Source of the DNA: Bacteroidales bacterium
GTDB lineage: Bacteria; Bacteroidota; Bacteroidia; Bacteroidales; UBA932
NCBI GenBank assembly: GCA_022647615.1
Contig: JALCKZ010000001.1
Coordinates: 110,178-174,177, forward strand
Direction of reading: 5' to 3'
DNA: 64,000 bases
Shown here: positions 1 to 64,000 of the stretch, piece by piece
Layout: each line of letters begins with the position of its first letter
Numbering within the stretch: the stretch's first letter is position 1
Made by a program: the position numbers and the translations under genes
The notes under the pieces: model-generated
Seen by the model: only the letters and a program-made list of their open reading frames with translations
What the model was told of the DNA's origin: nothing
Database searches by the model: none

Positions 1-109
1 ATGTGGAGCACATCATGAAAAAAGCCACAGAGGGAATGAAAGAACTCTGGGAAGTTCTAAAGGGATAATTGCGGTTTAAATATGCCAGATTTCTTTGCAA
101 ATTTAAAAT

Positions 110-1291
110 ATGATTTTAAATTTGCATAAAAATCAGGCTATGATAAAGAGAATACTGGAGAAAAAAATAAAGGAGATGGCGGGAAAATATCCCGTTGTTA
201 CGCTCACAGGGCCAAGACAATCTGGCAAATCTACCTTGGTAAAGGATGCCTTCAAAAAGTACAAATATGTCTCTTTAGAGGATATAGACATGCGGGATTT
301 TGCAAGAAGAGATCCACGCGGTTTTCTTTCGGAATTCAGTGACAAAACTATATTAGATGAAGTACAGCGTGTCCCGGATATTATCTCTTACATTCAGACC
401 CACACTGATACAAAGAATAAGGAGGGAATGTATATCCTGACAGGTTCTCAAAATTTTATTTTATCTGAAAAAATTTCTCAGTCTCTCGCGGGAAGAACAT
501 CAATCTTAAAATTGCTCCCATTCTCTTCCAAAGAGATGAGTGATGGTGGCATTGTTTTTAAAAACATTGATGATGAAATATTTACCGGCTCATATCCAAG
601 AATATTTGATAAGAAAATCGCGCCAAGGGATTACTATCGTGATTATATTGAATCTTATGTAGAAAAAGATGTTAGAACACTGATAAACGTTGGAGACATA
701 GATAAGTTCAGGCGCTTTATAGGATTGTGCGCCGGGAGGATAGGACAACTTTTGAATATGTCTTCTTTAGCAAATGAAACAGGCGTTACCGTTCCAACCG
801 TTCAATCATGGATATCAATATTAGAAGCGAGCTACATTATTTATCTTTTAAGACCTGATTTTGGCAATCATTCTAAACGACTTGTTAAAACTCCAAAGTT
901 ATATTTCTTTGATACTGGCATAGCGTGCTCATTGCTTGAGATTAATTCCCCTACACAAATAAAAAATCACTATCTGAGAGGTTCATTATTTGAGAATATG
1001 GTAATCAACAACTTTATAAAAAGCGATTATAATAAGGGTTTGAGGCCTGCGCTTTCCTTTTGGAGAGATAGCACAGGCAATGAAGTTGATTTGATTGTTA
1101 ACCGTTCAGGAAAAAAATTAGCAGTTGAAATAAAATCCGGAGCCACCATTTCAGCAGAATTTTTTAAAGGACTGGATTATTGGGGAAAGCTATACAAAGC
1201 TCCTGTCTCCCAAAGAATGCTTGTGTACGGAGGAGACACATCCTTAAATACTTCAAATGGTAAAATTGTTGCCTGGAAAGATTTATTCTAA
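110..1291 (+). CDS. COG1373-type AAA+ ATPase (AAA_14-like N-terminus, DUF4143-like nuclease-fold C-terminus)
   Basis: 393-aa ORF. Walker A GPRQSGKST near the N-terminus and Walker B-like ILDEVQ. The C-terminal EVDLIV...AVEIKSG resembles a PD-(D/E)xK motif. Confidence 0.8.
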   Translation: MILNLHKNQAMIKRILEKKIKEMAGKYPVVTLTGPRQSGKSTLVKDAFKKYKYVSLEDIDMRDFARRDPRGFLSEFSDKTILDEVQRVPDIISYIQTHTDTKNKEGMYILTGSQNFILSEKISQSLAGRTSILKLLPFSSKEMSDGGIVFKNIDDEIFTGSYPRIFDKKIAPRDYYRDYIESYVEKDVRTLINVGDIDKFRRFIGLCAGRIGQLLNMSSLANETGVTVPTVQSWISILEASYIIYLLRPDFGNHSKRLVKTPKLYFFDTGIACSLLEINSPTQIKNHYLRGSLFENMVINNFIKSDYNKGLRPALSFWRDSTGNEVDLIVNRSGKKLAVEIKSGATISAEFFKGLDYWGKLYKAPVSQRMLVYGGDTSLNTSNGKIVAWKDLF

Positions 1292-1299
1292 TAATTTTA

Positions 1300-1635
1300 C
1301 TATTTCCGCACGTAGTGCGGAATCACATCCGGCAGTACCATAGAGATTTCTACAAGGCCGCCAACAACTCCGTCCTTCTTCCAGGCGGTTTGGTAAATCA
1401 TTTTTTTAACACCCTCTTTTTCAATAGTGTACGTATTGCTGCCGCCGGTAGCCAGCATCTCTTTAATTTTCTCTATAGATTTTGGGTTATGGCAACCCAT
1501 CAGGTTTTTGCCAACCATATCTCCGTGCTTTGCAAAAGTCTCTTTTGACTTTTTATTCATAAAAAGAATTACGCCCTCCGTGTCACAAACAGTAACGGCA
1601 CAATTCATTTCTTCTGCCCATTCATACATATCCAA
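1300..1635 (-). CDS. Small stand-alone PAS-domain protein
   Basis: 111-aa ORF convergent with the ATPase. Length and pattern (VTVCDTEGVILFMNKKS...GKNLMGCH...) are typical of a single PAS fold. Confidence 0.55.
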   Translation of the reverse strand: MDMYEWAEEMNCAVTVCDTEGVILFMNKKSKETFAKHGDMVGKNLMGCHNPKSIEKIKEMLATGGSNTYTIEKEGVKKMIYQTAWKKDGVVGGLVEISMVLPDVIPHYVRK

Positions 1636-1698
1636 TTAGATTTAAATTGTCTCTACTACAAATTTACTAACTTTGGACATTAACACATTATAATTGCT

Positions 1699-3036
1699 AT
1701 GAAAAAACTTTGGATATTAGGCATCGCCCTTCTCTTTGCTGCGTTTGTTGTTGCGTGTTCAGATAAAGATAACTTATCACCTCAAATATACGTTCCGGAG
1801 AATTCCCTTAAGGTAGATTCATCCAAAGTGGAGGATGCTTATGATGTAATCGCCAATCAGAGCGTACAATATTTTTTGAATCAGTCAAAATCTTCAGTCT
1901 CAGCAGAATATCCGATGAGAATGTCTGATGTTTTCAATCCTCAATTTATCACTATGAGCGATTCAACAAGAAATAAGCTTTTCTATTTGATTATTAGATC
2001 TCTTAAAACCGCCTTGTATGCATCTAGGGAAAATGGCTGCAATACTTTTTCTTCATACTTTGTAAAGTTCAACAGCATTGGTGTTGACGGAAAGAAGATT
2101 GTGCTGTCGGGAAAATTAATGGTGCCTCCAAAAAATGTTACTCTCAAAGGAATTATTCTTGTGAGCCATTATACTGTTACAGATGATGCAGAATGTCCGT
2201 CAAAAGGGTATCAGCTGGAGAATTTACTTGCCGGCCTGGGCTATGCGTTATCTTTTAGCGATTATATTGGTTTTGGCTATGCCCGTCTCCTGCCGCAAAC
2301 ATTTTTGGCAGAGAGCATTTCGGCGCAGTCCAATGTAGATATGGGGCTTGCTTCTTATAATTTTTTAAAAGAGCAGGGATATACTTTCAAAAATTCTACA
2401 AATGACGTGTGGCTGACGGGGTATTCCCAAGGAGGGGCGATAGCGCTTGCTACACAGAAACTTATAGAGGAAAAATATGCCGATAAATTTAATATAAAGA
2501 AAACTTTGTGCGGAGGCGGACCGTATGATATGGAGGAGACATACAAGGCTGTTTGTTCCGGAGAAACTTCCTCTCTGCCGCCGTCGCTTGCACCGCTTGT
2601 GCTGCTTGGAATGGATTATGGATATTCATTGCATCTAGATTTTTCTAAATTCTTCAAGGGAGATATGTTAAAAAAATATAAGGAGCTGTACTTCTCCAAA
2701 TTATATACTACAACTGATATTTCAGCCGCTTTGAAAGGTGCCAAAATAACGGACGTTTTTACTGCAGACGCGCTAAATTATGACAGCAAAATAATGAAAG
2801 GTCTATCTAAATATATTAAGATGAGTTCTTTATGCGACTGGTCTCCTAAGGCTCCAATATGGATGTATCACAGCACAAAGGATGACTATATTCCTTTTAC
2901 AAATGCCGAGAATGCAATTGCCGGCTTTAAGAGAAACAATTCAACGGCTACTATAGAGACCGACTTTGGAGATCACGGCAGCCATGTTGCAAGCGGCGTA
3001 CGGTACTACATGAAGTTGATTGATTTGCTAAAGTAA
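1699..3036 (+). CDS. Lipoprotein, alpha/beta-hydrolase (secretory-lipase-like)
   Basis: Signal peptide with lipobox (FVVAC). Nucleophile elbow GYSQGG. Late D and H residues (KDDYIPF, GDHGSH) are consistent with a catalytic triad. Confidence 0.65.
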   Translation: MKKLWILGIALLFAAFVVACSDKDNLSPQIYVPENSLKVDSSKVEDAYDVIANQSVQYFLNQSKSSVSAEYPMRMSDVFNPQFITMSDSTRNKLFYLIIRSLKTALYASRENGCNTFSSYFVKFNSIGVDGKKIVLSGKLMVPPKNVTLKGIILVSHYTVTDDAECPSKGYQLENLLAGLGYALSFSDYIGFGYARLLPQTFLAESISAQSNVDMGLASYNFLKEQGYTFKNSTNDVWLTGYSQGGAIALATQKLIEEKYADKFNIKKTLCGGGPYDMEETYKAVCSGETSSLPPSLAPLVLLGMDYGYSLHLDFSKFFKGDMLKKYKELYFSKLYTTTDISAALKGAKITDVFTADALNYDSKIMKGLSKYIKMSSLCDWSPKAPIWMYHSTKDDYIPFTNAENAIAGFKRNNSTATIETDFGDHGSHVASGVRYYMKLIDLLK

Positions 3037-3048
3037 CATCTTTGGAAA

Positions 3049-5142
3049 TCAATATTCCAGCAAAGTAACAACTCCATCCATTGTGCTGACCAGCAGCTGA
3101 TTCCGTCCAATTGGCAGAATGTAATTAATTAGCGCTCCCGCAACGTGGCGCTCCCATGCAATTGAACCGTCCTCAATGTTAAGAGCATAGATATTCCCTT
3201 TATCCGTGGGGATAAAAGCAATGCCCTCATTATTTTTTCCGTTCCCGACAGAACATGTTACAGGGGTAGGGGCTATCTCATATCCGTAATCGGTTATTGT
3301 CTGCCACTTTACGGGGATGCCTGTTTTTTCTTGCTGCATTTGCGGGTTGCTGGTAGACATCTCCCCGGTCTTGTATGCGCGGACAGTATCTTTCATGTTT
3401 TTAATGAAATAATATTTTCCGTCAGGTGAAAGTCCTATTGACTCGCGGCCGCCGTAGCTTTTTGCAAAGAGCTCACCTGTCTTTGCATCTATCTGGTAAT
3501 TAATTCTTTCTGGAGTAACAAAAATAATCTTGCCCTCTGATTTCACAGGCCATACTTCTGCTGGAGATAGCATCATGCTGGATTTTTTTGTTGACCAAAT
3601 CCATTGAGTTTTGCCGTTCTTTGGATTGAAAGAGTAAAGGTTTGTTGCCCAGTCTCCAATCACAACCTGCTCATTGTCAACGTAAGGGCGAGCCTCCATA
3701 AATCCTTTCACTTCATTGTTTTCCCAAATTAACTTGCCGCTCTTCAAATTAAGCGCGCGCATAGAGCCGTCTGATGCTCCTATGTAAACTCTTCCGTTGT
3801 AGATATTTGCAGTGCCAAGGACTGACTTCCTGCATTTGAATTTCCAAATCAGCTTGCCAGTCTTTGCTTTTAGCGCATATATGTAATTGTCTGTACTTCC
3901 GATAACTACAATGCCTTCCTCTTTGCCGCCGCTAAGATTTGCAACAGCCGGGGAAGAGAATATTTTTCCTTCCGTTCTGTAGCTCCATAGTTTTGAGCCT
4001 GTTACGGCATTCAATCCGTAAATATATCCCGCCTCATCTGCATAGATTACAATATCTCCGCTCTTAACTTTATTGCTCACGGCAGGCAATGTGTTTGCCC
4101 CCTCATTTGGCTGAACCGGTGCTTCCCCCGGTCTCCATATTGCTGCGGCGCAGCCAATGTCCGCGGAATTTTCCACTCTCCATAACTCTTTGATTTGCGG
4201 GTATCTGGAGTTCATCGTATTTTGAGGATGCTCATATTTTATCTCCTTATTGTAGGGAACGCCGTTGCTCATTCTAATTGTAAACCATGGATTGCGCACA
4301 CTTTTGCCGACAATTTTGTCGCTAAATGTAACCGTTGCACCATCCACATTTACAATTACATATCCAATGTCTCCTTTTTTGGTTGCAAGGGTTGAACGGA
4401 CTATTGCACCCGGGATTCCCTCATAATCCATTGCATTATCTGTATGCCAGTGACCGTTAATTGAGAACTGAATATTTTTCTTTTTTAGCAGATTTAAAAC
4501 TTCATCATATTTAAGCAATGAGCTATCCAGCGGATAATGATTAACAAATACAAATGGCTGATTACCAGGTAATGCATTGATGCATGAGTCCAGCCACAAC
4601 ATGCTCTCTCTTGGAATCAGAGCCGGAGCCATTCTCACATTTGGTCCGCACTGAGTTCCCAAAAATTTAATTCCGCCCGCATCAAATGAAAATCTTTCAT
4701 ATCCAAAAGCCTTTGCAAATGAGTTAGTTCCGCTCTCGGACCAGGTGGCGTCATGATTGCCCGCAACAATAAACCATGGCTTGTTCAGTTTGTCAAAAAT
4801 ATTTTTTGCGCATGCAAGTTCATCGTCCGCGCCAAAGTTTGCAATATCGCCTGATATTATAACAAATTGAATATCATTGTTTTTGTTAATATCTTCCACG
4901 CACGCTGCAGTTCCCTCAACACTTGGGGTGCCAATTGATATGTGAACGTCCGACATTACCGCAAACTTTAGAGTACCGTCTTTTTTTGCAGGAATCACAG
5001 CTCCCATGCATGCGCCGTTTTTAACGCGCGCGCCAACCTCCTCATTAACTTTCTGTGCAAAAGATAATTGCGCGCTCGCGACCATTAGCATGCTTATGCA
5101 CATCAGCAATGTCGCAGCGATGATTAAAATCCTTCTCATCAC
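3049..5142 (-). CDS. Secreted calcineurin-like metallophosphoesterase fused to a PQQ-like beta-propeller
   Basis: N-terminal signal peptide. Metallophosphoesterase motifs DVHIS, GDIANFG, GNHD, GHWH. The C-terminal half has repeated G..LW/G..IW propeller blades. Confidence 0.75.
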   Translation of the reverse strand: MMRRILIIAATLLMCISMLMVASAQLSFAQKVNEEVGARVKNGACMGAVIPAKKDGTLKFAVMSDVHISIGTPSVEGTAACVEDINKNNDIQFVIISGDIANFGADDELACAKNIFDKLNKPWFIVAGNHDATWSESGTNSFAKAFGYERFSFDAGGIKFLGTQCGPNVRMAPALIPRESMLWLDSCINALPGNQPFVFVNHYPLDSSLLKYDEVLNLLKKKNIQFSINGHWHTDNAMDYEGIPGAIVRSTLATKKGDIGYVIVNVDGATVTFSDKIVGKSVRNPWFTIRMSNGVPYNKEIKYEHPQNTMNSRYPQIKELWRVENSADIGCAAAIWRPGEAPVQPNEGANTLPAVSNKVKSGDIVIYADEAGYIYGLNAVTGSKLWSYRTEGKIFSSPAVANLSGGKEEGIVVIGSTDNYIYALKAKTGKLIWKFKCRKSVLGTANIYNGRVYIGASDGSMRALNLKSGKLIWENNEVKGFMEARPYVDNEQVVIGDWATNLYSFNPKNGKTQWIWSTKKSSMMLSPAEVWPVKSEGKIIFVTPERINYQIDAKTGELFAKSYGGRESIGLSPDGKYYFIKNMKDTVRAYKTGEMSTSNPQMQQEKTGIPVKWQTITDYGYEIAPTPVTCSVGNGKNNEGIAFIPTDKGNIYALNIEDGSIAWERHVAGALINYILPIGRNQLLVSTMDGVVTLLEY

Positions 5143-5155
5143 TTCAAAATTAGAA

Positions 5156-5935
5156 TTAGATTACCTCAATATCGCTGGTCTCAATCCAGCCCTGGCGGCC
5201 GTCTTTGATTTGAATGCGGTCCCAGCCCTCTGCTTTCTCCAAGATTTTTAGTTTGGTCCCCTGATGAAGGACAAAGATGCTATTTCCTGTTGTATTTGGG
5301 GCGCTCTTTACATTGCCAATGTTGTTCATTACAATGGCTGAGTCTGAGCTGTTTGCACGGACCGCCAAATTAACGGCAAACAAAAATGATATAACTGTAA
5401 AGAAAAACACGCAGCAGGAGATTATAAAATAAATTTTCTTTGCACGTCTTCTACCAACAAATTTGAATGCAAGCAAAAACAGCAAAGTTACTCCAATCAG
5501 AACCAATGCCAATGTTGCCCATCCGTTGGAAGACAATGAATTGCGGACATTCTTTATCCAAGTCACAAATATAAAATCAGGAACCTCCTCTATCTTATCC
5601 AAAGTCTGGGCACCTGCAAACTGCAAATTAATTCTTGCATCTGAATTTGCAGGATCCACTTTCAACGTCCTTTCATAATAAAGAATTGCCTTGCCGTTCT
5701 CCTTCAATCTGTAGTATGCATTGCCCATGTTGTAGTACAACGCAGCGGAGACAAGTCCTTGCTTTTCTATCTTGGAATAACACTCAATGGCATTGTTAAA
5801 CTCGCCCATGGAGTATGCCTCATTTCCCTTGGCCCACAATGAATTAACATCTTCATTAGCTTTTGCGGCAAAAGAAGCTGTCGCGATAAAAATAAAACTT
5901 AGTATGAAGCAAAATGTTGTAAATAATTTTTTCAT
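5156..5935 (-). CDS. batE: BatE-like protein (TPR repeats, TM segments, C-terminal SH3b domain)
   Basis: Last position in the Bat operon. Signal peptide, TPR-like YYNMGNAYYRL, two TM helices, and an SH3b-like tail (GWDRIQIKDGRQGWI). Confidence 0.75.
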   Translation of the reverse strand: MKKLFTTFCFILSFIFIATASFAAKANEDVNSLWAKGNEAYSMGEFNNAIECYSKIEKQGLVSAALYYNMGNAYYRLKENGKAILYYERTLKVDPANSDARINLQFAGAQTLDKIEEVPDFIFVTWIKNVRNSLSSNGWATLALVLIGVTLLFLLAFKFVGRRRAKKIYFIISCCVFFFTVISFLFAVNLAVRANSSDSAIVMNNIGNVKSAPNTTGNSIFVLHQGTKLKILEKAEGWDRIQIKDGRQGWIETSDIEVI

Positions 5936-5952
5936 TTTTTTCCTCCCGACAG

Positions 5953-7836
5953 TTACTTTAATTTGTTCTCCAAATCTGAAATTATCTTTACGCCGTTCTC
6001 ATACTGAGCGTCCATTGCGCCGGCCGCACCTTCCGGAGAATAGCGCACCATCTCGCAATCATCCAGCAACTTCATGAAGCCGGTAATTTCATCCTCTCCA
6101 ACCTGCTTCTCCTTTAATGTAGATTCAATCGTATCTCTCTGCATATCAGCAAATTGTATAGAAAGTTTATCACTGATATACCCAAGCAGCGCCTTATGAA
6201 GCTCCTCATAAAATTCCTGAACTTTATTCTGTCCAAGATAAGTTTGCGCAAGTTTTAATCTGCTCTTTGCAACCTTGTTAGCTCTCTTATTCTTGCTTCT
6301 CAAAATATCTCCGTTGATTGCAACCAGATTCTTCAAATACCTGTACAATCCGTAGAATGCCCCAAGAATTAAAACCAGAATTAAGTAAAACAGCCAGCTT
6401 CCGATAAGAGAACTTCCCTTCTTTGCAAGCCGAGGAGAACCGTTTGCAATATAACGGATATCTTCTCCTATATTGCTTACTTGCTGCTGATTAGAAGCGG
6501 CGATATATGTACTGTTGCCGGCCGTGCCCTTGGTTACATTAACCTCTATCGGACCGGCATGAAGAGTTACATATCTGCGCTGGCTTATATCATAATATGA
6601 GTACTCAATTTGCGGAATTGTAAACTTCCCCTCGCTCCTTGGGATGAAAGGAAATTCAAATGTCTTTTTTCCGCTGGCACCTTCTGCTCCGTTTGTAAAA
6701 CTATTTGTTGTCTTAACGTCATACTTCTCAAAATCTGACGGAAGCGTTACGTTTGGCGCAGATATTAAATTAAGGTTTCCGCTGCCGGTAACATCAATTA
6801 TCAAAGAGGCTGCTTCATTGGATTTAATATCCTGGCGGGTAAGGCGGGCGCTCATTGCAAATTTTCCGACGCCGCCTCCGTAACTTGCGGGAGCATTGCC
6901 CGGAAGAGGTGACACAAAGATAGTTGCGCGTCCGGTGGTAACTTTCTTTTTAACAAGAGAATAAGCGTCATTATCAAAGAAATCGTCAAACATGCTCCTG
7001 CTTCTGCGTGGGCTGGATACAACCTGAACCTGACAAACAAGTTCAGCAGGATTGATGGTAAGTTTCCCTGTTTGCTGCGGAAGCAACATATATTTCCTTA
7101 AAACTGCGGAGGAATAAATCTGGTTACCTATCCTCTCTCTTGTAAAATTAATATTTTGAGGCGTCTCAATTTCCTGGCTCCAGAAGCCATTGAATACAGG
7201 GAATTTTATATCCTCAAAACCTGTAATATTAGAACGTGTATAAATTTTAAGAGTTGCTATAATTGGCTCACCCTTAACTACTTTTGTCTTGTTAAGATTA
7301 AGGCGCATGAACACGTCGGCTTTGCCGGAAGGGATTGGGGTTGAATAACCCTCATCATCATCAGCCTGCTGTCTTCCGCCGCCGCTGTATCCGCTTGATT
7401 GCCTTGCACTGCTCTGAGATGAGGCGCCGGCAACTATGCTGATATTTACCGGACGGGTAGAAAATGTCCTGCCGCCCACGTTTGCAGATGCAGAAGAAAT
7501 TCTTACGGTTCCGGAACTCCCCGCCTGCAAAACATAAGTGTATGTAACCTCATGAGAATCAGAACGTCTGCCATTGATAATCTGCATGGAACTATAGCTG
7601 GACTTGGAAGGTCCGGCCAAGACAGACGCACCGGAAATTGAAGGTGCCTGAAAACTATCTATATCTCCGTTTGCTGAAAAAGAAATTGTAAATTCTTCAT
7701 TCTGCCCAACTACTCTTGGAGCATTTACAACAAAACCCTGAGCAGCAGCCTTAACACTAGAAAAAGCTGTAACATAGAGTGTTGCGGCAAACACGGCAAC
7801 TATCGTGAAAAATATTTTTAAACTTCTCTTAAGCAT
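5953..7836 (-). CDS. batD: BatD (oxygen-tolerance protein)
   Basis: 627 aa with a signal peptide, a large extracytoplasmic region and a single late TM helix followed by a helical tail. Sits between the BatB/C and BatE homologues. Confidence 0.8.
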   Translation of the reverse strand: MLKRSLKIFFTIVAVFAATLYVTAFSSVKAAAQGFVVNAPRVVGQNEEFTISFSANGDIDSFQAPSISGASVLAGPSKSSYSSMQIINGRRSDSHEVTYTYVLQAGSSGTVRISSASANVGGRTFSTRPVNISIVAGASSQSSARQSSGYSGGGRQQADDDEGYSTPIPSGKADVFMRLNLNKTKVVKGEPIIATLKIYTRSNITGFEDIKFPVFNGFWSQEIETPQNINFTRERIGNQIYSSAVLRKYMLLPQQTGKLTINPAELVCQVQVVSSPRRSRSMFDDFFDNDAYSLVKKKVTTGRATIFVSPLPGNAPASYGGGVGKFAMSARLTRQDIKSNEAASLIIDVTGSGNLNLISAPNVTLPSDFEKYDVKTTNSFTNGAEGASGKKTFEFPFIPRSEGKFTIPQIEYSYYDISQRRYVTLHAGPIEVNVTKGTAGNSTYIAASNQQQVSNIGEDIRYIANGSPRLAKKGSSLIGSWLFYLILVLILGAFYGLYRYLKNLVAINGDILRSKNKRANKVAKSRLKLAQTYLGQNKVQEFYEELHKALLGYISDKLSIQFADMQRDTIESTLKEKQVGEDEITGFMKLLDDCEMVRYSPEGAAGAMDAQYENGVKIISDLENKLK

Positions 7837-7846
7837 ATTCAGCTTG

Positions 7847-7854
7847 CAAATTTA
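7847..7854 (-). promoter_or_regulatory. Candidate Bacteroidota -7 box (TAaaTTTG) upstream of batD
   Basis: Exact TAnnTTTG match on the minus strand, 10 nt upstream of the batD ATG, in the 61-nt batB/C-batD spacer. Confidence 0.35.
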
Positions 7855-7897
7855 TTAAATCTTACCCTTAATTACCTATTAAACAGATATCAAAATT

Positions 7898-9793
7898 CTA
7901 CCAGTTCTTCTCCTTCTGCCTGGACTTTGCTGCAGCCGCACGCGCCTTCTGCACTTTCTGCTGCGTCTGATTCTCCTTATCCTGAATGGCTTGCAGCATT
8001 TGCTGAGCATTCTGCTGGCTCATCTTTGGCTGCTGGCCGCCACCCTGAGGCTGCTGCTGCGGATTCTGCTTGTTCTGATTATTCTGGTTGTTTTGATTAT
8101 TCTGATTTTGGTTCTGGTTATTCTTGTTTTGATTGTTATTGTTCTGATTTTGATTTTGGTTATTGTTTCCCTGATTATTCTTGTTCTGATTATTTTGGTT
8201 CTGATTCTGATTCTGATTTTGGTTCTGATTGTTATTATTCTTGTCTTTATTGTCCTTATTGTTCTTGTTATTATCCTTGTTCTGATTCTGCTGATTCTGA
8301 GCCATCTTCTTGGCATAAGCATAGTTTGCCTTGGCCATCATATCGGAAGGATTCCTGACAAGAGATTGCTTGAACATTTCAGCCGCCTTGTCATACTGCT
8401 TCTGAGCCATATAGTTATTGCCGGCATTAAAGAAAAACTTTGACAAGTTATTTGGCTTGCCCATGTCTTTCTTAGTGTATTTTTTCTTCACGATAGTTTT
8501 GCCGCTGCCGTTCCAATTCATTTTGAACGGAATCTTGCTCACGGTATCTGCCGTAGCCTCAAACATCTTAGTGGCGTTATCAGCATCTTTCAATCTGTAC
8601 AGGGTATTTGCAAGATTAGCACGCCCCACAACAGACATGGAATCTCTTAGCAAACCTTTGCGGTATTCAACCTCCGCCTGTTTGAATTTGCTCTTTCCAA
8701 AATATCTGTTTCCGTTGCCGACCTGTTTTTTATCTCTCTGCGCAAAACCCTGAGTGCCAATCATTAAAAATAGCACCGCAAACATAAAAATTCTCTTTCC
8801 CAACTTTCTGTTTCCTATTAAAAATTCCAGCAGCAAAAACGCAAGAGCTATTGCAAGGAAGTACATAAACTGCTCATCATACTCCTCAAATGCAAGGGCT
8901 TTGTAACTCTGCTTGCTTAACTCTCTAATTTTATCAAGTATCACATCCAGACCAAACTCGGCATCTCCCGCCTTAACATACGCTCCATCACCCGCCTTTG
9001 CAATCTCCTGCAAACCAGTCTCGTCCAGCTTTGTGACAACAATATTTCCCTGCTTGTCCTTCATAAGTCCGCCGCCGGCCATCGGAATCGGCTGACCCTG
9101 AGGTGTTCCAACACCTATGCAATAAACTCTGATTCCCGCCTCGCGAGCAGACTGTGCGGCAGCAACTGCATCATCCTCATGGTTTTCACCGTCGGTGATC
9201 ACAATAATTGCCTTATTATCTTTGCCTGCCATTCCCTCTTCTGAAAAACTCTTTGCGCAAGTCTCAATGGCATCTCCAATTGCAGTTCCCTGAATTGGGA
9301 CAGATGACGTATTTATGCTGTTCAAAAAAGCGGTTGCGGAGACATAATCTGCTGTAATTGGGAGTTGTACAAAAGATTGTCCTGCAAATACAACCAGACC
9401 TATGCGGTCATTGTGAAGCCTATTTACAAGATGGGCAATATCCATCTTTGCCCTCTCCAAACGGTTTGGAGAATAATCACGAGCAAGCATGGAATTTGAG
9501 ACATCCAGCGCTATCATAATCTCTGAACCTTTATCATCGCTCTCCTTAAGCTTTGCTCCAATCTGAGGCCTTGCAAGACCCAGCATTAAAAACAGCCACG
9601 CCAAAGAGAAGCAGGTAAGTTTAACCCACCCTATAGACTTTGACCTCTCCGGCATCAATTTGTCTACCAGCTCCGGAGTTCCGAACTTTGCAATTCTCTT
9701 GTTTCTTCCTCTTCTGTAAAGTGCATAAAATAAGTAGAATAGAGGAATAACAAATATTAAAAACAAATATAACGGTTGTGCAAAATGTAACAT
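7898..9793 (-). CDS. batB: BatB-BatC fusion: VWA-domain membrane protein joined to a TPR protein with an N/Q-rich tail
   Basis: The N-terminal half is a TM + VWA domain (MIDAS-like DVSNSM, ITDGENH). After a TM helix, an internal signal-peptide-like MFAVLFLMIGTQGFAQ (codon near 8785) is followed by TPR-like repeats and a tail of about 90 aa of N/Q/K. No stop codon separates the two halves. Confidence 0.8.
   Translation of the reverse strand: MLHFAQPLYLFLIFVIPLFYLFYALYRRGRNKRIAKFGTPELVDKLMPERSKSIGWVKLTCFSLAWLFLMLGLARPQIGAKLKESDDKGSEIMIALDVSNSMLARDYSPNRLERAKMDIAHLVNRLHNDRIGLVVFAGQSFVQLPITADYVSATAFLNSINTSSVPIQGTAIGDAIETCAKSFSEEGMAGKDNKAIIVITDGENHEDDAVAAAQSAREAGIRVYCIGVGTPQGQPIPMAGGGLMKDKQGNIVVTKLDETGLQEIAKAGDGAYVKAGDAEFGLDVILDKIRELSKQSYKALAFEEYDEQFMYFLAIALAFLLLEFLIGNRKLGKRIFMFAVLFLMIGTQGFAQRDKKQVGNGNRYFGKSKFKQAEVEYRKGLLRDSMSVVGRANLANTLYRLKDADNATKMFEATADTVSKIPFKMNWNGSGKTIVKKKYTKKDMGKPNNLSKFFFNAGNNYMAQKQYDKAAEMFKQSLVRNPSDMMAKANYAYAKKMAQNQQNQNKDNNKNNKDNKDKNNNNQNQNQNQNQNQNNQNKNNQGNNNQNQNQNNNNQNKNNQNQNQNNQNNQNNQNKQNPQQQPQGGGQQPKMSQQNAQQMLQAIQDKENQTQQKVQKARAAAAKSRQKEKNW
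8002..8300 (-). repeat. Low-complexity AAC/CAG (N/Q) codon repeat tract inside batB/C
   Basis: The protein reads NQNQNQNQNQNNQNKNNQGNNNQNQNQNNNNQNKNNQNQNQNNQNNQNNQNKQ. The nucleotide sequence shows gattctgatt/ggttctgatt type microrepeats. Confidence 0.9.
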
Positions 9794-9804
9794 ATCTCCT
9801 CCTC

Positions 9805-10794
9805 CTAATCAGGTAAATGTTTAGTAACAAACAACCTCATAATTATCTCAAGCGCAACGGCCAGGAAAGCTATAAGCGCAAAGGCCATATAAAGCTCTCT
9901 GTATTTAGGGAATGAGTTCACGATGGTTTTGCTCTTCTCCATCTTGTTAATCTCATGATAAATTTCCATCAGCTTTGTATTGTCTGTCGCCCTGAAATAT
10001 TTTCCGCCAGTCTCCTTTGCAATACCTTGCAAAAGAGGTTCATCAATCTCAACTTTCATATCCTGAACTTGTACTCCGTAAGGAGTCATAAACGGATACG
10101 GCGCAACTCCCATTGCACCAACGCCTATAGTATAAACTCTTATGCCATAAGTTCTTGCAATTTCCGCCGCCATCTGCGGAGAAATCTCTCCGGTGTTATT
10201 CACACCATCTGTCAGCAAAATAATCACGCGGCTCTTTGCGGGAGAATCTTTCAATCTTGCAACCGCAGTTGCAAGTCCGTTTCCTATTGCCGTACCATCC
10301 TCTATCTCATCACAATTAATCTCCTTCATCAAATTAATAAGAGATGCACGGTCCGTAGTAAGAGGAGATTGAGTATAACTCTCTCCGGCAAAAACCACAA
10401 TTCCCATTCTGTCCGCAGGACGCTGAGAAATAAATTGTATCGCAATCTGCTTTGCGGCAGAAATCCTATCAGGTTTAAAATCCATCGCGAGCATACTGGT
10501 TGACACATCCATATCCAGCACAATATCAATGCCTTCCGTGCTTACCTTCTCCAGCTTTGAAGAGGAGCGCGGACGCGCAATTGCAAGGATTAAAAATGAA
10601 ATTGCAACGCACCTTAAGACAAACGGAACATGCTTTAAAATCTTCTGAAAAACTCCGGCGTTATATTTCCACGGAGTAATTGTAGGAACCAGCAAATAAG
10701 GCTCCTTCCCCTTAATCTCTCTCCAAATATACAGGAATATTACAGGGATTAAAATCAGCAGAAGCCACAATAATTTTGGATACTCAAAAAACAT
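9805..10794 (-). CDS. batA: BatA (VWA-domain membrane protein)
   Basis: 329 aa with two N-terminal TM helices, a VWA domain (LDMDVSTSM, LLTDGVNN) and a C-terminal TM. Its start overlaps the upstream stop (TAATG). Confidence 0.85.
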   Translation of the reverse strand: MFFEYPKLLWLLLILIPVIFLYIWREIKGKEPYLLVPTITPWKYNAGVFQKILKHVPFVLRCVAISFLILAIARPRSSSKLEKVSTEGIDIVLDMDVSTSMLAMDFKPDRISAAKQIAIQFISQRPADRMGIVVFAGESYTQSPLTTDRASLINLMKEINCDEIEDGTAIGNGLATAVARLKDSPAKSRVIILLTDGVNNTGEISPQMAAEIARTYGIRVYTIGVGAMGVAPYPFMTPYGVQVQDMKVEIDEPLLQGIAKETGGKYFRATDNTKLMEIYHEINKMEKSKTIVNSFPKYRELYMAFALIAFLAVALEIIMRLFVTKHLPD

Positions 10795-12101
10795 TATTTC
10801 TCCTCCTCCTTTTTATTCCCGACAGGTCCATCTGTCTTTTTTGTATTCTGTTTATTATCAGCACTCTTGGCCGCCTGGTCAGCAGCAGTCCTAGCAGCTT
10901 TATCAGCTTGCTTCTTTGCAGCAGCTTCAGCCCTTTCTTCTTGTTCCTTCAGCTCTTGCATGTATGCAAAGTTCACAAAGTTTTCTGCGGCAGGAATTGC
11001 ATTCTCATTCTCATCCGGAAGCGGAGAATATTTTGCAAACTTTACAAGATCCGCAACCTTAAACATCTCCCCAAGATTATTATAAGTTTTCTCTTCTATC
11101 TTCTTGTCCTGCAGACTCTCCATGATTTCAGTAGAGGTCTTCTCCATTGCTCCGAAACCATAACGCTTCTGAATATACTCTCTTAAAGTATCTGTAATTC
11201 CGGTGAAGTATTGCTTCTCTTTCCCGCTCTGCCATAGCTTCTCATCTCTTAATTTTTCCAGTTTCTTAAGAGCTATAACGTGAGGCGGAATTTTAATTTT
11301 GCTTCTTCCGAAGAAGTCTTTGTTCTGCGCCTTAAGTTTAAAGTATCTTGTTATGCAATAAGCAATTGCAGCAAGCAGCAAAAGCAAAAGAATCCAAGGG
11401 ATAAAATCTCTGAAAGTAATTGGATACTTCATTTGTGAATCCTTTACTCCAAGCTGATAAGGTTTGAAGGAGGCTGTATCCACAGGAATCGTACTAACGG
11501 CAAGCTCATTCTCGCTCAGCTTTACCGTATCTATCTGACCCTTCTTGTTACCCATAAGAATCACGGGAGCAGGAAGTTTGTAATATCCGCTGTCAAAGGA
11601 AGTTATAATAGCTTTTGCACGCAATTTGCGCACTCCGTCTTTGAAGGAGAGCGTATCAATAACAAAATCCTGAACAACTTCTACGGTACCAGCCTGAGCG
11701 GGCTGAACCATTTGTGAAGGTCCCGGTTGCGCGACCATAGATGCAGAAGTTGAATCCGGAAGGCCGGTACTCTGCGGCATTTGCGCAGCTTGCGCTGGCA
11801 TTGCAACTTGCTGCGGCTGAGCTATCTGCGTTGCAGCGGCAGAATCCTGAGGCATTTCCTCTCCTCCCTGCGCTCCGGCAGAAACAGCTGCAAGTGTCTG
11901 AGCATAAGGTATCACCTGAATTGGAGCTTTGTCGGGAACTGAAAAATCAGCGCTCATAACTACCTGGTCTCCAATTAAAATAGAGTCGCGGGAAAGCGTC
12001 GGATTCTTCACGTCTTTCTTCTCAGATTTATTTGCATGTCCGCACGCAGCAAGAGCAGCAACACAGCCGACAATTAAAAGTATATGCTTAAAACCTCTCA
12101 T
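10794..12101 (-). CDS. Bat-operon membrane lipoprotein (DUF4381-position protein, enlarged)
   Basis: Lipobox LAACG, a Q/A/P-rich low-complexity stretch, one TM helix (WILLLLLLAAIAYCI), a helical cytoplasmic part and a K/E/A-rich tail. It has 4-nt and 1-nt overlaps with the neighbouring genes. Confidence 0.55.
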   Translation of the reverse strand: MRGFKHILLIVGCVAALAACGHANKSEKKDVKNPTLSRDSILIGDQVVMSADFSVPDKAPIQVIPYAQTLAAVSAGAQGGEEMPQDSAAATQIAQPQQVAMPAQAAQMPQSTGLPDSTSASMVAQPGPSQMVQPAQAGTVEVVQDFVIDTLSFKDGVRKLRAKAIITSFDSGYYKLPAPVILMGNKKGQIDTVKLSENELAVSTIPVDTASFKPYQLGVKDSQMKYPITFRDFIPWILLLLLLAAIAYCITRYFKLKAQNKDFFGRSKIKIPPHVIALKKLEKLRDEKLWQSGKEKQYFTGITDTLREYIQKRYGFGAMEKTSTEIMESLQDKKIEEKTYNNLGEMFKVADLVKFAKYSPLPDENENAIPAAENFVNFAYMQELKEQEERAEAAAKKQADKAARTAADQAAKSADNKQNTKKTDGPVGNKKEEEK

Positions 12102-12976
12102 CTCTGCTTAAAAAACTTTATCAAACTCTTCACATAATCCTCATTGGTACAAATGCTTACAGAATCTACGCGGTACTTGTTGAAAAGCTGCTGCGCCTGT
12201 TTTAAAACTTCCTGTCCCCATTGAGAATAGTAATCTCTCACATAAATGCTTGCCGTATCAACCCAGCTTTCTCTCCCGCTCTCAGCATCTCTCACTCTCA
12301 CAAAACCCACATTAGGAATCTCTCTTTCCCTTGGGTCATAGACATTTATGAAAGAGATATCATGGCGGTTAACCGCAATCTTAAGAGCCTCCTCATAGTT
12401 AGGTCTGCAATCTTTGTCAACATCATACAAATCCGTCAGGACAAAGGCAGTACACTTTTTCTTTATTGCATTTGTCAAAAACCTCAGCGCCTCTGAAATA
12501 TTTGTCCCCTGCGCAGTTGGCTTAAATTCAAGCAATTCGCTTATAATTCTTAAAAGATGACTTCTCCCCTTCTTTGGAGGAATGAACTTCTCAACCTTGG
12601 AGGAGAAAAACAGCGCCCCAACTTTATCATTGTTGATAGAGGCTGAAAATGAGAGAACTGCAGCAATTTCCGCTGCCAAATCTCTTTTGCTTTTTTCCGT
12701 TGTTCCAAAAATTCCGGAAGAACTGACATCAATCAGCAGCACAACCGTGAGCTCCCTCTCCTCCTCATACACTTTGATGTAAGGCGAACGCAACCTGGCA
12801 GTTACATTCCAGTCCATACTGCGCACATCATCTCCAAACTGATACTCGCGCACCTCGCTGAATGCCATACCTCTCCCTTTAAATGCAGAGTGATACTCAC
12901 CCGCAAATATCTGATGAGAAAGAGATCTGGTTCTTATCTCTATCTTCCTTACTTTACTTAGTAAATCTGTATCCAT
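12098..12976 (-). CDS. DUF58-family protein (MoxR-associated, VWA-like)
   Basis: 292 aa with the typical REYQFGDD..R.IDW-like motif (REYQFGDDVRSMDW). Lies immediately downstream of MoxR. Confidence 0.85.
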   Translation of the reverse strand: MDTDLLSKVRKIEIRTRSLSHQIFAGEYHSAFKGRGMAFSEVREYQFGDDVRSMDWNVTARLRSPYIKVYEEERELTVVLLIDVSSSGIFGTTEKSKRDLAAEIAAVLSFSASINNDKVGALFFSSKVEKFIPPKKGRSHLLRIISELLEFKPTAQGTNISEALRFLTNAIKKKCTAFVLTDLYDVDKDCRPNYEEALKIAVNRHDISFINVYDPREREIPNVGFVRVRDAESGRESWVDTASIYVRDYYSQWGQEVLKQAQQLFNKYRVDSVSICTNEDYVKSLIKFFKQR

Positions 12977-13004
12977 TTACTTGCTCTCCAACACAAAAAT
13001 TCTA

Positions 13005-13997
13005 TTAAGGAACTTCAACAACATTAACAACATCAGTAATTATATTCTCCGGTGTAATATTCTCTGCCTCAGCCTCATAAGTAAGACCAATTCTGTGTCT
13101 CATAACCTCATAGCAAACGGCGCGGACATCCTCCGGAATAACATAACCTCTTCTCTTGATAAATGCATAAGCCTTGGCAGCCTTTGCAAGTGAGATACTT
13201 GCACGCGGAGAAGCTCCGTACTGAATCAAATTCTTAAGTTTGCCAAGTCCGTATTCCTGCGGAGTTCTTGTTGCATAAACTATATCTACAATGTATTTTT
13301 CAATCTTCTCATCCATGTAAACATCTTTAACAACGCTTCTTGCACGGATGATATCTTCCGGCTTCAAAACTGTACTTGCCTTAGGGAACTGCTGGGCATT
13401 GTGCATTCTGATAATCATCTTCTCCTCATCTTTCTTAGGATAATTAACAATTACCTTCAGCATGAAACGGTCCATCTGAGCCTCAGGAAGAGGATATGTA
13501 CCCTCCTGCTCTATAGGGTTTTGCGTAGCCATAACCAAGAACGGATCTGGCAATTTGTAAGTCTGGTCGCCAATTGTAACCTCCCTCTCCTGCATGGCCT
13601 CCAGCAATGCGGACTGAACCTTTGCAGGTGAACGGTTAATTTCATCCGCAAGAACAAAGTTTGCAAATACGGGACCCTGCTTAACCTGGAACTGCTCGCT
13701 CTTCTGACTGTAAATCATTGTGCCCACAATATCTGCCGGCAACAAATCCGGAGTAAATTGAATCCTATTAAACTTTGCATCAATGATATCAGCCAATGTG
13801 CTGATAGCCAAAGTTTTTGCCAATCCGGGCATTCCTTCCAGCAGCAAATGTCCGTCTGCAAGAAGACCAATCATCAAATCCTCAACCAAGTGCTTCTGCC
13901 CCACAATCACCTTGTTCATCTCCATTGTGATAATGTCCACAAAGGCACTCTCTTTCTGAATTCTGTCATTCAGTTCCTTAATGTTTACACTCTCCAT
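13005..13997 (-). CDS. moxR: MoxR-family AAA+ ATPase
   Basis: 330 aa with Walker A GMPGLAKT, Walker B LADEINR and the MoxR-typical ATQNPIEQEGTYPLPEAQ.DRF. Confidence 0.9.
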   Translation of the reverse strand: MESVNIKELNDRIQKESAFVDIITMEMNKVIVGQKHLVEDLMIGLLADGHLLLEGMPGLAKTLAISTLADIIDAKFNRIQFTPDLLPADIVGTMIYSQKSEQFQVKQGPVFANFVLADEINRSPAKVQSALLEAMQEREVTIGDQTYKLPDPFLVMATQNPIEQEGTYPLPEAQMDRFMLKVIVNYPKKDEEKMIIRMHNAQQFPKASTVLKPEDIIRARSVVKDVYMDEKIEKYIVDIVYATRTPQEYGLGKLKNLIQYGASPRASISLAKAAKAYAFIKRRGYVIPEDVRAVCYEVMRHRIGLTYEAEAENITPENIITDVVNVVEVP

Positions 13998-14028
13998 ATA
14001 AAATTATTTTTTGTCTATTTTTTCTCTC

Positions 14029-14036
14029 TATCTTTG
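14029..14036 (+). promoter_or_regulatory. Candidate -7 box (TAtcTTTG) for truA
   Basis: Exact TAnnTTTG, 40 nt upstream of the truA ATG, with TTTG at 14010-14013 upstream. Confidence 0.35.
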
Positions 14037-14038
14037 CC

Positions 14039-14071
14039 CTGTCGGGATAAAAATATTTTTCCTCCCGACAG
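14039..14071. repeat. CTGTCGGGA...TCCCGACAG palindromic hairpin in the moxR/truA divergent spacer
   Basis: 9-bp perfect arms (14039-14047 and 14063-14071) around an AT palindrome (aaaaatattttt). The hairpin ends 5 nt before the truA ATG. Confidence 0.8.
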
Positions 14072-14075
14072 CTTT

Positions 14076-14918
14076 ATGAAATATTTTATCCGTCTTTCAT
14101 ATAACGGCGCCCCCTTCAGCGGCTGGCAAATTCAAAAAAACGCAAACAGCGTTCAGGAGGAACTTCAAAAGGCTTTCTCCACTCTCCTAAAAGAGAAGAT
14201 TGAAATTACCGGTGCGGGAAGAACAGACAGCGGAGTCAACGCCGTCAACTATATAGCCCATACGGAAATTTCATCTATTGGTAAAAACCCGGCTGAGTTT
14301 CTTTACAAAATAAATGCCATTCTGCCCAAAGAAATAGTAGTAAAGAACATTTTTAAAATGCCCGCCTCCGCTCATGCAAGATTTGATGCGGTGAGCAGGA
14401 CCTACAAATACTTCTTAACGCTTGAAAAAGAACCGTTTAACTCAGCTTTTACATACTTTTACAGACCCGGGCAGCTGGATTTTGAAGCTATGAATAAGGC
14501 GGCAAAGTACTTCCTTGGAGAGCAAGATTTTACCAGCCTGGAAAAACTGCACAGCGGAGCGCAAAATGCCATCTGCAACGTAACCGCCGCCTGCTGGGAA
14601 CGTCAAGCCGGCAGCACAGCGGCAGGAACCCGCGGCGCAGCGGCAGGAACCGGTGGCGCAGCAGCAGAAACCGGCGGCGCAGCTTTTATAATACCCTGTG
14701 CAACAGATATATATGTATTCACTGTTACATCAAACAGATTCCTGCGCAATATGGTCAGAGCAATGGTAGGTTCACTTTTGGAAGTTGGCAGCGGCAAACG
14801 CAAACCGGAGTGGATTGCAGAGATGCTTGCCCGCAAAGACAGATGCGCCGCCGGTTACTCCGTCCCCGGCAATGCCCTATTCCTTACAGAGATACGCTAT
14901 CCATATCCGATAGAATAA
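14076..14918 (+). CDS. truA: tRNA pseudouridine(38-40) synthase TruA
   Basis: From the internal Met: MKYFIRLSYNGAPFSGWQIQ...GAGRTDSGVNA (catalytic Asp)...FLRNMVR. The ORF-track start at 13758 overlaps moxR and is rejected. Confidence 0.85.
   Translation: MKYFIRLSYNGAPFSGWQIQKNANSVQEELQKAFSTLLKEKIEITGAGRTDSGVNAVNYIAHTEISSIGKNPAEFLYKINAILPKEIVVKNIFKMPASAHARFDAVSRTYKYFLTLEKEPFNSAFTYFYRPGQLDFEAMNKAAKYFLGEQDFTSLEKLHSGAQNAICNVTAACWERQAGSTAAGTRGAAAGTGGAAAETGGAAFIIPCATDIYVFTVTSNRFLRNMVRAMVGSLLEVGSGKRKPEWIAEMLARKDRCAAGYSVPGNALFLTEIRYPYPIE
14613..14683 (+). repeat. In-frame GC-rich 21-nt tandem repeat (about 3.4 units) inside truA
   Basis: Units are agcacagcggcaggaacccgc / ggcgcagcggcaggaaccggt / ggcgcagcagcagaaaccggc / ggcgcagc. 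They encode STAAGTRGAAAGTGGAAAETGGAA. Confidence 0.85.
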
Positions 14919-14946
14919 TCCTACGATTCTCAATCCCGGGTAATGA

Positions 14947-15077
14947 TAACAAGGCATAAAAAATAACGGGCTCTTTTCGCCCGTTATTTTTTTGCCCGCG
15001 CGCCACGTGGCGCGCTGCCTCCTCGTGGCGGCAGCCACGTAAACCACTAATTGCCAGCATGCTTTGTATGCTGGCAA
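14947..15077 (-). repeat. GC-rich multi-hairpin repeat, copy C (reverse orientation)
   Basis: Collinear with the reverse complement of 31841-31962. Order is terminator hairpin, gcgcgcca/tggcgcgc, cgtggc-ggca-gccacg, taaaccactaa, then ttgccagcat-GCTTTGT-atgctggcaa. Confidence 0.85.
14963..14993 (+). terminator. Rho-independent terminator of truA (part of repeat copy C)
   Basis: Stem ataacgggc/gcccgttat with a 7-nt loop, followed by a T7 run. Confidence 0.7.
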
Positions 15078-15120
15078 CTCGCAGACTGCACAGCAGGCTG
15101 CGTGAAGATGCTACCGCTTA

Positions 15121-15253
15121 AGAACGCACAGAAAGGCAAAAAGTTAATCTATTGATAATGTGTTAATTGCAAGGTCTACGATTTTTGAGGGGATAAAAAC
15201 GCCGTAACTTACTGATAGTCAGATAGGGTAATTTTTGCCTTTTTGTGCGTTCT
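15121..15253. repeat. 22-bp inverted repeat pair (21/22 match) flanking an 89-nt spacer
   Basis: agaacgcacagaaaggcaaaaa (15121-15142) versus tttttgcctttttgtgcgttct (15232-15253). The second arm runs into TTCTGGAGGGGGTGGC. Confidence 0.8.
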
Positions 15254-15358
15254 GGAGGGGGTGGCAAAGTGCTTCTCCACGCATCCTATAGAGGTGGTAT
15301 GCACAGTACATTTCTACGCGTCCAGGTGTGAAACGAAAAACCGCTTCGCAGAGCTTAT

Positions 15359-15476
15359 ATTTGGGTTTTTATTAAAATACAGATATACAACAAGATACAT
15401 GGATTGAAAAAATCAAAACCTGATTTTCACAAACGTGCAATGCGCTTATTATCTGCAACTTGGTAAAAACCCAAAT
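15359..15476. repeat. 13-bp perfect inverted repeat pair flanking a 92-nt spacer
   Basis: atttgggttttta (15359-15371) versus taaaaacccaaat (15464-15476). TTCTGGAGGGGGGGGGGTGGC follows 8 nt later, paralleling the module at 15121-15268. Confidence 0.8.
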
Positions 15477-15491
15477 CCACGTACTTCTGGA

Positions 15492-15501
15492 GGGGGGGGG
15501 G
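15492..15501 (+). repeat. Homopolymeric G10 tract
   Basis: Ten consecutive G in a low-GC intergenic context. The paralogous motif at 15257-15261 has G5. Confidence 0.9.
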
Positions 15502-15546
15502 TGGCGGGAATGAAACAGCAGCTCGGAAAAAAGGAATTGTGTTAAG

Positions 15547-15672
15547 CACGCTCCGCATGCAGTTACCAGCGCACAAAGCGCGCTGGTAATGTGTGGTTTA
15601 CGCGGCTCCCGCCGCGAGGAGGCACGCGCTCCGCGCGGGCAAAAATCTGCTGAGCAGAAAATTTTGCCTTGC
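15547..15672 (+). repeat. GC-rich multi-hairpin repeat, copy B (forward orientation)
   Basis: cacgctccgcatgcag, ttaccagcgc-ACAAAGC-gcgctggtaa, tgtgtggttta, cgcggc-tccc-gccgcg, aggaggca, cgcgc-tcc-gcgcg, ggcaaaaa, tctgc-tga-gcaga, aaattttgccttg. Confidence 0.85.
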
Positions 15673-15790
15673 GGAATTTTTCCCATTGAAAAAAGCCATG
15701 GGAAATTTTTGCGTTGAGGATTTTCAATTGAAAGAAAAGCCGTGGGAAATTTTTGCCTTGTGAATTTTCCATTGTGAATTTGTACCTTTG
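15659..15790 (+). repeat. Imperfect tandem repeat of about 44 nt (about 3 units) upstream of exbB
   Basis: Units start at 15659, 15703 and 15747, each beginning (g)aaattttt-gc(c/g)ttg. This is the tail motif of the multi-hairpin repeat, triplicated. Confidence 0.75.
15783..15790 (+). promoter_or_regulatory. Candidate -7 box (TAccTTTG) for exbB
   Basis: Exact TAnnTTTG, 67 nt upstream of the exbB ATG. Confidence 0.35.
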
Positions 15791-15857
15791 ATTTTTGCAT
15801 AATATTTGCAAGGGTTGCGTGGGTGTGGAAAACAGAAATTTATAAACGTAAAACAAT

Positions 15858-16580
15858 ATGACATTATTAACATTCCTATTACAGGCAGACACAGCTGCGG
15901 CAATTGATCAGGCCGCTCAAACTGTCGCAGTTAAACAGCAAGCTTCTATGTCCCTGATTGACATGACAATAAAGGGAGGATGGCTGATGATTCCTCTGTT
16001 TATTCTCTCCATTTTGACCATCTATATCTTTGGTGTAAAATGGTATACAATCAGAAAGGCATCAAAGGTTAATCCTAATTTCATGAATGATATTAAGGAT
16101 TTGATTCACGACGGGAAAATTAAGTCTGCGCTTGCACTGTGCAAGAGAGAAGATACGCCTGTTTCACGTCTAATTGAGAAAGGCATAGAGAGGATGGGAC
16201 GTCCGCTTACAGATATACAGGCAGCCGTGGAAAACCTTGGCAATATAGAAGTTGCAAGGTTGGAGAAAGGTCTTCCGGGACTCGCTTCAATTGCGGGAGG
16301 CGCACCTATGATAGGATTTTTGGGTACCGTACTTGGTATGGTTCAGGCATTCTTTAATATGTCACAAGCCGGCAACAATATAGATATCACGCTGTTATCA
16401 GGAGGTATTTACACAGCCATGGTTACAACCGTTGCAGGTTTGATAGTTGGTATTCTTGCTTTCTTTGGGTATAACTACCTGACAGCAAAGGTTTCTGATT
16501 TGGTATTCATGCTGCAGAGCAACACAATTGAGTTCATGGATTTGCTTCATGAGCCTGGTGATAGCACCGTTGCAAAATAG
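15858..16580 (+). CDS. exbB: MotA/TolQ/ExbB proton-channel protein
   Basis: 240 aa with three TM helices and the typical ...LASIAGGAPMIGFLGTVLGM... motif, followed by ExbD and TonB-like genes. Confidence 0.85.
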   Translation: MTLLTFLLQADTAAAIDQAAQTVAVKQQASMSLIDMTIKGGWLMIPLFILSILTIYIFGVKWYTIRKASKVNPNFMNDIKDLIHDGKIKSALALCKREDTPVSRLIEKGIERMGRPLTDIQAAVENLGNIEVARLEKGLPGLASIAGGAPMIGFLGTVLGMVQAFFNMSQAGNNIDITLLSGGIYTAMVTTVAGLIVGILAFFGYNYLTAKVSDLVFMLQSNTIEFMDLLHEPGDSTVAK

Positions 16581-16661
16581 CAACAGGACAAAAAACGACA
16601 GCAAAAAAACTGTCGGGATAAAAATAGAACTAGTACATAATTAGTTAATTAACAAATTAAT

Positions 16662-17078
16662 ATGGCAATTAAACAAAGATGTAAAGTAGAAGCCGGATTC
16701 AGCATGTCATCAATGACAGACATTGTCTTTTTGCTGCTGATTTTCTTTCTTGTTACATCTACACTTATAAATCCAAACGCGCTAAAGCTCCTGCTTCCAA
16801 AGAGCACAAATCAGATTTCCTCTAAGCAGCAGGTGAGCGTATCAATTAAGGATCACCAAGATACGCACACTTATACTTATCACATAAACGGAAATTTGCA
16901 GCCGCTTCCTTTTGACCAGGTAGAAGTTGAGCTTCAGGCGCTGCTTCAAAACACGGACGATCCAACATTCACAATTCTTGCGGACCAAAGTGTCCCAATT
17001 GAGAAAGTTGTTGAACTAATGAATATTGCAAAGCGCAATAAGTATAAGGTAATTCTTGCTACAGCACCTGAGGATTAG
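16662..17078 (+). CDS. exbD: Biopolymer transport protein ExbD/TolR
   Basis: 138 aa with N-terminal MTDIVFLLLIFFLVTS (canonical ExbD TM with the conserved D) and a periplasmic alpha/beta domain. Confidence 0.85.
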   Translation: MAIKQRCKVEAGFSMSSMTDIVFLLLIFFLVTSTLINPNALKLLLPKSTNQISSKQQVSVSIKDHQDTHTYTYHINGNLQPLPFDQVEVELQALLQNTDDPTFTILADQSVPIEKVVELMNIAKRNKYKVILATAPED

Positions 17079-17084
17079 CATTTT

Positions 17085-17858
17085 ATGAGAGAATCACTGA
17101 AACAGCAAAAATATGACAAGCAGGGTAAACAAATTGGTGTTTGCCTCACTATTGTTGTGCATGCGCTGCTGTTTTTAGTGCTTGGGGTAAATGGATTTAA
17201 AATGGTTTATCCGCCACCTGCGGAGAAGGGAATCCTGTTGGAAATCCCGACGGAAGAGATTACAGTTGAGCAATTTAAGAATGGAGGAACTGAGCCGCGC
17301 GCTCCAAAAGCAGACCCTAATAAAGAGATAAAGCTGGTGCAAAAATCTGAGGCTCAAGTTGTTGGCAAGAAGCAAAATTCAGGAGTAGCAACTACTTACG
17401 GAGATAAGGGAGATGTTGCAAAATATGAACCTGCACGTAAAACAAAAATTGACAGGCGCGCTCTTTTCACATCTGAAGACAATCACTCAAAGGAGGAAGC
17501 AGCTCAAACTGCGCGAGTTGTATCAAATGCTCTTAAGGCAGGACATCCGGAGGGGAATACTAACAAGGGAGCCGTGCGGGGAGAACCATCTGTAAGACTG
17601 GAGGGACGCAGCACCGTAGGTTCCTTGCCTAAGCCTGCATATACAGTTAATAAAGAGGGAGTTGTAGTAGTTAAAATAATGGTGGACCAATATGGAAAAG
17701 TCACCAATGCAATTCCGGGACAAAGCGGAACTACCGTCTCCGATCCAACTCTTTGGGCCGCCGCAAAAAGTGCTGCGCTAAAGGCGCGCTTTAATGTAAG
17801 CTCCTCAGCCGCTGCAGTTCAGACCGGCACAATCACATACATCTTTAAATTGAAATAA
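17085..17858 (+). CDS. tonB: TonB-like energy transducer
   Basis: 257 aa with an N-terminal TM containing His (IVVHALLFLV), a charged linker and a TonB_C-like end (GVVVVKIMVDQYGKVTNA...). Confidence 0.65.
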   Translation: MRESLKQQKYDKQGKQIGVCLTIVVHALLFLVLGVNGFKMVYPPPAEKGILLEIPTEEITVEQFKNGGTEPRAPKADPNKEIKLVQKSEAQVVGKKQNSGVATTYGDKGDVAKYEPARKTKIDRRALFTSEDNHSKEEAAQTARVVSNALKAGHPEGNTNKGAVRGEPSVRLEGRSTVGSLPKPAYTVNKEGVVVVKIMVDQYGKVTNAIPGQSGTTVSDPTLWAAAKSAALKARFNVSSSAAAVQTGTITYIFKLK

Positions 17859-17917
17859 ACGCACAATAGCGCTGTTTGTTAATCTTTGCTAACTTGCGGT
17901 GATTTAATTCATCCAAT

Positions 17918-18454
17918 GTGATGCCGGAAGAGCAAAAAAATATTGAACAGCAGACTGAAAAACAGCATGATAAAGTAGAGCAACACCCTCAAAAGAAGAG
18001 CAATAATTTTTTCTCATACTTCACAAAGGAGAATGCTAAAAAGTTTATTCACGATAATGTAACCCATTCTACTCAATCAAATGCAGTAATCGCAATATCA
18101 ATTGGTTATGGAGTGTTCTGCGGCTGCATTCCTTTGTGGGGGCTGCAGCTGATTTTTGCAGGAATTACCGCACACTTCATGAAACTGAATCCGGTAATTG
18201 TAATGGCCTTCACACTAATTACGCTTCCCCCTATCCTTCCATTTGTCATCCTTGCAAGCATTGTTGTTGGAGGATGGGTAAGCGGCAAACCAACGTTTAT
18301 TGATTTAGCTCAGATTGACGGCAAGGTAATGTACTCATACCTAATGCAATACCTTATCGGGAGCATAGTACTTGCTATTAGCGCCGGACTAGTTTTTACA
18401 GCCGGTTCATGGCTGCTTTTGAAAATTTTCAGAACAAATACCCAAACTTCTTAA
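17918..18454 (+). CDS. DUF2062-family membrane protein
   Basis: 178 aa with a polar N-terminus followed by GVFCGCIPLWGLQLIFAGITAHFMKLNP, typical of DUF2062. Confidence 0.55.
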   Translation: MMPEEQKNIEQQTEKQHDKVEQHPQKKSNNFFSYFTKENAKKFIHDNVTHSTQSNAVIAISIGYGVFCGCIPLWGLQLIFAGITAHFMKLNPVIVMAFTLITLPPILPFVILASIVVGGWVSGKPTFIDLAQIDGKVMYSYLMQYLIGSIVLAISAGLVFTAGSWLLLKIFRTNTQTS

Positions 18455-19358
18455 GCTCCTGCTTATTCTCTCTCCACGCAGGGTCCACCTTAACAAAAAT
18501 CTTTAAGAAAACTTTTTTGTCAAAGAATTTTTCCATCTCTTTACGGGCCTGAGTACCAACTTTTTTCAAAGCCGCTCCCCCTTTGCCTATTATAATTCCT
18601 TTCTGAGATTCCCGCACAACATTTATAATTGCCTCAATGGAATAAATCTTCTCCTCTTCCTTAAAAGAATCAATCACAACCTCTGCGCAATAAGGAATTT
18701 CCTTAGTGTAATTTTCCAAAATTTTTTCTCTTAAAATTTCAGAGGCAAAGAAACGTAAATTTCTGTCGGTGAACACATCACGGTCATACCATGCATGCTG
18801 CTGCGGCAAGATGGAAACAATTTTTTTAAGCAGAATATCCGTATTGAATTTATTAAGCGCAGAGATAGGAAGTATCTCCGCCTTTGGTACAAGACGATGC
18901 CATTTTTCTACCAGCGCATCTACAACGGCAGGTTCTGTTTTATCAATCTTGTTAACAACAATCAGAACAGGAACGGAGAGCAGGTTAAGTTTTTTAACAT
19001 ACTCTTCATTCTTTTCCGATTTTTCATAAACATCTGTAACGTAGATAATTATATCAGCATCTCCGATAGCCGAATCCACAAACTGCATCATTGCTTCCTG
19101 CAGTTCATAAGAGGGTTTAAGTATTCCCGGCGTATCAGAAAAAACAATTTGATAATCCTTGCCGTTAACAATCCCCATTATCCTGTGGCGCGTTGTCTGC
19201 GCTTTTGCAGTAACAATAGAGAGCTTCTCACCCACAAGAACATTCATCAGCGTAGATTTGCCAACATTGGGATTTCCAATGATGTTCACAAACCCCGATT
19301 TGTTTATCTGATCTTTTTCTTTTGATACAGCCATCTGATATTCATTTAGTTGCAGCAA
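18429..19358 (-). CDS. era: GTPase Era
   Basis: G1 GNPNVGKST, G3 DTPG, G4 NKID and a C-terminal KH domain (GIIIGKGGAALK). The start may instead be the Met at 19334. Confidence 0.9.
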   Translation of the reverse strand: MLQLNEYQMAVSKEKDQINKSGFVNIIGNPNVGKSTLMNVLVGEKLSIVTAKAQTTRHRIMGIVNGKDYQIVFSDTPGILKPSYELQEAMMQFVDSAIGDADIIIYVTDVYEKSEKNEEYVKKLNLLSVPVLIVVNKIDKTEPAVVDALVEKWHRLVPKAEILPISALNKFNTDILLKKIVSILPQQHAWYDRDVFTDRNLRFFASEILREKILENYTKEIPYCAEVVIDSFKEEEKIYSIEAIINVVRESQKGIIIGKGGAALKKVGTQARKEMEKFFDKKVFLKIFVKVDPAWRENKQELKKFGYLF

Positions 19359-19367
19359 TATTACCTG

Positions 19368-20960
19368 TTACTTGTAAGAGCCCATCTTGAGCATCCCTAT
19401 CTCCTGCTGAGTAAGGAATCTCCACTGTCCGCGTCTTAGTCCCTTCTTTGTAAGTCCCGCAAAATAAACACGGTCCAGCTTCTTAACTTTATATCCAAGA
19501 CTCTCAAAAATTCTCCTGACAATTCTGTTTCTGCCGGTATGGATTTCTATTCCAAGCTGGCTCTCATCTTCATCTATATATGAAAGCGCATCAGCATTAA
19601 TAGGTCCGTCTTCCAGTTCAATACCGTTTACAATCTTCTCAAAATCATCCTTTTTCAGATTCTTATCCAAAAAGACCTGATAGATTTTTTTCTTCTCATA
19701 AGAAGGATGTGTCAGCTGTTCTGTGAGTTCTCCGTCATTTGTCAGCAGCAGCACGCCCGTTGTCTCTCTATCTAGTCTCCCGACAGGATATACTCTCTCA
19801 GCACATTTGCCCTCCACCAAATCCATTACGGTCTTTTCCGCATGAGGGTCAGAAGTTGTTGTAACATAATCTTTTGGCTTATTCATTAAGATGTAAACTT
19901 TCTGTTCGCCCTTAATAACCTCACCATTGAACTTAACAACATCATTCTGAAAAACTTTTGTTCCAAGCTCAGTAATTACCTGATCATTAATAGAAACCAC
20001 TCCGGCTGTGATAAAATCATCAGCCTCTCTTCTGGAACAAATTCCTGAATTTGCAATAAACTTATTTAAACGAGTTCCCTCTTCTCCAGCAGCCTTTGGC
20101 TGTCTTGGTTTAGGGGTATATTCCTGAACGTAAGAGCGCTGCTTATCCAAAGTCTCATCCCCGTTCTCTTGGAATCTGTCTATTCTGCTCTCATTCATCT
20201 CCTCCCTGCGGGCAGCTCTCTCTGCATCAAAATCCCTGCGCGGCTTCCTGTCTCTATCTCCAAAACTTCTTCTTGGTCTGTCGCCTCCGTCTCGTGAACC
20301 GCCAAAGCTTCTGCGAGGTCTGTCGCCTCCATCACGTGAACCGCCAAAGCTTCTTCTTGGACGGTCTCCAAATGTTCTTGGTTTATCTCCGTAACTCCTT
20401 CTCTCTCTGTGCTCTCCTCCCTCCTTGTCATCATCAAATTTTCTTCTGAAAGGTCTGTCTCCAAAACTCCTCGGCTTATCCCCAAAACTTCTTCTTGGAC
20501 GGTCGCCTCCATCACGTGAGCCGCCAAAACTTCTTCTTGGACGGTCGCCAAATGTTCTTGGTTTATCTCCGTAACTCTTTCTTTCTCTGTGCTCTCCCCC
20601 CTCCTTGTCATCATCAAATTTCCTTCTGAAAGGTCTGTCTCCAAAACTCCTCGGCTTATCTCCAAAGCTCCTTCTTGGTCTATCTCCTCCGTCACGTGAA
20701 CTCCCGTAACTCCTTCTTGGTCTGTCACCTCCGTCACGCGAACCGCCAAAACTTCTTCTTGGACGGTCACCTCCATCGCGCGTTCCTCTGAAACTTCTGC
20801 GCGGTTTCTCATCTGAGCCTTCACCTTTATCATCTCTGTCGTGATGAAAACTCCTTCTCTGCGGACGTCCTGAGCCTTCCCCGGCTGAGAACTTTCTGTG
20901 TCCGTAGCTGCGTCCTGTACTCTTTGAGTCAGAGCGCCTTGGTCTAAATTCCTTTTCCAT
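19368..20960 (-). CDS. rluB: RluB/RsuA-family pseudouridine synthase with a long RG/RD-rich repetitive N-terminal extension
   Basis: The C-terminal 270 aa hold an S4 domain (RLNKFIANSGICSRREAD) and a catalytic PVGRLD motif. The N-terminal 255 aa or so are repeats of GGSRDGGDRPRRSFG. Confidence 0.85.
   Translation of the reverse strand: MEKEFRPRRSDSKSTGRSYGHRKFSAGEGSGRPQRRSFHHDRDDKGEGSDEKPRRSFRGTRDGGDRPRRSFGGSRDGGDRPRRSYGSSRDGGDRPRRSFGDKPRSFGDRPFRRKFDDDKEGGEHRERKSYGDKPRTFGDRPRRSFGGSRDGGDRPRRSFGDKPRSFGDRPFRRKFDDDKEGGEHRERRSYGDKPRTFGDRPRRSFGGSRDGGDRPRRSFGGSRDGGDRPRRSFGDRDRKPRRDFDAERAARREEMNESRIDRFQENGDETLDKQRSYVQEYTPKPRQPKAAGEEGTRLNKFIANSGICSRREADDFITAGVVSINDQVITELGTKVFQNDVVKFNGEVIKGEQKVYILMNKPKDYVTTTSDPHAEKTVMDLVEGKCAERVYPVGRLDRETTGVLLLTNDGELTEQLTHPSYEKKKIYQVFLDKNLKKDDFEKIVNGIELEDGPINADALSYIDEDESQLGIEIHTGRNRIVRRIFESLGYKVKKLDRVYFAGLTKKGLRRGQWRFLTQQEIGMLKMGSYK
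20320..20690 (-). repeat. Near-identical 180-nt tandem duplication inside the rluB N-terminal region
   Basis: Lines 20341-20460 and 20521-20640 are almost identical at a 180-nt offset. Each unit encodes about 60 aa (FGDKPRSFGDRPFRRKFDDDKEGGEHRER.SYGDKPRTFGDRPRRSFGGSRDGGDRPRRS). Confidence 0.9.
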
Positions 20961-20980
20961 TTTATAAATATAATCGGCGG

Positions 20981-20988
20981 CAAATGTA
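20981..20988 (-). promoter_or_regulatory. Candidate -7 box (TAcaTTTG) for rluB-era
   Basis: Exact TAnnTTTG on the minus strand, 20 nt upstream of the rluB ATG. Confidence 0.4.
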
Positions 20989-21038
20989 TGCCAATAAAAG
21001 ATTATTTCCTATTTTTACAGACGTTAAAATTTTAAGAC

Positions 21039-22316
21039 ATGGCAAGAAGGATTTTTGTGAAAAAGTTTTGGAGGATATCGCCATTAGTGCGGGAGAATCT
21101 GAGGGTTGCGCTGCGTTCTATTAAAAACAACAGGCTGCGGTCTGCTCTTACAATTCTTATAGTCGCGATAGGAATTACCTCTCTAGTGGGTATTCTGACG
21201 GCTACGGACTCATTAAAAAGCGAAGTCAGCTCCAGTTTTGAAAAGCTCGGAGCAAGCTCATTTACAATTTCTCAGCAATATTTTGGGGGCTCTTCTATCA
21301 AAAGCGGAAGAATAAGAAACAATTCAAACATCACCTATTTTCAGGCGGAAGAATTTAAAAGACAATATGATATACCGGCGTTTGTAAGCGTTTACAATTA
21401 CGCCGAAGCAAAAACCGTTAAGAGAGGCTCATTAAGCACCTCCCCAAGAGTTGAATTGTATGGCGCCGATGAAGATTACGTTCCATATTCAAATGCGCAA
21501 ATAGCGGAGGGAAGAAATTTTTCACAGCAAGATATTAAAGGCGCCGCTTTTGTCTGTTTGCTTGGGTCCGGCGTTGTTTCCACGGTATTTAAACCGGGAG
21601 AGCATGCGGTAGGACAATCAGTTGATTTGGAGGGAGTTAAATATAGAGTAATTGGATTGCTTGCAAGCAAAGGACAAGGATTTGGCGGAGGCGGTGCAGA
21701 CCAAAGCATAATTGTTCCGGTCACTAATGCGCGCTCCTATTTTTTTGGGGATAACGCCTCTTATGAGATTGGAGTTCAGCCAAGAATTGCGCTTGAGGAT
21801 ATGTCTCCCGTGTATGATAAAGCGGAACAAATTTTCCGAGGAGTGCGCCGCTTAAGTCCTATGGATGAGGATGATTTCACAATTGACCGCAATGAGTCAA
21901 TGCTAAAACAGTCCGGCAAAACCCTGGGAACAATTACAATAATTGCAGCTGTCATAGGCCTTATTACTCTGCTTGGAGCAGCAGTAGGATTGATGAACAT
22001 AATGCTTGTATCGGTTAAAGAGAGAACATCGGAAATAGGTGTACGCAAGGCAATTGGAGCTTCATCAAAAATGATAAGACAACAGTTTTTATTTGAATCA
22101 ATAGTAATTGCGCAGATAGGCTGCCTTCTTGGAATTGTACTTGGAGTGGCTGCCGGAAACGCAGTGGCCGCGCTGATGAAAGCTAATTTTGTTATGCCTT
22201 GGATGTGGATGCTGCTTGCAATTGTGATTTGCCTAATTGTTGGCATATCAAGCGGTTATCTTCCTGCAAAACGTGCCGCCGCGCTTGACCCTATAGAAGC
22301 GCTGCGCTATGAATAG
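21039..22316 (+). CDS. ABC transporter permease (MacB/FtsX type)
   Basis: 425 aa with an N-terminal TM, a large periplasmic domain and a C-terminal FtsX 3-TM module (VKERTSEIGVRKAIGAS). Confidence 0.85.
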   Translation: MARRIFVKKFWRISPLVRENLRVALRSIKNNRLRSALTILIVAIGITSLVGILTATDSLKSEVSSSFEKLGASSFTISQQYFGGSSIKSGRIRNNSNITYFQAEEFKRQYDIPAFVSVYNYAEAKTVKRGSLSTSPRVELYGADEDYVPYSNAQIAEGRNFSQQDIKGAAFVCLLGSGVVSTVFKPGEHAVGQSVDLEGVKYRVIGLLASKGQGFGGGGADQSIIVPVTNARSYFFGDNASYEIGVQPRIALEDMSPVYDKAEQIFRGVRRLSPMDEDDFTIDRNESMLKQSGKTLGTITIIAAVIGLITLLGAAVGLMNIMLVSVKERTSEIGVRKAIGASSKMIRQQFLFESIVIAQIGCLLGIVLGVAAGNAVAALMKANFVMPWMWMLLAIVICLIVGISSGYLPAKRAAALDPIEALRYE

Positions 22317-23628
22317 AATCATGAGAAAAGATAGTAATATTCAATTTAAATCCCCCGCTGAAATCAAAGCCTTTCAGGAAGCGGGAATGAGAGAAGAACT
22401 AAAAAACCTGCAGGCTAATTCTAAATACTACAAGAATCTATTCAAAAAGAGTAAGATAGACATTTCCAAAATCAGAAAGATTGAGGACTTGCAGCAAATC
22501 CCTGTTACCACAAAAAAAGAGTTGCAAATGTATGGCAATGATTTTCTGTGCGTTCCAAAGGGAGAGGTTATAGACTACGTTACAACGTCCGGCACTCTTG
22601 GAGACCCTGTCACTTTTGCCTTGACGGAGAATGACTTGCAGCGCCTGGCCTATAATGAATTCCTCTCATTCACTACTGTCGGGATTACAAAAAAAGATAT
22701 TATGCAGCTTATGACCACAATGGACAGAAGGTTCATGGCAGGGTTTGCATACTACATGGGGGCGAGGCAGCTTGGATGCGGAATTATAAGAGTGGGCAAC
22801 GGAATCCCTGAACTTCAATGGGATACGATTAACCGCGTGCACCCTACTTTCTGCATGGTAGTTCCATCATTTATTCTCAAGCTAATTGACTACGCAGATA
22901 AAAACGGCATAGATGTTACAAAGTGCTCTATAAAAAAGGCGGTTTGCATTGGAGAATCCTTGCGCAATAGTGATTTCACTCTCAATAAGTTAGGACAGCG
23001 TATTCACGACAGGTGGCCAAATCTGGAGATGCACTCCACCTATGCATCAACTGAGATGCAATCTTCATTCACAGAGTGCAAGTATCAGTGCGGAGGACAT
23101 CTGCAGCCGGAGCTAATCATTGTTGAATTCCTGGATGAAAATAATAATCCGGTTCCGGAAGGGACTCCCGGGGATGTTACAATTACAACGCTGGGTGTTA
23201 CCGGAATGCCGCTGCTGAGATTTAAGACCGGAGATATATGTGATAGAGTATCAGGTAAATGCAAGTGCGGCAGAAATACCATAAGACTGACTCCTGTTGT
23301 AGGACGTCTTGGACAAATGATAAAGTACAAAGGGACAACCCTTTATCCTCCCGCGCTTAATGACGTGCTGGATAACATACCAGGAATTAAGAACTACATC
23401 ATAGAAGTCTACACTAACTCAATTGGAACAGACAGCATTCGCGTAAGAATTGGCGGATCAGATGCTTCCGACTCTTTTATCAAGAGAGTGAAGGATAGTT
23501 TCCGCTCAAAGGTGCGCGTTGCCCCGGACATTTCAATAGAGCCGGAAGACCTAATCTCAAAGGAGATGTTTCCGCCAATGAGCCGCAAGCCAATCAAATT
23601 TGTTGATTTGCGTGAAAAGTCCAAATAA
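22309..23628 (+). CDS. Adenylate-forming enzyme, phenylacetate-CoA ligase / F390-synthetase family
   Basis: 439 aa with an AMP-binding P-loop-like TSGTLGDPV, YASTE and a later GD..D motif. It overlaps the permease stop by 8 nt. Confidence 0.7.
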   Translation: MNRIMRKDSNIQFKSPAEIKAFQEAGMREELKNLQANSKYYKNLFKKSKIDISKIRKIEDLQQIPVTTKKELQMYGNDFLCVPKGEVIDYVTTSGTLGDPVTFALTENDLQRLAYNEFLSFTTVGITKKDIMQLMTTMDRRFMAGFAYYMGARQLGCGIIRVGNGIPELQWDTINRVHPTFCMVVPSFILKLIDYADKNGIDVTKCSIKKAVCIGESLRNSDFTLNKLGQRIHDRWPNLEMHSTYASTEMQSSFTECKYQCGGHLQPELIIVEFLDENNNPVPEGTPGDVTITTLGVTGMPLLRFKTGDICDRVSGKCKCGRNTIRLTPVVGRLGQMIKYKGTTLYPPALNDVLDNIPGIKNYIIEVYTNSIGTDSIRVRIGGSDASDSFIKRVKDSFRSKVRVAPDISIEPEDLISKEMFPPMSRKPIKFVDLREKSK

Positions 23629-23638
23629 GAGATTTTTT

Positions 23639-23646
23639 ATAACTTT
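23639..23646 (+). promoter_or_regulatory. Candidate -7 box (TAacTTTG) for parC-aroK
   Basis: Exact TAnnTTTG, 28 nt upstream of the parC ATG. Confidence 0.4.
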
Positions 23647-23674
23647 GCCGACCATTTAATTTAACGGAGACGAC

Positions 23675-26476
23675 ATGGCAGAAGATGATGAAATAAGGTC
23701 CGGAGAGACTGATGATGAGCAAGATAAGCATACAGAAGATGAAGGATATTCCGCAGAGGACGCAGCTCAAGATGCTGTTGTAGATGGGGAGGCTTCCGGA
23801 AAGTTCACAAAACTTATTGCAGAGGGAGAGAATAAGTACAAAATCACAGGAATGTACAAGAACTGGTTCCTGGATTACGCTTCATACGTAATTCTGGACC
23901 GCGCGGTTCCGCATATCCTGGACGGGCTGAAACCTGTTCAACGCCGTATCTTGCATACAATGAAGCTGATGGATGATGGGCGCTTTAACAAAGTTGCCAA
24001 CATCGCAGGTCAGACAATGCAATTTCACCCGCACGGAGATGCCTCCATTATGGACGCCCTTGTGCAGATGGGACAAAAAAATCTCCTTATAGATTGTCAG
24101 GGAAACTGGGGAAATACAGTTACGGGAGATGATGCCGCCGCCGGACGTTACATTGAGGCGCGGCTTAGCAATTTTGCTAATGACGTAGTCTTCAACCCAA
24201 AGACAACAGAGTGGATGAAGTCTTACGACGGACGCAATAGAGAACCCGTTACATTGCCCGTTAAATTTCCATTATTGCTTCAGCAAGGAGCAGACGGAAT
24301 TGCCGTAGGATTAAATTGCAAAGTTCTTCCGCATAACTTTAATGAATTGATAGATGCTGCCGTTGCATATCTGCAAGGCAAAGATTTTCAGCTATATCCG
24401 GACTTCCCTTCCGGAGGGATGATAGATGTCAGCCGCTACAATGACGGCAAGCGCGGAGGGGTTGTAAAGGTCAGAGCCAAAATTGCCAGAGTTGATAAAA
24501 AAACTATCGAGATTACAGAAATTCCTTACGGCAAAAACTCAAAGGATATTATTAAGAGCATAAAGGCGGCTTATGATAAAGGGAAGATAAAGATTAAAAG
24601 AGCTGATGATGATTCTGCAAAAAATGCAGATATCGTAATCACTTTAAATAGCGATGTCTCCCCTGATAAGACAATTGACGCACTTTACGCATTTACGGAC
24701 TGCGAGGTTTCAATTTCTCCAAACACTTGTGTCATAAAGGATAACAAGCCTCAATTCTTAACCGTAACGGAAGTTCTTAAGGTCAACGCAGATAGAACAA
24801 AAGAGCTTCTAAAGCAAGAACTTGAGATTAAACTCCAGGAGCTGCAGGATACATGGCACTATCTTTCGCTTGAGAAAATTTTCTTTGAAGAGAAGAAATA
24901 TAAGTTATTGGAGAAAGACTCAAAGAGCTGGGAATCACAGCTTTCTGAAATTCACAAGGCAATGCTTGCATATCAGGAACGGCTGCAACAGCCTATCACG
25001 ATGGAAGATATCCAAAAGCTTGTTGAGAAGCCCGTACGTAAAATTTCCAAATTTGACGTTAAAGAGTGCAATGCAAAAATTGCTAAGGCAGAGAGCGAGA
25101 TGAAGGGTATAAAGAAGCACCTTAACTCTTTGACGCAGTTCACGATAGACTATTACCTGGCCCTTAAGAAAAAATACGGGGAGAACTTTCCGCGCAGGAC
25201 TGAAATTGCAAATTTTGAAACAATTCAGGCCACAAAAGTTGCCGTATCAAATGCAAAACTTTACGCAAATTATGCAGAAGGTTTTGTAGGAATGCAGCTT
25301 AAAAAGGATGAGAACGCACAATTCATCTGCGACTGTTCAGACATTGATGATATAATAGTTTTCCTTAAGAGCGGTAAATATATTGTCACAAAAATATCTG
25401 ACAAAACATTTGTTGGCAAGGATATAATTCATGCCGGAGTATTTGTAAAGAATGATGTAAGAACCATATACAATGCAATTTACAGGGACGGCAAAAACGG
25501 TTCATGCTTTGTAAAAAGATTTGCGGTTCCTGCAGTTACAAGAGACAAAGAGTATGATTTAACTCAGGGCAAGGCAGATTCAACAGTTCTTTGGTTTACT
25601 GCCAATCCTAACGGAGAAGCTGAGACAGTGAAAGTTATGCTGCGTCCAAGACCAAAACTTAAGAAGCTTATCTTTGATTACGACTTTGCACAGCTTGCCG
25701 TCAAGGGGCGCGGGTCACGCGGCAACATATTGACAAAGAACGCAGTAACCAAAGTTCTATTAAGGTCCGCGGGCGCATCTACGCTTGGAGATAAACCTCT
25801 TTGGTTTGATAAAGACATCAACCGTCTGAATGAAGATAATCACGGATTATATCTTGGAAAATTCCATGAAGGTGATATGATTCTTGCTGTCTACAAAGAT
25901 GGCACCTATTGTACAACCAATTTTGATTTGACAAACCACTATCAGGGAGAAATCCTGAGGATAGAGAAAATGAATCCTGAAAAGGTCTTTGCAGCAGTCT
26001 ATTATGACGGCGAGACAAAGAAGTTCTACATTAAGAGATTCTGTTTTGAGGTTAATAATAACCCTACAAATATTTTCATATCAGAGGCAGAAGGGTCTTA
26101 CCTAGAGAGACTTACAGACAAGCCTGGTACAAAGGCAATTGTCCAGTTCCTGGTTAAGCAGAAAACAGGACGCGGCAAAAAAGCTGTCGAGACCACAAAA
26201 GAGGAGAATGAAATTGTTGATATTGACCAGTTTGTAGAGAAGAAAGGCTGGAAGGCGAAGGGAAGAAAACTTACCGGCGTAGAGGTAGAAAAAGTTGGTT
26301 TGATAGAGCCGGTTGAGCTGGATGAAGACATGCCGGAGCCGGAAGAAACGGATGTCCCGGAAGAAACTGCATCTGAGGAAGAACCTGATACTCCGGAAGA
26401 TATCCCGGATGACACACCTGAGCAACCAGGTGATAACCAGCCATCTGATGATAACGGAGACCCTACTCTATTTTAA
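23675..26476 (+). CDS. parC: DNA topoisomerase IV subunit A (GyrA/ParC family)
   Basis: DGLKPVQRRILH, HPHGD and an active-site AAGRYIEARL (Tyr). Bacteroidota ParC-like architecture with acidic N- and C-terminal tails. Confidence 0.75.
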   Translation: MAEDDEIRSGETDDEQDKHTEDEGYSAEDAAQDAVVDGEASGKFTKLIAEGENKYKITGMYKNWFLDYASYVILDRAVPHILDGLKPVQRRILHTMKLMDDGRFNKVANIAGQTMQFHPHGDASIMDALVQMGQKNLLIDCQGNWGNTVTGDDAAAGRYIEARLSNFANDVVFNPKTTEWMKSYDGRNREPVTLPVKFPLLLQQGADGIAVGLNCKVLPHNFNELIDAAVAYLQGKDFQLYPDFPSGGMIDVSRYNDGKRGGVVKVRAKIARVDKKTIEITEIPYGKNSKDIIKSIKAAYDKGKIKIKRADDDSAKNADIVITLNSDVSPDKTIDALYAFTDCEVSISPNTCVIKDNKPQFLTVTEVLKVNADRTKELLKQELEIKLQELQDTWHYLSLEKIFFEEKKYKLLEKDSKSWESQLSEIHKAMLAYQERLQQPITMEDIQKLVEKPVRKISKFDVKECNAKIAKAESEMKGIKKHLNSLTQFTIDYYLALKKKYGENFPRRTEIANFETIQATKVAVSNAKLYANYAEGFVGMQLKKDENAQFICDCSDIDDIIVFLKSGKYIVTKISDKTFVGKDIIHAGVFVKNDVRTIYNAIYRDGKNGSCFVKRFAVPAVTRDKEYDLTQGKADSTVLWFTANPNGEAETVKVMLRPRPKLKKLIFDYDFAQLAVKGRGSRGNILTKNAVTKVLLRSAGASTLGDKPLWFDKDINRLNEDNHGLYLGKFHEGDMILAVYKDGTYCTTNFDLTNHYQGEILRIEKMNPEKVFAAVYYDGETKKFYIKRFCFEVNNNPTNIFISEAEGSYLERLTDKPGTKAIVQFLVKQKTGRGKKAVETTKEENEIVDIDQFVEKKGWKAKGRKLTGVEVEKVGLIEPVELDEDMPEPEETDVPEETASEEEPDTPEDIPDDTPEQPGDNQPSDDNGDPTLF

Positions 26477-26489
26477 TTCACGATAGTTT

Positions 26490-27017
26490 ATGATACTTTC
26501 TTTATGCGGTTTTATGTCATGCGGCAAAAGCGGCATGGGGCGTTACCTAGCCAATGAGTTAAAAACGCAAGTCATTGACTTGGACAGTTATATAGAGACG
26601 CAGGAAGGATGTACCGTTTCTGAATATTTTGCAAAAAATGGAGAAGAAAAATTCCGGGCAACGGAATTAAATGCGCTAAAAAAGATTATCGCAGATTACC
26701 GGGATAAAAATCTAATTCTATCTCTCGGCGGCGGAACGCCAATGAATCCTGAGTGCAAAAAGCTCATCAAAGAGAAAACTTTTTGCATCTATCTCACCTG
26801 TACAATTAAAGAGCTGGCTTTCAGATTAAAAGACACGGCAAGTCAGCGCCCCGTCTTTGCCGCCAAAGGAGAAGCAGATACAGAATCGTGGGTAAAAACC
26901 ATGCTTGCCAAAAGAGAACCATCTTATCTACAATGCTCTAAACTCCAGGTAGATACCACCATCTGGGATAAAAAATCCATAGCAGAAGAAATCCTAAAAA
27001 GATTACCTAACAGGTAA
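26490..27017 (+). CDS. aroK: Shikimate kinase
   Basis: 175 aa with P-loop GFMSCGKS, D.D...IE, and FR..E...L and LGGG motifs. Confidence 0.8.
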   Translation: MILSLCGFMSCGKSGMGRYLANELKTQVIDLDSYIETQEGCTVSEYFAKNGEEKFRATELNALKKIIADYRDKNLILSLGGGTPMNPECKKLIKEKTFCIYLTCTIKELAFRLKDTASQRPVFAAKGEADTESWVKTMLAKREPSYLQCSKLQVDTTIWDKKSIAEEILKRLPNR

Positions 27018-27039
27018 TATCAATGTCCCCAAGCGGAGC

Positions 27040-27206
27040 GGCAAAGTCGCGAACGCCGCGCCAAAGGCGCGTGCCTCCTTCACCGCGGCAGCGGTGTTAA
27101 CCACAAGGCAATGCGCTGCTTTGTAGCGCATTGCTGCAGCCCGCGCAGCGGGCTGTACTTGCTGCTTTGTAGCGCATTGCTTCAGCAACCTGTAAAACAG
27201 GTTGCA
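27040..27206 (-). repeat. GC-rich multi-hairpin repeat, copy D (reverse orientation, diverged and partly duplicated)
   Basis: cgcgcc-aaa-ggcgcg, tgcctcc, caccgc-ggca-gcggtg, ttaaccacaa, gcaatgcgct-GCTTTGT-agcgcattgc. It then has cagcccgc-gca-gcgggctg, a second GCTTTGT-agcgcattgc half, and gcaacctg-taaaa-caggttgc. Confidence 0.8.
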
Positions 27207-27269
27207 GTAAAAAATCCCTTATTGAGGGAGATTTTTTGCAAAAAAAGCACTCATTGAGGGATTTTTATT

Positions 27270-27277
27270 TATATTTG
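27270..27277 (+). promoter_or_regulatory. Candidate -7 box (TAtaTTTG) for the COG1373 ATPase
   Basis: Exact TAnnTTTG, 17 nt upstream of the ATG at 27295. Confidence 0.4.
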
Positions 27278-27294
27278 CAACAAATCTTAAAGCC

Positions 27295-28470
27295 ATGATA
27301 GAGGATTCATTATATGCATACATGTCGGAAAAGATTAAAGCAACACCGACAAAATTCAACCGCTACAAGTACAGTCAAATCAATTGGGGTGACAGATTGA
27401 TTGGCATTATTGGTCCAAGAGGAATTGGAAAGACCACAATGATGCTACAATATCTCATAGCACATCAATACACTGGGAATCACTTATATGTAGCTGCTGA
27501 CAATATTTATTTTGCAAATCATACTATTCTAGAATTGGCCGATGATTTTGTTAAGGAAGGCGGAACTAATTTATACATAGATGAAATTCATAAATATTCT
27601 GGATGGTCAAGAGAATTAAAACAAGTTTATGATGTTCACCCTGATTTGCATATAGTTTTTACAGGTTCCTCTATATTAGACATATACAAAGGCAAAGCAG
27701 ATTTAAGCAGACGTGTGGTAATGTATGAAATGCAGGGAATGTCCTTCAGAGAGTATCTGGCATTATATCAAAATGTTGATGTCAGAGTTTACACTCTAGA
27801 GGAGATTCTAGCACATAAAGTTAAAATTAAAGGCATCCAACACCCGCTGCCTCTTTTCAGAAAATATCTTAAACAGGGCTACTATCCTTTTGCAATGGAG
27901 GGAAGTTTTGCAATACGAATGGAACAGGTCATTACTCAAACTATTGAAAATGACATACCTATGTACACAGACATGAAAGCAGTTACTGCAAAAAAATTGA
28001 AAAGGATGCTTTCTATTATTTCCACTCTTGCTCCTTTTAAACCAAACGCAGACAACATGGCAAAAGAAATCGGGGTTAGTAAAAATAATATCTCTGACTA
28101 TTTGATTATGCTGGAAAAAACAGGCATGATTGGACAACTTAGAGACAACACCGGAGGAATGCGTGGTTTGGGCAAAGTTGAAAAAGTTTATGTAGATAAT
28201 CCTAGTCTAATGTATGTTTTATCAGGAGATAAGCCTGAAATTGGCAATATCAGAGAGACCTTTTTTTATAATCAAATGCGAGTAATGAATGATGTAACCT
28301 CATCAAAGGCGTCTGATTTTAAAGTAGATAAATATACCTTTGAAATTGGAGGTCACAAAAAAGGACATAAGCAGATAGAAAATATCAGCAATGGTTTTGT
28401 GGTCAAGGATGACATTGAGGTCGGACACGGAGACGTTATCCCGCTGTGGCAATTTGGGTTTAATTACTAA
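27295..28470 (+). CDS. COG1373-type AAA+ ATPase with a degenerate C-terminal nuclease-like motif
   Basis: 391 aa with Walker A GPRGIGKTT, Walker B LYIDEIH and a wHTH-like middle region. The C-terminal SDFKVD-KYTFEIGGHKKG aligns with EVDLIV..VEIKSG of the paralogue at 110-1291. Confidence 0.75.
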   Translation: MIEDSLYAYMSEKIKATPTKFNRYKYSQINWGDRLIGIIGPRGIGKTTMMLQYLIAHQYTGNHLYVAADNIYFANHTILELADDFVKEGGTNLYIDEIHKYSGWSRELKQVYDVHPDLHIVFTGSSILDIYKGKADLSRRVVMYEMQGMSFREYLALYQNVDVRVYTLEEILAHKVKIKGIQHPLPLFRKYLKQGYYPFAMEGSFAIRMEQVITQTIENDIPMYTDMKAVTAKKLKRMLSIISTLAPFKPNADNMAKEIGVSKNNISDYLIMLEKTGMIGQLRDNTGGMRGLGKVEKVYVDNPSLMYVLSGDKPEIGNIRETFFYNQMRVMNDVTSSKASDFKVDKYTFEIGGHKKGHKQIENISNGFVVKDDIEVGHGDVIPLWQFGFNY

Positions 28471-28480
28471 CGTTATTTGT

Positions 28481-28488
28481 TAACTTTG
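28481..28488 (+). promoter_or_regulatory. Candidate -7 box (TAacTTTG) for mcrBC
   Basis: Exact TAnnTTTG in the 82-nt spacer, 64 nt upstream of the mcrB ATG. Confidence 0.35.
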
Positions 28489-28552
28489 TTATTGAATGAA
28501 ATAAAGTACGCTCTCTAAAATTAAAGGAATCAGGTAAAAAAGACAGCTAGCA

Positions 28553-30550
28553 ATGGATATTAAAAATAAAATCGAAGACGAATTAAGGAATAATAAACCA
28601 TTGTATGAAAACATCTCCTCCTCTAAAGAATTCTATTTCGCAAAAGCTAGAGATGCATGGAATCAATGGAAAAGCTTACAGATTGATGGTAAGTTGATTA
28701 CAGAACTTATTTCTTTAGATTACAAGGATTTTAGTAAAAGAGAAGATATTTCAAATATTAGGGATACCTTATTTAAGTTTGTTGCCCATTGTGACACTAA
28801 AGCAAAGGATAAAAATGATATAAACGAATATCAAGACCACCGAGCTATCGCGCAAGTTGGCGTTTATCAAAATAACTGGATTAGCCAATTATTAAAGTAC
28901 AAACTGGACCCTAAAAGCGTAACGGACACGATGACTAACCTATTCAACTACATTGAAGATCCAAGGAACCATCTGCCTATTTTAAGCGAGCAGCATAAAT
29001 CACTTATCGCAAAATTCTTCTTTGAAAAAGGATATGACAGAACGACTTTTGCAACTGAGGCTAAAGCATATTTTGAAAAGTTTTGCCAGTGCGAAAATGA
29101 CGAAAACAACACATACTTTTATTCAAGGCTAATCTATGGATTAAAAACGCTATGGGATAGCAGAGATATTCAAGGACTGATTTGCCGTGATTCTAATGAC
29201 TCCTGGAAAGACTCCTATATAAACGATATGAAGGCTAATAAGCACGCTTGTCTATGGTGGAATACAAGCCCCGTTGATAGAGCAGATGTCATTAAAAAAT
29301 TATCCTCAATTGTAGAAGCTGGAGGCACCTTTGTTGTATACTTTGTAAGTCAAAATTATGCGACATATAAGGCCACAGTAATAGATTTCGCTGTTGAAAA
29401 AAATTATACTAAAAAGGCCAACAACTGGAGGCAATATGAACCTGAACCTGTAGAATTTAAAGATAATTTTAAAGACTATAGTGATGGTGATAAACATGCG
29501 GCAATTGTTTTTCTTGCAAGCAAATTTGAGAAACTAACTTCACCAATTGACATCGAAAATTTTAAGACTTATAATGGTGCTAAATACCCGCAAGTTATAC
29601 ATATAGTAGCCTTTACAAAAATACTTTCAAACCAAGACAAAGAAATGGAAACAAATATAGATTCATGCAAGTACCTTTTGGAGACTAATCGCAATTTAAT
29701 ATTGCAAGGTGCTCCCGGTACAGGAAAAACATACAATTCTGCATCAATAGCAGTAGCTCTCATTGACGACAATTTTGTGAATTTTAATGACCATAGCGAA
29801 GTAATGAAAAAATATGAAGACCTGAGAAAAAACGAACAAATTGCTTTCATAACATTCCACCAATCAATGGATTATGAAGATTTTGTAGAAGGTCTAAGGC
29901 CTATTGTAAAAGATAAAAACATAGCCTATCAATTGGAAGATGGAATCTTTAAAAAAATATGTGCTGTAGCAAAAGGGAATCCGGATAAAAAGTATGTCCT
30001 TATTATCGATGAAATAAATCGTGGTAATGTTTCGAAAATCTTTGGCGAATTAATAACATTGATTGAAAAAGATAAGAGGCTCCTCAGCACACATCCACTA
30101 ACTATTCCACTAACATACTCAAAAGTTGATTTCGGAGTGCCTAACAATGTGTACATTATAGGGACGATGAATACTACAGACAGAAGCACTGGCACATTGG
30201 ATTATGCGCTACGTAGACGTTTTGTATTCAAAACATTGCCTTCTCAGAAAAATATTGTGGAGAATCAAGGTTCAAATATTGCTCAAGAAGCTGCAACACT
30301 ATTTGATGACGTATTTAATTTCATTAAGAGCTACAAGGCGGATGATATGAATATAGAGGATTTAATGGTAGGACATAGTTATTTTCTTGCTGAAAGTGAA
30401 AAAGAACTTAAGATGAAAATAAGCTATGGAGTGATCCCTTTAATCAAAGAATACATTAAGGATGGTATACTTCGTCAGCCCAAGACAACAGATAAAGACA
30501 CGAAAGACTATTTCGATAATTGGACAAATCTACTCCCATTAAGTCAATAG
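28553..30550 (+). CDS. mcrB: McrB-family AAA+ GTPase (Type IV restriction) with an unassigned N-terminal region of about 370 aa
   Basis: Walker A GAPGTGKTY (aa 386), FHQSMDYEDFVEG, Walker B LIIDEINRGNVSKIFGEL, the McrB signature GTMNTTDRS and ALRRRF. No AAA motif occurs in the first 370 aa or so. Confidence 0.85.
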   Translation: MDIKNKIEDELRNNKPLYENISSSKEFYFAKARDAWNQWKSLQIDGKLITELISLDYKDFSKREDISNIRDTLFKFVAHCDTKAKDKNDINEYQDHRAIAQVGVYQNNWISQLLKYKLDPKSVTDTMTNLFNYIEDPRNHLPILSEQHKSLIAKFFFEKGYDRTTFATEAKAYFEKFCQCENDENNTYFYSRLIYGLKTLWDSRDIQGLICRDSNDSWKDSYINDMKANKHACLWWNTSPVDRADVIKKLSSIVEAGGTFVVYFVSQNYATYKATVIDFAVEKNYTKKANNWRQYEPEPVEFKDNFKDYSDGDKHAAIVFLASKFEKLTSPIDIENFKTYNGAKYPQVIHIVAFTKILSNQDKEMETNIDSCKYLLETNRNLILQGAPGTGKTYNSASIAVALIDDNFVNFNDHSEVMKKYEDLRKNEQIAFITFHQSMDYEDFVEGLRPIVKDKNIAYQLEDGIFKKICAVAKGNPDKKYVLIIDEINRGNVSKIFGELITLIEKDKRLLSTHPLTIPLTYSKVDFGVPNNVYIIGTMNTTDRSTGTLDYALRRRFVFKTLPSQKNIVENQGSNIAQEAATLFDDVFNFIKSYKADDMNIEDLMVGHSYFLAESEKELKMKISYGVIPLIKEYIKDGILRQPKTTDKDTKDYFDNWTNLLPLSQ

Positions 30551-30554
30551 TCTG

Positions 30555-31829
30555 ATGAGAACAACTAAGGTCATTCATGAACATGATTGTTTTCCAGATA
30601 AAGTATCATATCTTAAATATGATTCGAGGCTAGGGAATGGTTTTCCCCTATTTCCTCCTGGTACCTCGGATTTCAATCAGCGTTATTTTATTCAATGGGA
30701 AGGGCTTGATAATAAGCCCGGTTATAGAGCATCTTATATGATAGGTGCTCAGTGGATAAATACTGAGCATGATCAAATTCCCGTAGCAGTTGTACCAAAA
30801 ATTGAACACATAGATTTTTTAAAAATGTTTATGTCCTGTTTCTACAGTAATTTAGCTGAAGACTCATTTTCTAAGATTTACCATATTGATACCTCAAAGA
30901 AGGAAATTGAATGTCAAGAACTTGACAGTATTTTAAGCCCTTTAATTGTCCTTCATTTTCTTGCCGTAACTAAATCTCTTATAGCAAAAGGCTTAAAAAA
31001 AGATTATGTGAATAGGGATGGGAACATGCATAAAGTTAAAGGCAGGCTGGATATTCGTAAGAACGAAAAAACTAATGTGTTGACAAGAAGACTTGACCGA
31101 TTTTACTGTAATTATCAAGAATATTCAGAGGATATCCCGGAAAATAGAATCATTAAAAAAGCTCTTATAATATCGCAAGTGATTCTACAAAAAATACAAC
31201 CACAACAATCAGAAGGGGCTATCAATATCTTGCGCAAATGCCTAGCTGTAATGAGTGGAGTTGGTAACACGATAGAGCAACATGAGGTCTCAATGATTAA
31301 ACATCATAAACTTTTCAAAGAGTATGAAGAGAGTATAAAGTTGGCAAAACTCATTTTAAAAAGATATGATTTCAGCATTACCAAAGAAGGTAAAAACCAT
31401 GATTTTGTGCCAGTATTTTGGATTGATATGCCATTGCTATATGAGCACTATGTTTATGGATTATTGTCTGCATCGTATCCTGACGATATAATCTATCAAG
31501 CTGAAGGACAGACCGGATATCCTGATTTCTTGTGTAAGTCACATAAGTTGATTTTGGATACCAAGTACATTCCTGATAGTGATATACATTTGGATACTTA
31601 TGTAATTCGGCAGTTGTCAGGATATGCTCGCGACAATGCAATACTCAATCAACTAAACGCAGACTATAAAGAAGTGGTGCCATGCGTTATCATATATCCC
31701 AAGGAGTCAGTTGATAATGAGGTAGTAAATGATTTTAACAAACCGTTAAATAAATTATGGACACAATACGAAGGTTTAGTGGAGTTTTACACAATTTGTG
31801 TTAATCTGCCTAATATAGTAAAAAGATAG
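30555..31829 (+). CDS. mcrC: McrC-like nuclease subunit
   Basis: 424 aa starting 4 nt after the mcrB stop. C-terminal PD-(D/E)xK-like GYPDFLC...LILDTKY, with size and order typical of McrC. Confidence 0.8.
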   Translation: MRTTKVIHEHDCFPDKVSYLKYDSRLGNGFPLFPPGTSDFNQRYFIQWEGLDNKPGYRASYMIGAQWINTEHDQIPVAVVPKIEHIDFLKMFMSCFYSNLAEDSFSKIYHIDTSKKEIECQELDSILSPLIVLHFLAVTKSLIAKGLKKDYVNRDGNMHKVKGRLDIRKNEKTNVLTRRLDRFYCNYQEYSEDIPENRIIKKALIISQVILQKIQPQQSEGAINILRKCLAVMSGVGNTIEQHEVSMIKHHKLFKEYEESIKLAKLILKRYDFSITKEGKNHDFVPVFWIDMPLLYEHYVYGLLSASYPDDIIYQAEGQTGYPDFLCKSHKLILDTKYIPDSDIHLDTYVIRQLSGYARDNAILNQLNADYKEVVPCVIIYPKESVDNEVVNDFNKPLNKLWTQYEGLVEFYTICVNLPNIVKR

Positions 31830-31840
31830 TACTATACGAG

Positions 31841-31962
31841 TTGCCAGCGCACAAAGCGCACTGGCAATTAGTGGTTTACGCGGCTCCGCCGCGAAGCTGC
31901 ACGCGCTCCGCGCGGGCAAAAAAAAACAGGCAAAAATGCCTGTTATTTTTTATGCCTTGTTA
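31841..31962 (+). repeat. GC-rich multi-hairpin repeat, copy A (forward orientation, most compact copy)
   Basis: ttgccagcgc-ACAAAGC-gcactggcaa, ttagtggttta, cgcggc-tcc-gccgcg, aagctgca, cgcgc-tcc-gcgcg, ggcaaaaaaaaa, caggc-aaaaat-gcctg, ttattttttatgccttgtta. Confidence 0.9.
31925..31951. terminator. Bidirectional rho-independent terminator between mcrC and recJ (part of repeat copy A)
   Basis: Stem aacaggc/gcctgtt, preceded by A9 and followed by aTTTTTT. The flanking genes are convergent. Confidence 0.7.
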
Positions 31963-31992
31963 ATCTCCTTATATTACTTCTTGAAGATTTTC

Positions 31993-33750
31993 CTAGAAAC
32001 TCAAATCGTTGCGTTCACGTATATCCTTGATTCTCAGCTGAACATTGGCAATGCTGCTGCGGTAGAAATTCTCTGCAATTGAGTAGCAAATATCCACCGG
32101 ATTGCCCGCCTCCAGATGGTCAAAGTAATCCGACATGTTAAATGCTATTGCTGATAAATGACGATAAGGTTCATCCTCTTGAATCAGCTCCAGTTTCAAA
32201 TGTCCATTTTGACTCCCCACCTTTCTTCCATTACCGTCATCATAAACATTCTCCGTAATAAAAACAGGAGAAAGATTACCCGGACCAAACGGCTGAAATT
32301 GATTCAAAATTCTAAAAAACTTTGGAGTAATTTGATGGAACTCCAAATAAGAATCGGCTTTTATGATAGGAGTAAGTATCTCCTTTGTAATCTTCTTAGT
32401 AACAATCTCTTCAAAGCGTCTCTTAAACTCAGGAAGATTCTCCTCCTTAAGAGTAAGTCCGGCAGCATAAACATGGCCTCCAAAATTTTCCAGCAAATCT
32501 GAACAAGATTCAATTGCCTCATACAAATCAAATCCCGGAATACTTCTGGCAGAACCTGTAATAAAGCCATTTGAAGATTTTGTAAGAACAATAGTAGGTC
32601 TGTAAAATGCTTCTACCAAGCGGCTTGCGACAATACCTACAACTCCCTTGTGCCATCCCTCATTGTAAACCACAGTAGAATTGAGTTTCTCAAAATCGGG
32701 CTCCTTCTTCACAATCTCAATCGCCTCTTTAGTAATCTCCCTGTCTATGTTCTTGCGCTCATTATTATGGTCATTAATTTCCTTTCCAAATTTTGTTGCA
32801 TCAGCCTCATTCTGAGATGTAAGCAAATCAACTGCAGTCCTTCCGCTCTCCATTCTCCCCGCCGCATTAATTCTTGGACCAATCTTAAACACAATATCAT
32901 CTATCGTGATTTTATGCTTTTCCAAACCGGAAAGTTTTATCATTGCAAGAAGTCCCTTGCGCGGAGCCTCATTCAATCTCTTCAATCCAAAATAAGCGAG
33001 CACTCTGTTCTCTCCCGTAACTGACACTAAATCAGCTGCTATGCTTACAGCCACCAAATCCAGCAAAGTCTCAATTTTCTCAAAAGGAATCTGATATTTT
33101 TGCGCGTAACCCTGGACTAATTTAAAGCCCACTCCGCATCCCGACAGGTCATCAAAAGGATAATCACAGTCTGACCGCTTAGGGTCAAGGACAGCAACGG
33201 CGGGAGGAAGAATATCTCCCTGCAAGTGATGGTCGCAAATAATAAAATCTATCCCCTTCTCTTTTGCATACTTCACAGAATCAGCCTCTTTGATACCGCA
33301 GTCAAGCGCTATCACCAAGTTAAACTTACGCTCCGCAGCCCAGTCAACTCCATGAAAAGAGATACCATATCCCTCATCATATCTGTCGGGAATATAATAA
33401 TCTATCTCATCTTTTTCAGTGAGTGTTTTCAGAAAAGAATAAACCAAAGAAACTGCAGAAGTTCCGTCAACATCATAATCTCCATAGATGAGGATGCGTT
33501 CTTTTTTCTCAATTGCAGTATGAATACGCTCAACAGCAACATCCATGTCCTTCATTAAGAAAGGATTATGAAGCATTTTCAAATCGGGGCGGAAGAAGTC
33601 CCTGGCCTCCGCATAATCTTTTATTCCCCTCTGCACCAAAAGGTTTGCAAGCACCTCATCAATTCCAAGATCTTGCATAAGTTGCCTTGTGTAAAGAGGG
33701 TTGCCGGGCTCTCTTAGCACCCACTTCTTCTCTATATTTCTTACATCCAT
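31993..33750 (-). CDS. recJ: Single-stranded-DNA-specific exonuclease RecJ
   Basis: 585 aa with DHH motifs (YGDYDVDGTS, DCG, CDHH) and a DHHA1 GGH motif (FGGHVYAAG). Confidence 0.9.
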   Translation of the reverse strand: MDVRNIEKKWVLREPGNPLYTRQLMQDLGIDEVLANLLVQRGIKDYAEARDFFRPDLKMLHNPFLMKDMDVAVERIHTAIEKKERILIYGDYDVDGTSAVSLVYSFLKTLTEKDEIDYYIPDRYDEGYGISFHGVDWAAERKFNLVIALDCGIKEADSVKYAKEKGIDFIICDHHLQGDILPPAVAVLDPKRSDCDYPFDDLSGCGVGFKLVQGYAQKYQIPFEKIETLLDLVAVSIAADLVSVTGENRVLAYFGLKRLNEAPRKGLLAMIKLSGLEKHKITIDDIVFKIGPRINAAGRMESGRTAVDLLTSQNEADATKFGKEINDHNNERKNIDREITKEAIEIVKKEPDFEKLNSTVVYNEGWHKGVVGIVASRLVEAFYRPTIVLTKSSNGFITGSARSIPGFDLYEAIESCSDLLENFGGHVYAAGLTLKEENLPEFKRRFEEIVTKKITKEILTPIIKADSYLEFHQITPKFFRILNQFQPFGPGNLSPVFITENVYDDGNGRKVGSQNGHLKLELIQEDEPYRHLSAIAFNMSDYFDHLEAGNPVDICYSIAENFYRSSIANVQLRIKDIRERNDLSF

Positions 33751-33760
33751 CGCTAGTTCG

Positions 33761-33768
33761 CAAATGTA
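33761..33768 (-). promoter_or_regulatory. Candidate -7 box (TAcaTTTG) for recJ
   Basis: Exact TAnnTTTG on the minus strand, 10 nt upstream of the recJ ATG. This implies a very short leader. Confidence 0.35.
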
Positions 33769-33800
33769 AAGAATATATTTCTTTTATCATAGAAAAATAT

Positions 33801-33808
33801 TAAATTTG
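33801..33808 (+). promoter_or_regulatory. Candidate -7 box (TAaaTTTG) for lysS
   Basis: Exact TAnnTTTG, 47 nt upstream of the lysS ATG. Confidence 0.4.
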
Positions 33809-33855
33809 CCTCTTTGGAAAAATGGTCTAAATAATTTATTATTAACAGAATAAAG

Positions 33856-35391
33856 ATGGAACAAAACCTTAATGAACAGGAGCAGATAAGAAGACAATCT
33901 CTGGATGAACTTAGAAAATTGGGAATTAACCCGTATCCCGCAGAGGAATACCCGGTTAACAGTTCTTCTAAAGAAATTGTAGAGGTGTTTAACCCCAATG
34001 CAGGAGAGGATGACAAGGATTACGAGCACTTTAAGAATGTTTGTCTTGCAGGAAGGCTAATGAGCCGCAGGATTATGGGAGCTGCATCATTCATAGAGAT
34101 TCAGGATTCTTTTGGAAGAGTGCAGGCGTATGTCAAGAGAGATGAAGTTTGCCCGGGAGAAGATAAGACAATGTACAATACTGTCTTTAAGAAACTTATG
34201 GACATTGGAGATTTCATCGGAGTTAAGGGATACGCATTTGTAACTCAGACGGGGCAGAAGACAATTCATGTAAAAGAGATAAAGCTTCTTTGCAAATCAT
34301 TAAGGGTGCTCCCGATAGTTAAAGAGAAGGATGGTACTGTGTATGACGCATTTGCAGACCCTGAGCTACGCTATCGCCAGAGATATGTAGACCTGATTGT
34401 TAATCCTCAGACAAGAGATGTCTTTGTTAAGAGAACAAAGATTTACAATACAATGCGCAGCTTCTTTAACGAGAATGGCTGCCTGGAAGTGGAAACCCCT
34501 ATCCTTCAGCCAATTCCCGGCGGAGCCAACGCACGTCCGTTTGTAACTCACCACAACACTTTGGATATGGATTTGTACCTGAGAATTGCGGATGAGCTTT
34601 ATTTAAAGAGACTTATAGTTGGCGGTTATCCCGGCGTTTATGAATTCAGCAAGGACTTCAGAAATGAAGGCATGGACCGTACTCATAATCCGGAGTTTAC
34701 GGCAATGGAAATTTACGTTGCCTATAAAGATTACAACTGGATGATGAGATTTGTAGAGCAGATGTTGGAGAAAGTTGCAGTAGCTGTTAACGGTACCACC
34801 AAGCTAAAAATTGGAGAGCAAGAGGTAGAATTTAAGGGTCCATACCGCAGACTGCCTATGATTGAGGCAATTAAAGAGTATGCAGGCATAGATATAACGG
34901 GAATGAATGAGGAGCAGCTAAGAGATGCATGCAAGAAATTAAAAGTTCAGGTTGACCCAAGCTTTGGCGCGGGCAAGCTGATAGATGCTTTGTTTGGAGA
35001 GTTCTGTGAAAAGAACTTGATTCAACCTACGTTTGTAACTGATTATCCTGTAGCCACTTCTCCGCTTACAAAGAGGAAGAGAGATGATGATTCTCTTGTA
35101 GAAAGATTTGAATTATTTGTTTGCGGCAAAGAGCTGGCAAATGCATACAGTGAGCTTAATGACCCTATAGACCAGCTGGAAAGATTTAGAGATCAGCTGC
35201 GTCTGAAGGACAAGGGTGATGATGAGGCAATGTACATAGACATGGATTTCATCCGCGCCCTTGAATACGGAATGCCTCCAACAAGCGGAATGGGAATTGG
35301 AATGGACCGCCTTACAATGTTCATGACCAACCAGACCTCTATACAGGATGTTTTGTTCTTCCCTCAGATGAAGGCGGAGCAGTATAAATAA
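33856..35391 (+). CDS. lysS: Lysine--tRNA ligase (class II)
   Basis: 511 aa with an OB anticodon-binding N-domain and class II motifs ([26 protein letters not shown]). Confidence 0.95.
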
Positions 35392-35419
35392 TTTTTTATT
35401 CCCGACAGGAAATTTACAA

Positions 35420-36274
35420 ATGACCCCGGATGCCGATAGGAATCTTATCACTTCTTTAAAGAATCCAAAAATTAAAGAGGCGCTTGAGCTTTATGAGAAA
35501 TCTAAAGAGCGCAGGGCCAGGCATTTATTTGTTGTGGAGGGAGTTAGAGAAGTCCTGGATTGCATTAATGCCGGATACGAACTGCGCACTGTTTTTTATT
35601 GTCCAAAAATAATTTCAGAGAAAAATTTTAATGAGATAAAAAAGCACGCAATAGATGAAATCTGTTTTGAAGTAACAGAAGATGTCTATGGCAAGCTTGC
35701 CTATCGCGCAGGAACAGAGGGTATTGTAGCAGTTGTTAAAGAGAAGAAAAAAAAGCTGGAGGATATAAACCTCAAAGTAAAGTGTGATGAGAAAGGTAAC
35801 TATCAGCCTCTTATTCTAGTAGTTGAGAGTGTGGAGAAACCCGGCAATCTTGGAGCTTTGCTAAGAACGGCAGATGCCTGCGGAGCGGATGCTGTTCTGA
35901 TTTGCGATGAGCTTACAGACCTGTACAATCCAAATTTAATCCGCGCAAGTCTTGGAGGAATCTTTACGCAAAACGTTGTCTGCTGCACAAATGAAGAGGC
36001 CTATAAATGGCTAAAAGACAATAATATAACAATATACACAGCACAGCTGCAAGATTCAAAACTGTACTATAAAACAGACATGAAGAGAGGCTGCGCAATT
36101 GTAATGGGAAGCGAGGCAAACGGGCTTACTGAGTTTTGGAGAAAAGCGGCCAGCGAGAAAATAATGATTCCGATGATGGGGAAACTGGATTCTCTAAACG
36201 TCTCTGTATCAGCAGCTATTTTATGTTATGAGGCGCTTAGACAGAGGTCGTCAAGCATAAACGAGAATAAATGA
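35420..36274 (+). CDS. SpoU/TrmH-family RNA 2'-O-methyltransferase
   Basis: 284 aa with an L30e-like substrate-binding N-domain and SpoU motifs (KPGNLGALLRTADACG, GSEANGL, IPMMGKLDSLNVSVSA). Confidence 0.8.
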   Translation: MTPDADRNLITSLKNPKIKEALELYEKSKERRARHLFVVEGVREVLDCINAGYELRTVFYCPKIISEKNFNEIKKHAIDEICFEVTEDVYGKLAYRAGTEGIVAVVKEKKKKLEDINLKVKCDEKGNYQPLILVVESVEKPGNLGALLRTADACGADAVLICDELTDLYNPNLIRASLGGIFTQNVVCCTNEEAYKWLKDNNITIYTAQLQDSKLYYKTDMKRGCAIVMGSEANGLTEFWRKAASEKIMIPMMGKLDSLNVSVSAAILCYEALRQRSSSINENK

Positions 36275-36897
36275 AAACAAAGGTTAATATTCAAAACTGG
36301 GAACGCAAAGAAGTATACGAGTACTTCTCAAAATTTAAATATCCTATGGGGGGACTGCTTGCAGACGTAGATGTTACCCAGGTGTACGATTATGCACAAA
36401 GCACGGGACGTTCCTTATACATGACAACATTGTACAACACGTTAAAGATTGCTGACAGCATAGAAAATTTCAGATACAGAATAGAAAACGGGGAAGTTTA
36501 TCTATATGACAATGCAAGTATAGGTTCAACGTATCTTAGAAAAAGAAACAATACACTGGCTTTTACCTGGTTTAACAACTACAGCGATATAGACTCTTTT
36601 ATTAAGGAGGCTAGAAAAGCTGAAAATCAGGCTGAAATGGCTGACGGTCTAGACCTCAAGGCGGATACTATGCATGGGAATTTAATCTGCTTTTCCTGTG
36701 TCCCATGGGTAAATTTTACGGCGATTGCAGAGCCTTTTTCACCTTTTGACTCCTCATTCCCACACGTGGTCACAGGAAGGTTTTATAAAAAGGGCAAAAA
36801 AATCCTAATGCCGGTCTCTGTAAAAATCCACCATGGATTAGGGGACGGCTATCATCTGTCGCTGTTTCTACAAAAATTTTCTAATATCAATTGGTAA
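36271..36897 (+). CDS. cat: Chloramphenicol-acetyltransferase-family (type A CAT-like) protein
   Basis: 208 aa with WERKEVYEYF, FSCVPWVNFT and the catalytic-His region KIHHGLGDGYH (compare HHAVCDGFH). ATGA overlap with the preceding gene. Confidence 0.75.
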   Translation: MKTKVNIQNWERKEVYEYFSKFKYPMGGLLADVDVTQVYDYAQSTGRSLYMTTLYNTLKIADSIENFRYRIENGEVYLYDNASIGSTYLRKRNNTLAFTWFNNYSDIDSFIKEARKAENQAEMADGLDLKADTMHGNLICFSCVPWVNFTAIAEPFSPFDSSFPHVVTGRFYKKGKKILMPVSVKIHHGLGDGYHLSLFLQKFSNINW

Positions 36898-36928
36898 CCA
36901 ATATATTATAAAATTTCCCAAATAAAAT

Positions 36929-37786
36929 ATGTCAAAGTTCGCCCTAATAGGAAATCCAATAAAACACTCTCTAAGCCCAGCCCTATTCAAAATAGCCTAC
37001 AGCGGAAATACAGATGAATATGAACTAATTGAATCCCAGAGTGTTGAGGAGGCAATGCAAAAAGTTCACGATGGCGAATACAGTGGCATCAATGTCACTG
37101 CTCCTTTCAAAGAATCCGTAATGCAGTATGTCACCCGTCCGGACTCCGTCACCACTCGCCTGCACGCCGCCAATACCCTGCTATTCAAGGGGGCAGAAGT
37201 TTTTTCCTACAATACCGATTATTTGGCCGTGAGGGAAATCTTGAGCATACGCTGCGCGCAGAGCAGTGCGGCACAAAGCGCCGCACTGCCAAGTGATTTA
37301 CGCGGCTTCCGCCGCGAGGATGCACGCGTGCTCCGCACGCGGCCTTTGGCAAATAGATTATATCCCTCTGCTGAAAGAAAAGCAATGGTAATTGGCGTAG
37401 GCGGTGCTGGGAAAGCAGCCGCACTGGCACTAAAAGACGCTGGCTACAAAACCATTATAGCAAACAGAACCATAGATAAAGCAAAAGAATTTGCTGCAGA
37501 AATAGGAGCAGAATCCGCCGGATTAAACGAGGTGGCAGATATTGTTAAACGCGTTGCAGTTATAGTATATGCGCTGCCGCTGAAAATAGAAGAGTTAAAA
37601 GAGAGTGACCTGTCGGGAGTACTATTGATTGAAGCAAATTATAAAAACCCCTCTTTCTCCGCAGCCCCAAACTACGTGGGCGGATTGGAATGGCTGGTGA
37701 ACCAGGCAATCCCGGGATTCAAGCTTTTTACAGGCCGGGAACCGTCAGCAGAGAGGATGAGGCTTTTTGCAGAATCAATAATTTAA
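36929..37786 (+). CDS. aroE: Shikimate dehydrogenase carrying an in-frame repeat-derived insertion of about 30 aa
   Basis: GNPIKHSLSP, NVT.PFK, NTDY and GVGGAGKAAA motifs. The NTDY-to-GxGG spacer is 54 aa, versus about 20-25 aa expected for the family. Confidence 0.8.
   Translation: MSKFALIGNPIKHSLSPALFKIAYSGNTDEYELIESQSVEEAMQKVHDGEYSGINVTAPFKESVMQYVTRPDSVTTRLHAANTLLFKGAEVFSYNTDYLAVREILSIRCAQSSAAQSAALPSDLRGFRREDARVLRTRPLANRLYPSAERKAMVIGVGGAGKAAALALKDAGYKTIIANRTIDKAKEFAAEIGAESAGLNEVADIVKRVAVIVYALPLKIEELKESDLSGVLLIEANYKNPSFSAAPNYVGGLEWLVNQAIPGFKLFTGREPSAERMRLFAESII
37248..37343 (+). repeat. GC-rich multi-hairpin repeat, copy E, inside the aroE ORF (in frame)
   Basis: tacgctgcgcgcagag, cagtgcggc-ACAAAGC-gccgcactg, ccaagtgattta, cgcggc-ttcc-gccgcg, aggatgca, cgcgtgc-tcc-gcacgcg, gcctttggcaaa. 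It lacks the terminator module. Confidence 0.85.
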
Positions 37787-37820
37787 GAGTACTTTTACGC
37801 AATCAAAAAAATCTAAAAAT

Positions 37821-38354
37821 ATGTCTGTAAACAAAGTAATTTTATTGGGAAATGTTGGAAAGGATCCGGAGGTTAGACATCTGGAGGGAGGAGCGTCCGT
37901 TGCAAATTTTACTCTTGCAACGTCAGAAAGATTTAAGGACAGAAGCGGTGCGCCGCAGGAAAGGACAGAATGGCATAACATTGTGTGCTGGAGAGCATTA
38001 GCTGATATAGTAGAGAAATATGTCAAGAAGGGTACTCAAGTTTATGTTGAGGGAAAAATTAGGAGCAGAAGCTATACAGATCAAAACAATCAGACAAGGT
38101 ATATAACTGAGATTTATGCAGATGCATTGCAGCTTGTAGGGAGGAAGTCAGATAACCCTGCATCACAGGGAGGGTATCAGAATGGCGGCGCTCAGCCTCA
38201 GCAAAACAATTGGCAGCGCCCTGCGCAGCCGCAGAATAACGGCGGATACGCACCTCAGCATGCAGCTCCGGCGCCTCAGCCGCAGCAGCCACAAGCTCCT
38301 GCAACTCAGGATTTTCCTGGAGAAGAAGATACAACCGATGATCTTCCGTTCTAA
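37821..38354 (+). CDS. ssb: Single-stranded DNA-binding protein
   Basis: OB-fold N-terminus (NKVILLGNVGKDPE...TEWHNIV.W), a Q/P/G-rich linker and an acidic tip DDLPF. Confidence 0.9.
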   Translation: MSVNKVILLGNVGKDPEVRHLEGGASVANFTLATSERFKDRSGAPQERTEWHNIVCWRALADIVEKYVKKGTQVYVEGKIRSRSYTDQNNQTRYITEIYADALQLVGRKSDNPASQGGYQNGGAQPQQNNWQRPAQPQNNGGYAPQHAAPAPQPQQPQAPATQDFPGEEDTTDDLPF

Positions 38355-38392
38355 TCTGTCGGGATTAAAAAATTTAACTTTAAAATATTTTT

Positions 38393-39682
38393 GTGCTTAT
38401 GAAAGTTGATGTTGTTTTAGGATTACAGTGGGGTGATGAAGGCAAGGGCAAAATTGTTGATGTTCTGGCAAAAAATTATCCTGTAATTTGCAGATTCCAA
38501 GGAGGTCCAAACGCCGGTCACTCTTTGAATTTTGAAGGAAAAAAGTTTGTTCTTCATTCAGTTCCCGCAGGCGTATTCAGAAAAAATACTATCAACATAG
38601 TTGGCAACGGAGTTGTACTTGACCCTATAATTTTCAGAGAGGAATGCAAAGGAATTGAGGCGCTTGGAGTACCTGTTACAAAGAGAGTTGTAATTTCAAA
38701 AAAGGCTCATCTTATCCTCCCTACCCACAAAATAATTGACGCAGCATCAGAGGCTTCCAAAGGGAAGACAAAGATTGGTTCAACGTTGAAAGGCATTGGC
38801 CCTACTTACATGGATAAGACGGGGCGCAACGGACTTAGAGTTGGAGACATTCTTGCAAAAGATTTTAAAAATAGATTCAACACTCTTAAGGAGAAGCATA
38901 AAACTTTCCTTAAACAATTTGATTTCCAATATAATGCAGAAGAGCATGAGAAAGAGTGGATGGATGCTATAAATTATCTTAAGAAGTTCCAGATTGTAGA
39001 CAGCGAGTATGAATTGAACAAATATCTTAAGACAAAGAATGCACTTGCAGAGGGAGCACAGGGAACTTTGCTGGATGTAGATTTTGGCGCGTATCCTTTT
39101 GTAACTTCATCCTCAACCATTTGCGCAGGCGCATGCACAGGTCTTGGACTTTCTCCTCTTAAGATTGGCAAGATTTACGGAATATTCAAGGCATATTGCA
39201 CAAGAGTTGGCGCAGGTCCTTTCCCTACTGAATTGTTTGACAAAACAGGCGAGGAACTAAGGCAAAGAGGCTGCGAATTCGGCGCAACAACCGGACGTCC
39301 GAGAAGAACCGGATGGCTTGATATTCCGGCACTTAAGTATGCAATCATGCTTAACGGCGTAACCAATCTTATCATGATGAAGGCGGATGTGATGGACACT
39401 TTTGACAAGATTAAAGTTGCAGTTGCATACAAAGTAGATGGTCAGAAAACGGACAGAGTTCCTTATGACACCTACGCTAAAATAGAACCTGTTTACAAAG
39501 AGTTCAAAGGCTGGAAAAAAGATTTGAGCAAATGTAAAAAGGACAGTGACTTCCCTGCCGCATACAAACAATATATCAGCTTCATAGAGAAGGAATTGCA
39601 GGTACCTATCAGTGTTATTTCAGTAGGTCCCGACAGAAGTCAAACTATTGTTAGAAAGAAACAAAAAGCGGCAAAGAGATAA
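38393..39682 (+). CDS. purA: Adenylosuccinate synthetase
   Basis: QWGDEGKGK P-loop, GPNAGH, TKGIGP-like GIGPTY and GTTGRPRR motifs. The start may be the Met at 38399. Confidence 0.95.
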   Translation: MLMKVDVVLGLQWGDEGKGKIVDVLAKNYPVICRFQGGPNAGHSLNFEGKKFVLHSVPAGVFRKNTINIVGNGVVLDPIIFREECKGIEALGVPVTKRVVISKKAHLILPTHKIIDAASEASKGKTKIGSTLKGIGPTYMDKTGRNGLRVGDILAKDFKNRFNTLKEKHKTFLKQFDFQYNAEEHEKEWMDAINYLKKFQIVDSEYELNKYLKTKNALAEGAQGTLLDVDFGAYPFVTSSSTICAGACTGLGLSPLKIGKIYGIFKAYCTRVGAGPFPTELFDKTGEELRQRGCEFGATTGRPRRTGWLDIPALKYAIMLNGVTNLIMMKADVMDTFDKIKVAVAYKVDGQKTDRVPYDTYAKIEPVYKEFKGWKKDLSKCKKDSDFPAAYKQYISFIEKELQVPISVISVGPDRSQTIVRKKQKAAKR

Positions 39683-39708
39683 CTTCCCCGGGTGAGCTTG
39701 CCCAAAAA

Positions 39709-41148
39709 ATGGATACTATAAAAAAGACTTTAAGAGACTCAGCTGCAGCAAGGTGGATAGCTTTGCTCATAATCTCGCTGGTGATGTTTGCAGCATACGT
39801 CACCTCGGACATCTTTGCTCCTCTGCAAACAATGCTGGAGGAAAACAACCTTTGGAACAGCGTTGAATTTGGCTGGTTTGCAGGTTCGTACTCAATCTTC
39901 AACGTATTCCTTGGAATGCTAATTTTTGGAGGTTTTATCCTGGATAAAAAAGGGATAAGATTTACCGGAATGTTATCATGCATTCTAATGGTAATAGGTA
40001 TTGCAATCAAGTACTACGCAGTAGCTTACATACCTGTAATTGACCCTGCTACAGGCGCTCAGAACCTTGGTTATTTTGTAGGAGCCCACATGAAAAAACA
40101 GGTGATATGGGTTGTAGTTGGATTTGGAATTTTTGGAGTTGGTTCTGAGGTTGCGGGAATTACTGTAAGCAAAATTATTGTCAAGTGGTTCAAAGGGAAA
40201 GAGCTGGCTATGGCAATGGGGCTTCAGCTTGCGCTTGCAAGACTTGGCTCAGCCTTGGCACTTGTAGTATCTCCGTTGATTGCAGCACATTACGGCAGCG
40301 TGAGCTCATCAGTTATGTTTGCTCTAATCTTGCTGGGCATAGCTTTGGTTTGCTTCTTCTTCTACTGCATCCAAGACAAGCGATTAGATAAACAACTCGC
40401 AGAAAATAAATTGGCAGAGGGTAAAAAGGAAGATGAAGCCTTCTCTCTTAAGGATGTCAAAGCAATTATTACTAATCCCGGTTTTTGGCTGATTGCATTT
40501 TTGTGCCTGATTTTTTATGCGGCAGTTTTACCTTTCTACCAGTTTGCATCCTCACTTATGGTCAACAAATTTGGAGTGGCAGAGAAATGGGCCGGTACAA
40601 TTCCGGCAATTTTGCCGTTTGGATGCCTTATTCTAACTCCTTTATTTGGAAGGATTTATGACAAATACGGACATGGCGCGGACTTGATGATTTTTGGTGC
40701 CGTGCTCATAACTGGCGTGCATTTATTCTTTGCGCTTCCGTTCACTCATGCAGCATGGTTTGCCATAATTTTGATGATTCTTTTGGGAATTGGTTTTGCA
40801 ATGCTTCCATCCGCAATGTGGCCATCCTTGGCTAAAATTATTCCGGAGAAACAATTCGGAACTGCAATGGCGCTAACCTATTATATTCAGAATATAGGAC
40901 TTTGGGGAGTTCCTATGTTAATAGGCTGGATATTAAATAAATACTGCATCTTATCAACATATAATGCGGCATTGCCTATGAGATATCCGGATAATCCAAA
41001 ATATAATTACGTACTGCCGATGCTGGTCTTTGCAATTACATGTTCAGTCGCAATTATTTTGGCTTTCTGCTTAAAGTCTTTGAACAAGAGAAAGCATTAT
41101 GGTTTGCAAGATCCTAATATTAAAGCGGAAGCAGATAAAGCAAAATAA
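39709..41148 (+). CDS. MFS transporter (paralogue 1 of 3)
   Basis: 479 aa, about 12 TM helices, shared motif ITVSKIIVKWFKGKELAMAMGLQLALARLG. Confidence 0.8.
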   Translation: MDTIKKTLRDSAAARWIALLIISLVMFAAYVTSDIFAPLQTMLEENNLWNSVEFGWFAGSYSIFNVFLGMLIFGGFILDKKGIRFTGMLSCILMVIGIAIKYYAVAYIPVIDPATGAQNLGYFVGAHMKKQVIWVVVGFGIFGVGSEVAGITVSKIIVKWFKGKELAMAMGLQLALARLGSALALVVSPLIAAHYGSVSSSVMFALILLGIALVCFFFYCIQDKRLDKQLAENKLAEGKKEDEAFSLKDVKAIITNPGFWLIAFLCLIFYAAVLPFYQFASSLMVNKFGVAEKWAGTIPAILPFGCLILTPLFGRIYDKYGHGADLMIFGAVLITGVHLFFALPFTHAAWFAIILMILLGIGFAMLPSAMWPSLAKIIPEKQFGTAMALTYYIQNIGLWGVPMLIGWILNKYCILSTYNAALPMRYPDNPKYNYVLPMLVFAITCSVAIILAFCLKSLNKRKHYGLQDPNIKAEADKAK

Positions 41149-41205
41149 ACGGTCAGATGTAGTATAAATAATACAAATTCCTTATACATAAGATTTTAGC
41201 AAAAT

Positions 41206-41240
41206 AAAAGGCGATCAAAATTTGACCGCCTTTTATTTTT
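41206..41240. terminator. Bidirectional rho-independent terminator between convergent MFS genes
   Basis: Stem ggcgatcaa/ttgaccgcc (one mismatch), flanked by A-rich 5' and T-rich 3' runs. Confidence 0.6.
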
Positions 41241-41245
41241 ATCAA

Positions 41246-41260
41246 ACCGCACAAAGCGGT
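41246..41260. repeat. Solo mini-hairpin with the ACAAA(G) loop of the multi-hairpin repeat family
   Basis: accgc-ACAAA-gcggt followed by cttctttttt. The core CGCACAAAGCGG matches hairpin 1 of the repeat family. Confidence 0.5.
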
Positions 41261-41268
41261 CTTCTTTT

Positions 41269-42702
41269 TTATGCTGCCTTCTTCACTTTGTTAGGATCAT
41301 CAAGATGCAGCTGAGGGTTTTTCTTAGAAGATTTTGCAAGCAAAATAGAAACGGTTACAGCCACAATACCCAGACCTATAAACAAATACTCTGCATGAAC
41401 CGCAGCGCTTACTTGCTGTGAAATATTGTTAGCATCAATTATATATCTCTTTAAGATACCGCCTACAAATATTGGAACTAGCAACATTCCCATGTTCTGA
41501 ATCCAGTAAATCAAAGAGTAAGCAGAACCAAGATTTTTCTCCGGAATAATCTTAGGAATAGATGGCCACATTGCTGCGGGAACCAATGAATATCCAACTC
41601 CCAGAAGAGCAATTGCTGCGTAACCGCAGAAATGAGAACCGCCTGGTGCAAAGCATATTAAAAGGTGAGCAAGAAGTACTACGCAAGAGCCAAGTATCAT
41701 CCATGTAGTTCCTTTTCCTTTGTGATCTACAAGAGAACCAAACAGAGGAGTAAAAATAACCGTGAAGAAAGGAATCATTGCAATCATCCACTTTGCAATC
41801 TCCAAATCTATTCCAAATCTTGGAATAAGTATTGACGTACCAAATTTCTTGAATGAAATAATACAGCAATAAAAGAAAACGCAAAGCAAAGAGACAAGGA
41901 TGTAATGCTTGTTAGTCAAGATTTTAAAGATATCGGAAAATTTAAATTTATCCTCTTCTTTAACCTCCTTTGTATCAGTCTCTCCTGTCTGCTTATCCAA
42001 ATGGAAATCCATCGTGATAAAAACACTCCACAAAACTATTCCAATAGCCATAATTCCAAGTCCTACAAGAGCAGGTCTTCCGGTATCAGCAAAAGTGTAT
42101 TGGAAACCCATTGGAGGATTATCAACAAGGCCAACCAAAGTAGGAGCAAAAACAAACGCAAGAGCTGTTCCCAAACGCGCTATTGAAAGCTGAAGCCCCA
42201 TCGCGAGCGCCATCTCCTTGCCTTTGAACCATTTGGCAATTGAGCGCGTTACCGCCACACCCGCAATTTCACTGCCGAGCCCGAATAACGTACAACCTAT
42301 GTAAGCCAGTACTAATGAAGGTTTTGCAGTAAATCCGGCCATCCAGTCATGAAGTCCGCTGCCGTTGAAACTGCCGCTAATTGCATAAGCAACAATTCCG
42401 GCACCTCCGACCATCATTGCTACAAAAAGAGAACCTGTAAAACGGACACCCCATTTGTCCAGGAGCATTCCGCAAACAATCAGTCCGCCCCATACACAAA
42501 GAAATGAATATCCGCCCGCATAGAATCCATAATCTTGTGAATTCCAAGCCAATTGAGCTAACCCTGGAGTCTTGAAAATATGAGACACCGTAGAGAACAT
42601 ATCGTCAAAGAAATATGACGCAAACATGGGAACTACAAGGCATGCAAGTACAATCCAGCGTGCGCTCTTGGAATCCCTCAGAAATTTAATGGCTTTCTCC
42701 AT
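41269..42702 (-). CDS. MFS transporter (paralogue 2 of 3)
   Basis: 477 aa, about 12 TM helices, motif VAVTRSIAKWFKGKEMALAMGLQLSIARLG. Confidence 0.8.
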   Translation of the reverse strand: MEKAIKFLRDSKSARWIVLACLVVPMFASYFFDDMFSTVSHIFKTPGLAQLAWNSQDYGFYAGGYSFLCVWGGLIVCGMLLDKWGVRFTGSLFVAMMVGGAGIVAYAISGSFNGSGLHDWMAGFTAKPSLVLAYIGCTLFGLGSEIAGVAVTRSIAKWFKGKEMALAMGLQLSIARLGTALAFVFAPTLVGLVDNPPMGFQYTFADTGRPALVGLGIMAIGIVLWSVFITMDFHLDKQTGETDTKEVKEEDKFKFSDIFKILTNKHYILVSLLCVFFYCCIISFKKFGTSILIPRFGIDLEIAKWMIAMIPFFTVIFTPLFGSLVDHKGKGTTWMILGSCVVLLAHLLICFAPGGSHFCGYAAIALLGVGYSLVPAAMWPSIPKIIPEKNLGSAYSLIYWIQNMGMLLVPIFVGGILKRYIIDANNISQQVSAAVHAEYLFIGLGIVAVTVSILLAKSSKKNPQLHLDDPNKVKKAA

Positions 42703-42756
42703 TTTATATATTTAAGTTTTTAGGGTATTATTGTCAGTAAAATTTACGCTAATAGT

Positions 42757-44202
42757 CTACGCCTCAGCAGCTTTCTTTTGAATATTAGGCAATTCCAAAC
42801 CGTAATTCTTGCGCTTATCTTCAGCCTTTAGCCAGAAACTTAATAACAAAGCCATAACTCCAAGTGAAACAAAGACAAGCATTGGAACTGTGTAGTTAAA
42901 CTTCAAAGGATCCGTAACACCAGGATTACTTGCTGTAAGAACAGAACCAATAATCATTGGGAATGCATACAATCCAATATTTTGAATCCAGAATATTACT
43001 GCGTAAGCAGAACCAAGCAAACGGCTGTCTACCAATTTTGGAACTGAAGGCCACAAAGCTGCAGGAACCAATGAGAAAGAAATTCCTAATAATATGATAC
43101 TCAATAAAGTAATAAAAACATTCTGCGTTGCCGGAACAAGGAATGCAAATGAAAGGTGACACACAATCATTAACATAGCTCCAAGCATTAACATAGAGGC
43201 GCCCTTACCTTTTCTATCCAAGAAATTACCAAGGAACGGCGTGACAGCTGCAGCTCCCAAAGGAAAGACTGAGAATATAAGACCCGCAGTCTCAGCTGAA
43301 TAGTGAAGATTGCACTGCAACATATTCACCGCATATTTCTGGAACGGGAAAATTGCAGAATAGTATAACACGCAAAGCAAGGCCACAAGCCAGAATACTT
43401 TGGAAGTGAAAATCAACTTCAAGTCCTTGATTTTGAAAGGATCATCCTTCTCCTCTCCATTTTCTCCCATCTGAACTTCAAGCTTTTTGTCCATGAAAGC
43501 ATAAACAATAAAGCACATCAAACCAATGAGCATAAGCAATACCGCAAAAGCAACAGGACGGGAAACGCTAATGTTTCCGCCTAGATGAGCAAGAAACGGA
43601 GCACCTACCATAACTACTGCTACGCCAACGCGCGCAATAGCCATCTCAATTCCCATTGCAAGAGCCATCTCCTTGCCTTTGAACCACTTAACAATACCAC
43701 GTGATACTGTAATACCGGCCATTTCCGCACCGCATCCAAATATCATGAAGCCTATTGCCGCAAGTTTTGCAGATGCTGGCATGCCTGCATACCAAGGTGT
43801 AACATTCCACCAAGAAGCGGGAAGATTTAGAATTCCATCCATAAATGATGCAATGGAACTTCCTGCAAAAGCGTCAGTTACAGCAAAGTAGTTAAGAGAG
43901 CCGCCAAGTACCATAACAGCGCCGGAAAGTATCGCAGTAAAGCGAACCCCCATTTTGTCCAGGATAATGCCCGCAAAAATCAGGAAGAAAACAAACACAT
44001 TAAGGAATGGTTCTGATCCTGCATAATGTCCAAAAGCAGTAGAATCCCATCCGCGCTGTGTCTGCAAAATATCTTTCAGCGGAGATAGAATATCAACAAA
44101 GATGTAGCCAAAAAACATGGCTGATGCCAACAACACAAGGGCCGTCCAACGGACGGAAGCCTTATCACGCATTGTCTGGTGTATTTTATCAGATATTGTC
44201 AT
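42757..44202 (-). CDS. MFS transporter (paralogue 3 of 3)
   Basis: 481 aa, about 12 TM helices, motif ITVSRGIVKWFKGKEMALAMGIEMAIARVG. Confidence 0.8.
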   Translation of the reverse strand: MTISDKIHQTMRDKASVRWTALVLLASAMFFGYIFVDILSPLKDILQTQRGWDSTAFGHYAGSEPFLNVFVFFLIFAGIILDKMGVRFTAILSGAVMVLGGSLNYFAVTDAFAGSSIASFMDGILNLPASWWNVTPWYAGMPASAKLAAIGFMIFGCGAEMAGITVSRGIVKWFKGKEMALAMGIEMAIARVGVAVVMVGAPFLAHLGGNISVSRPVAFAVLLMLIGLMCFIVYAFMDKKLEVQMGENGEEKDDPFKIKDLKLIFTSKVFWLVALLCVLYYSAIFPFQKYAVNMLQCNLHYSAETAGLIFSVFPLGAAAVTPFLGNFLDRKGKGASMLMLGAMLMIVCHLSFAFLVPATQNVFITLLSIILLGISFSLVPAALWPSVPKLVDSRLLGSAYAVIFWIQNIGLYAFPMIIGSVLTASNPGVTDPLKFNYTVPMLVFVSLGVMALLLSFWLKAEDKRKNYGLELPNIQKKAAEA

Positions 44203-44381
44203 TTGTATTTAATTATTATTTAGTTTCTTTAATTTAGGTTTTCAAAAAACGCGACAATTTATTGCTTTTATTCCAAATCGCAAAATCTTTGATTTTAAGA
44301 TTTGGCAAATAAATTGTAAATTGCGCAATCTTTAAGGGGTAATACCAGGAGTTATTTCAAAAGCGAGAAAAGAGAAATCAC

Positions 44382-46259
44382 ATGTTAGAGAAGATTAATT
44401 CACCAAAAGATATAAAAGGTTTAAGTACTGGACAACTTATCAGATTATGTAAAGAACTGAGAGAGTATATTACAGAGTGTTGTGCGAAAAATCCGGGACA
44501 TCTTGGCGCTTCTTTAGGAGCAGTTGAACTTGCCGTAGCTCTTCATTATGTGTTTGATACGCCAAATGATAAAATTGTTTGGGACGTTGGCCATCAGGCT
44601 TACGCACACAAAATCCTTACAGGCAGAAGAGAAGAGTTCAAAAACAACAGAACAAAGGATGGTCCGAGCGGTTTCCCAAAAATGAGCGAAAGTCCTTATG
44701 ACGCCTTTGGAGTTGGTCATGCATCTACCTCTGTATCAGCAGCTCTAGGACTTGCAACAGCAGCAAGGCTTAAAGGGGAAAATATTAAAGTCATAGCTGT
44801 ACTCGGCGACGGTGCCGCAACAGGCGGGCTCTCTTTTGAGGGTTTAAACAATGCCGGAGTTTCCAAAACGGATATCCTTGTTATTCTAAATGATAATCAA
44901 ATTGCCATAGACAAGAACGTTGGCGCCATGCACAACTATCTTGTGAAAATCACCACATCACCTACTTATAACAGAATCAAAAATAAGATTTGGAACAAAG
45001 TGGGCAACGGCAAACTTAGGGGCATACTGCAAAAATTTGCAATGACCACAAAGATTGCGCTGGTTAAGCACGGCTCTGTGTTTGAAGGACTTGGGTTCAG
45101 ATATTTTGGTACAATCGATGGCAATGACATTGGTGAGCTTGTCACAACCCTTACCAATCTGAAAAATCTAAAAGGCCCTAAACTTCTGCATATTAGAACG
45201 TTAAAGGGCAAAGGATATGAGCCTGCGGAGAAAGCGCAGAGCATCTGGCATGCGCCGGGGAAATTTGACGTGGAGACCGGGGAGAGAATTTCCAAAAAGG
45301 GTCAACCTCTTAAATATCAGAACATTTTCGGGCAGACAATAGTAGAACTTGCAAAACACAATAAGAATATAGTAGGCATCACGCCGGCAATGCTCAGCGG
45401 AGGTCAGCTATGTGATATGATGAAGGTTTTTCCCGACAGGACATTTGATGTCGGAATTGCAGAGGAGCACGCTGTAACTTTTTCAGCAGGTCTTGCGGCC
45501 GGAGGCATGCTTCCTTTCTGCAACATATATTCATCATTCTTGCAACGTGCTTATGACCAGGTAATTCACGATGTAGCCCTGCAAAACTTGAAAGTTGTAT
45601 TTTGCATAGACAGAGGCGGACTTGTAGGAGAAGACGGCGCCACGCATCAAGGTGCGTTCGACCTTTCATACCTGCGCATAGTGCCGAATATCACGGAGAT
45701 GGCTCCGCTTAATGAAATTGAATTGCAAGATATGCTTTACTCCGCAACACTGCCTGAATACGGCGGCCCTATCTCAATACGCTATCCAAGAGGATGTTGC
45801 CAAGGTCTGGAACTTCCAAAAGAATTTAAAAAAATAGAAATTGGCAAAGCCGTAAAATTAAAAGAGGGGCATGATGTTGCGGTTTTATCCATCGGAACTA
45901 TTGGGAACAATACGGCAGAGGCCGTTGGACTAGCTGAAAAAGAAGGCATTAGCGTTATGCACTATAACATGAGATTTCTTAAACCTTTGGATGTTGCCGC
46001 CGTTGATGACGCCGTAAAGAACTGCAAAAAAATTATTACGGTTGAGGACGGAACTATTATAGGAGGACTGTATAGCGCTGTGTGTGAATATATTGCAAAA
46101 ACTTATGGTAGTAGCGTAAAAGTATTTTGCATGGGAATCCCGGATAAATTTATTGAGCATGCAACTGTAAATGAGCAGCTTGCCGAATGCCATCTGGATG
46201 CCTCCTCTATTTTTGAGAGGATAAAAGAGTGCGCCGGACCTTGCAAAGAGGAGCAATAA
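44382..46259 (+). CDS. dxs: 1-deoxy-D-xylulose-5-phosphate synthase
   Basis: 625 aa with GHLGASLG, DVGHQAY.HK, the TPP motif GDGA...G...E..N and a transketolase-like C-terminus. Confidence 0.95.
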   Translation: MLEKINSPKDIKGLSTGQLIRLCKELREYITECCAKNPGHLGASLGAVELAVALHYVFDTPNDKIVWDVGHQAYAHKILTGRREEFKNNRTKDGPSGFPKMSESPYDAFGVGHASTSVSAALGLATAARLKGENIKVIAVLGDGAATGGLSFEGLNNAGVSKTDILVILNDNQIAIDKNVGAMHNYLVKITTSPTYNRIKNKIWNKVGNGKLRGILQKFAMTTKIALVKHGSVFEGLGFRYFGTIDGNDIGELVTTLTNLKNLKGPKLLHIRTLKGKGYEPAEKAQSIWHAPGKFDVETGERISKKGQPLKYQNIFGQTIVELAKHNKNIVGITPAMLSGGQLCDMMKVFPDRTFDVGIAEEHAVTFSAGLAAGGMLPFCNIYSSFLQRAYDQVIHDVALQNLKVVFCIDRGGLVGEDGATHQGAFDLSYLRIVPNITEMAPLNEIELQDMLYSATLPEYGGPISIRYPRGCCQGLELPKEFKKIEIGKAVKLKEGHDVAVLSIGTIGNNTAEAVGLAEKEGISVMHYNMRFLKPLDVAAVDDAVKNCKKIITVEDGTIIGGLYSAVCEYIAKTYGSSVKVFCMGIPDKFIEHATVNEQLAECHLDASSIFERIKECAGPCKEEQ

Positions 46260-46302
46260 TCTGTCGCGAAAAGAAAATTTTATTAATTTTTTTTACAAAA
46301 GT

Positions 46303-46333
46303 TTTGCTAATTAATTCAAAAATTCTACCTTTG
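46303..46333 (+). promoter_or_regulatory. Candidate Bacteroidota promoter (-33 TTTG, -7 TAccTTTG) for the tRNA-tuf operon
   Basis: TTTG at 46303-46306 and exact TAnnTTTG at 46326-46333 (19-nt spacer), 30 nt upstream of the first tRNA. Confidence 0.55.
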
Positions 46334-46362
46334 CAGTCCCTTAAAAAAGGGGCAATTTTATT

Positions 46363-46436
46363 GCCGATGTAGCTCAGTTGGCCAGAGCAGCTGATTTGTA
46401 ATCAGCTGGTCGGGGGTTCGAATCCCTCCATCGGCT
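46363..46436 (+). tRNA. tRNA-Thr (anticodon TGT)
   Basis: Cloverleaf folded by hand. Acceptor GCCGATG/CATCGGC, anticodon stem GCTGA/TCAGC with loop TTTGTAA, T-loop TTCGAAT. No encoded CCA. Confidence 0.9.
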
Positions 46437-46454
46437 CTAATTTTTTGTGTTAAC

Positions 46455-46537
46455 GGAGAGGTACCAAAGTGGCCAACTGGGGCAGACTGTAAATCTGCTG
46501 GCTTATGCCTTCGGAGGTCCGAATCCTTCCCTCTCCA
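46455..46537 (+). tRNA. tRNA-Tyr (anticodon GTA), long variable arm
   Basis: Acceptor GGAGAGG/CCTCTCC, anticodon loop CTGTAAA, long variable arm, T-loop TCCGAAT region. Confidence 0.9.
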
Positions 46538-46547
46538 CTTTTTTACC

Positions 46548-46620
46548 GCGGAAGTAGCTCAGTTGGTAGAGCATCAGCCTTCCAAGCTGAGGGTCGCGAG
46601 TTCGAACCCCGTCTTCCGCT
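46548..46620 (+). tRNA. tRNA-Gly (anticodon TCC)
   Basis: Acceptor GCGGAAG/CTTCCGC, anticodon loop CTTCCAA, T-loop TTCGAAC. Confidence 0.9.
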
Positions 46621-46628
46621 CTAAGAAG

Positions 46629-46700
<72 letters not shown>

Positions 46701-46781
46701 CTACTTTAGGTGGTTGAGAATGAGGATGTTGGAGTTGCTTCAAGTTCGGAATCAATATTAATTAATTAATAATATATTATT

Positions 46782-47978
46782 ATGGCAAAAGAAGTATTTA
46801 AGAGGGATAAACCTCATGTTAACATTGGTACAATTGGCCATGTTGACCACGGCAAAACCACTTTAACTGCAGCTATCACCAAGGTACTTGCAGAAAGAGG
46901 TTTCTCCAGAGATGATGAGATCAAGACTTTTGATCAGATTGATAACGCACCTGAGGAGAAGGAGCGCGGTATTACAATTAACACCGCACACGTTGAGTAT
47001 CAGACAGCTAATCGTCACTACGCTCACGTTGACTGCCCGGGGCATGCTGATTATGTAAAGAACATGGTAACTGGTGCTGCACAGATGGATGGCGCAATCC
47101 TTGTTGTTGCTGCAACAGATGGTCCTATGCCTCAAACAAGAGAGCACATTCTATTGGCTCGTCAGGTAAACGTTCCAAAGATTGTTGTATTCCTTAACAA
47201 AGTTGACTTGGTTGATGACCCTGAAATGCTAGATCTAGTAGAGATGGAAGTTAGAGAGCTTCTTTCTTTCTATCAGTATGATGGAGACAACGCTCCTGTT
47301 ATCAGAGGTTCCGCTCTAGGAGCTCTTAACGGAGACAAGAAATGGGAAGAGAAAGTTATGGAGCTTATGGCTGCCGTAGACGAGTACATTCCGCTTCCAG
47401 TACGTGATAACCAGAAACCTTTCTTGATGCCAATTGAGGATATCTTCTCAATCACAGGCCGTGGCACAGTTGCTACAGGTAGAATTGAGACCGGTATTGT
47501 TAAGGTTGGTGATGAGGTTGAACTTATCGGACTTGGCGACGAGCCTAAGAAGACTGTCGTTACAGGTGTTGAGATGTTCCGCAAGATTCTTGATGAAGGT
47601 GAAGCTGGCGATAACGTTGGTTTGCTTCTAAGAGGTATTGATAAGAAAGACCTTAAGAGAGGAATGGTTGTTGCAAAACCTGGTTCCGTAACTCCTCATA
47701 AGAAGTTCGAGGCTCAGATTTACGTCCTTAAGAAAGAAGAGGGCGGCCGTCACACTCCATTTAAGAATAAGTATCGTCCTCAGTTCTTCATCCGTACAAT
47801 GGATGTAACAGGAGAGATTGATCTTCCTCAGGGAGTTGAGATGGTAATGCCTGGTGATAACGTAACAATCCAAGTAGAGTTAATCTACCCAGTTGCATTG
47901 TCAGAAGGACTTAAGTTCGCTATCCGTGAGGGCGGCAGAACTGTAGGTGCAGGACAGGTAACCAAAATTCTAGAATAA
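46782..47978 (+). CDS. tuf: Elongation factor Tu
   Basis: [14 protein letters not shown] and NKVD motifs, 398 aa. It follows the Thr-Tyr-Gly-Thr tRNA cluster, as in the E. coli thrU-tyrU-glyT-thrT-tufB operon. Confidence 0.98.
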
Positions 47979-47982
47979 AGTT

Positions 47983-48012
47983 CTATCGGGAGCTATATTA
48001 AGTTCCCGATAG
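47983..48012 (+). terminator. Hairpin downstream of tuf (possible attenuator or processing site)
   Basis: 9-bp arms ctatcggga/tcccgatag with a 12-nt loop. There is no strong T-run, so termination efficiency is uncertain. Confidence 0.35.
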
Positions 48013-48082
48013 TTAATTCTAATAAATCCCTGAGTCTTAGGCTTTTGCATAGTACAAAAGAGTGAGGCGCAGGGGTTCATTT

Positions 48083-48153
48083 AGGGACATAGTTCAAGGG
48101 TAGAATCGCGGTCTCCAAAACCGCTGATGGGCGTTCGAATCGCTCTGTCCCTG
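48083..48153 (+). tRNA. tRNA-Trp (anticodon CCA)
   Basis: Acceptor AGGGACA/TGTCCCT, anticodon stem GCGGT/ACCGC with loop CTCCAAA, T-loop TTCGAAT. In the typical position before secE. Confidence 0.9.
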
Positions 48154-48238
48154 CACTGAACCGGATGTTACGATCTGATTCATTTTTAATAAGGCAAAGC
48201 AAAGCTTCCAATTGCGGAGTCTATAATTAAAAATTTAA

Positions 48239-48433
48239 ATGAGCAAAGTAAGTTTATATCTAAAAGAGGCTTATACAGAATTGACCAAAAAGGTCAGCTG
48301 GCCTACCTGGGCGCAGTTACAGAATTCAGCCATTGTTGTAATGATTACAACGTTAATTTTTGCAGTGCTGATATTCTTAATGGACTTAGCGTTCAAGAAC
48401 ATAATGACAGCCATTTATAATATGCTTTACTAA
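48239..48433 (+). CDS. secE: Preprotein translocase subunit SecE
   Basis: 64 aa with a single C-terminal TM, motif KVSWPTW, located between tRNA-Trp and nusG. Confidence 0.85.
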   Translation: MSKVSLYLKEAYTELTKKVSWPTWAQLQNSAIVVMITTLIFAVLIFLMDLAFKNIMTAIYNMLY

Positions 48434-48463
48434 TTTGTTTAACAGATTAATAGAAATTGCATA

Positions 48464-49027
48464 ATGAGTGAGCTGGCAAAAAAATGGTACGTTGTAAGAG
48501 CGCAGGGCGGAAAAGAGAAGAAAGCGCAAGAGTACATAATCAATGAGATTAAAAGACTCAACAAAGAGGATTATGTTACTCAAGTTCTAGTTCCAACTGA
48601 GAAGGTTTACCAAGTTAGGAACGAGAAAAAAGTTAGCACGGATAAGATTTGTTTTCCGGGCTATATCTTCATTGAGTCTTGCCTTACAGGTGAAATTCAA
48701 CACATTATCCGTGATATTCCTTTTGTATCTGGTTTCCTTACGGAAATCATTAAAAAGGGCGGTAAGGAGAAGGAACCTGTTCCTTTGCGTGAATCTGAAG
48801 TCAATCAGCTTTTAGGGAAGGTTGACGAGATGATGGACAAGGAGGAAGAGAATGCGGCACCATTTGTTAAAGGCGAGCCTGTAAAAGTCATTGATGGTCC
48901 TTTCAACGGTTTTGACGGAACTGTAGACGATATCTTGGAAGACAAGAAGAAGCTAAAAGTTATGGTTAAAATCTTTGGAAGAAAGACGATTTTGGAACTT
49001 AGTTTTGTTCAAGTAGTTAAAGAATAA
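48464..49027 (+). CDS. nusG: Transcription termination/antitermination factor NusG
   Basis: [17 protein letters not shown] domain and a C-terminal KOW ([18 protein letters not shown]). Confidence 0.95.
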
Positions 49028-49038
49028 ATAAATTTATT

Positions 49039-49485
49039 ATGGCTAAAGAAATTGCCGCATTAATTAAATTACAAATTAAAGGCGGTGCAGCAAATCCCTC
49101 ACCTCCAGTAGGACCGGCATTAGGTTCTAAGGGAGTGAATATTATGGATTTCTGCAAACAATTTAACGCGCTTACCCAAAAGAAGGCCGGCAAGACGCTT
49201 CCCGTAATTATTACTGTCTTCACGGATAAGTCCTTTACCTTTGTTGTAAAGGAACCTCCTGTTGCTGTTATGATTAAGGAAGTTGCAAAGATTCAGTCGG
49301 GTTCTGCCGAACCTAACAGAAAGAAAGTTGCAAAGCTGACTTGGGAGCAGGTAAAGAAGATTGCAGAAGATAAAATGCCTGACCTTAATTGCTTTACCCT
49401 TAAATCAGCTATGAAGATGGTTGCGGGAACAGCAAGAAGCATGGGTATTACTGTAGAGGGAACATTCCCTGCCGATGTTAAATAA
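49039..49485 (+). CDS. rplK: 50S ribosomal protein L11
   Basis: [21 protein letters not shown] signature. Confidence 0.97.
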
Positions 49486-49496
49486 AATCAAACGCA

Positions 49497-50204
49497 ATGA
49501 GTAAGCTAACTAAAAATCAAAAAATATCCAGGGCTAAAGTTGAGCCGGGAAAACAGTACAAGTTGGCTGAGGCTTGCAGTTTAGTAAAGGAAACAACCTC
49601 TACTAAATTTGATGCTTCGGTAGATGTTGCTGTGCGTCTGGGAGTTGATCCGCGCAAGGCCAATCAAATGGTCAGAGGCGTAGTTACACTTCCTAACGGA
49701 ACAGGCAAGACGGTAAGAGTACTTGTATTGTGCACGCCGGACAAAGAGGCAGAGGCTAAAGAGGCCGGTGCCGATTATGTAGGCTTGGACGATTATGTAG
49801 AAAAAATAAAGGGAGGCTGGACAGACGTTGACGTTATTGTCTGCACCCCTACTGTTATGGCTAAAGTTGGTGCCCTTGGAAGAGTCCTAGGACCAAGAGG
49901 TTTGATGCCTAACCCTAAGACCGGTACTGTAACCATGGATTTGAAGGCTGCAGTTAAGGAAATTAAGGCAGGTAAGATAGACTTCAAGGTTGACAAACAG
50001 GGTATTATCAGCACAAGCATTGGTAAAGTATCATTCACTGCAGAGCAGTTGACTCAGAATGCCGGTGAGTTTTTGAACACAGTTGTTAAATTGAAACCTC
50101 AGTCTCTTAAGGGAAGTTACATTAAGAGCATTTTCATTTCATCAACTATGGGTCCCGGAATTGCTATTGATGCCAAGGCGTTTGGCTCAGTTGATACTGA
50201 ATAA
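49497..50204 (+). CDS. rplA: 50S ribosomal protein L1
   Basis: [24 protein letters not shown] signature, 235 aa. Confidence 0.97.
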
Positions 50205-50220
50205 TTTGGAGGAGAAAATC

Positions 50221-50751
50221 ATGAAGAAAGAGAAAAAATCACAGATTATTGAGGATTTAACAGCTCGCCTTAAAGAGAACCCCAATTTCTATATTACAGA
50301 CATTGAGGGACTTAACGCTGTTCAGACATCAAAATTGAGACGCGCATGCTTTAAGCAGCAAATAAAATTGCTTGTTGTCAAAAATACTTTATTCTCTAAA
50401 GCTTTGGAAAAGAGCGGAATAGAGGATGCAAAGCAATTTGAGCCAATTATGACCGGTTCATCAGCGGTAATGTTCACGACAGTTCCAAATGCTCCTGCAA
50501 AAGTCATCAAGACTTTCAGCGCTGCAGACGGAAAAGGCAAACCTGCCCTTAAAGGTGCGTTTGTTCAGGATTGTCCTTACATCGGCGCAGAGAATCTGGA
50601 TGTACTTTATAACATTAAGTCCAAGAACGAACTTATTGGAGATATCATTACGTTGTTGCAGTCTCCTGCTAAGAATGTCATTTCTGCCCTTCAATCACAG
50701 GGCGGCGGCAAGATTGCAGGCATTGTAAAGACGCTAGAGGAAAAGAAATAA
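50221..50751 (+). CDS. rplJ: 50S ribosomal protein L10
   Basis: Start chosen at MKKEKKSQIIEDL (50221). The ORF-track start at 50161 overlaps rplA and is rejected. Confidence 0.9.
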   Translation: MKKEKKSQIIEDLTARLKENPNFYITDIEGLNAVQTSKLRRACFKQQIKLLVVKNTLFSKALEKSGIEDAKQFEPIMTGSSAVMFTTVPNAPAKVIKTFSAADGKGKPALKGAFVQDCPYIGAENLDVLYNIKSKNELIGDIITLLQSPAKNVISALQSQGGGKIAGIVKTLEEKK

Positions 50752-50778
50752 TTATTAACACATAAAAAATTATAAATC

Positions 50779-51153
50779 ATGGCAGATATTAAAAAATTTG
50801 CAGAAGACTTAGTTAATCTTTCAGTAAAAGATGTACAAGAGTTAGCTAAAGTTCTTAAAGAGGAGTATGGCATTGAGCCTGCTGCCGCTGCTGTTGCTGT
50901 TGCCGGTCCTGCTGCTGCAGGAGCGCCTGCTGCTGCAGAAAAGACTGAATTCGACGTTATCCTTAAGTCAGCCGGACAAGCTAAATTACAGGTTGTTAAG
51001 GCCGTTAAGGAGCTTTCAGGTCTTGGACTAAAAGAAGCTAAGGATCTAGTTGATGCTGCCCCTAAGGCTGTTAAGGAGAAAATCTCCAAGGCAGACGCTG
51101 AGGCGCTAAAGGCAAAACTGGAAGAGGCTGGTGCAGAGGTTGAGATTAAATAA
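50779..51153 (+). CDS. rplL: 50S ribosomal protein L7/L12
   Basis: 124 aa with an Ala-rich hinge and a C-terminal [12 protein letters not shown]... Confidence 0.97.
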
Positions 51154-51215
51154 CTTGGAGAGATAATTTGAACAAGTTAATTATTTCATACCTCCCTGCC
51201 TAACAGGACGTAGTC

Positions 51216-51256
51216 AGGTTTAGGGCTTTTTGCCCTAAACCTTTTTGTCGTTTTTT
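51216..51256 (+). terminator. rplL-rpoB intergenic attenuator/terminator hairpin
   Basis: 11-bp stem aggtttagggc/gccctaaacct with loop ttttt, followed by TTTTgtcgTTTTTT. Confidence 0.7.
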
Positions 51257-51284
51257 AAGTTTATTATCAACTAACCTTAACACA

Positions 51285-54200
51285 ATGTTGCAAAACACTA
51301 ATAATAAGCGAATTTCATTCGCAACCTCTAAAACCCTTCTTGACTACCCGGACTTTCTTGAGGTTCAGTTAAAATCTTTCAAGGATTTCTTCCAGCTGGA
51401 TACAACAGCTGAGAACAGAAAGAACGAGGGCTTGTATAAGGTTTTTCAGGAGGTTTTCTCACAAAATTCAGATCCTAAAGGAATTAGAGATACGCGCAAT
51501 AACTTTGTACTGGAGTTCATTGATTATTTCATTGACCCTCCGCGCTACTCCATGGATGAGTGTCTGGACAGAGGACTTACTTACAGCGTTCCGCTGAACG
51601 CTAAGTTGAAGCTGTCATGCACGGACCCGGAACATGAAGATTTTGAGCAGGTTATACAAGACGTCTATCTGGGAAACATTCCTTACATGACCCCGCAGGG
51701 CACATTTATTATCAACGGATCAGAGAGAATTGTAGTTTCTCAGCTGCATCGTTCTCCGGGAGTATTCTTCGGGCAGAGCATGCACACAAACGGAACTAAA
51801 CTTTACTCAGCAAGAATTATCCCGTTCAAGGGTTCTTGGATTGAGTTCACGACAGACATTAACAATGTCATGTACGCATACATTGACCGCAAGAAAAAAT
51901 TGCCGGTCACTACGCTTCTTAGAGCAATTGGCTTTGAGAGCGATAAAGACATATTAAACATTTTCGGACTTGCACAGGAAGTTAAGGCCACTAAGCCCGA
52001 ACTGGAAAAATGCATTGGTAAAACCCTTGCAGCCAGAGTTTTAAAGACTTGGAACGAGGACTTCGCAGATGAGGATACCGGCGAGGTCATGTACATAGAG
52101 AGGACAGAGATTGTTGTTGAGAGAGAGACCGTTCTAACAGAGGATTTAATTGATAAAATTATAGATTCCGGTGTTTCTTACATCCTGATTCACAATGAGG
52201 ATGCGAGCGCTGCGGAATATGCAATAATTTATAACACTTTGCAGAAAGATGTCTGCAACACTCAGAAAGACGCTATCTTCTATACTTACAGACAGTTGCG
52301 CAATTCTGAACCGCCAGATGAGGCTACGGCAAAGGATGTTATTGAGAAGCTTTTCTTCTCCGACAAGAGATATGATTTGGGAACTGTCGGGAGATACAGA
52401 CTTAACAAGAAGTTGAATTTGACAACATCCCCGGATGTGAGGGTGCTGACAAAACAAGATATTATTGAAATCATCCGCTATTTGATTCAGCTGATTAATT
52501 CAAAGGCGACGGTAGATGATATTGACCACTTGAGCAACAGAAGAATACGTACTGTTGGAGAGCAGCTTGCAAACCAGTTTAGCGTTGGTCTGGCACGAAT
52601 GGCAAGAACAATTAGGGAGAGAATGAATGTGAGAGATAATGAGGTGTTTAAGCCTGTTGACCTAATCAACTCTAAAACTCTTTCTTCTGTAATTAACTCA
52701 TTCTTTGGCACTAGCCAGCTGTCCCAGTTTATGGACCAGACAAACCCTATCGCTGAGATGACTCACAAGAGAAGGTTGTCAGCATTAGGTCCCGGCGGAC
52801 TTAGCAGAGATAGAGCAGGATTTGAAGTACGAGACGTTCACTACACTCACTACGGAAGACTTTGCCCTATTGAGACACCAGAAGGTCCTAACATTGGATT
52901 GATTTCTTCTCTATGCGTTTACGCAAGAATTAATGACCTTGGCTTTATTGAGACTCCATATAGAAAAGTTGATAACGGAGTTGTTGACCTGGCCCAGAAG
53001 GGAGTTGTTTATCTGAGTGCGGAAGAGGAAGAGAATCAGATGGTTGCACAGGCAAATGTTAACCTTGACGATGACGGAAAGATTTTGGATGATAGAATCA
53101 AATGCAGATGGCAGGCTGACTATCCTGTTGTCGGAAAGCAGGATGTCCACTTGATTGACGTTGCGCCAAACCAGATTGCATCTCTTGCAGCATCAATTAT
53201 TCCTTTCTTGGAACATGATGATGCAAACCGTGCGTTGATGGGTTCTAACATGATGCGCCAGGCAGTTCCTATTATTTGCCCGGAGGCTCCTATTGTTGGA
53301 ACAGGTTTGGAGGAACCAATTATCAGAGATTCCAGAACTCAGATTGCAGCAGAAGGAAAAGGAGAGGTTGTTTTTGTTGATGCAAATGAGATTCATGTGA
53401 AATACGACAGAACTGAGGATGAGAAGTTTGTAAGCTTCACTTCCGACGTTACAGTATACAAGCTTCCAATGTACAGGAAGACAAACCAAAGTACCTCTAT
53501 CCGTTTGAAACCTATCGTGATGAAAGGACAAAAGGTAGAGAAAGGCGAGATTATGACAGAGGGCTATGCTTCCCAAAACGGAGAGCTTGCTCTTGGAAGA
53601 AATCTTAAGGTTGCCTTCATGCCTTGGAAGGGTTATAACTATGAGGATGCCGTTGTACTAAGCGAGAGGATGGTCCGCGAGGATATCTTCACTTCTGTGC
53701 ATGTAGATGAATACATCATGGAAGTGCGTGATACTAAGCGTGGTCCGGAGGAGCTTACAAGAGATATTCCTAACGTAAGCGAGGATGCTACAAAGAACCT
53801 TGACGAGAACGGAATTATCAGAGTTGGAGCTTCTGTTGAACCTGGAGATATTCTAATTGGAAAAATCACTCCTAAGGGAGAGACGGATCCTTCTCCGGAG
53901 GAGAAACTTTTGAGAGCTATCTTTGGTGATAAGGCGGGTGATGTTAAGGATGCTTCACTTAAGGCATCTGCTTCACTTACAGGTACTGTCATCGGAAAGA
54001 GATTGTTCAGGAGAGTTGGTTCCGGAAAGAATTCAGAGGGAGAGAAGAAGAAGCTTAAGGCTTCTATCAAGAGCAATGTTGCAAAGGCCGAGGAGGAATT
54101 CCAGAAGAAATCAGAGGAGCTTAAGGCTATCTTTATGGATAAGCTCATGACTCTTACTGCAAAGAAGACTTCATTAGGTGTCAGCGACATGTACGGAACT

Positions 54201-55139
54201 CTTCTTATCCCTAAGGGTGAGATGTTTAAGAAGGAAGACCTTAACAATATAGATTATAAGAATATTAATCCTACAAAATGGACTTCCGATAAACACACTA
54301 ACACGCTAATTAAGGCGTTGATTAGCAATTATCTTATCCAGTTTAATGAGCTTAAGTCTCAGAATAACAGGAGAAACTACGATATCACTATCGGCGACGA
54401 CCTTCCAAACGGAATTACTCAGCTTGCCAAAGTTTATCTGGCCAAGAAGAGAAAGATTAGAGTTGGTGATAAGGTTGCGGGACGCCACGGCAACAAGGGT
54501 ATTGTAGCCAAGATTGTAAGCGACGAGGATATGCCTTTCATGGAGGACGGAACTATTATGGATATTGTTCTTAACCCTCTAGGTGTGCCTTCCCGTATGA
54601 ACCTTGGACAGATTTATGAGACCGTTCTTGGATGGGCAGGACGCCAGCTTGGACTTAAGTTTGCCACCCCTATCTTTGATGGAGCTTCTCTGGAAAATAT
54701 TTGCAAATACACAGATAAGGCGGGACTTCCTAGATATGGAACTACCTGGCTAAGAGACGGAGGCACGGGCGAGATGTTTGACCAGCCTGCCACGGTCGGA
54801 GTTATCTACATGATAAAGCTAGACCACATGGTAGATGATAAGATGCACGCACGTTCAACCGGTCCTTATTCTCTTATTACTCAGCAGCCTCTTGGCGGAA
54901 AAGCTCAGCTGGGAGGCCAGAGATTTGGAGAGATGGAGGTTTGGGCTCTAGAAGCATTTGGAGCTGCAAACGTTCTGCAGGAGATTCTAACTATCAAGTC
55001 AGATGATATCACAGGCAGAAGCCGTGCTTATGAGGCAATTGTAAAGGGTGAGCCGATGCCGCAACCAGGTATTCCTGAGTCACTTAACGTATTGCTTCAT
55101 GAACTTAGAGGCTTGGGGCTAAGCATTCATTTGGATTAA
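51285..55139 (+). CDS. rpoB: DNA-directed RNA polymerase subunit beta
   Basis: 1284 aa with conserved blocks ([52 protein letters not shown]). Confidence 0.98.
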
Positions 55140-55152
55140 AAAATTAATAAAT

Positions 55153-58100
55153 ATGCCTTTAAAGAAAGATAATAAAGTTAAGACCAATTTCAGCAAGATT
55201 AGAATCAGCCTTGCTTCTCCGGAGGAAATCCTGGAGAGGTCTCACGGCGAGGTGCTGAAACCGGAAACTGTTAACTATCGTACATATAAGCCAGAAAGAG
55301 ACGGATTGTTCTGCGAGAGAATCTTTGGTCCTACAAAGGACTACGAGTGCTATTGCGGAAAATATAAAAGAATCCGCTACCGTGGAATTGTTTGCGACCG
55401 CTGCGGTGTTGAGGTTACGGAGAAGAAAGTCCGCAGAGAGAGAGAAGGTCATATTACGCTTACCGTTCCTGTTGCGCACATATGGTATTTCCGTTCCAAC
55501 CCTAACAAGATTGGAGCATTGCTTGGCATTAAGAGCAAGCAGCTGGATTCCATTATTTATTATGAGAGATACGTTGTCATTCAGCCGGGTGTTGCCGCTC
55601 AGAGGAGCGAGACAAAAGAGCCTGTTAAGGAGCTTGACCTTCTAACTGAGGATGAATATCTTGCATTGGTAGATACTCTTCCAAAGGAGAACCAGCAGCT
55701 GCCGGATGATGACCCTAACAAGTTTATTGCAGAGATGGGAGCAGATGCCATCTACAAACTGCTTAAGAAACTTGACCTGGACCAGCTTTCTTACACTTTA
55801 AGAAGCAGCCTGGAGAATGAGACATCACAGCAGAGAAAAGCAGAATCACTTAAGAGACTGAGTGTTATAGAAGCATTCAGAGATTCTAAAGATATCAATA
55901 AGCCGGAGTGGATGATTATGAAGGTCATCCCTGTTATACCTCCGGATTTAAGACCTCTTGTACCTCTTGACGGAGGAAGATTTGCAACTTCTGATTTGAA
56001 TGATCTTTACAGAAGGGTCATTATCAGAAACAACAGGTTGAAGAAACTTATTGAGATTAAGGCTCCTGAGGTCATTCTTAGAAATGAGAAGAGAATGTTG
56101 CAGGAGGCTGTGGATTCTTTGTTTGATAATTCAAAGAAATCAAACTCAATTAAGACTGAGTCAAACAGAGCGCTTAAGTCTTTGTCAGATTCTTTGAAAG
56201 GAAAGCAGGGAAGATTCCGTCAGAATTTGCTTGGAAAACGTGTGGACTATTCTGCACGTTCAGTTATTGTCGTTGGCCCGGAGCTTAAGATGCATGAATG
56301 CGGTCTTCCAAAATTCATTGCGGCTGAGCTGTTCAAACCGTTCATTATCCGCAAGTTGCTGGAGAGAGGAATTGTCAAGACAGTAAAGAGCGCAAAGAAG
56401 ATGGTAGACAGAAAAGACCCGGTTATTTGGGACATCCTGGAAAATGTAATGAAAGGACATCCTGTTTTGCTTAACCGTGCCCCTACTCTGCATAGACTTG
56501 GTATTCAGGCATTCCAGCCAAAATTGATAGAAGGAAAAGCAATACAGCTTCACCCTCTTGCATGTACTCCGTTCAACGCGGACTTTGATGGTGACCAAAT
56601 GGCCGTCCATCTGCCGCTGGGAAATGCTGCAGTACTTGAGGCTCAGCTGCTTATGCTTTGCACCCACAATATTCTTAATCCTGCCAACGGAGCCCCTATT
56701 ACGGTTCCATCACAGGATATGGTTCTTGGACTTTACTACATTACAAAACCAAGAAAGGGTGTCAAGGGAGAAGGAATGTATTTCTATGGTCCTGAGGAAG
56801 TTATCATTGCCCACAATGAGCAGCGCCTGGACTTGCATGCAGTTATTCATGTAAGACTTCCAAAAGATTTCATGGATATAACCAAAGGTTATGAAATTAA
56901 AGAGACTACCGCCGGAAGAGTTATTTTCAACCAGGTGGTTCCTAAAGAAGTTGGTTATATTAACCAGCTGATTAACAAGAAGTCTCTGAGAGATATCATT
57001 GGAAATGTCATAAAGGTATGCGGAGCAAAGAGAGCTACTGAATTCCTGGATGACGTTAAGGCAATGGGTTACATGATGGCGTTCAAAGGCGGTCTGTCAT
57101 TTAACATCAACAACGTTATTGTACCTGCAGAAAAGGAGAAACTTGTTAATGAAGGATACAAGAAGGTTGATGCTGTAAAGGCTAACTTTGATGCCGGTCT
57201 TATCACAAACAATGAGCGTTACAACCAGATTATTGATATTTGGACAAATGTCAATAATGAGCTTGCCAACATAGTTGTAAAAGAGATTTCAGCAGATAAT
57301 CAGGGATTTAACCCAGTTTGGATGATGCTGGACTCCGGAGCCCGTGGTTCTAAAGAGCAGATTCGTCAGCTTTGCGGAATGAGAGGTTTGATGGCAAAGC
57401 CACAGAAGTCAGGTGCAACGGGAGGTAATGAAATTATTGAGAACCCTATTCTTGCAAACTTCAAGGAGGGTTTGTCAGTTTTGGAATATTTCATCTCCAC
57501 TCACGGTGCACGTAAAGGTTTGGCTGATACCGCATTAAAGACAGCAGATGCAGGATATCTAACAAGACGTCTTGTAGATGTATCTCATGATGTGATAATT
57601 ACAGAGGAAGACTGCGGAACGCTTAGAGGACTTGTCGCGACAGAGATTAAAAATAAGGATGAAGTTGTAGAGACACTTTATGATAGAATCCTTGGAAGAA
57701 CCACTGTTCATGATATTTACAATCCTCTTAACGGAGAGAAGATTATTGGTGCCGGAGAAGAAATTACAGAGGAGATTGCATCAACAATTCAGTCTTTGCC
57801 TATTGAGGCTGTTGAAATTAGGTCAGTGCTTACTTGCGAAAGCAAGAAGGGAGTTTGTGCTAAATGCTACGGCCGCAACCTTGCAAGAAGCAGAATGGTA
57901 GAAAAGGGAGAAGTTGTTGGAGTTATTGCTGCTCAGTCAATTGGAGAGCCAGGTACACAGCTTACACTTAGAACATTCCACGTTGGAGGTACTGCATCTA
58001 ACTCTGTTGTTGAGAGCGAGATTACATCAAAATATGATGGAAAGCTTGAATTTGAGGAGCTTAGGACTTTGGACAAGAAGGGTGATGACGGGAGCAAACA

Positions 58101-59511
58101 GACAATTGTAACGGGCCGCGCAACGGAAGTTAGAATTGTGGATGTTAATACTGAAATCACAATGTCCGAATACAGAGTACCTTACGGCTCTATTCTATAC
58201 TTCAAGGAGGGGGATTCTGTAAAGAAAGGAGATAAGATTTGCGAATGGGATGCTTACAATGCACTTACTCTTGCAGAGGTAGACGGTACTGCAATGTATG
58301 ACTCTTTGATTGAGAATGAGACATTTAAGTCTGAGGCATTGGATGAAATTTCCGGCCACTCAGAGAGAGTTGTCATTGAGTCTAAGGATAAGAACAAGAA
58401 CCCGGCAATTAGAATTGTTGACGCTTCAGGAAATGAGCTGAAGAGCTACAACTTGCCTGTTAATGCTCACATTATGGTGAACAACAAACAGAAAATCAAA
58501 GCCGGAGATATTCTTGTAAAAATTCCAAGAACCGCCGGTTCAAAAGCCGGAGATATTACGGGAGGTCTTCCTAGAGTAACTGAATTGTTTGAAGCCCGCA
58601 ATCCATCTAATCCTGCGATAGTTGCAGAGATTAACGGAGATGTCACCATGGGTAAGATCAAGAGAGGAAACAGGGAGATTATCATCAAGGCAAAGAGCGG
58701 AGAGGAGAAGCATTATCTTGTTCCTTTGACAAAACAGATTCTTGTTCAGGAGAACGATTATGTAAGAGCAGGAGATCCGCTTTCAGACGGAGCTATTGCA
58801 CCTTCAGATATCCTTGCTATTCTGGGACCTACAAAGGTTCAGGAATATATCGTAAACGAGGTTCAGGCAGTTTACAGAATGCAGGGCGTTAAGATTAACG
58901 ATAAACACTTTGAAGTTATTGTCAGACAGATGATGCGCAAAGTGCAGGTTGTTGATCCGGGCGACACCCGCTTCTTGCCGGAGCAGCTTGTTGACAGACA
59001 GGAGTTTATGAAGAGCAATGATGAGCTTTGGGACAAGAAAGTTGTTCTTGACGCAGGCGATTCCAAGAATCTTCAGGCCGGACAGATTGTAACCGTTAGA
59101 AAGCTGAGAGATGAAAACTCAATGCTTAAACGCCAGGCTCTCAAGACCGTAGAGGCAAGAGACGCCGTAGCTGCAACTGCAAACCAGATACTTCAGGGAA
59201 TAACCAAGGCGGCATTAAAGACCAACAGCTTTATGAGCGCCGCTTCCTTCCAGGAGACTACCAAGGTTTTGAGCGAGGCTGCAATCTACGGAAAGACAGA
59301 CTATTTGGAGGGTCTAAAGGAGAACGTAATTTGCGGACATCCAATACCTGCAGGTACAGGTCTTAGAGACTATGAGAAGATTGTTGTAACTTCTGCAGAC
59401 GAGTATCGCAGAATGATGCAGGCAACTCAGGAGAACGGTCCTGCAAATTCTGTTGAGTCTCAGATGAAAGCAAACGCAGAGGGAGAAGAAGAAAACAGAG
59501 ACAATCAGTAA
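55153..59511 (+). CDS. rpoC: DNA-directed RNA polymerase subunit beta'
   Basis: 1452 aa with a Zn-finger CYCGKY...CDRCGVEV and catalytic [12 protein letters not shown]. Confidence 0.98.
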
Positions 59512-59521
59512 TTAATATTTT

Positions 59522-59575
59522 TAATCCCGACAGTGCAATTCAATTTGAATTATCTGTCGGGATTACTATTTTTAT
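59522..59575 (+). terminator. Strong terminator hairpin after rpoC (CTGTCGGGA family)
   Basis: 12-bp perfect arms taatcccgacag/ctgtcgggatta, an inner aattcaa/ttgaatt stem, followed by ctaTTTTTa. Confidence 0.75.
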
Positions 59576-59626
59576 ACGTACCAATCATCACGGCATAATT
59601 TGAAATAACATCTTACACCATAGAAA

Positions 59627-60769
59627 ATGAAAAAATTTTTATTGATTCTGGCGGCGGTAATCATGGTTGCTGCATGCGGGAAAAAAGAAGAGGCAGGCTA
59701 CAAAGTCACCGTAAAATTTGAAGGTGATGTACCTGATTTGAAGACAGATGCAAGAATAATCATGACCAATATGGATACTTCCGAGTATGCCATAAATGAT
59801 ACTGCAACGGTAGTGAACGGACAGGCAATGTTCACCGGTTCTGTCAAATCTCCTGACCTTGTGGTAATCAGATTTCTTGGCGTTGACCAAAGCGGCTCAT
59901 CCAGAAATATTTGCACGCTCTTTTTGGAAAACGACACATACACTATCTCAGTTCCGGCGGACACAAATGAGGAACCTGTAATAACGGGAGGCAGAACACA
60001 ACATGTTGTAGACTCGTTAAACACTGTGGCAAAGAGCATTATAAAGGCGGCGAAATTAGACACGCTGCAATCAATGTTTGAAACCGCAACAGATGTTATG
60101 AAAGATTCCATCACAACTGTTAGGAAAAAAGTTTATGAAGACATTAACAACGTTTTTACAAACTACATTAACAAACACCCCCACTCTATGTTTGCGCTTT
60201 ACCAAGACGCAATGCAAATAGAATATATGCCTGCAGACTCTGCAATGAAATTGGAAAAAGAATTTGCATCAATTCCAGAATATGCTAACAATAAATACTT
60301 TAAGAAGATTCAAAAATATGTTTCGGGAGAGAGCAACTTTGCGGTTGGAAAGCAGGCGCCTGATTTTACAGAGAATGACCCGGCAGGAAACCCTATTAAA
60401 TTTTCAGATATATATAAACAGAATAAAATCACGATGGTTGATTTTTGGGCCTCCTGGTGCAGCCCGTGCCGCCAGTTCAATCCAATACTTAGAAGACTGT
60501 ACTACAAATACAAAAACAAAGGATTTGGAATACTGGGCGTATCACTTGATAAAGAGCAAGATGCGTGGCTGGATGCAATTGCAAAAGACCGTCTTTCATG
60601 GCCGCAGGTATCTGACTTAAAGGGATGGGACAACGCCGTTTCAAAAGCATACCTCGTAACATCAATACCGCAAAATATTTTTGTAGACAGCACCGGCAGA
60701 ATTGTTTTAAGCAGAGCGGAAGAGGATGAGATTGACAGTTTCCTTAATGATAATTTGAATCAGCAATAA
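59627..60769 (+). CDS. TlpA-like thiol:disulfide oxidoreductase lipoprotein (thioredoxin fold with an N-terminal DUF4369-like domain)
   Basis: Lipobox VAACG and a thioredoxin motif FWASWCSPC in the C-terminal domain. Confidence 0.8.
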   Translation: MKKFLLILAAVIMVAACGKKEEAGYKVTVKFEGDVPDLKTDARIIMTNMDTSEYAINDTATVVNGQAMFTGSVKSPDLVVIRFLGVDQSGSSRNICTLFLENDTYTISVPADTNEEPVITGGRTQHVVDSLNTVAKSIIKAAKLDTLQSMFETATDVMKDSITTVRKKVYEDINNVFTNYINKHPHSMFALYQDAMQIEYMPADSAMKLEKEFASIPEYANNKYFKKIQKYVSGESNFAVGKQAPDFTENDPAGNPIKFSDIYKQNKITMVDFWASWCSPCRQFNPILRRLYYKYKNKGFGILGVSLDKEQDAWLDAIAKDRLSWPQVSDLKGWDNAVSKAYLVTSIPQNIFVDSTGRIVLSRAEEDEIDSFLNDNLNQQ

Positions 60770-60890
60770 GCAGCAAGTCACAGCAATAGGCAAATTGCAG
60801 CAATAAGCAAGTCACAGCAATAAGCAAATTGCAGCAATAAGCAAATCACAGCAATAAGCAAATCACTGCACACAGCAATAGGCAAATCAT
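60761..60890 (+). repeat. 17-nt tandem repeat (about 7 units, CAGCAATAAGCAAATYR)
   Basis: Units begin at 60761, 60781, 60798, 60815, 60832, 60849 and 60873. The first unit contains the last two codons and the TAA stop of the preceding gene. Confidence 0.9.
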
Positions 60891-60895
60891 AAAAA

Positions 60896-60928
60896 TAAAA
60901 AAGGCGGCACATAAGTGTCGCCTTTTTT
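60896..60928. terminator. Bidirectional rho-independent terminator
   Basis: Stem ggcggcac/gtgtcgcc with loop ataa, A-run before and T6 after. It lies between convergent genes. Confidence 0.7.
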
Positions 60929-60955
60929 AATATTATCTAACAATTCGTATACTCT

Positions 60956-61852
60956 TTACTTAACTGCAGTAACTGTTAGCCTTTCACCCAGCCAATAACT
61001 ACCGCCTGAAGAAATATATTTACCATCATCATTATAGGTGTGGAAACAATAGAACGTCATAGCACTTCCAACTACAAGCGCATTGCCTGTTGCTGAACCA
61101 TTTGCAACCTCGTTCATCTGGTCCTCAGGATATTGATCCAGCCATAACCACCAAGCCGTATTCTTATAAGTAGATCCAGTAACCATCTTAACCATGTTGG
61201 TGCTGAACCATCCGCAATAAGCAGGTGTATTCAAAGGATAAACAAACCCGGCAGCAACATCAACCTTCACATCAAGATTGGTTGTTCCGCCAAATGCATT
61301 AACAACCCTATAATATGCCGTTGTGTATTTTGCCTTCTGCAGCTTGTATGATGTAACAAGGCTAGCATTACCATTATAACTTCTTGCAATACCGGCAGTC
61401 CAAGAAATCGTTCCATAATCCTCCCATGTAAAAGGAAGCATTGCGGTACCATCAAACTTAGTAGCAATAGCACCTGGAGCGGCTACCTTAGAATCAATTG
61501 CCAAGCTAAACGCGTAAGTATCACCCGGAGTAAGTGCGCTGCTAGTATAAGAGAGCTGAACATCCGCAGTATAACTGCCGGCGGCAAAATCTGCCGTTTT
61601 ACTTACCATGGTAAATACATTATTAGTATCCGTTAAAGTAACGGGCACAGACTCTGCAGCAGAGGCTGTACCTCTCTGTAGCGTAACAGTAACAGGAGTT
61701 CCGGATAGAGAAAATGAACCCGAACTGGCCTGGAAAGTAACATCTCCGCTTGTAGGACTATAAGAAGGCCAGTCCGTAGAGCAAGATGTCATTATCATCC
61801 CGACAGAAAGCAAAACTGCCGCTAAACTCTTAGTTATATTTATTAATTTCAT
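60956..61852 (-). CDS. PUL-associated surface lipoprotein of unknown function (SusE/F position)
   Basis: Start chosen at MKLINITKSLAAVLLSVGMIMTSCS (lipobox). Beta-rich, immediately downstream of SusD. Confidence 0.55.
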   Translation of the reverse strand: MKLINITKSLAAVLLSVGMIMTSCSTDWPSYSPTSGDVTFQASSGSFSLSGTPVTVTLQRGTASAAESVPVTLTDTNNVFTMVSKTADFAAGSYTADVQLSYTSSALTPGDTYAFSLAIDSKVAAPGAIATKFDGTAMLPFTWEDYGTISWTAGIARSYNGNASLVTSYKLQKAKYTTAYYRVVNAFGGTTNLDVKVDVAAGFVYPLNTPAYCGWFSTNMVKMVTGSTYKNTAWWLWLDQYPEDQMNEVANGSATGNALVVGSAMTFYCFHTYNDDGKYISSGGSYWLGERLTVTAVK

Positions 61853-61891
61853 ATTTCTTAAATTTAAAATGTTTAAAAAACATACCATCTA

Positions 61892-63478
61892 TTAGTAACC
61901 AGGATTCTGCTGATTCTTAATCTGAGGATTAGCGTCGATCTCTGCCTGAGGTATAGGCCATAACCATCTGTGATCCGTAGGGTCCTTAGCCAAGTACTCC
62001 ATAGTAGGAGAACCGGCATTAGAAATAATGCTTGCATTCTGAGCACCTGTTCTCTCCATTGAATCTCCCCATCTCTTCAAATCAAAGAAGTGGAAACCTT
62101 CACCAACGAATTCCAAAGTTCTTTCTTTCTTAATTCTTGCAAGCAAGAAATTCCCGCTCAAACTAAGTGCGGAAGAACCTACTATTCTAGCCTGAGTAAA
62201 CTCTGACAAATATTTGTTTGCAAGGGTAGTATTGCCCATCATTGCATAAGCCTCAGCTGCAATAAGATACTGCTCGGCAATTCTAAACAATTTAATCTTG
62301 TTTACGTGGTTGGAATAAGCCCAAGTTGAACCGGGAGTTCTCAAATCCGGGTTGCCGGGGAACTTGTTTAGCAAATATGCATCCCCGCTAGCAGAGTTAT
62401 ACTTGCAAACTCCGCGGGTAACAAAATTGCCAGCCTCTTTATCATAATCAAGCCAAATCCAAAGAAGGCGCAAATCATTATTTGCATAACCACTAATGAA
62501 CCACTTCTCCGGAATATAATCTGGAGCATATCTTGGAGCCTTAGCAGCATTGGAACTTCCCACACTATATGAGACATACCCAGGGTCATTAGAAGCAGGA
62601 AGAGATGAAGGATTAAAGCTTGCATCCATCTGAACTATGCACTCATCGCCGCTATCATAAGTCCAAATATTATTCATATCATCGTAATCTGCTGCAAGAG
62701 GATAAGTTCCTGCATCAACTAATGAAGCAGCTTTTTGTGCAGCCAAGCTCCAGTTTTGCATTGCAAGAGCAACTCTTGCCTGCATTGCAACTACCGCATC
62801 AACAGTAAGAGTGGTAGAACCAACATCACCATCAACATCAGAAAGGCAACTATATGCCTTATCCAAATTGGAAACTACCCAATCATAAGATGCAGCCAAA
62901 GTACTTCTGCCAGGATAGCTCAAGTGAGCCGTAGCAGGGTCAACAGCTGAACTGTATTTGTCAATTAGCATAATACCTAAGTCGCTGGCAGCATTTGCAG
63001 AAGTATAAGGTTTGCAGAAATATTCCAGAAGCATATATCCGGCATAAGCCTTTACAAAATAGGCATAACCTTGATAGTGCTTAAGAGAAGCTATTTCTGT
63101 GTCTGAAAGGTCAGCTGTACTTAATGTGCTGATGCCTTGCAGAAGATAGCAAGCTTCATTGATATCATAGTATGATGTAGCCCAAAGAGATGTGCTTACA
63201 TCCTCTGATGCAGTCCATTCCCATCTGTGGAAAACGCCCTCTCTGTTACCATAATCCAACCCTGCATTAAAGTAATCAGTAGCAATATCAGGGTCATAAA
63301 TAAAAGAACCGGAAGAGAGACCTCTCAAGGCAGTATTCATGCCGTTGGCAAAATTGGCGGCATCGGCAACTGTCTTAAAGGCAACATCCTGGCTCTCTGT
63401 ATCAATCGGCTGGTCATTCAAGCTGCAAGATGTTGCAACAAATGCCAGAGCTATAAATAGATAAATAAATTTCTTCAT
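61892..63478 (-). CDS. RagB/SusD-family nutrient-binding outer-membrane lipoprotein
   Basis: 528 aa with lipobox ATSCS, a TPR-like helical core and the typical C-terminal ...W.WPIP..E...NP......NPGY. Confidence 0.9.
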   Translation of the reverse strand: MKKFIYLFIALAFVATSCSLNDQPIDTESQDVAFKTVADAANFANGMNTALRGLSSGSFIYDPDIATDYFNAGLDYGNREGVFHRWEWTASEDVSTSLWATSYYDINEACYLLQGISTLSTADLSDTEIASLKHYQGYAYFVKAYAGYMLLEYFCKPYTSANAASDLGIMLIDKYSSAVDPATAHLSYPGRSTLAASYDWVVSNLDKAYSCLSDVDGDVGSTTLTVDAVVAMQARVALAMQNWSLAAQKAASLVDAGTYPLAADYDDMNNIWTYDSGDECIVQMDASFNPSSLPASNDPGYVSYSVGSSNAAKAPRYAPDYIPEKWFISGYANNDLRLLWIWLDYDKEAGNFVTRGVCKYNSASGDAYLLNKFPGNPDLRTPGSTWAYSNHVNKIKLFRIAEQYLIAAEAYAMMGNTTLANKYLSEFTQARIVGSSALSLSGNFLLARIKKERTLEFVGEGFHFFDLKRWGDSMERTGAQNASIISNAGSPTMEYLAKDPTDHRWLWPIPQAEIDANPQIKNQQNPGY

Positions 63479-63490
63479 AATCTCTAAGTA

Positions 63491-64000
63491 TTAGAATGTA
63501 AATTCAACACCGGCTGAAATTTGTCTTGAGTTAGGATAACGTCCTAAAACCAAATTTGTATCCGGCTCCGGATCCCAACCTGTATACTTTGTGAAAGTAA
63601 GCAAGTTTCTGCCAGTAACATAAATTCTTATACCGCTAAGAACACGTGTCTTTTCAACTGCATCTTTGCTGAAAGTATAAGACAAAGTAATATTCTTCAA
63701 TCTTACAAATGAAGCATTCTCAACTACTCTGGAATCAAATACATTCTGGTTATACTCTGGTTTAGGATATTTTGCATTTTGTCCAGGAGTAGTCCATGTA
63801 CCATATAGCAACTCTGCAACCTTGTTCATATCTCCAATGTTGGAAACGTAAATTGAGTTGAAGAATTTATCGTTGTTAATCATGTATTTTCCAAATACTC
63901 CCGTGAAGTTAGCTTGCAATGCAAATTGTTTCCAAGAGAAATCAATCTGAACACCGCCTGCCCATGGAGCAAACTGGGAATATTTCTTACCAAGCAAAAC
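63491..64000 (-). CDS. SusC/RagA-family TonB-dependent transporter, C-terminal fragment (continues beyond the window)
   Basis: Open frame to the window edge. The terminal beta-barrel motif ends in ...SAGVEFTF. Immediately upstream of SusD. Confidence 0.85.
   Translation of the reverse strand, partial: VLLGKKYSQFAPWAGGVQIDFSWKQFALQANFTGVFGKYMINNDKFFNSIYVSNIGDMNKVAELLYGTWTTPGQNAKYPKPEYNQNVFDSRVVENASFVRLKNITLSYTFSKDAVEKTRVLSGIRIYVTGRNLLTFTKYTGWDPEPDTNLVLGRYPNSRQISAGVEFTF

Follow-up and report, generated by a model that had tools for sequence, protein, structure and literature searches.

The aroE gene of this window (the whole 64-kb stretch of DNA that was analysed) contains, within its reading frame, a segment resembling a repeat that is found elsewhere between genes. 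The first question raised by this locus is whether the segment is an insertion of that repeat. The second is whether the gene still encodes a working shikimate dehydrogenase, and the third is whether the insert is merely tolerated or has been favoured by selection.

The insert-bearing ORF (36929..37786, + strand) encodes 285 amino acids and was assigned to aroE using the ORF list, Pfam and matches to AroE sequences in the PDB. Pfam placed Shikimate_dh_N at residues 6-84, Shikimate_DH at 143-215 and SDH_C at 252-278. The product combines these three domains with the putative catalytic Lys and Asp, a GxGGxGK loop and a predicted two-domain fold. Lys61 of the PFK motif (codon 37109..37111, + strand), which we take to be the catalytic lysine, is invariant among 119 homologues. 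Asp97 of the NTDY motif (codon 37217..37219, + strand), presumably the catalytic aspartate, is conserved in the alignments. The codons of the NADP-binding glycine loop, G156-K162 (GVGGAGK; 37394..37414, + strand), are intact; G159, A160 and G161 are invariant in alignments A2 and A4, and K162 is invariant in A2 and nearly so in A4. Altogether K61, N82, D97, G159-A160-G161-K162, N179-R180 and Q259 were invariant or nearly so. The gene order SpoU-(CAT)-aroE-ssb-purA is kept in all related loci. Another step of the same pathway is encoded nearby by aroK (shikimate kinase; 26490..27017, + strand; Pfam SKI, E = 4e-38). The NCBI label for the aroE product is only 'NAD(P)-binding domain-containing protein'. 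Inserts of this kind depress profile scores and lead to mis-annotation, as the NCBI name of this AroE illustrates.

Five copies of the repeat were identified in the window, of which four are intergenic and one lies inside an ORF, that of aroE. Copy A (14984..15103, - strand) is 3' of a pseudouridine synthase gene and has a terminator module at 14950-14995. Copy B (15543..15650, + strand), upstream of a MotA/ExbB-family gene, precedes the hairpin TCTGCTGAGCAGA and a T-run. Copy C (31817..31927, + strand) lies directly after the mcrC stop codon, and a terminator hairpin follows it (to about 31950) between convergent genes. These three copies were delimited by alignment and covariance model (CM). 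Copy E (27046..27158, - strand), located with the CM, belongs to a divergent subfamily and lies between aroK and an AAA_14 gene, antisense to both. Members of the family are mostly intergenic, downstream of ORFs and adjoining terminators, in either orientation.

The family has a fixed order and spacing of parts: hairpin 1, (A)GTG(G/A)TTTAC, hairpin 2, GAGGAnGCA and hairpin 3. Hairpin 1 has a 10-bp stem that is variable but compensated, closed by the loop ACAAAGC. Among 13 family copies, 10/10 pairs of hairpin 1 and 3/6 pairs of hairpin 2 covary. In the family stems 97.7% of cells are paired compared with 73% in shuffles, and the covariation score is 0.73 compared with 0.27 in shuffled alignments (reached by 0/500 shuffles) and at most 0.10 in slid controls. 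G-U and A-C cells number 7 and 5, respectively, which favours neither an RNA strand nor DNA as the paired form. Intergenic copies of the close subfamily carry GGGCAAAA, a terminator-like hairpin and a T-run. In the divergent subfamily this module is missing or has another form, and it is therefore not needed for family membership.

Rfam at the gathering threshold returned only tRNAs from the window, and in E-value mode it gave only chance-level matches for 14900-15720 and 37200-37400. We found no description of the three-hairpin family in the literature searched. With its covarying stems and conserved loops the family merits a description of its own. The pattern ACAAAGCN{11,15}GTGRTTTACG, searched against genome contigs, was too loose and returned nothing but isolated chance matches from unrelated phyla. 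A strict pattern applied to metagenomes yielded three loci (L130-L132) with extra copies, which say little about distribution. One further copy lies downstream of an MFS gene on a related locus (L007, 14201-14313); the window has unrelated AT-rich sequence there, which is a replacement and not a clean empty site.

The aroE copy has every part of this order. Covariance model R1 matched 37242-37350 over its full length (model positions 1-112) with 102 bits (E ~1e-24), the second best score of the five window copies, and nhmmer matched 37245-37347 with E = 4.5e-23. With these two scores the match is far beyond chance. From the CM, nhmmer and the orthologue comparison below, the insert, which we call type 1, was placed at 37245..37343 (+ strand). 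It comprises 99 nt, or 33 codons, and spans about residues 106-139, in frame, with the NTDY motif before it and the GVGGAGK loop after it. Its GC content is 68.7% compared with 45% in the flanks. The initial annotation had described an in-frame copy of the repeat at 37248-37343. The in-frame copy is borne out by the CM match and the open ORF, the quoted translation ...SIRCAQSSAAQSAALPSDLRGFRREDARVLRTRPLAN... matches the ORF exactly, and the positions were right to within 3 nt, the start being 37245. Its estimate of about 30 inserted residues is close to the 33 codons found, whereas the spacer from NTDY to GVGGAGK is 57 residues and not 54.

The insert begins with a GC-rich 5' lead, GCATACGCTGCGCGCAGA (37245..37262, + strand), which is hairpin-3-like (a weak CM match of 5.6 bits) and is also present in alleles with a different insert, described below as type 2. 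In loci L002 and L009 the alignment with the window extends as far as 37262/37264. The lead may be an older layer or a common 5' junction. Because it also occurs in a different insert allele, the 5' edge of the insert is uncertain by ~15 nt. Hairpin 1 follows (37263..37289, + strand), a perfect 10-bp stem with arms GCAGTGCGGC and GCCGCACTGC and the loop ACAAAGC. The conserved single-stranded linker CAAGTGATTTA (37290..37300, + strand; family consensus tAGTGGTTTAC in alignment A3) leads to hairpin 2, CGCGGC-TTCC-GCCGCG (37301..37316, + strand). Hairpin 3, CGCGTGC-TCC-GCACGCG (37325..37341, + strand), is the end of the copy by sequence, fold and A3. In the folds the three hairpins are independent and the 5' and 3' ends do not pair; the fold z-score of the insert is -1.9 against dinucleotide shuffles. 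The 3' end reads ...CGCACGCGGCC and then passes into coding sequence. In the alignment, GGGCAAAA, the terminator hairpin and the T-run are absent 3' of hairpin 3, and the earlier reading of hairpins 1-3 without the terminator module thus stands. A TCTGCTGA match to copy B suggested 37344-37390 as a decayed terminator module; this candidate was rejected, as the encoded ...RKAMVIG matches the native outgroup consensus KA[IVM]VIG.

Comparison with orthologues supports an insertion derived from the intergenic repeat. The syntenic orthologue of a related species (L001/P0006) is insert-free, with 759 nt compared with 858 nt, and is 33 residues shorter. The outgroup orthologues nearest in sequence also have short linkers, and in the Aquifex AroE structure 2hk7 only five chain residues match query residues 103-143. 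Repeat-free relatives thus lack the segment, which had been named at the outset as the point on which the insertion claim would turn. An empty allele matching type 1 exactly was not found, the downstream linker of L001 being different. Could the segment instead be an ancestral, lineage-specific linker with only a chance likeness to the repeat, or the product of a chimeric contig? Linker length does vary within Bacteroidales, assemblies of mixed-strain metagenomes can yield chimeras, and the junction on L009 is suspicious. However, all three hairpins and both conserved linkers are present in a 102-bit match, and the insert sequence recurs in many independent assemblies. Several JGI and Logan samples contain the identical AroE protein, on 15 contigs in all, with contigs of >1 Mb in five collection blocks, and the same insert is present on two diverged backbones, L007 and L008. 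An assembly chimera, against which the initial annotation had cautioned, is therefore unlikely, and with the short linkers of L001 and the nearest outgroups we regard both forms of this alternative as effectively refuted.

The junctions carry little trace of how the copy arrived. Neither terminal inverted repeats (TIR) nor a target-site duplication (TSD), the latter proposed earlier as something an orthologue alignment might define, was detectable at the aroE insert junctions, and no mobilising transposase was found among the part of the window ORFs that was scanned. The copy would have arrived at the DNA level, by transposition in trans or by recombination with another copy, and so become codons of the linker between the substrate-binding and Rossmann domains. 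The type-1 length is a multiple of three and 2/3 forward frames are stop-free. Such an open frame is unremarkable, as about half of the six frames in family copies have no stop codon. With a length divisible by three, a stop-free frame and no terminator module, both the frame and transcription would continue through the insert. Translation would then lengthen the linker helix by a surface loop of 33 residues that is rich in Arg and for the most part disordered.

In the DNA covered, which comprised the window (64 kb) and related loci amounting to about 200 kb, aroE was the only gene in which an in-frame copy was found. The insert peptide had no protein matches in a word-index search or in an exhaustive phmmer search of 1.84 billion representatives. 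The same searches also missed AroE itself, so this is weak evidence against in-frame copies in other genes.

The initial annotation left two outcomes side by side, a tolerated insertion or an inactivated copy. Inactivation would make aroE a young pseudogene, or a gene made dispensable by a paralogue or by uptake of aromatic amino acids. Seventeen residues separate the insert from the downstream NADP-binding glycine loop, it lies at the domain hinge, the NCBI product name is generic, on the related contig L009 aroE is frameshifted at codon 16, and aromatic amino acids may be on hand in the gut habitat. Against this, neither stops nor frameshifts occur in three type-1 alleles, the L002/L003 type-2 allele or three type-3 alleles (types 2 and 3 are described below). 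The flanks of the insert are under purifying selection, with dN/dS of 0.07-0.29; the ratio stays near 0.1 over dS values up to 1, being 0.09 at dS ~1 between two insert-bearing alleles. The type-3 insert has been kept in intact genes through 11% nucleotide divergence, the putative catalytic residues are conserved and aroK is intact.

The predicted structure points the same way. AlphaFold gave a mean pLDDT of 90 and a pTM of 0.86, with both domains above 90, and Foldseek aligned the model to T. thermophilus AroE with a TM score of 0.82. Residues about 111-150 have pLDDT 46-69, including a disordered stretch at 123-147, and the insert lies exactly at the domain boundary of the model. It thus appears as a low-confidence loop in a confident AroE fold, in agreement with the surface loop that had been suggested. 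As the two catalytic domains would remain intact, the enzyme very probably still works, judging from flank selection, conserved residues and the fold prediction. AlphaFold cannot show that a loop at a domain hinge leaves the kinetics unaffected. On these grounds we favour a tolerated surface loop and consider inactivation very unlikely.

Related strains and species carry other sequences at the same site. A near-identical strain has an unrelated 132-nt insert (type 2), which gave no significant CM or nhmmer match to the repeat family, only weak hairpin-3-like pieces. The type-2 cassette is common to a strain >99.9% identical to the window outside CAT/aroE and to a locus that is 87% identical. 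In aroE alleles of Candidatus Egerieousia the site holds an older, degenerate copy of the family in reverse orientation (type 3). CM R1 scored this copy at 25.4 bits in L004 (E = 9e-5) and at 28.6 bits in the independent allele L136 (E = 6.5e-6). Of eight substitutions in the type-3 insert, six are non-synonymous and one disrupts a base pair of hairpin 1, which indicates that this insert evolves as a relaxed loop. The type-3 alleles speak for tolerance of such inserts over a long time. Across 119 Bacteroidales AroE proteins the linker ranges from 20 to 83 residues, and in other Bacteroidales genera the same linker contains 51-nt tandem units or 39-nt duplications of Gly-loop codons, both unrelated to the repeat. 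The initial annotation had considered frame-preserving insertions rare; with two other insert types and tandem expansions, in-frame changes of this linker are not rare in Bacteroidales.

Movement of the type-1 insert between backbones is also apparent. A low-divergence cassette (37266..37395, + strand), comprising the insert core and the native downstream linker, was delimited from the list of differences to L008. It contains 1 difference in 130 nt while its flanks differ by ~19% (binomial P = 1e-11), and the overall identity of L008 to the window is 83%. The CAT/aroE region is mosaic throughout. From these comparisons the aroE linker site is multi-allelic and recombining, and type 1 is one of several alleles at a permissive, recombination-prone linker. 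The site, in an enzyme of a core biosynthetic pathway, offers a natural allelic series consisting of an empty form, a forward copy, a reverse copy and an unrelated insert. Such a series is informative about linker tolerance, repeat movement and the spread of alleles by recombination between strains and species.

A near-invariant cassette between species could reflect selection instead of neutral hitch-hiking. If the insert were useful, the cassette would have spread by positive selection because the mRNA hairpins or the basic loop act in some way. Ribosomes might be slowed by the hairpins where the two domains meet, or the hairpins might alter decay of the aroE-ssb-purA transcript; alternatively, the basic loop might influence the activity or the interactions of AroE. 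The single difference in 130 nt between backbones ~19% apart agrees with this, as do the similar sharing of the type-2 cassette, the intact hairpins and high score of type 1, and its position exactly at the domain boundary. However, recent recombination of a neutral segment gives the same pattern in a region that is mosaic, and the older type-3 copy has no constraint on structure or peptide. Other alleles and other genera have different, unrelated sequences in this linker, an insert-free allele exists, and the insert fold differs only slightly from dinucleotide shuffles. We therefore judge a beneficial insert to be distinctly unlikely, and infer that the insert is selectively neutral.

The structured hairpin repeat might also have landed in this linker because the site is actively targeted or selected. 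Targeting would call for a mobilisation system that recognises hairpins and is drawn to the GC-rich, self-complementary DNA surrounding the Gly-loop codons. If true, it would account for the fact that one family has struck the site at least twice, independently and in opposite orientations, and also for the other rearrangements there. Selection of the landing site would mean that the hairpin cassette is advantageous, for example through a translational pause between domains or altered AroE regulation, and would explain a near-invariant cassette in lineages only ~83% identical. We consider a targeted or selected landing site unlikely. The reading we prefer, and hold to be probable, is that a 99-nt three-hairpin copy of the repeat entered the aroE linker, is translated, and is tolerated at a permissive, recombination-prone spot.

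By analogy, the aroE insert appears to belong to a phenomenon known from other bacteria. In-frame Rickettsia palindromic elements (RPE) in protein-coding genes were reportedly described by Ogata et al. in 2000. Like the aroE family, RPEs are short hairpin-forming repeats (about 100-150 bp) that occur between genes and inside conserved housekeeping genes, and their in-frame translation falls at positions that the protein fold can accommodate (a prediction in the case of aroE), with the host enzyme expected to be active. In Rickettsia, conserved genes contain in-frame fusions with RPEs, and a guanylate kinase bearing an RPE retains activity (PMC2229807, PMC10969869). There are also differences. 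The host group here is Bacteroidota, free-living gut bacteria, and no sequence relationship was seen; Rfam gave no match. An RPE is one long stem-loop with terminal inverted repeats, whereas the aroE family has three separate hairpins whose stems covary and whose loops and linkers are conserved. Only one host gene was seen here, although it had been struck at least two times, and the protein databases yielded no recurrent peptide encoded by the element. The aroE insert extends 'selfish DNA inside protein-coding genes', classic in Rickettsia, to abundant gut Bacteroidales.

REP elements and BIMEs resemble the family in being GC-rich hairpins mostly 3' of genes, among convergent or co-directional ORFs and adjoining terminators, and in having subfamilies with complementary stem changes; intragenic copies of REPs have occasionally been reported. 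REP families are GTAG- or CGTC-tagged palindromes, and one of them has a GTGG variant of the GTAG tag (PMC3733652). The aroE family has a GTGG/GTGA tetranucleotide 3 nt after hairpin 1, but no clear GTAG or CGTC tag. A REP is a single imperfect palindrome of 20-40 bp, whereas the aroE family is a ~100-nt three-hairpin composite with the long, conserved, single-stranded motifs ACAAAGC and GTGGTTTAC. REPs are also associated with RAYT (IS200/IS605-type Y1 transposase) genes, none of which was seen among the window ORFs that were scanned. Intragenic fusions are known for the MITEs ERIC, the 107-bp form of Correia and YPAL (Delihas 2007, PMC2229807). These are likewise non-autonomous repeats whose open frames are fused into conserved genes, but the aroE insert has no detectable TIR, TA ends or target-site duplication. 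Finally, tandem-repeat and indel variation of the AroE linker elsewhere in Bacteroidales shows that the site is structurally permissive; unlike those expansions, which are local duplications, the insert in the window is a copy of a dispersed repeat.

The aroE ORF (36929-37786, plus strand) encodes 285 aa and contains all three shikimate dehydrogenase domains of Pfam, Shikimate_dh_N (6-84), Shikimate_DH (143-215) and SDH_C (252-278). The initial annotation had placed a copy of a multi-hairpin repeat, minus its terminator part, in frame within this gene, and this was borne out. The DNA from ~37245 to 37343 can be aligned with four further sites in the window, 14984-15103 (minus), 15543-15650 (plus), 27046-27158 (minus) and 31817-31927 (plus), all of which were also identified by R1, a covariance model of the repeat family built on 13 distinct copies. 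An exhaustive R1 search of the window returned exactly five copies, including the one in aroE, which ranked second with 102 bits (E about 1e-24) and gave E = 4.5e-23 with a sequence-only profile. Its first hairpin (hp1, 37263-37289) has a 10-bp stem and the loop ACAAAGC, and is followed by hp2 (37301-37316) and hp3 (37325-37341), spaced by the conserved single-stranded motifs of the family. In intergenic members of the close subfamily, hp3 is followed by GGGCAAAA, a hairpin resembling a terminator and a run of T; this 3' stretch is missing from aroE, where the repeat ends after hp3. The GC content of the insert is 68.7%, that of the remainder of aroE 45%, and that of the window 41.5%. The boundaries originally assigned were correct to within 3 nt, and the peptide read from them is present exactly in the aroE translation. 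The protein, P0001, is named merely 'NAD(P)-binding domain-containing protein' by NCBI and shikimate dehydrogenase by JGI; the insert probably lowers its family-model score.

The comparison covered thirteen copies, taken from the window, from related genomes and from three metagenome loci. Loops and linkers are conserved (ACAAAGC, (A)GTGGTTTAC and GAGGAnGCA), and stems vary with full compensation, 10/10 hp1 pairs being represented by two to four pair types. Paired cells amount to 97.7%, versus 73% in shuffles. The covariation score was 0.73 versus 0.27, a value reached by 0/500 shuffles, and slid controls gave ≤0.10. G-U and A-C cells are balanced (7 vs 5) and therefore do not choose between constraint on a one-strand RNA and on DNA. 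Copies are intergenic or immediately 3' of genes, on both strands relative to their neighbours, and often adjoin bidirectional terminator-like hairpins. Rfam searches at gathering and at permissive thresholds matched no family. The copies showed neither terminal inverted repeats nor a target-site duplication, and 40 kb of two other Bacteroidales genera had no copy. The most fitting description of the family is that of a REP-like, composite hairpin repeat. One copy, downstream of an MFS transporter gene, is found in the related loci L007 (14201-14313), L002 (14228-14340) and L004 (14103-14214) and is absent from the window and L009, which have an unrelated AT-rich segment of ~75 nt there (window 41125-41200). 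The C-terminus of the MFS protein differs and the flanks are otherwise near-identical. This locus, the only other polymorphic one, is a sequence replacement with no clean empty site.

Beside copy E, at 27115-27186, there is an additional partial hp1 unit with GCTGCTTTGTAGCGCATTGC twice, 46 nt apart; thus the family makes local partial tandem arrays. The ~440 non-coding nt between inverted copies A (minus) and B (plus), at 15104-15542, contain two TTCTGGAGGGGG..GGTGGC elements with G-runs (about 15249 and 15486) and the inverted-repeat pairs 15114-15142/15232-15260 and 15359-15385/15450-15476; Rfam gave no match to this region.

When aligned with solved AroE structures, residues 103-143 of the query lie opposite just 5 residues of the Aquifex enzyme. 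The closest homologues all occur in the conserved synteny SpoU methylase-(CAT)-aroE-ssb-purA and fall into four kinds of allele. The empty allele (P0006/L001, n = 1) encodes 252 aa with a short linker (...AVKEILRTARSGSCNIIKNGLVIGVGGAGK), 99 nt shorter than in the window gene and about as long as in the outgroup orthologues nearest in sequence. These short linkers confirm that the segment is an insertion. Type 1, the insert of the window, is shared by three alleles (P0001, P0002/L007, P0003/L008). Type 2 is a different insert of 132 nt with the same start point (n = 2; P0004/L002-L003, P0008/L009), and type 3 is a third insert, of 75 nt, in Candidatus Egerieousia (P0005, P0007, P0009; L004-L006, L136). 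The possibility that the insert is an assembly chimera, which the initial annotation had raised, is not tenable because the exact P0001 protein occurs on 15 contigs from several samples (the places shown being from JGI and Logan). Contigs over 1 Mb are present in five blocks of the collection, and the three places fetched were 100% identical to the window.

R1 also matched the type-3 insert on the minus strand (L004-L006 10332-10440; 25.4 bits, E = 9e-5 in a 180-kb search), as well as the independent type-3 allele L136 (400-508, minus; 28.6 bits, E = 6.5e-6). The reverse complement has the family order, with a perfect 10-bp hp1, the linker TTTGTGGTTTAAC, a short hp2 and an hp3-like hairpin. 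The sequence-only profile missed this match, so the assignment rests on structure and the linker motif, from which type 3 is very probably a degenerate reverse-orientation copy of the same family. Between L004 and L136 (89% identical) there are 8 substitutions in ~110 nt of insert; 6/8 are non-synonymous and one disrupts an hp1 pair. Within a gene otherwise under constraint, the insert therefore behaves as a relaxed loop. This comparison shows that a segment very probably derived from the element has been tolerated for long at the aroE linker. Given the assignment of type 3, the family would have entered the same stretch of ~10 codons at least twice, in opposite orientations.

The type-2 insert (L002 10317-10468, L009 10191-10342; in frame, orthologous to window 37245-37387) had no match to R1. 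Its first 18 nt are those of type 1 and resemble hp3 (GCATGCGCTGCGCGCAGA). Within it, a 46-nt sequence is directly repeated at a distance of 88 nt and read in two different frames. A further 17 nt, GATGATGTTGCAGAACC, repeat the native downstream codons GGTTCCTGCAACATCAT (GSCNII) in inverted form and serve as one arm of a long hairpin. These features suggest a template-switch or quasi-palindrome rearrangement.

The aroE linker is a hotspot of recombination with several alleles. Over ~10 kb on each side, L009 and L007 match the window at 99.97-100% identity; it is exactly around aroE that they depart from it. Both lack the CAT gene (window 36235-36919; CAT-family acetyltransferase ORF 36271-36897), which lies next to aroE in the window and the Egerieousia loci. 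The 5' part of aroE has just 90-93% identity between L009/L007 and the window, and the first ~100 nt of the window gene are similar to the Egerieousia allele. These patterns indicate that the CAT/aroE region is a local recombination mosaic. Since the near-identical L009 carries type 2 where the window has type 1, both types occur as alleles in a single species. Between the window and L008, the type-1 cassette, comprising the insert core and native downstream linker (37266-37395), differs at 1/130 nt, against ~19% in the gene flanks and an overall identity of 83% for the locus (binomial P = 1e-11). A type-2 cassette is likewise common to L009 and L002 (87% identical). The simplest reading is that cassettes moved between lineages by homologous exchange; selection acting on the cassette is a possible further explanation of its near-identity. 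In L009 the start of aroE (9855-9920) is thrown out of frame at codon 16 by 20 inserted nt, AGAAATCCAATAAAACACTCT, whose sequence is that of the window-type allele. They represent either a genuine scar of recombination, in which case this copy is a pseudogene, or an assembly chimera of mixed strains.

The initial annotation left two possibilities for the window gene, a tolerated insertion or an inactivated copy. That the frame stays open is unremarkable, because the insert measures 99 nt and stop codons are lacking in about half of all six frames of the family copies. The flanks of the insert in aroE have dN/dS of 0.07-0.29, clear purifying selection in every comparison, including 0.09 at dS about 1.0 between the window and L008, both with the insert. 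In alignments of 15 and 119 homologues, Lys61 and Asp97, which we take to be the catalytic residues, N82, Q259, the G159-A160-G161-K162 loop and N179-R180 are invariant or nearly so. An AlphaFold2 model made with the 119-sequence alignment had a mean pLDDT of 90 (>90 in both domains) and a pTM of 0.86, and could be superposed on AroE structures already solved (TM 0.82 with T. thermophilus AroE as the reference for normalisation). In this model, the linker helix is prolonged to residue 118 and residues 123-147 form a low-confidence coil. The shikimate kinase gene of the window is intact. Selection on the flanks, the retained residues and the predicted fold point to a functional gene, and a tolerated insertion is the likely reading.

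Frame-preserving insertions had been called rare and informative; the rarity has to be qualified. Among 119 Bacteroidales AroE homologues, the linker, counted from Y98 to G159, is between 20 and 83 residues long. In two other genera that keep aroE-ssb-purA synteny, additional linker length has a different origin, namely tandem expansion (L137 9711-9884, L138 10289-10490), and unrelated in-frame tandem repeats occur in the linkers of P0022-P0044, P0094-P0109, P0039 and P0063. In one kind, a 51-nt unit encoding NTGAQFCAPE..HPHLR occurs 1-4 times and has a small hairpin; in the other, Gly-loop codons are duplicated in tandem as 39-nt units, giving up to about four AGGAGKAAALVVG copies. The linker is therefore generally permissive and indel-prone in Bacteroidales, and tolerance of the window insert is unsurprising. 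That the insert is targeted or adaptive is possible but unsupported, and we consider it improbable.

The nearest precedent is the Rickettsia palindromic elements (RPEs), ~105-150 bp, which form in-frame fusions in conserved genes at fold-compatible positions; a guanylate kinase bearing an RPE is still active (PMC2229807, PMC10969869). REP, ERIC and Correia copies inside genes are also documented (PMC3733652, PMC2229807). The aroE element works like these cases but belongs to none. RPEs are from another phylum and have one TIR stem-loop, whereas here there are three separate hairpins with conserved loops. Unlike REP/MITE types, the aroE element has no GTAG/CGTC tag, TIR or TSD. Just one host gene is known so far; peptide searches, which were insensitive, returned no further in-frame copies. 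The added value of this locus is a natural allelic series with recurrent, bidirectional hits at a single linker.

Other repeats in the window are a tandem array of 17-nt units (AGCAATAAGCAAATCAC-like, ~7 copies) at 60755-60914, a periodic 12/15-nt repeat with 10 overlapping copies at 8047-8304, and 180-nt units, 92% identical, with offsets of 42 nt, at 20255-20813. The latter two are presumed to be repetitive coding sequence. A cluster of four tRNA genes (46363-46700) and one more at 48083-48153 lie upstream of the EF-Tu region; these were the sole Rfam gathering-level matches in the window.
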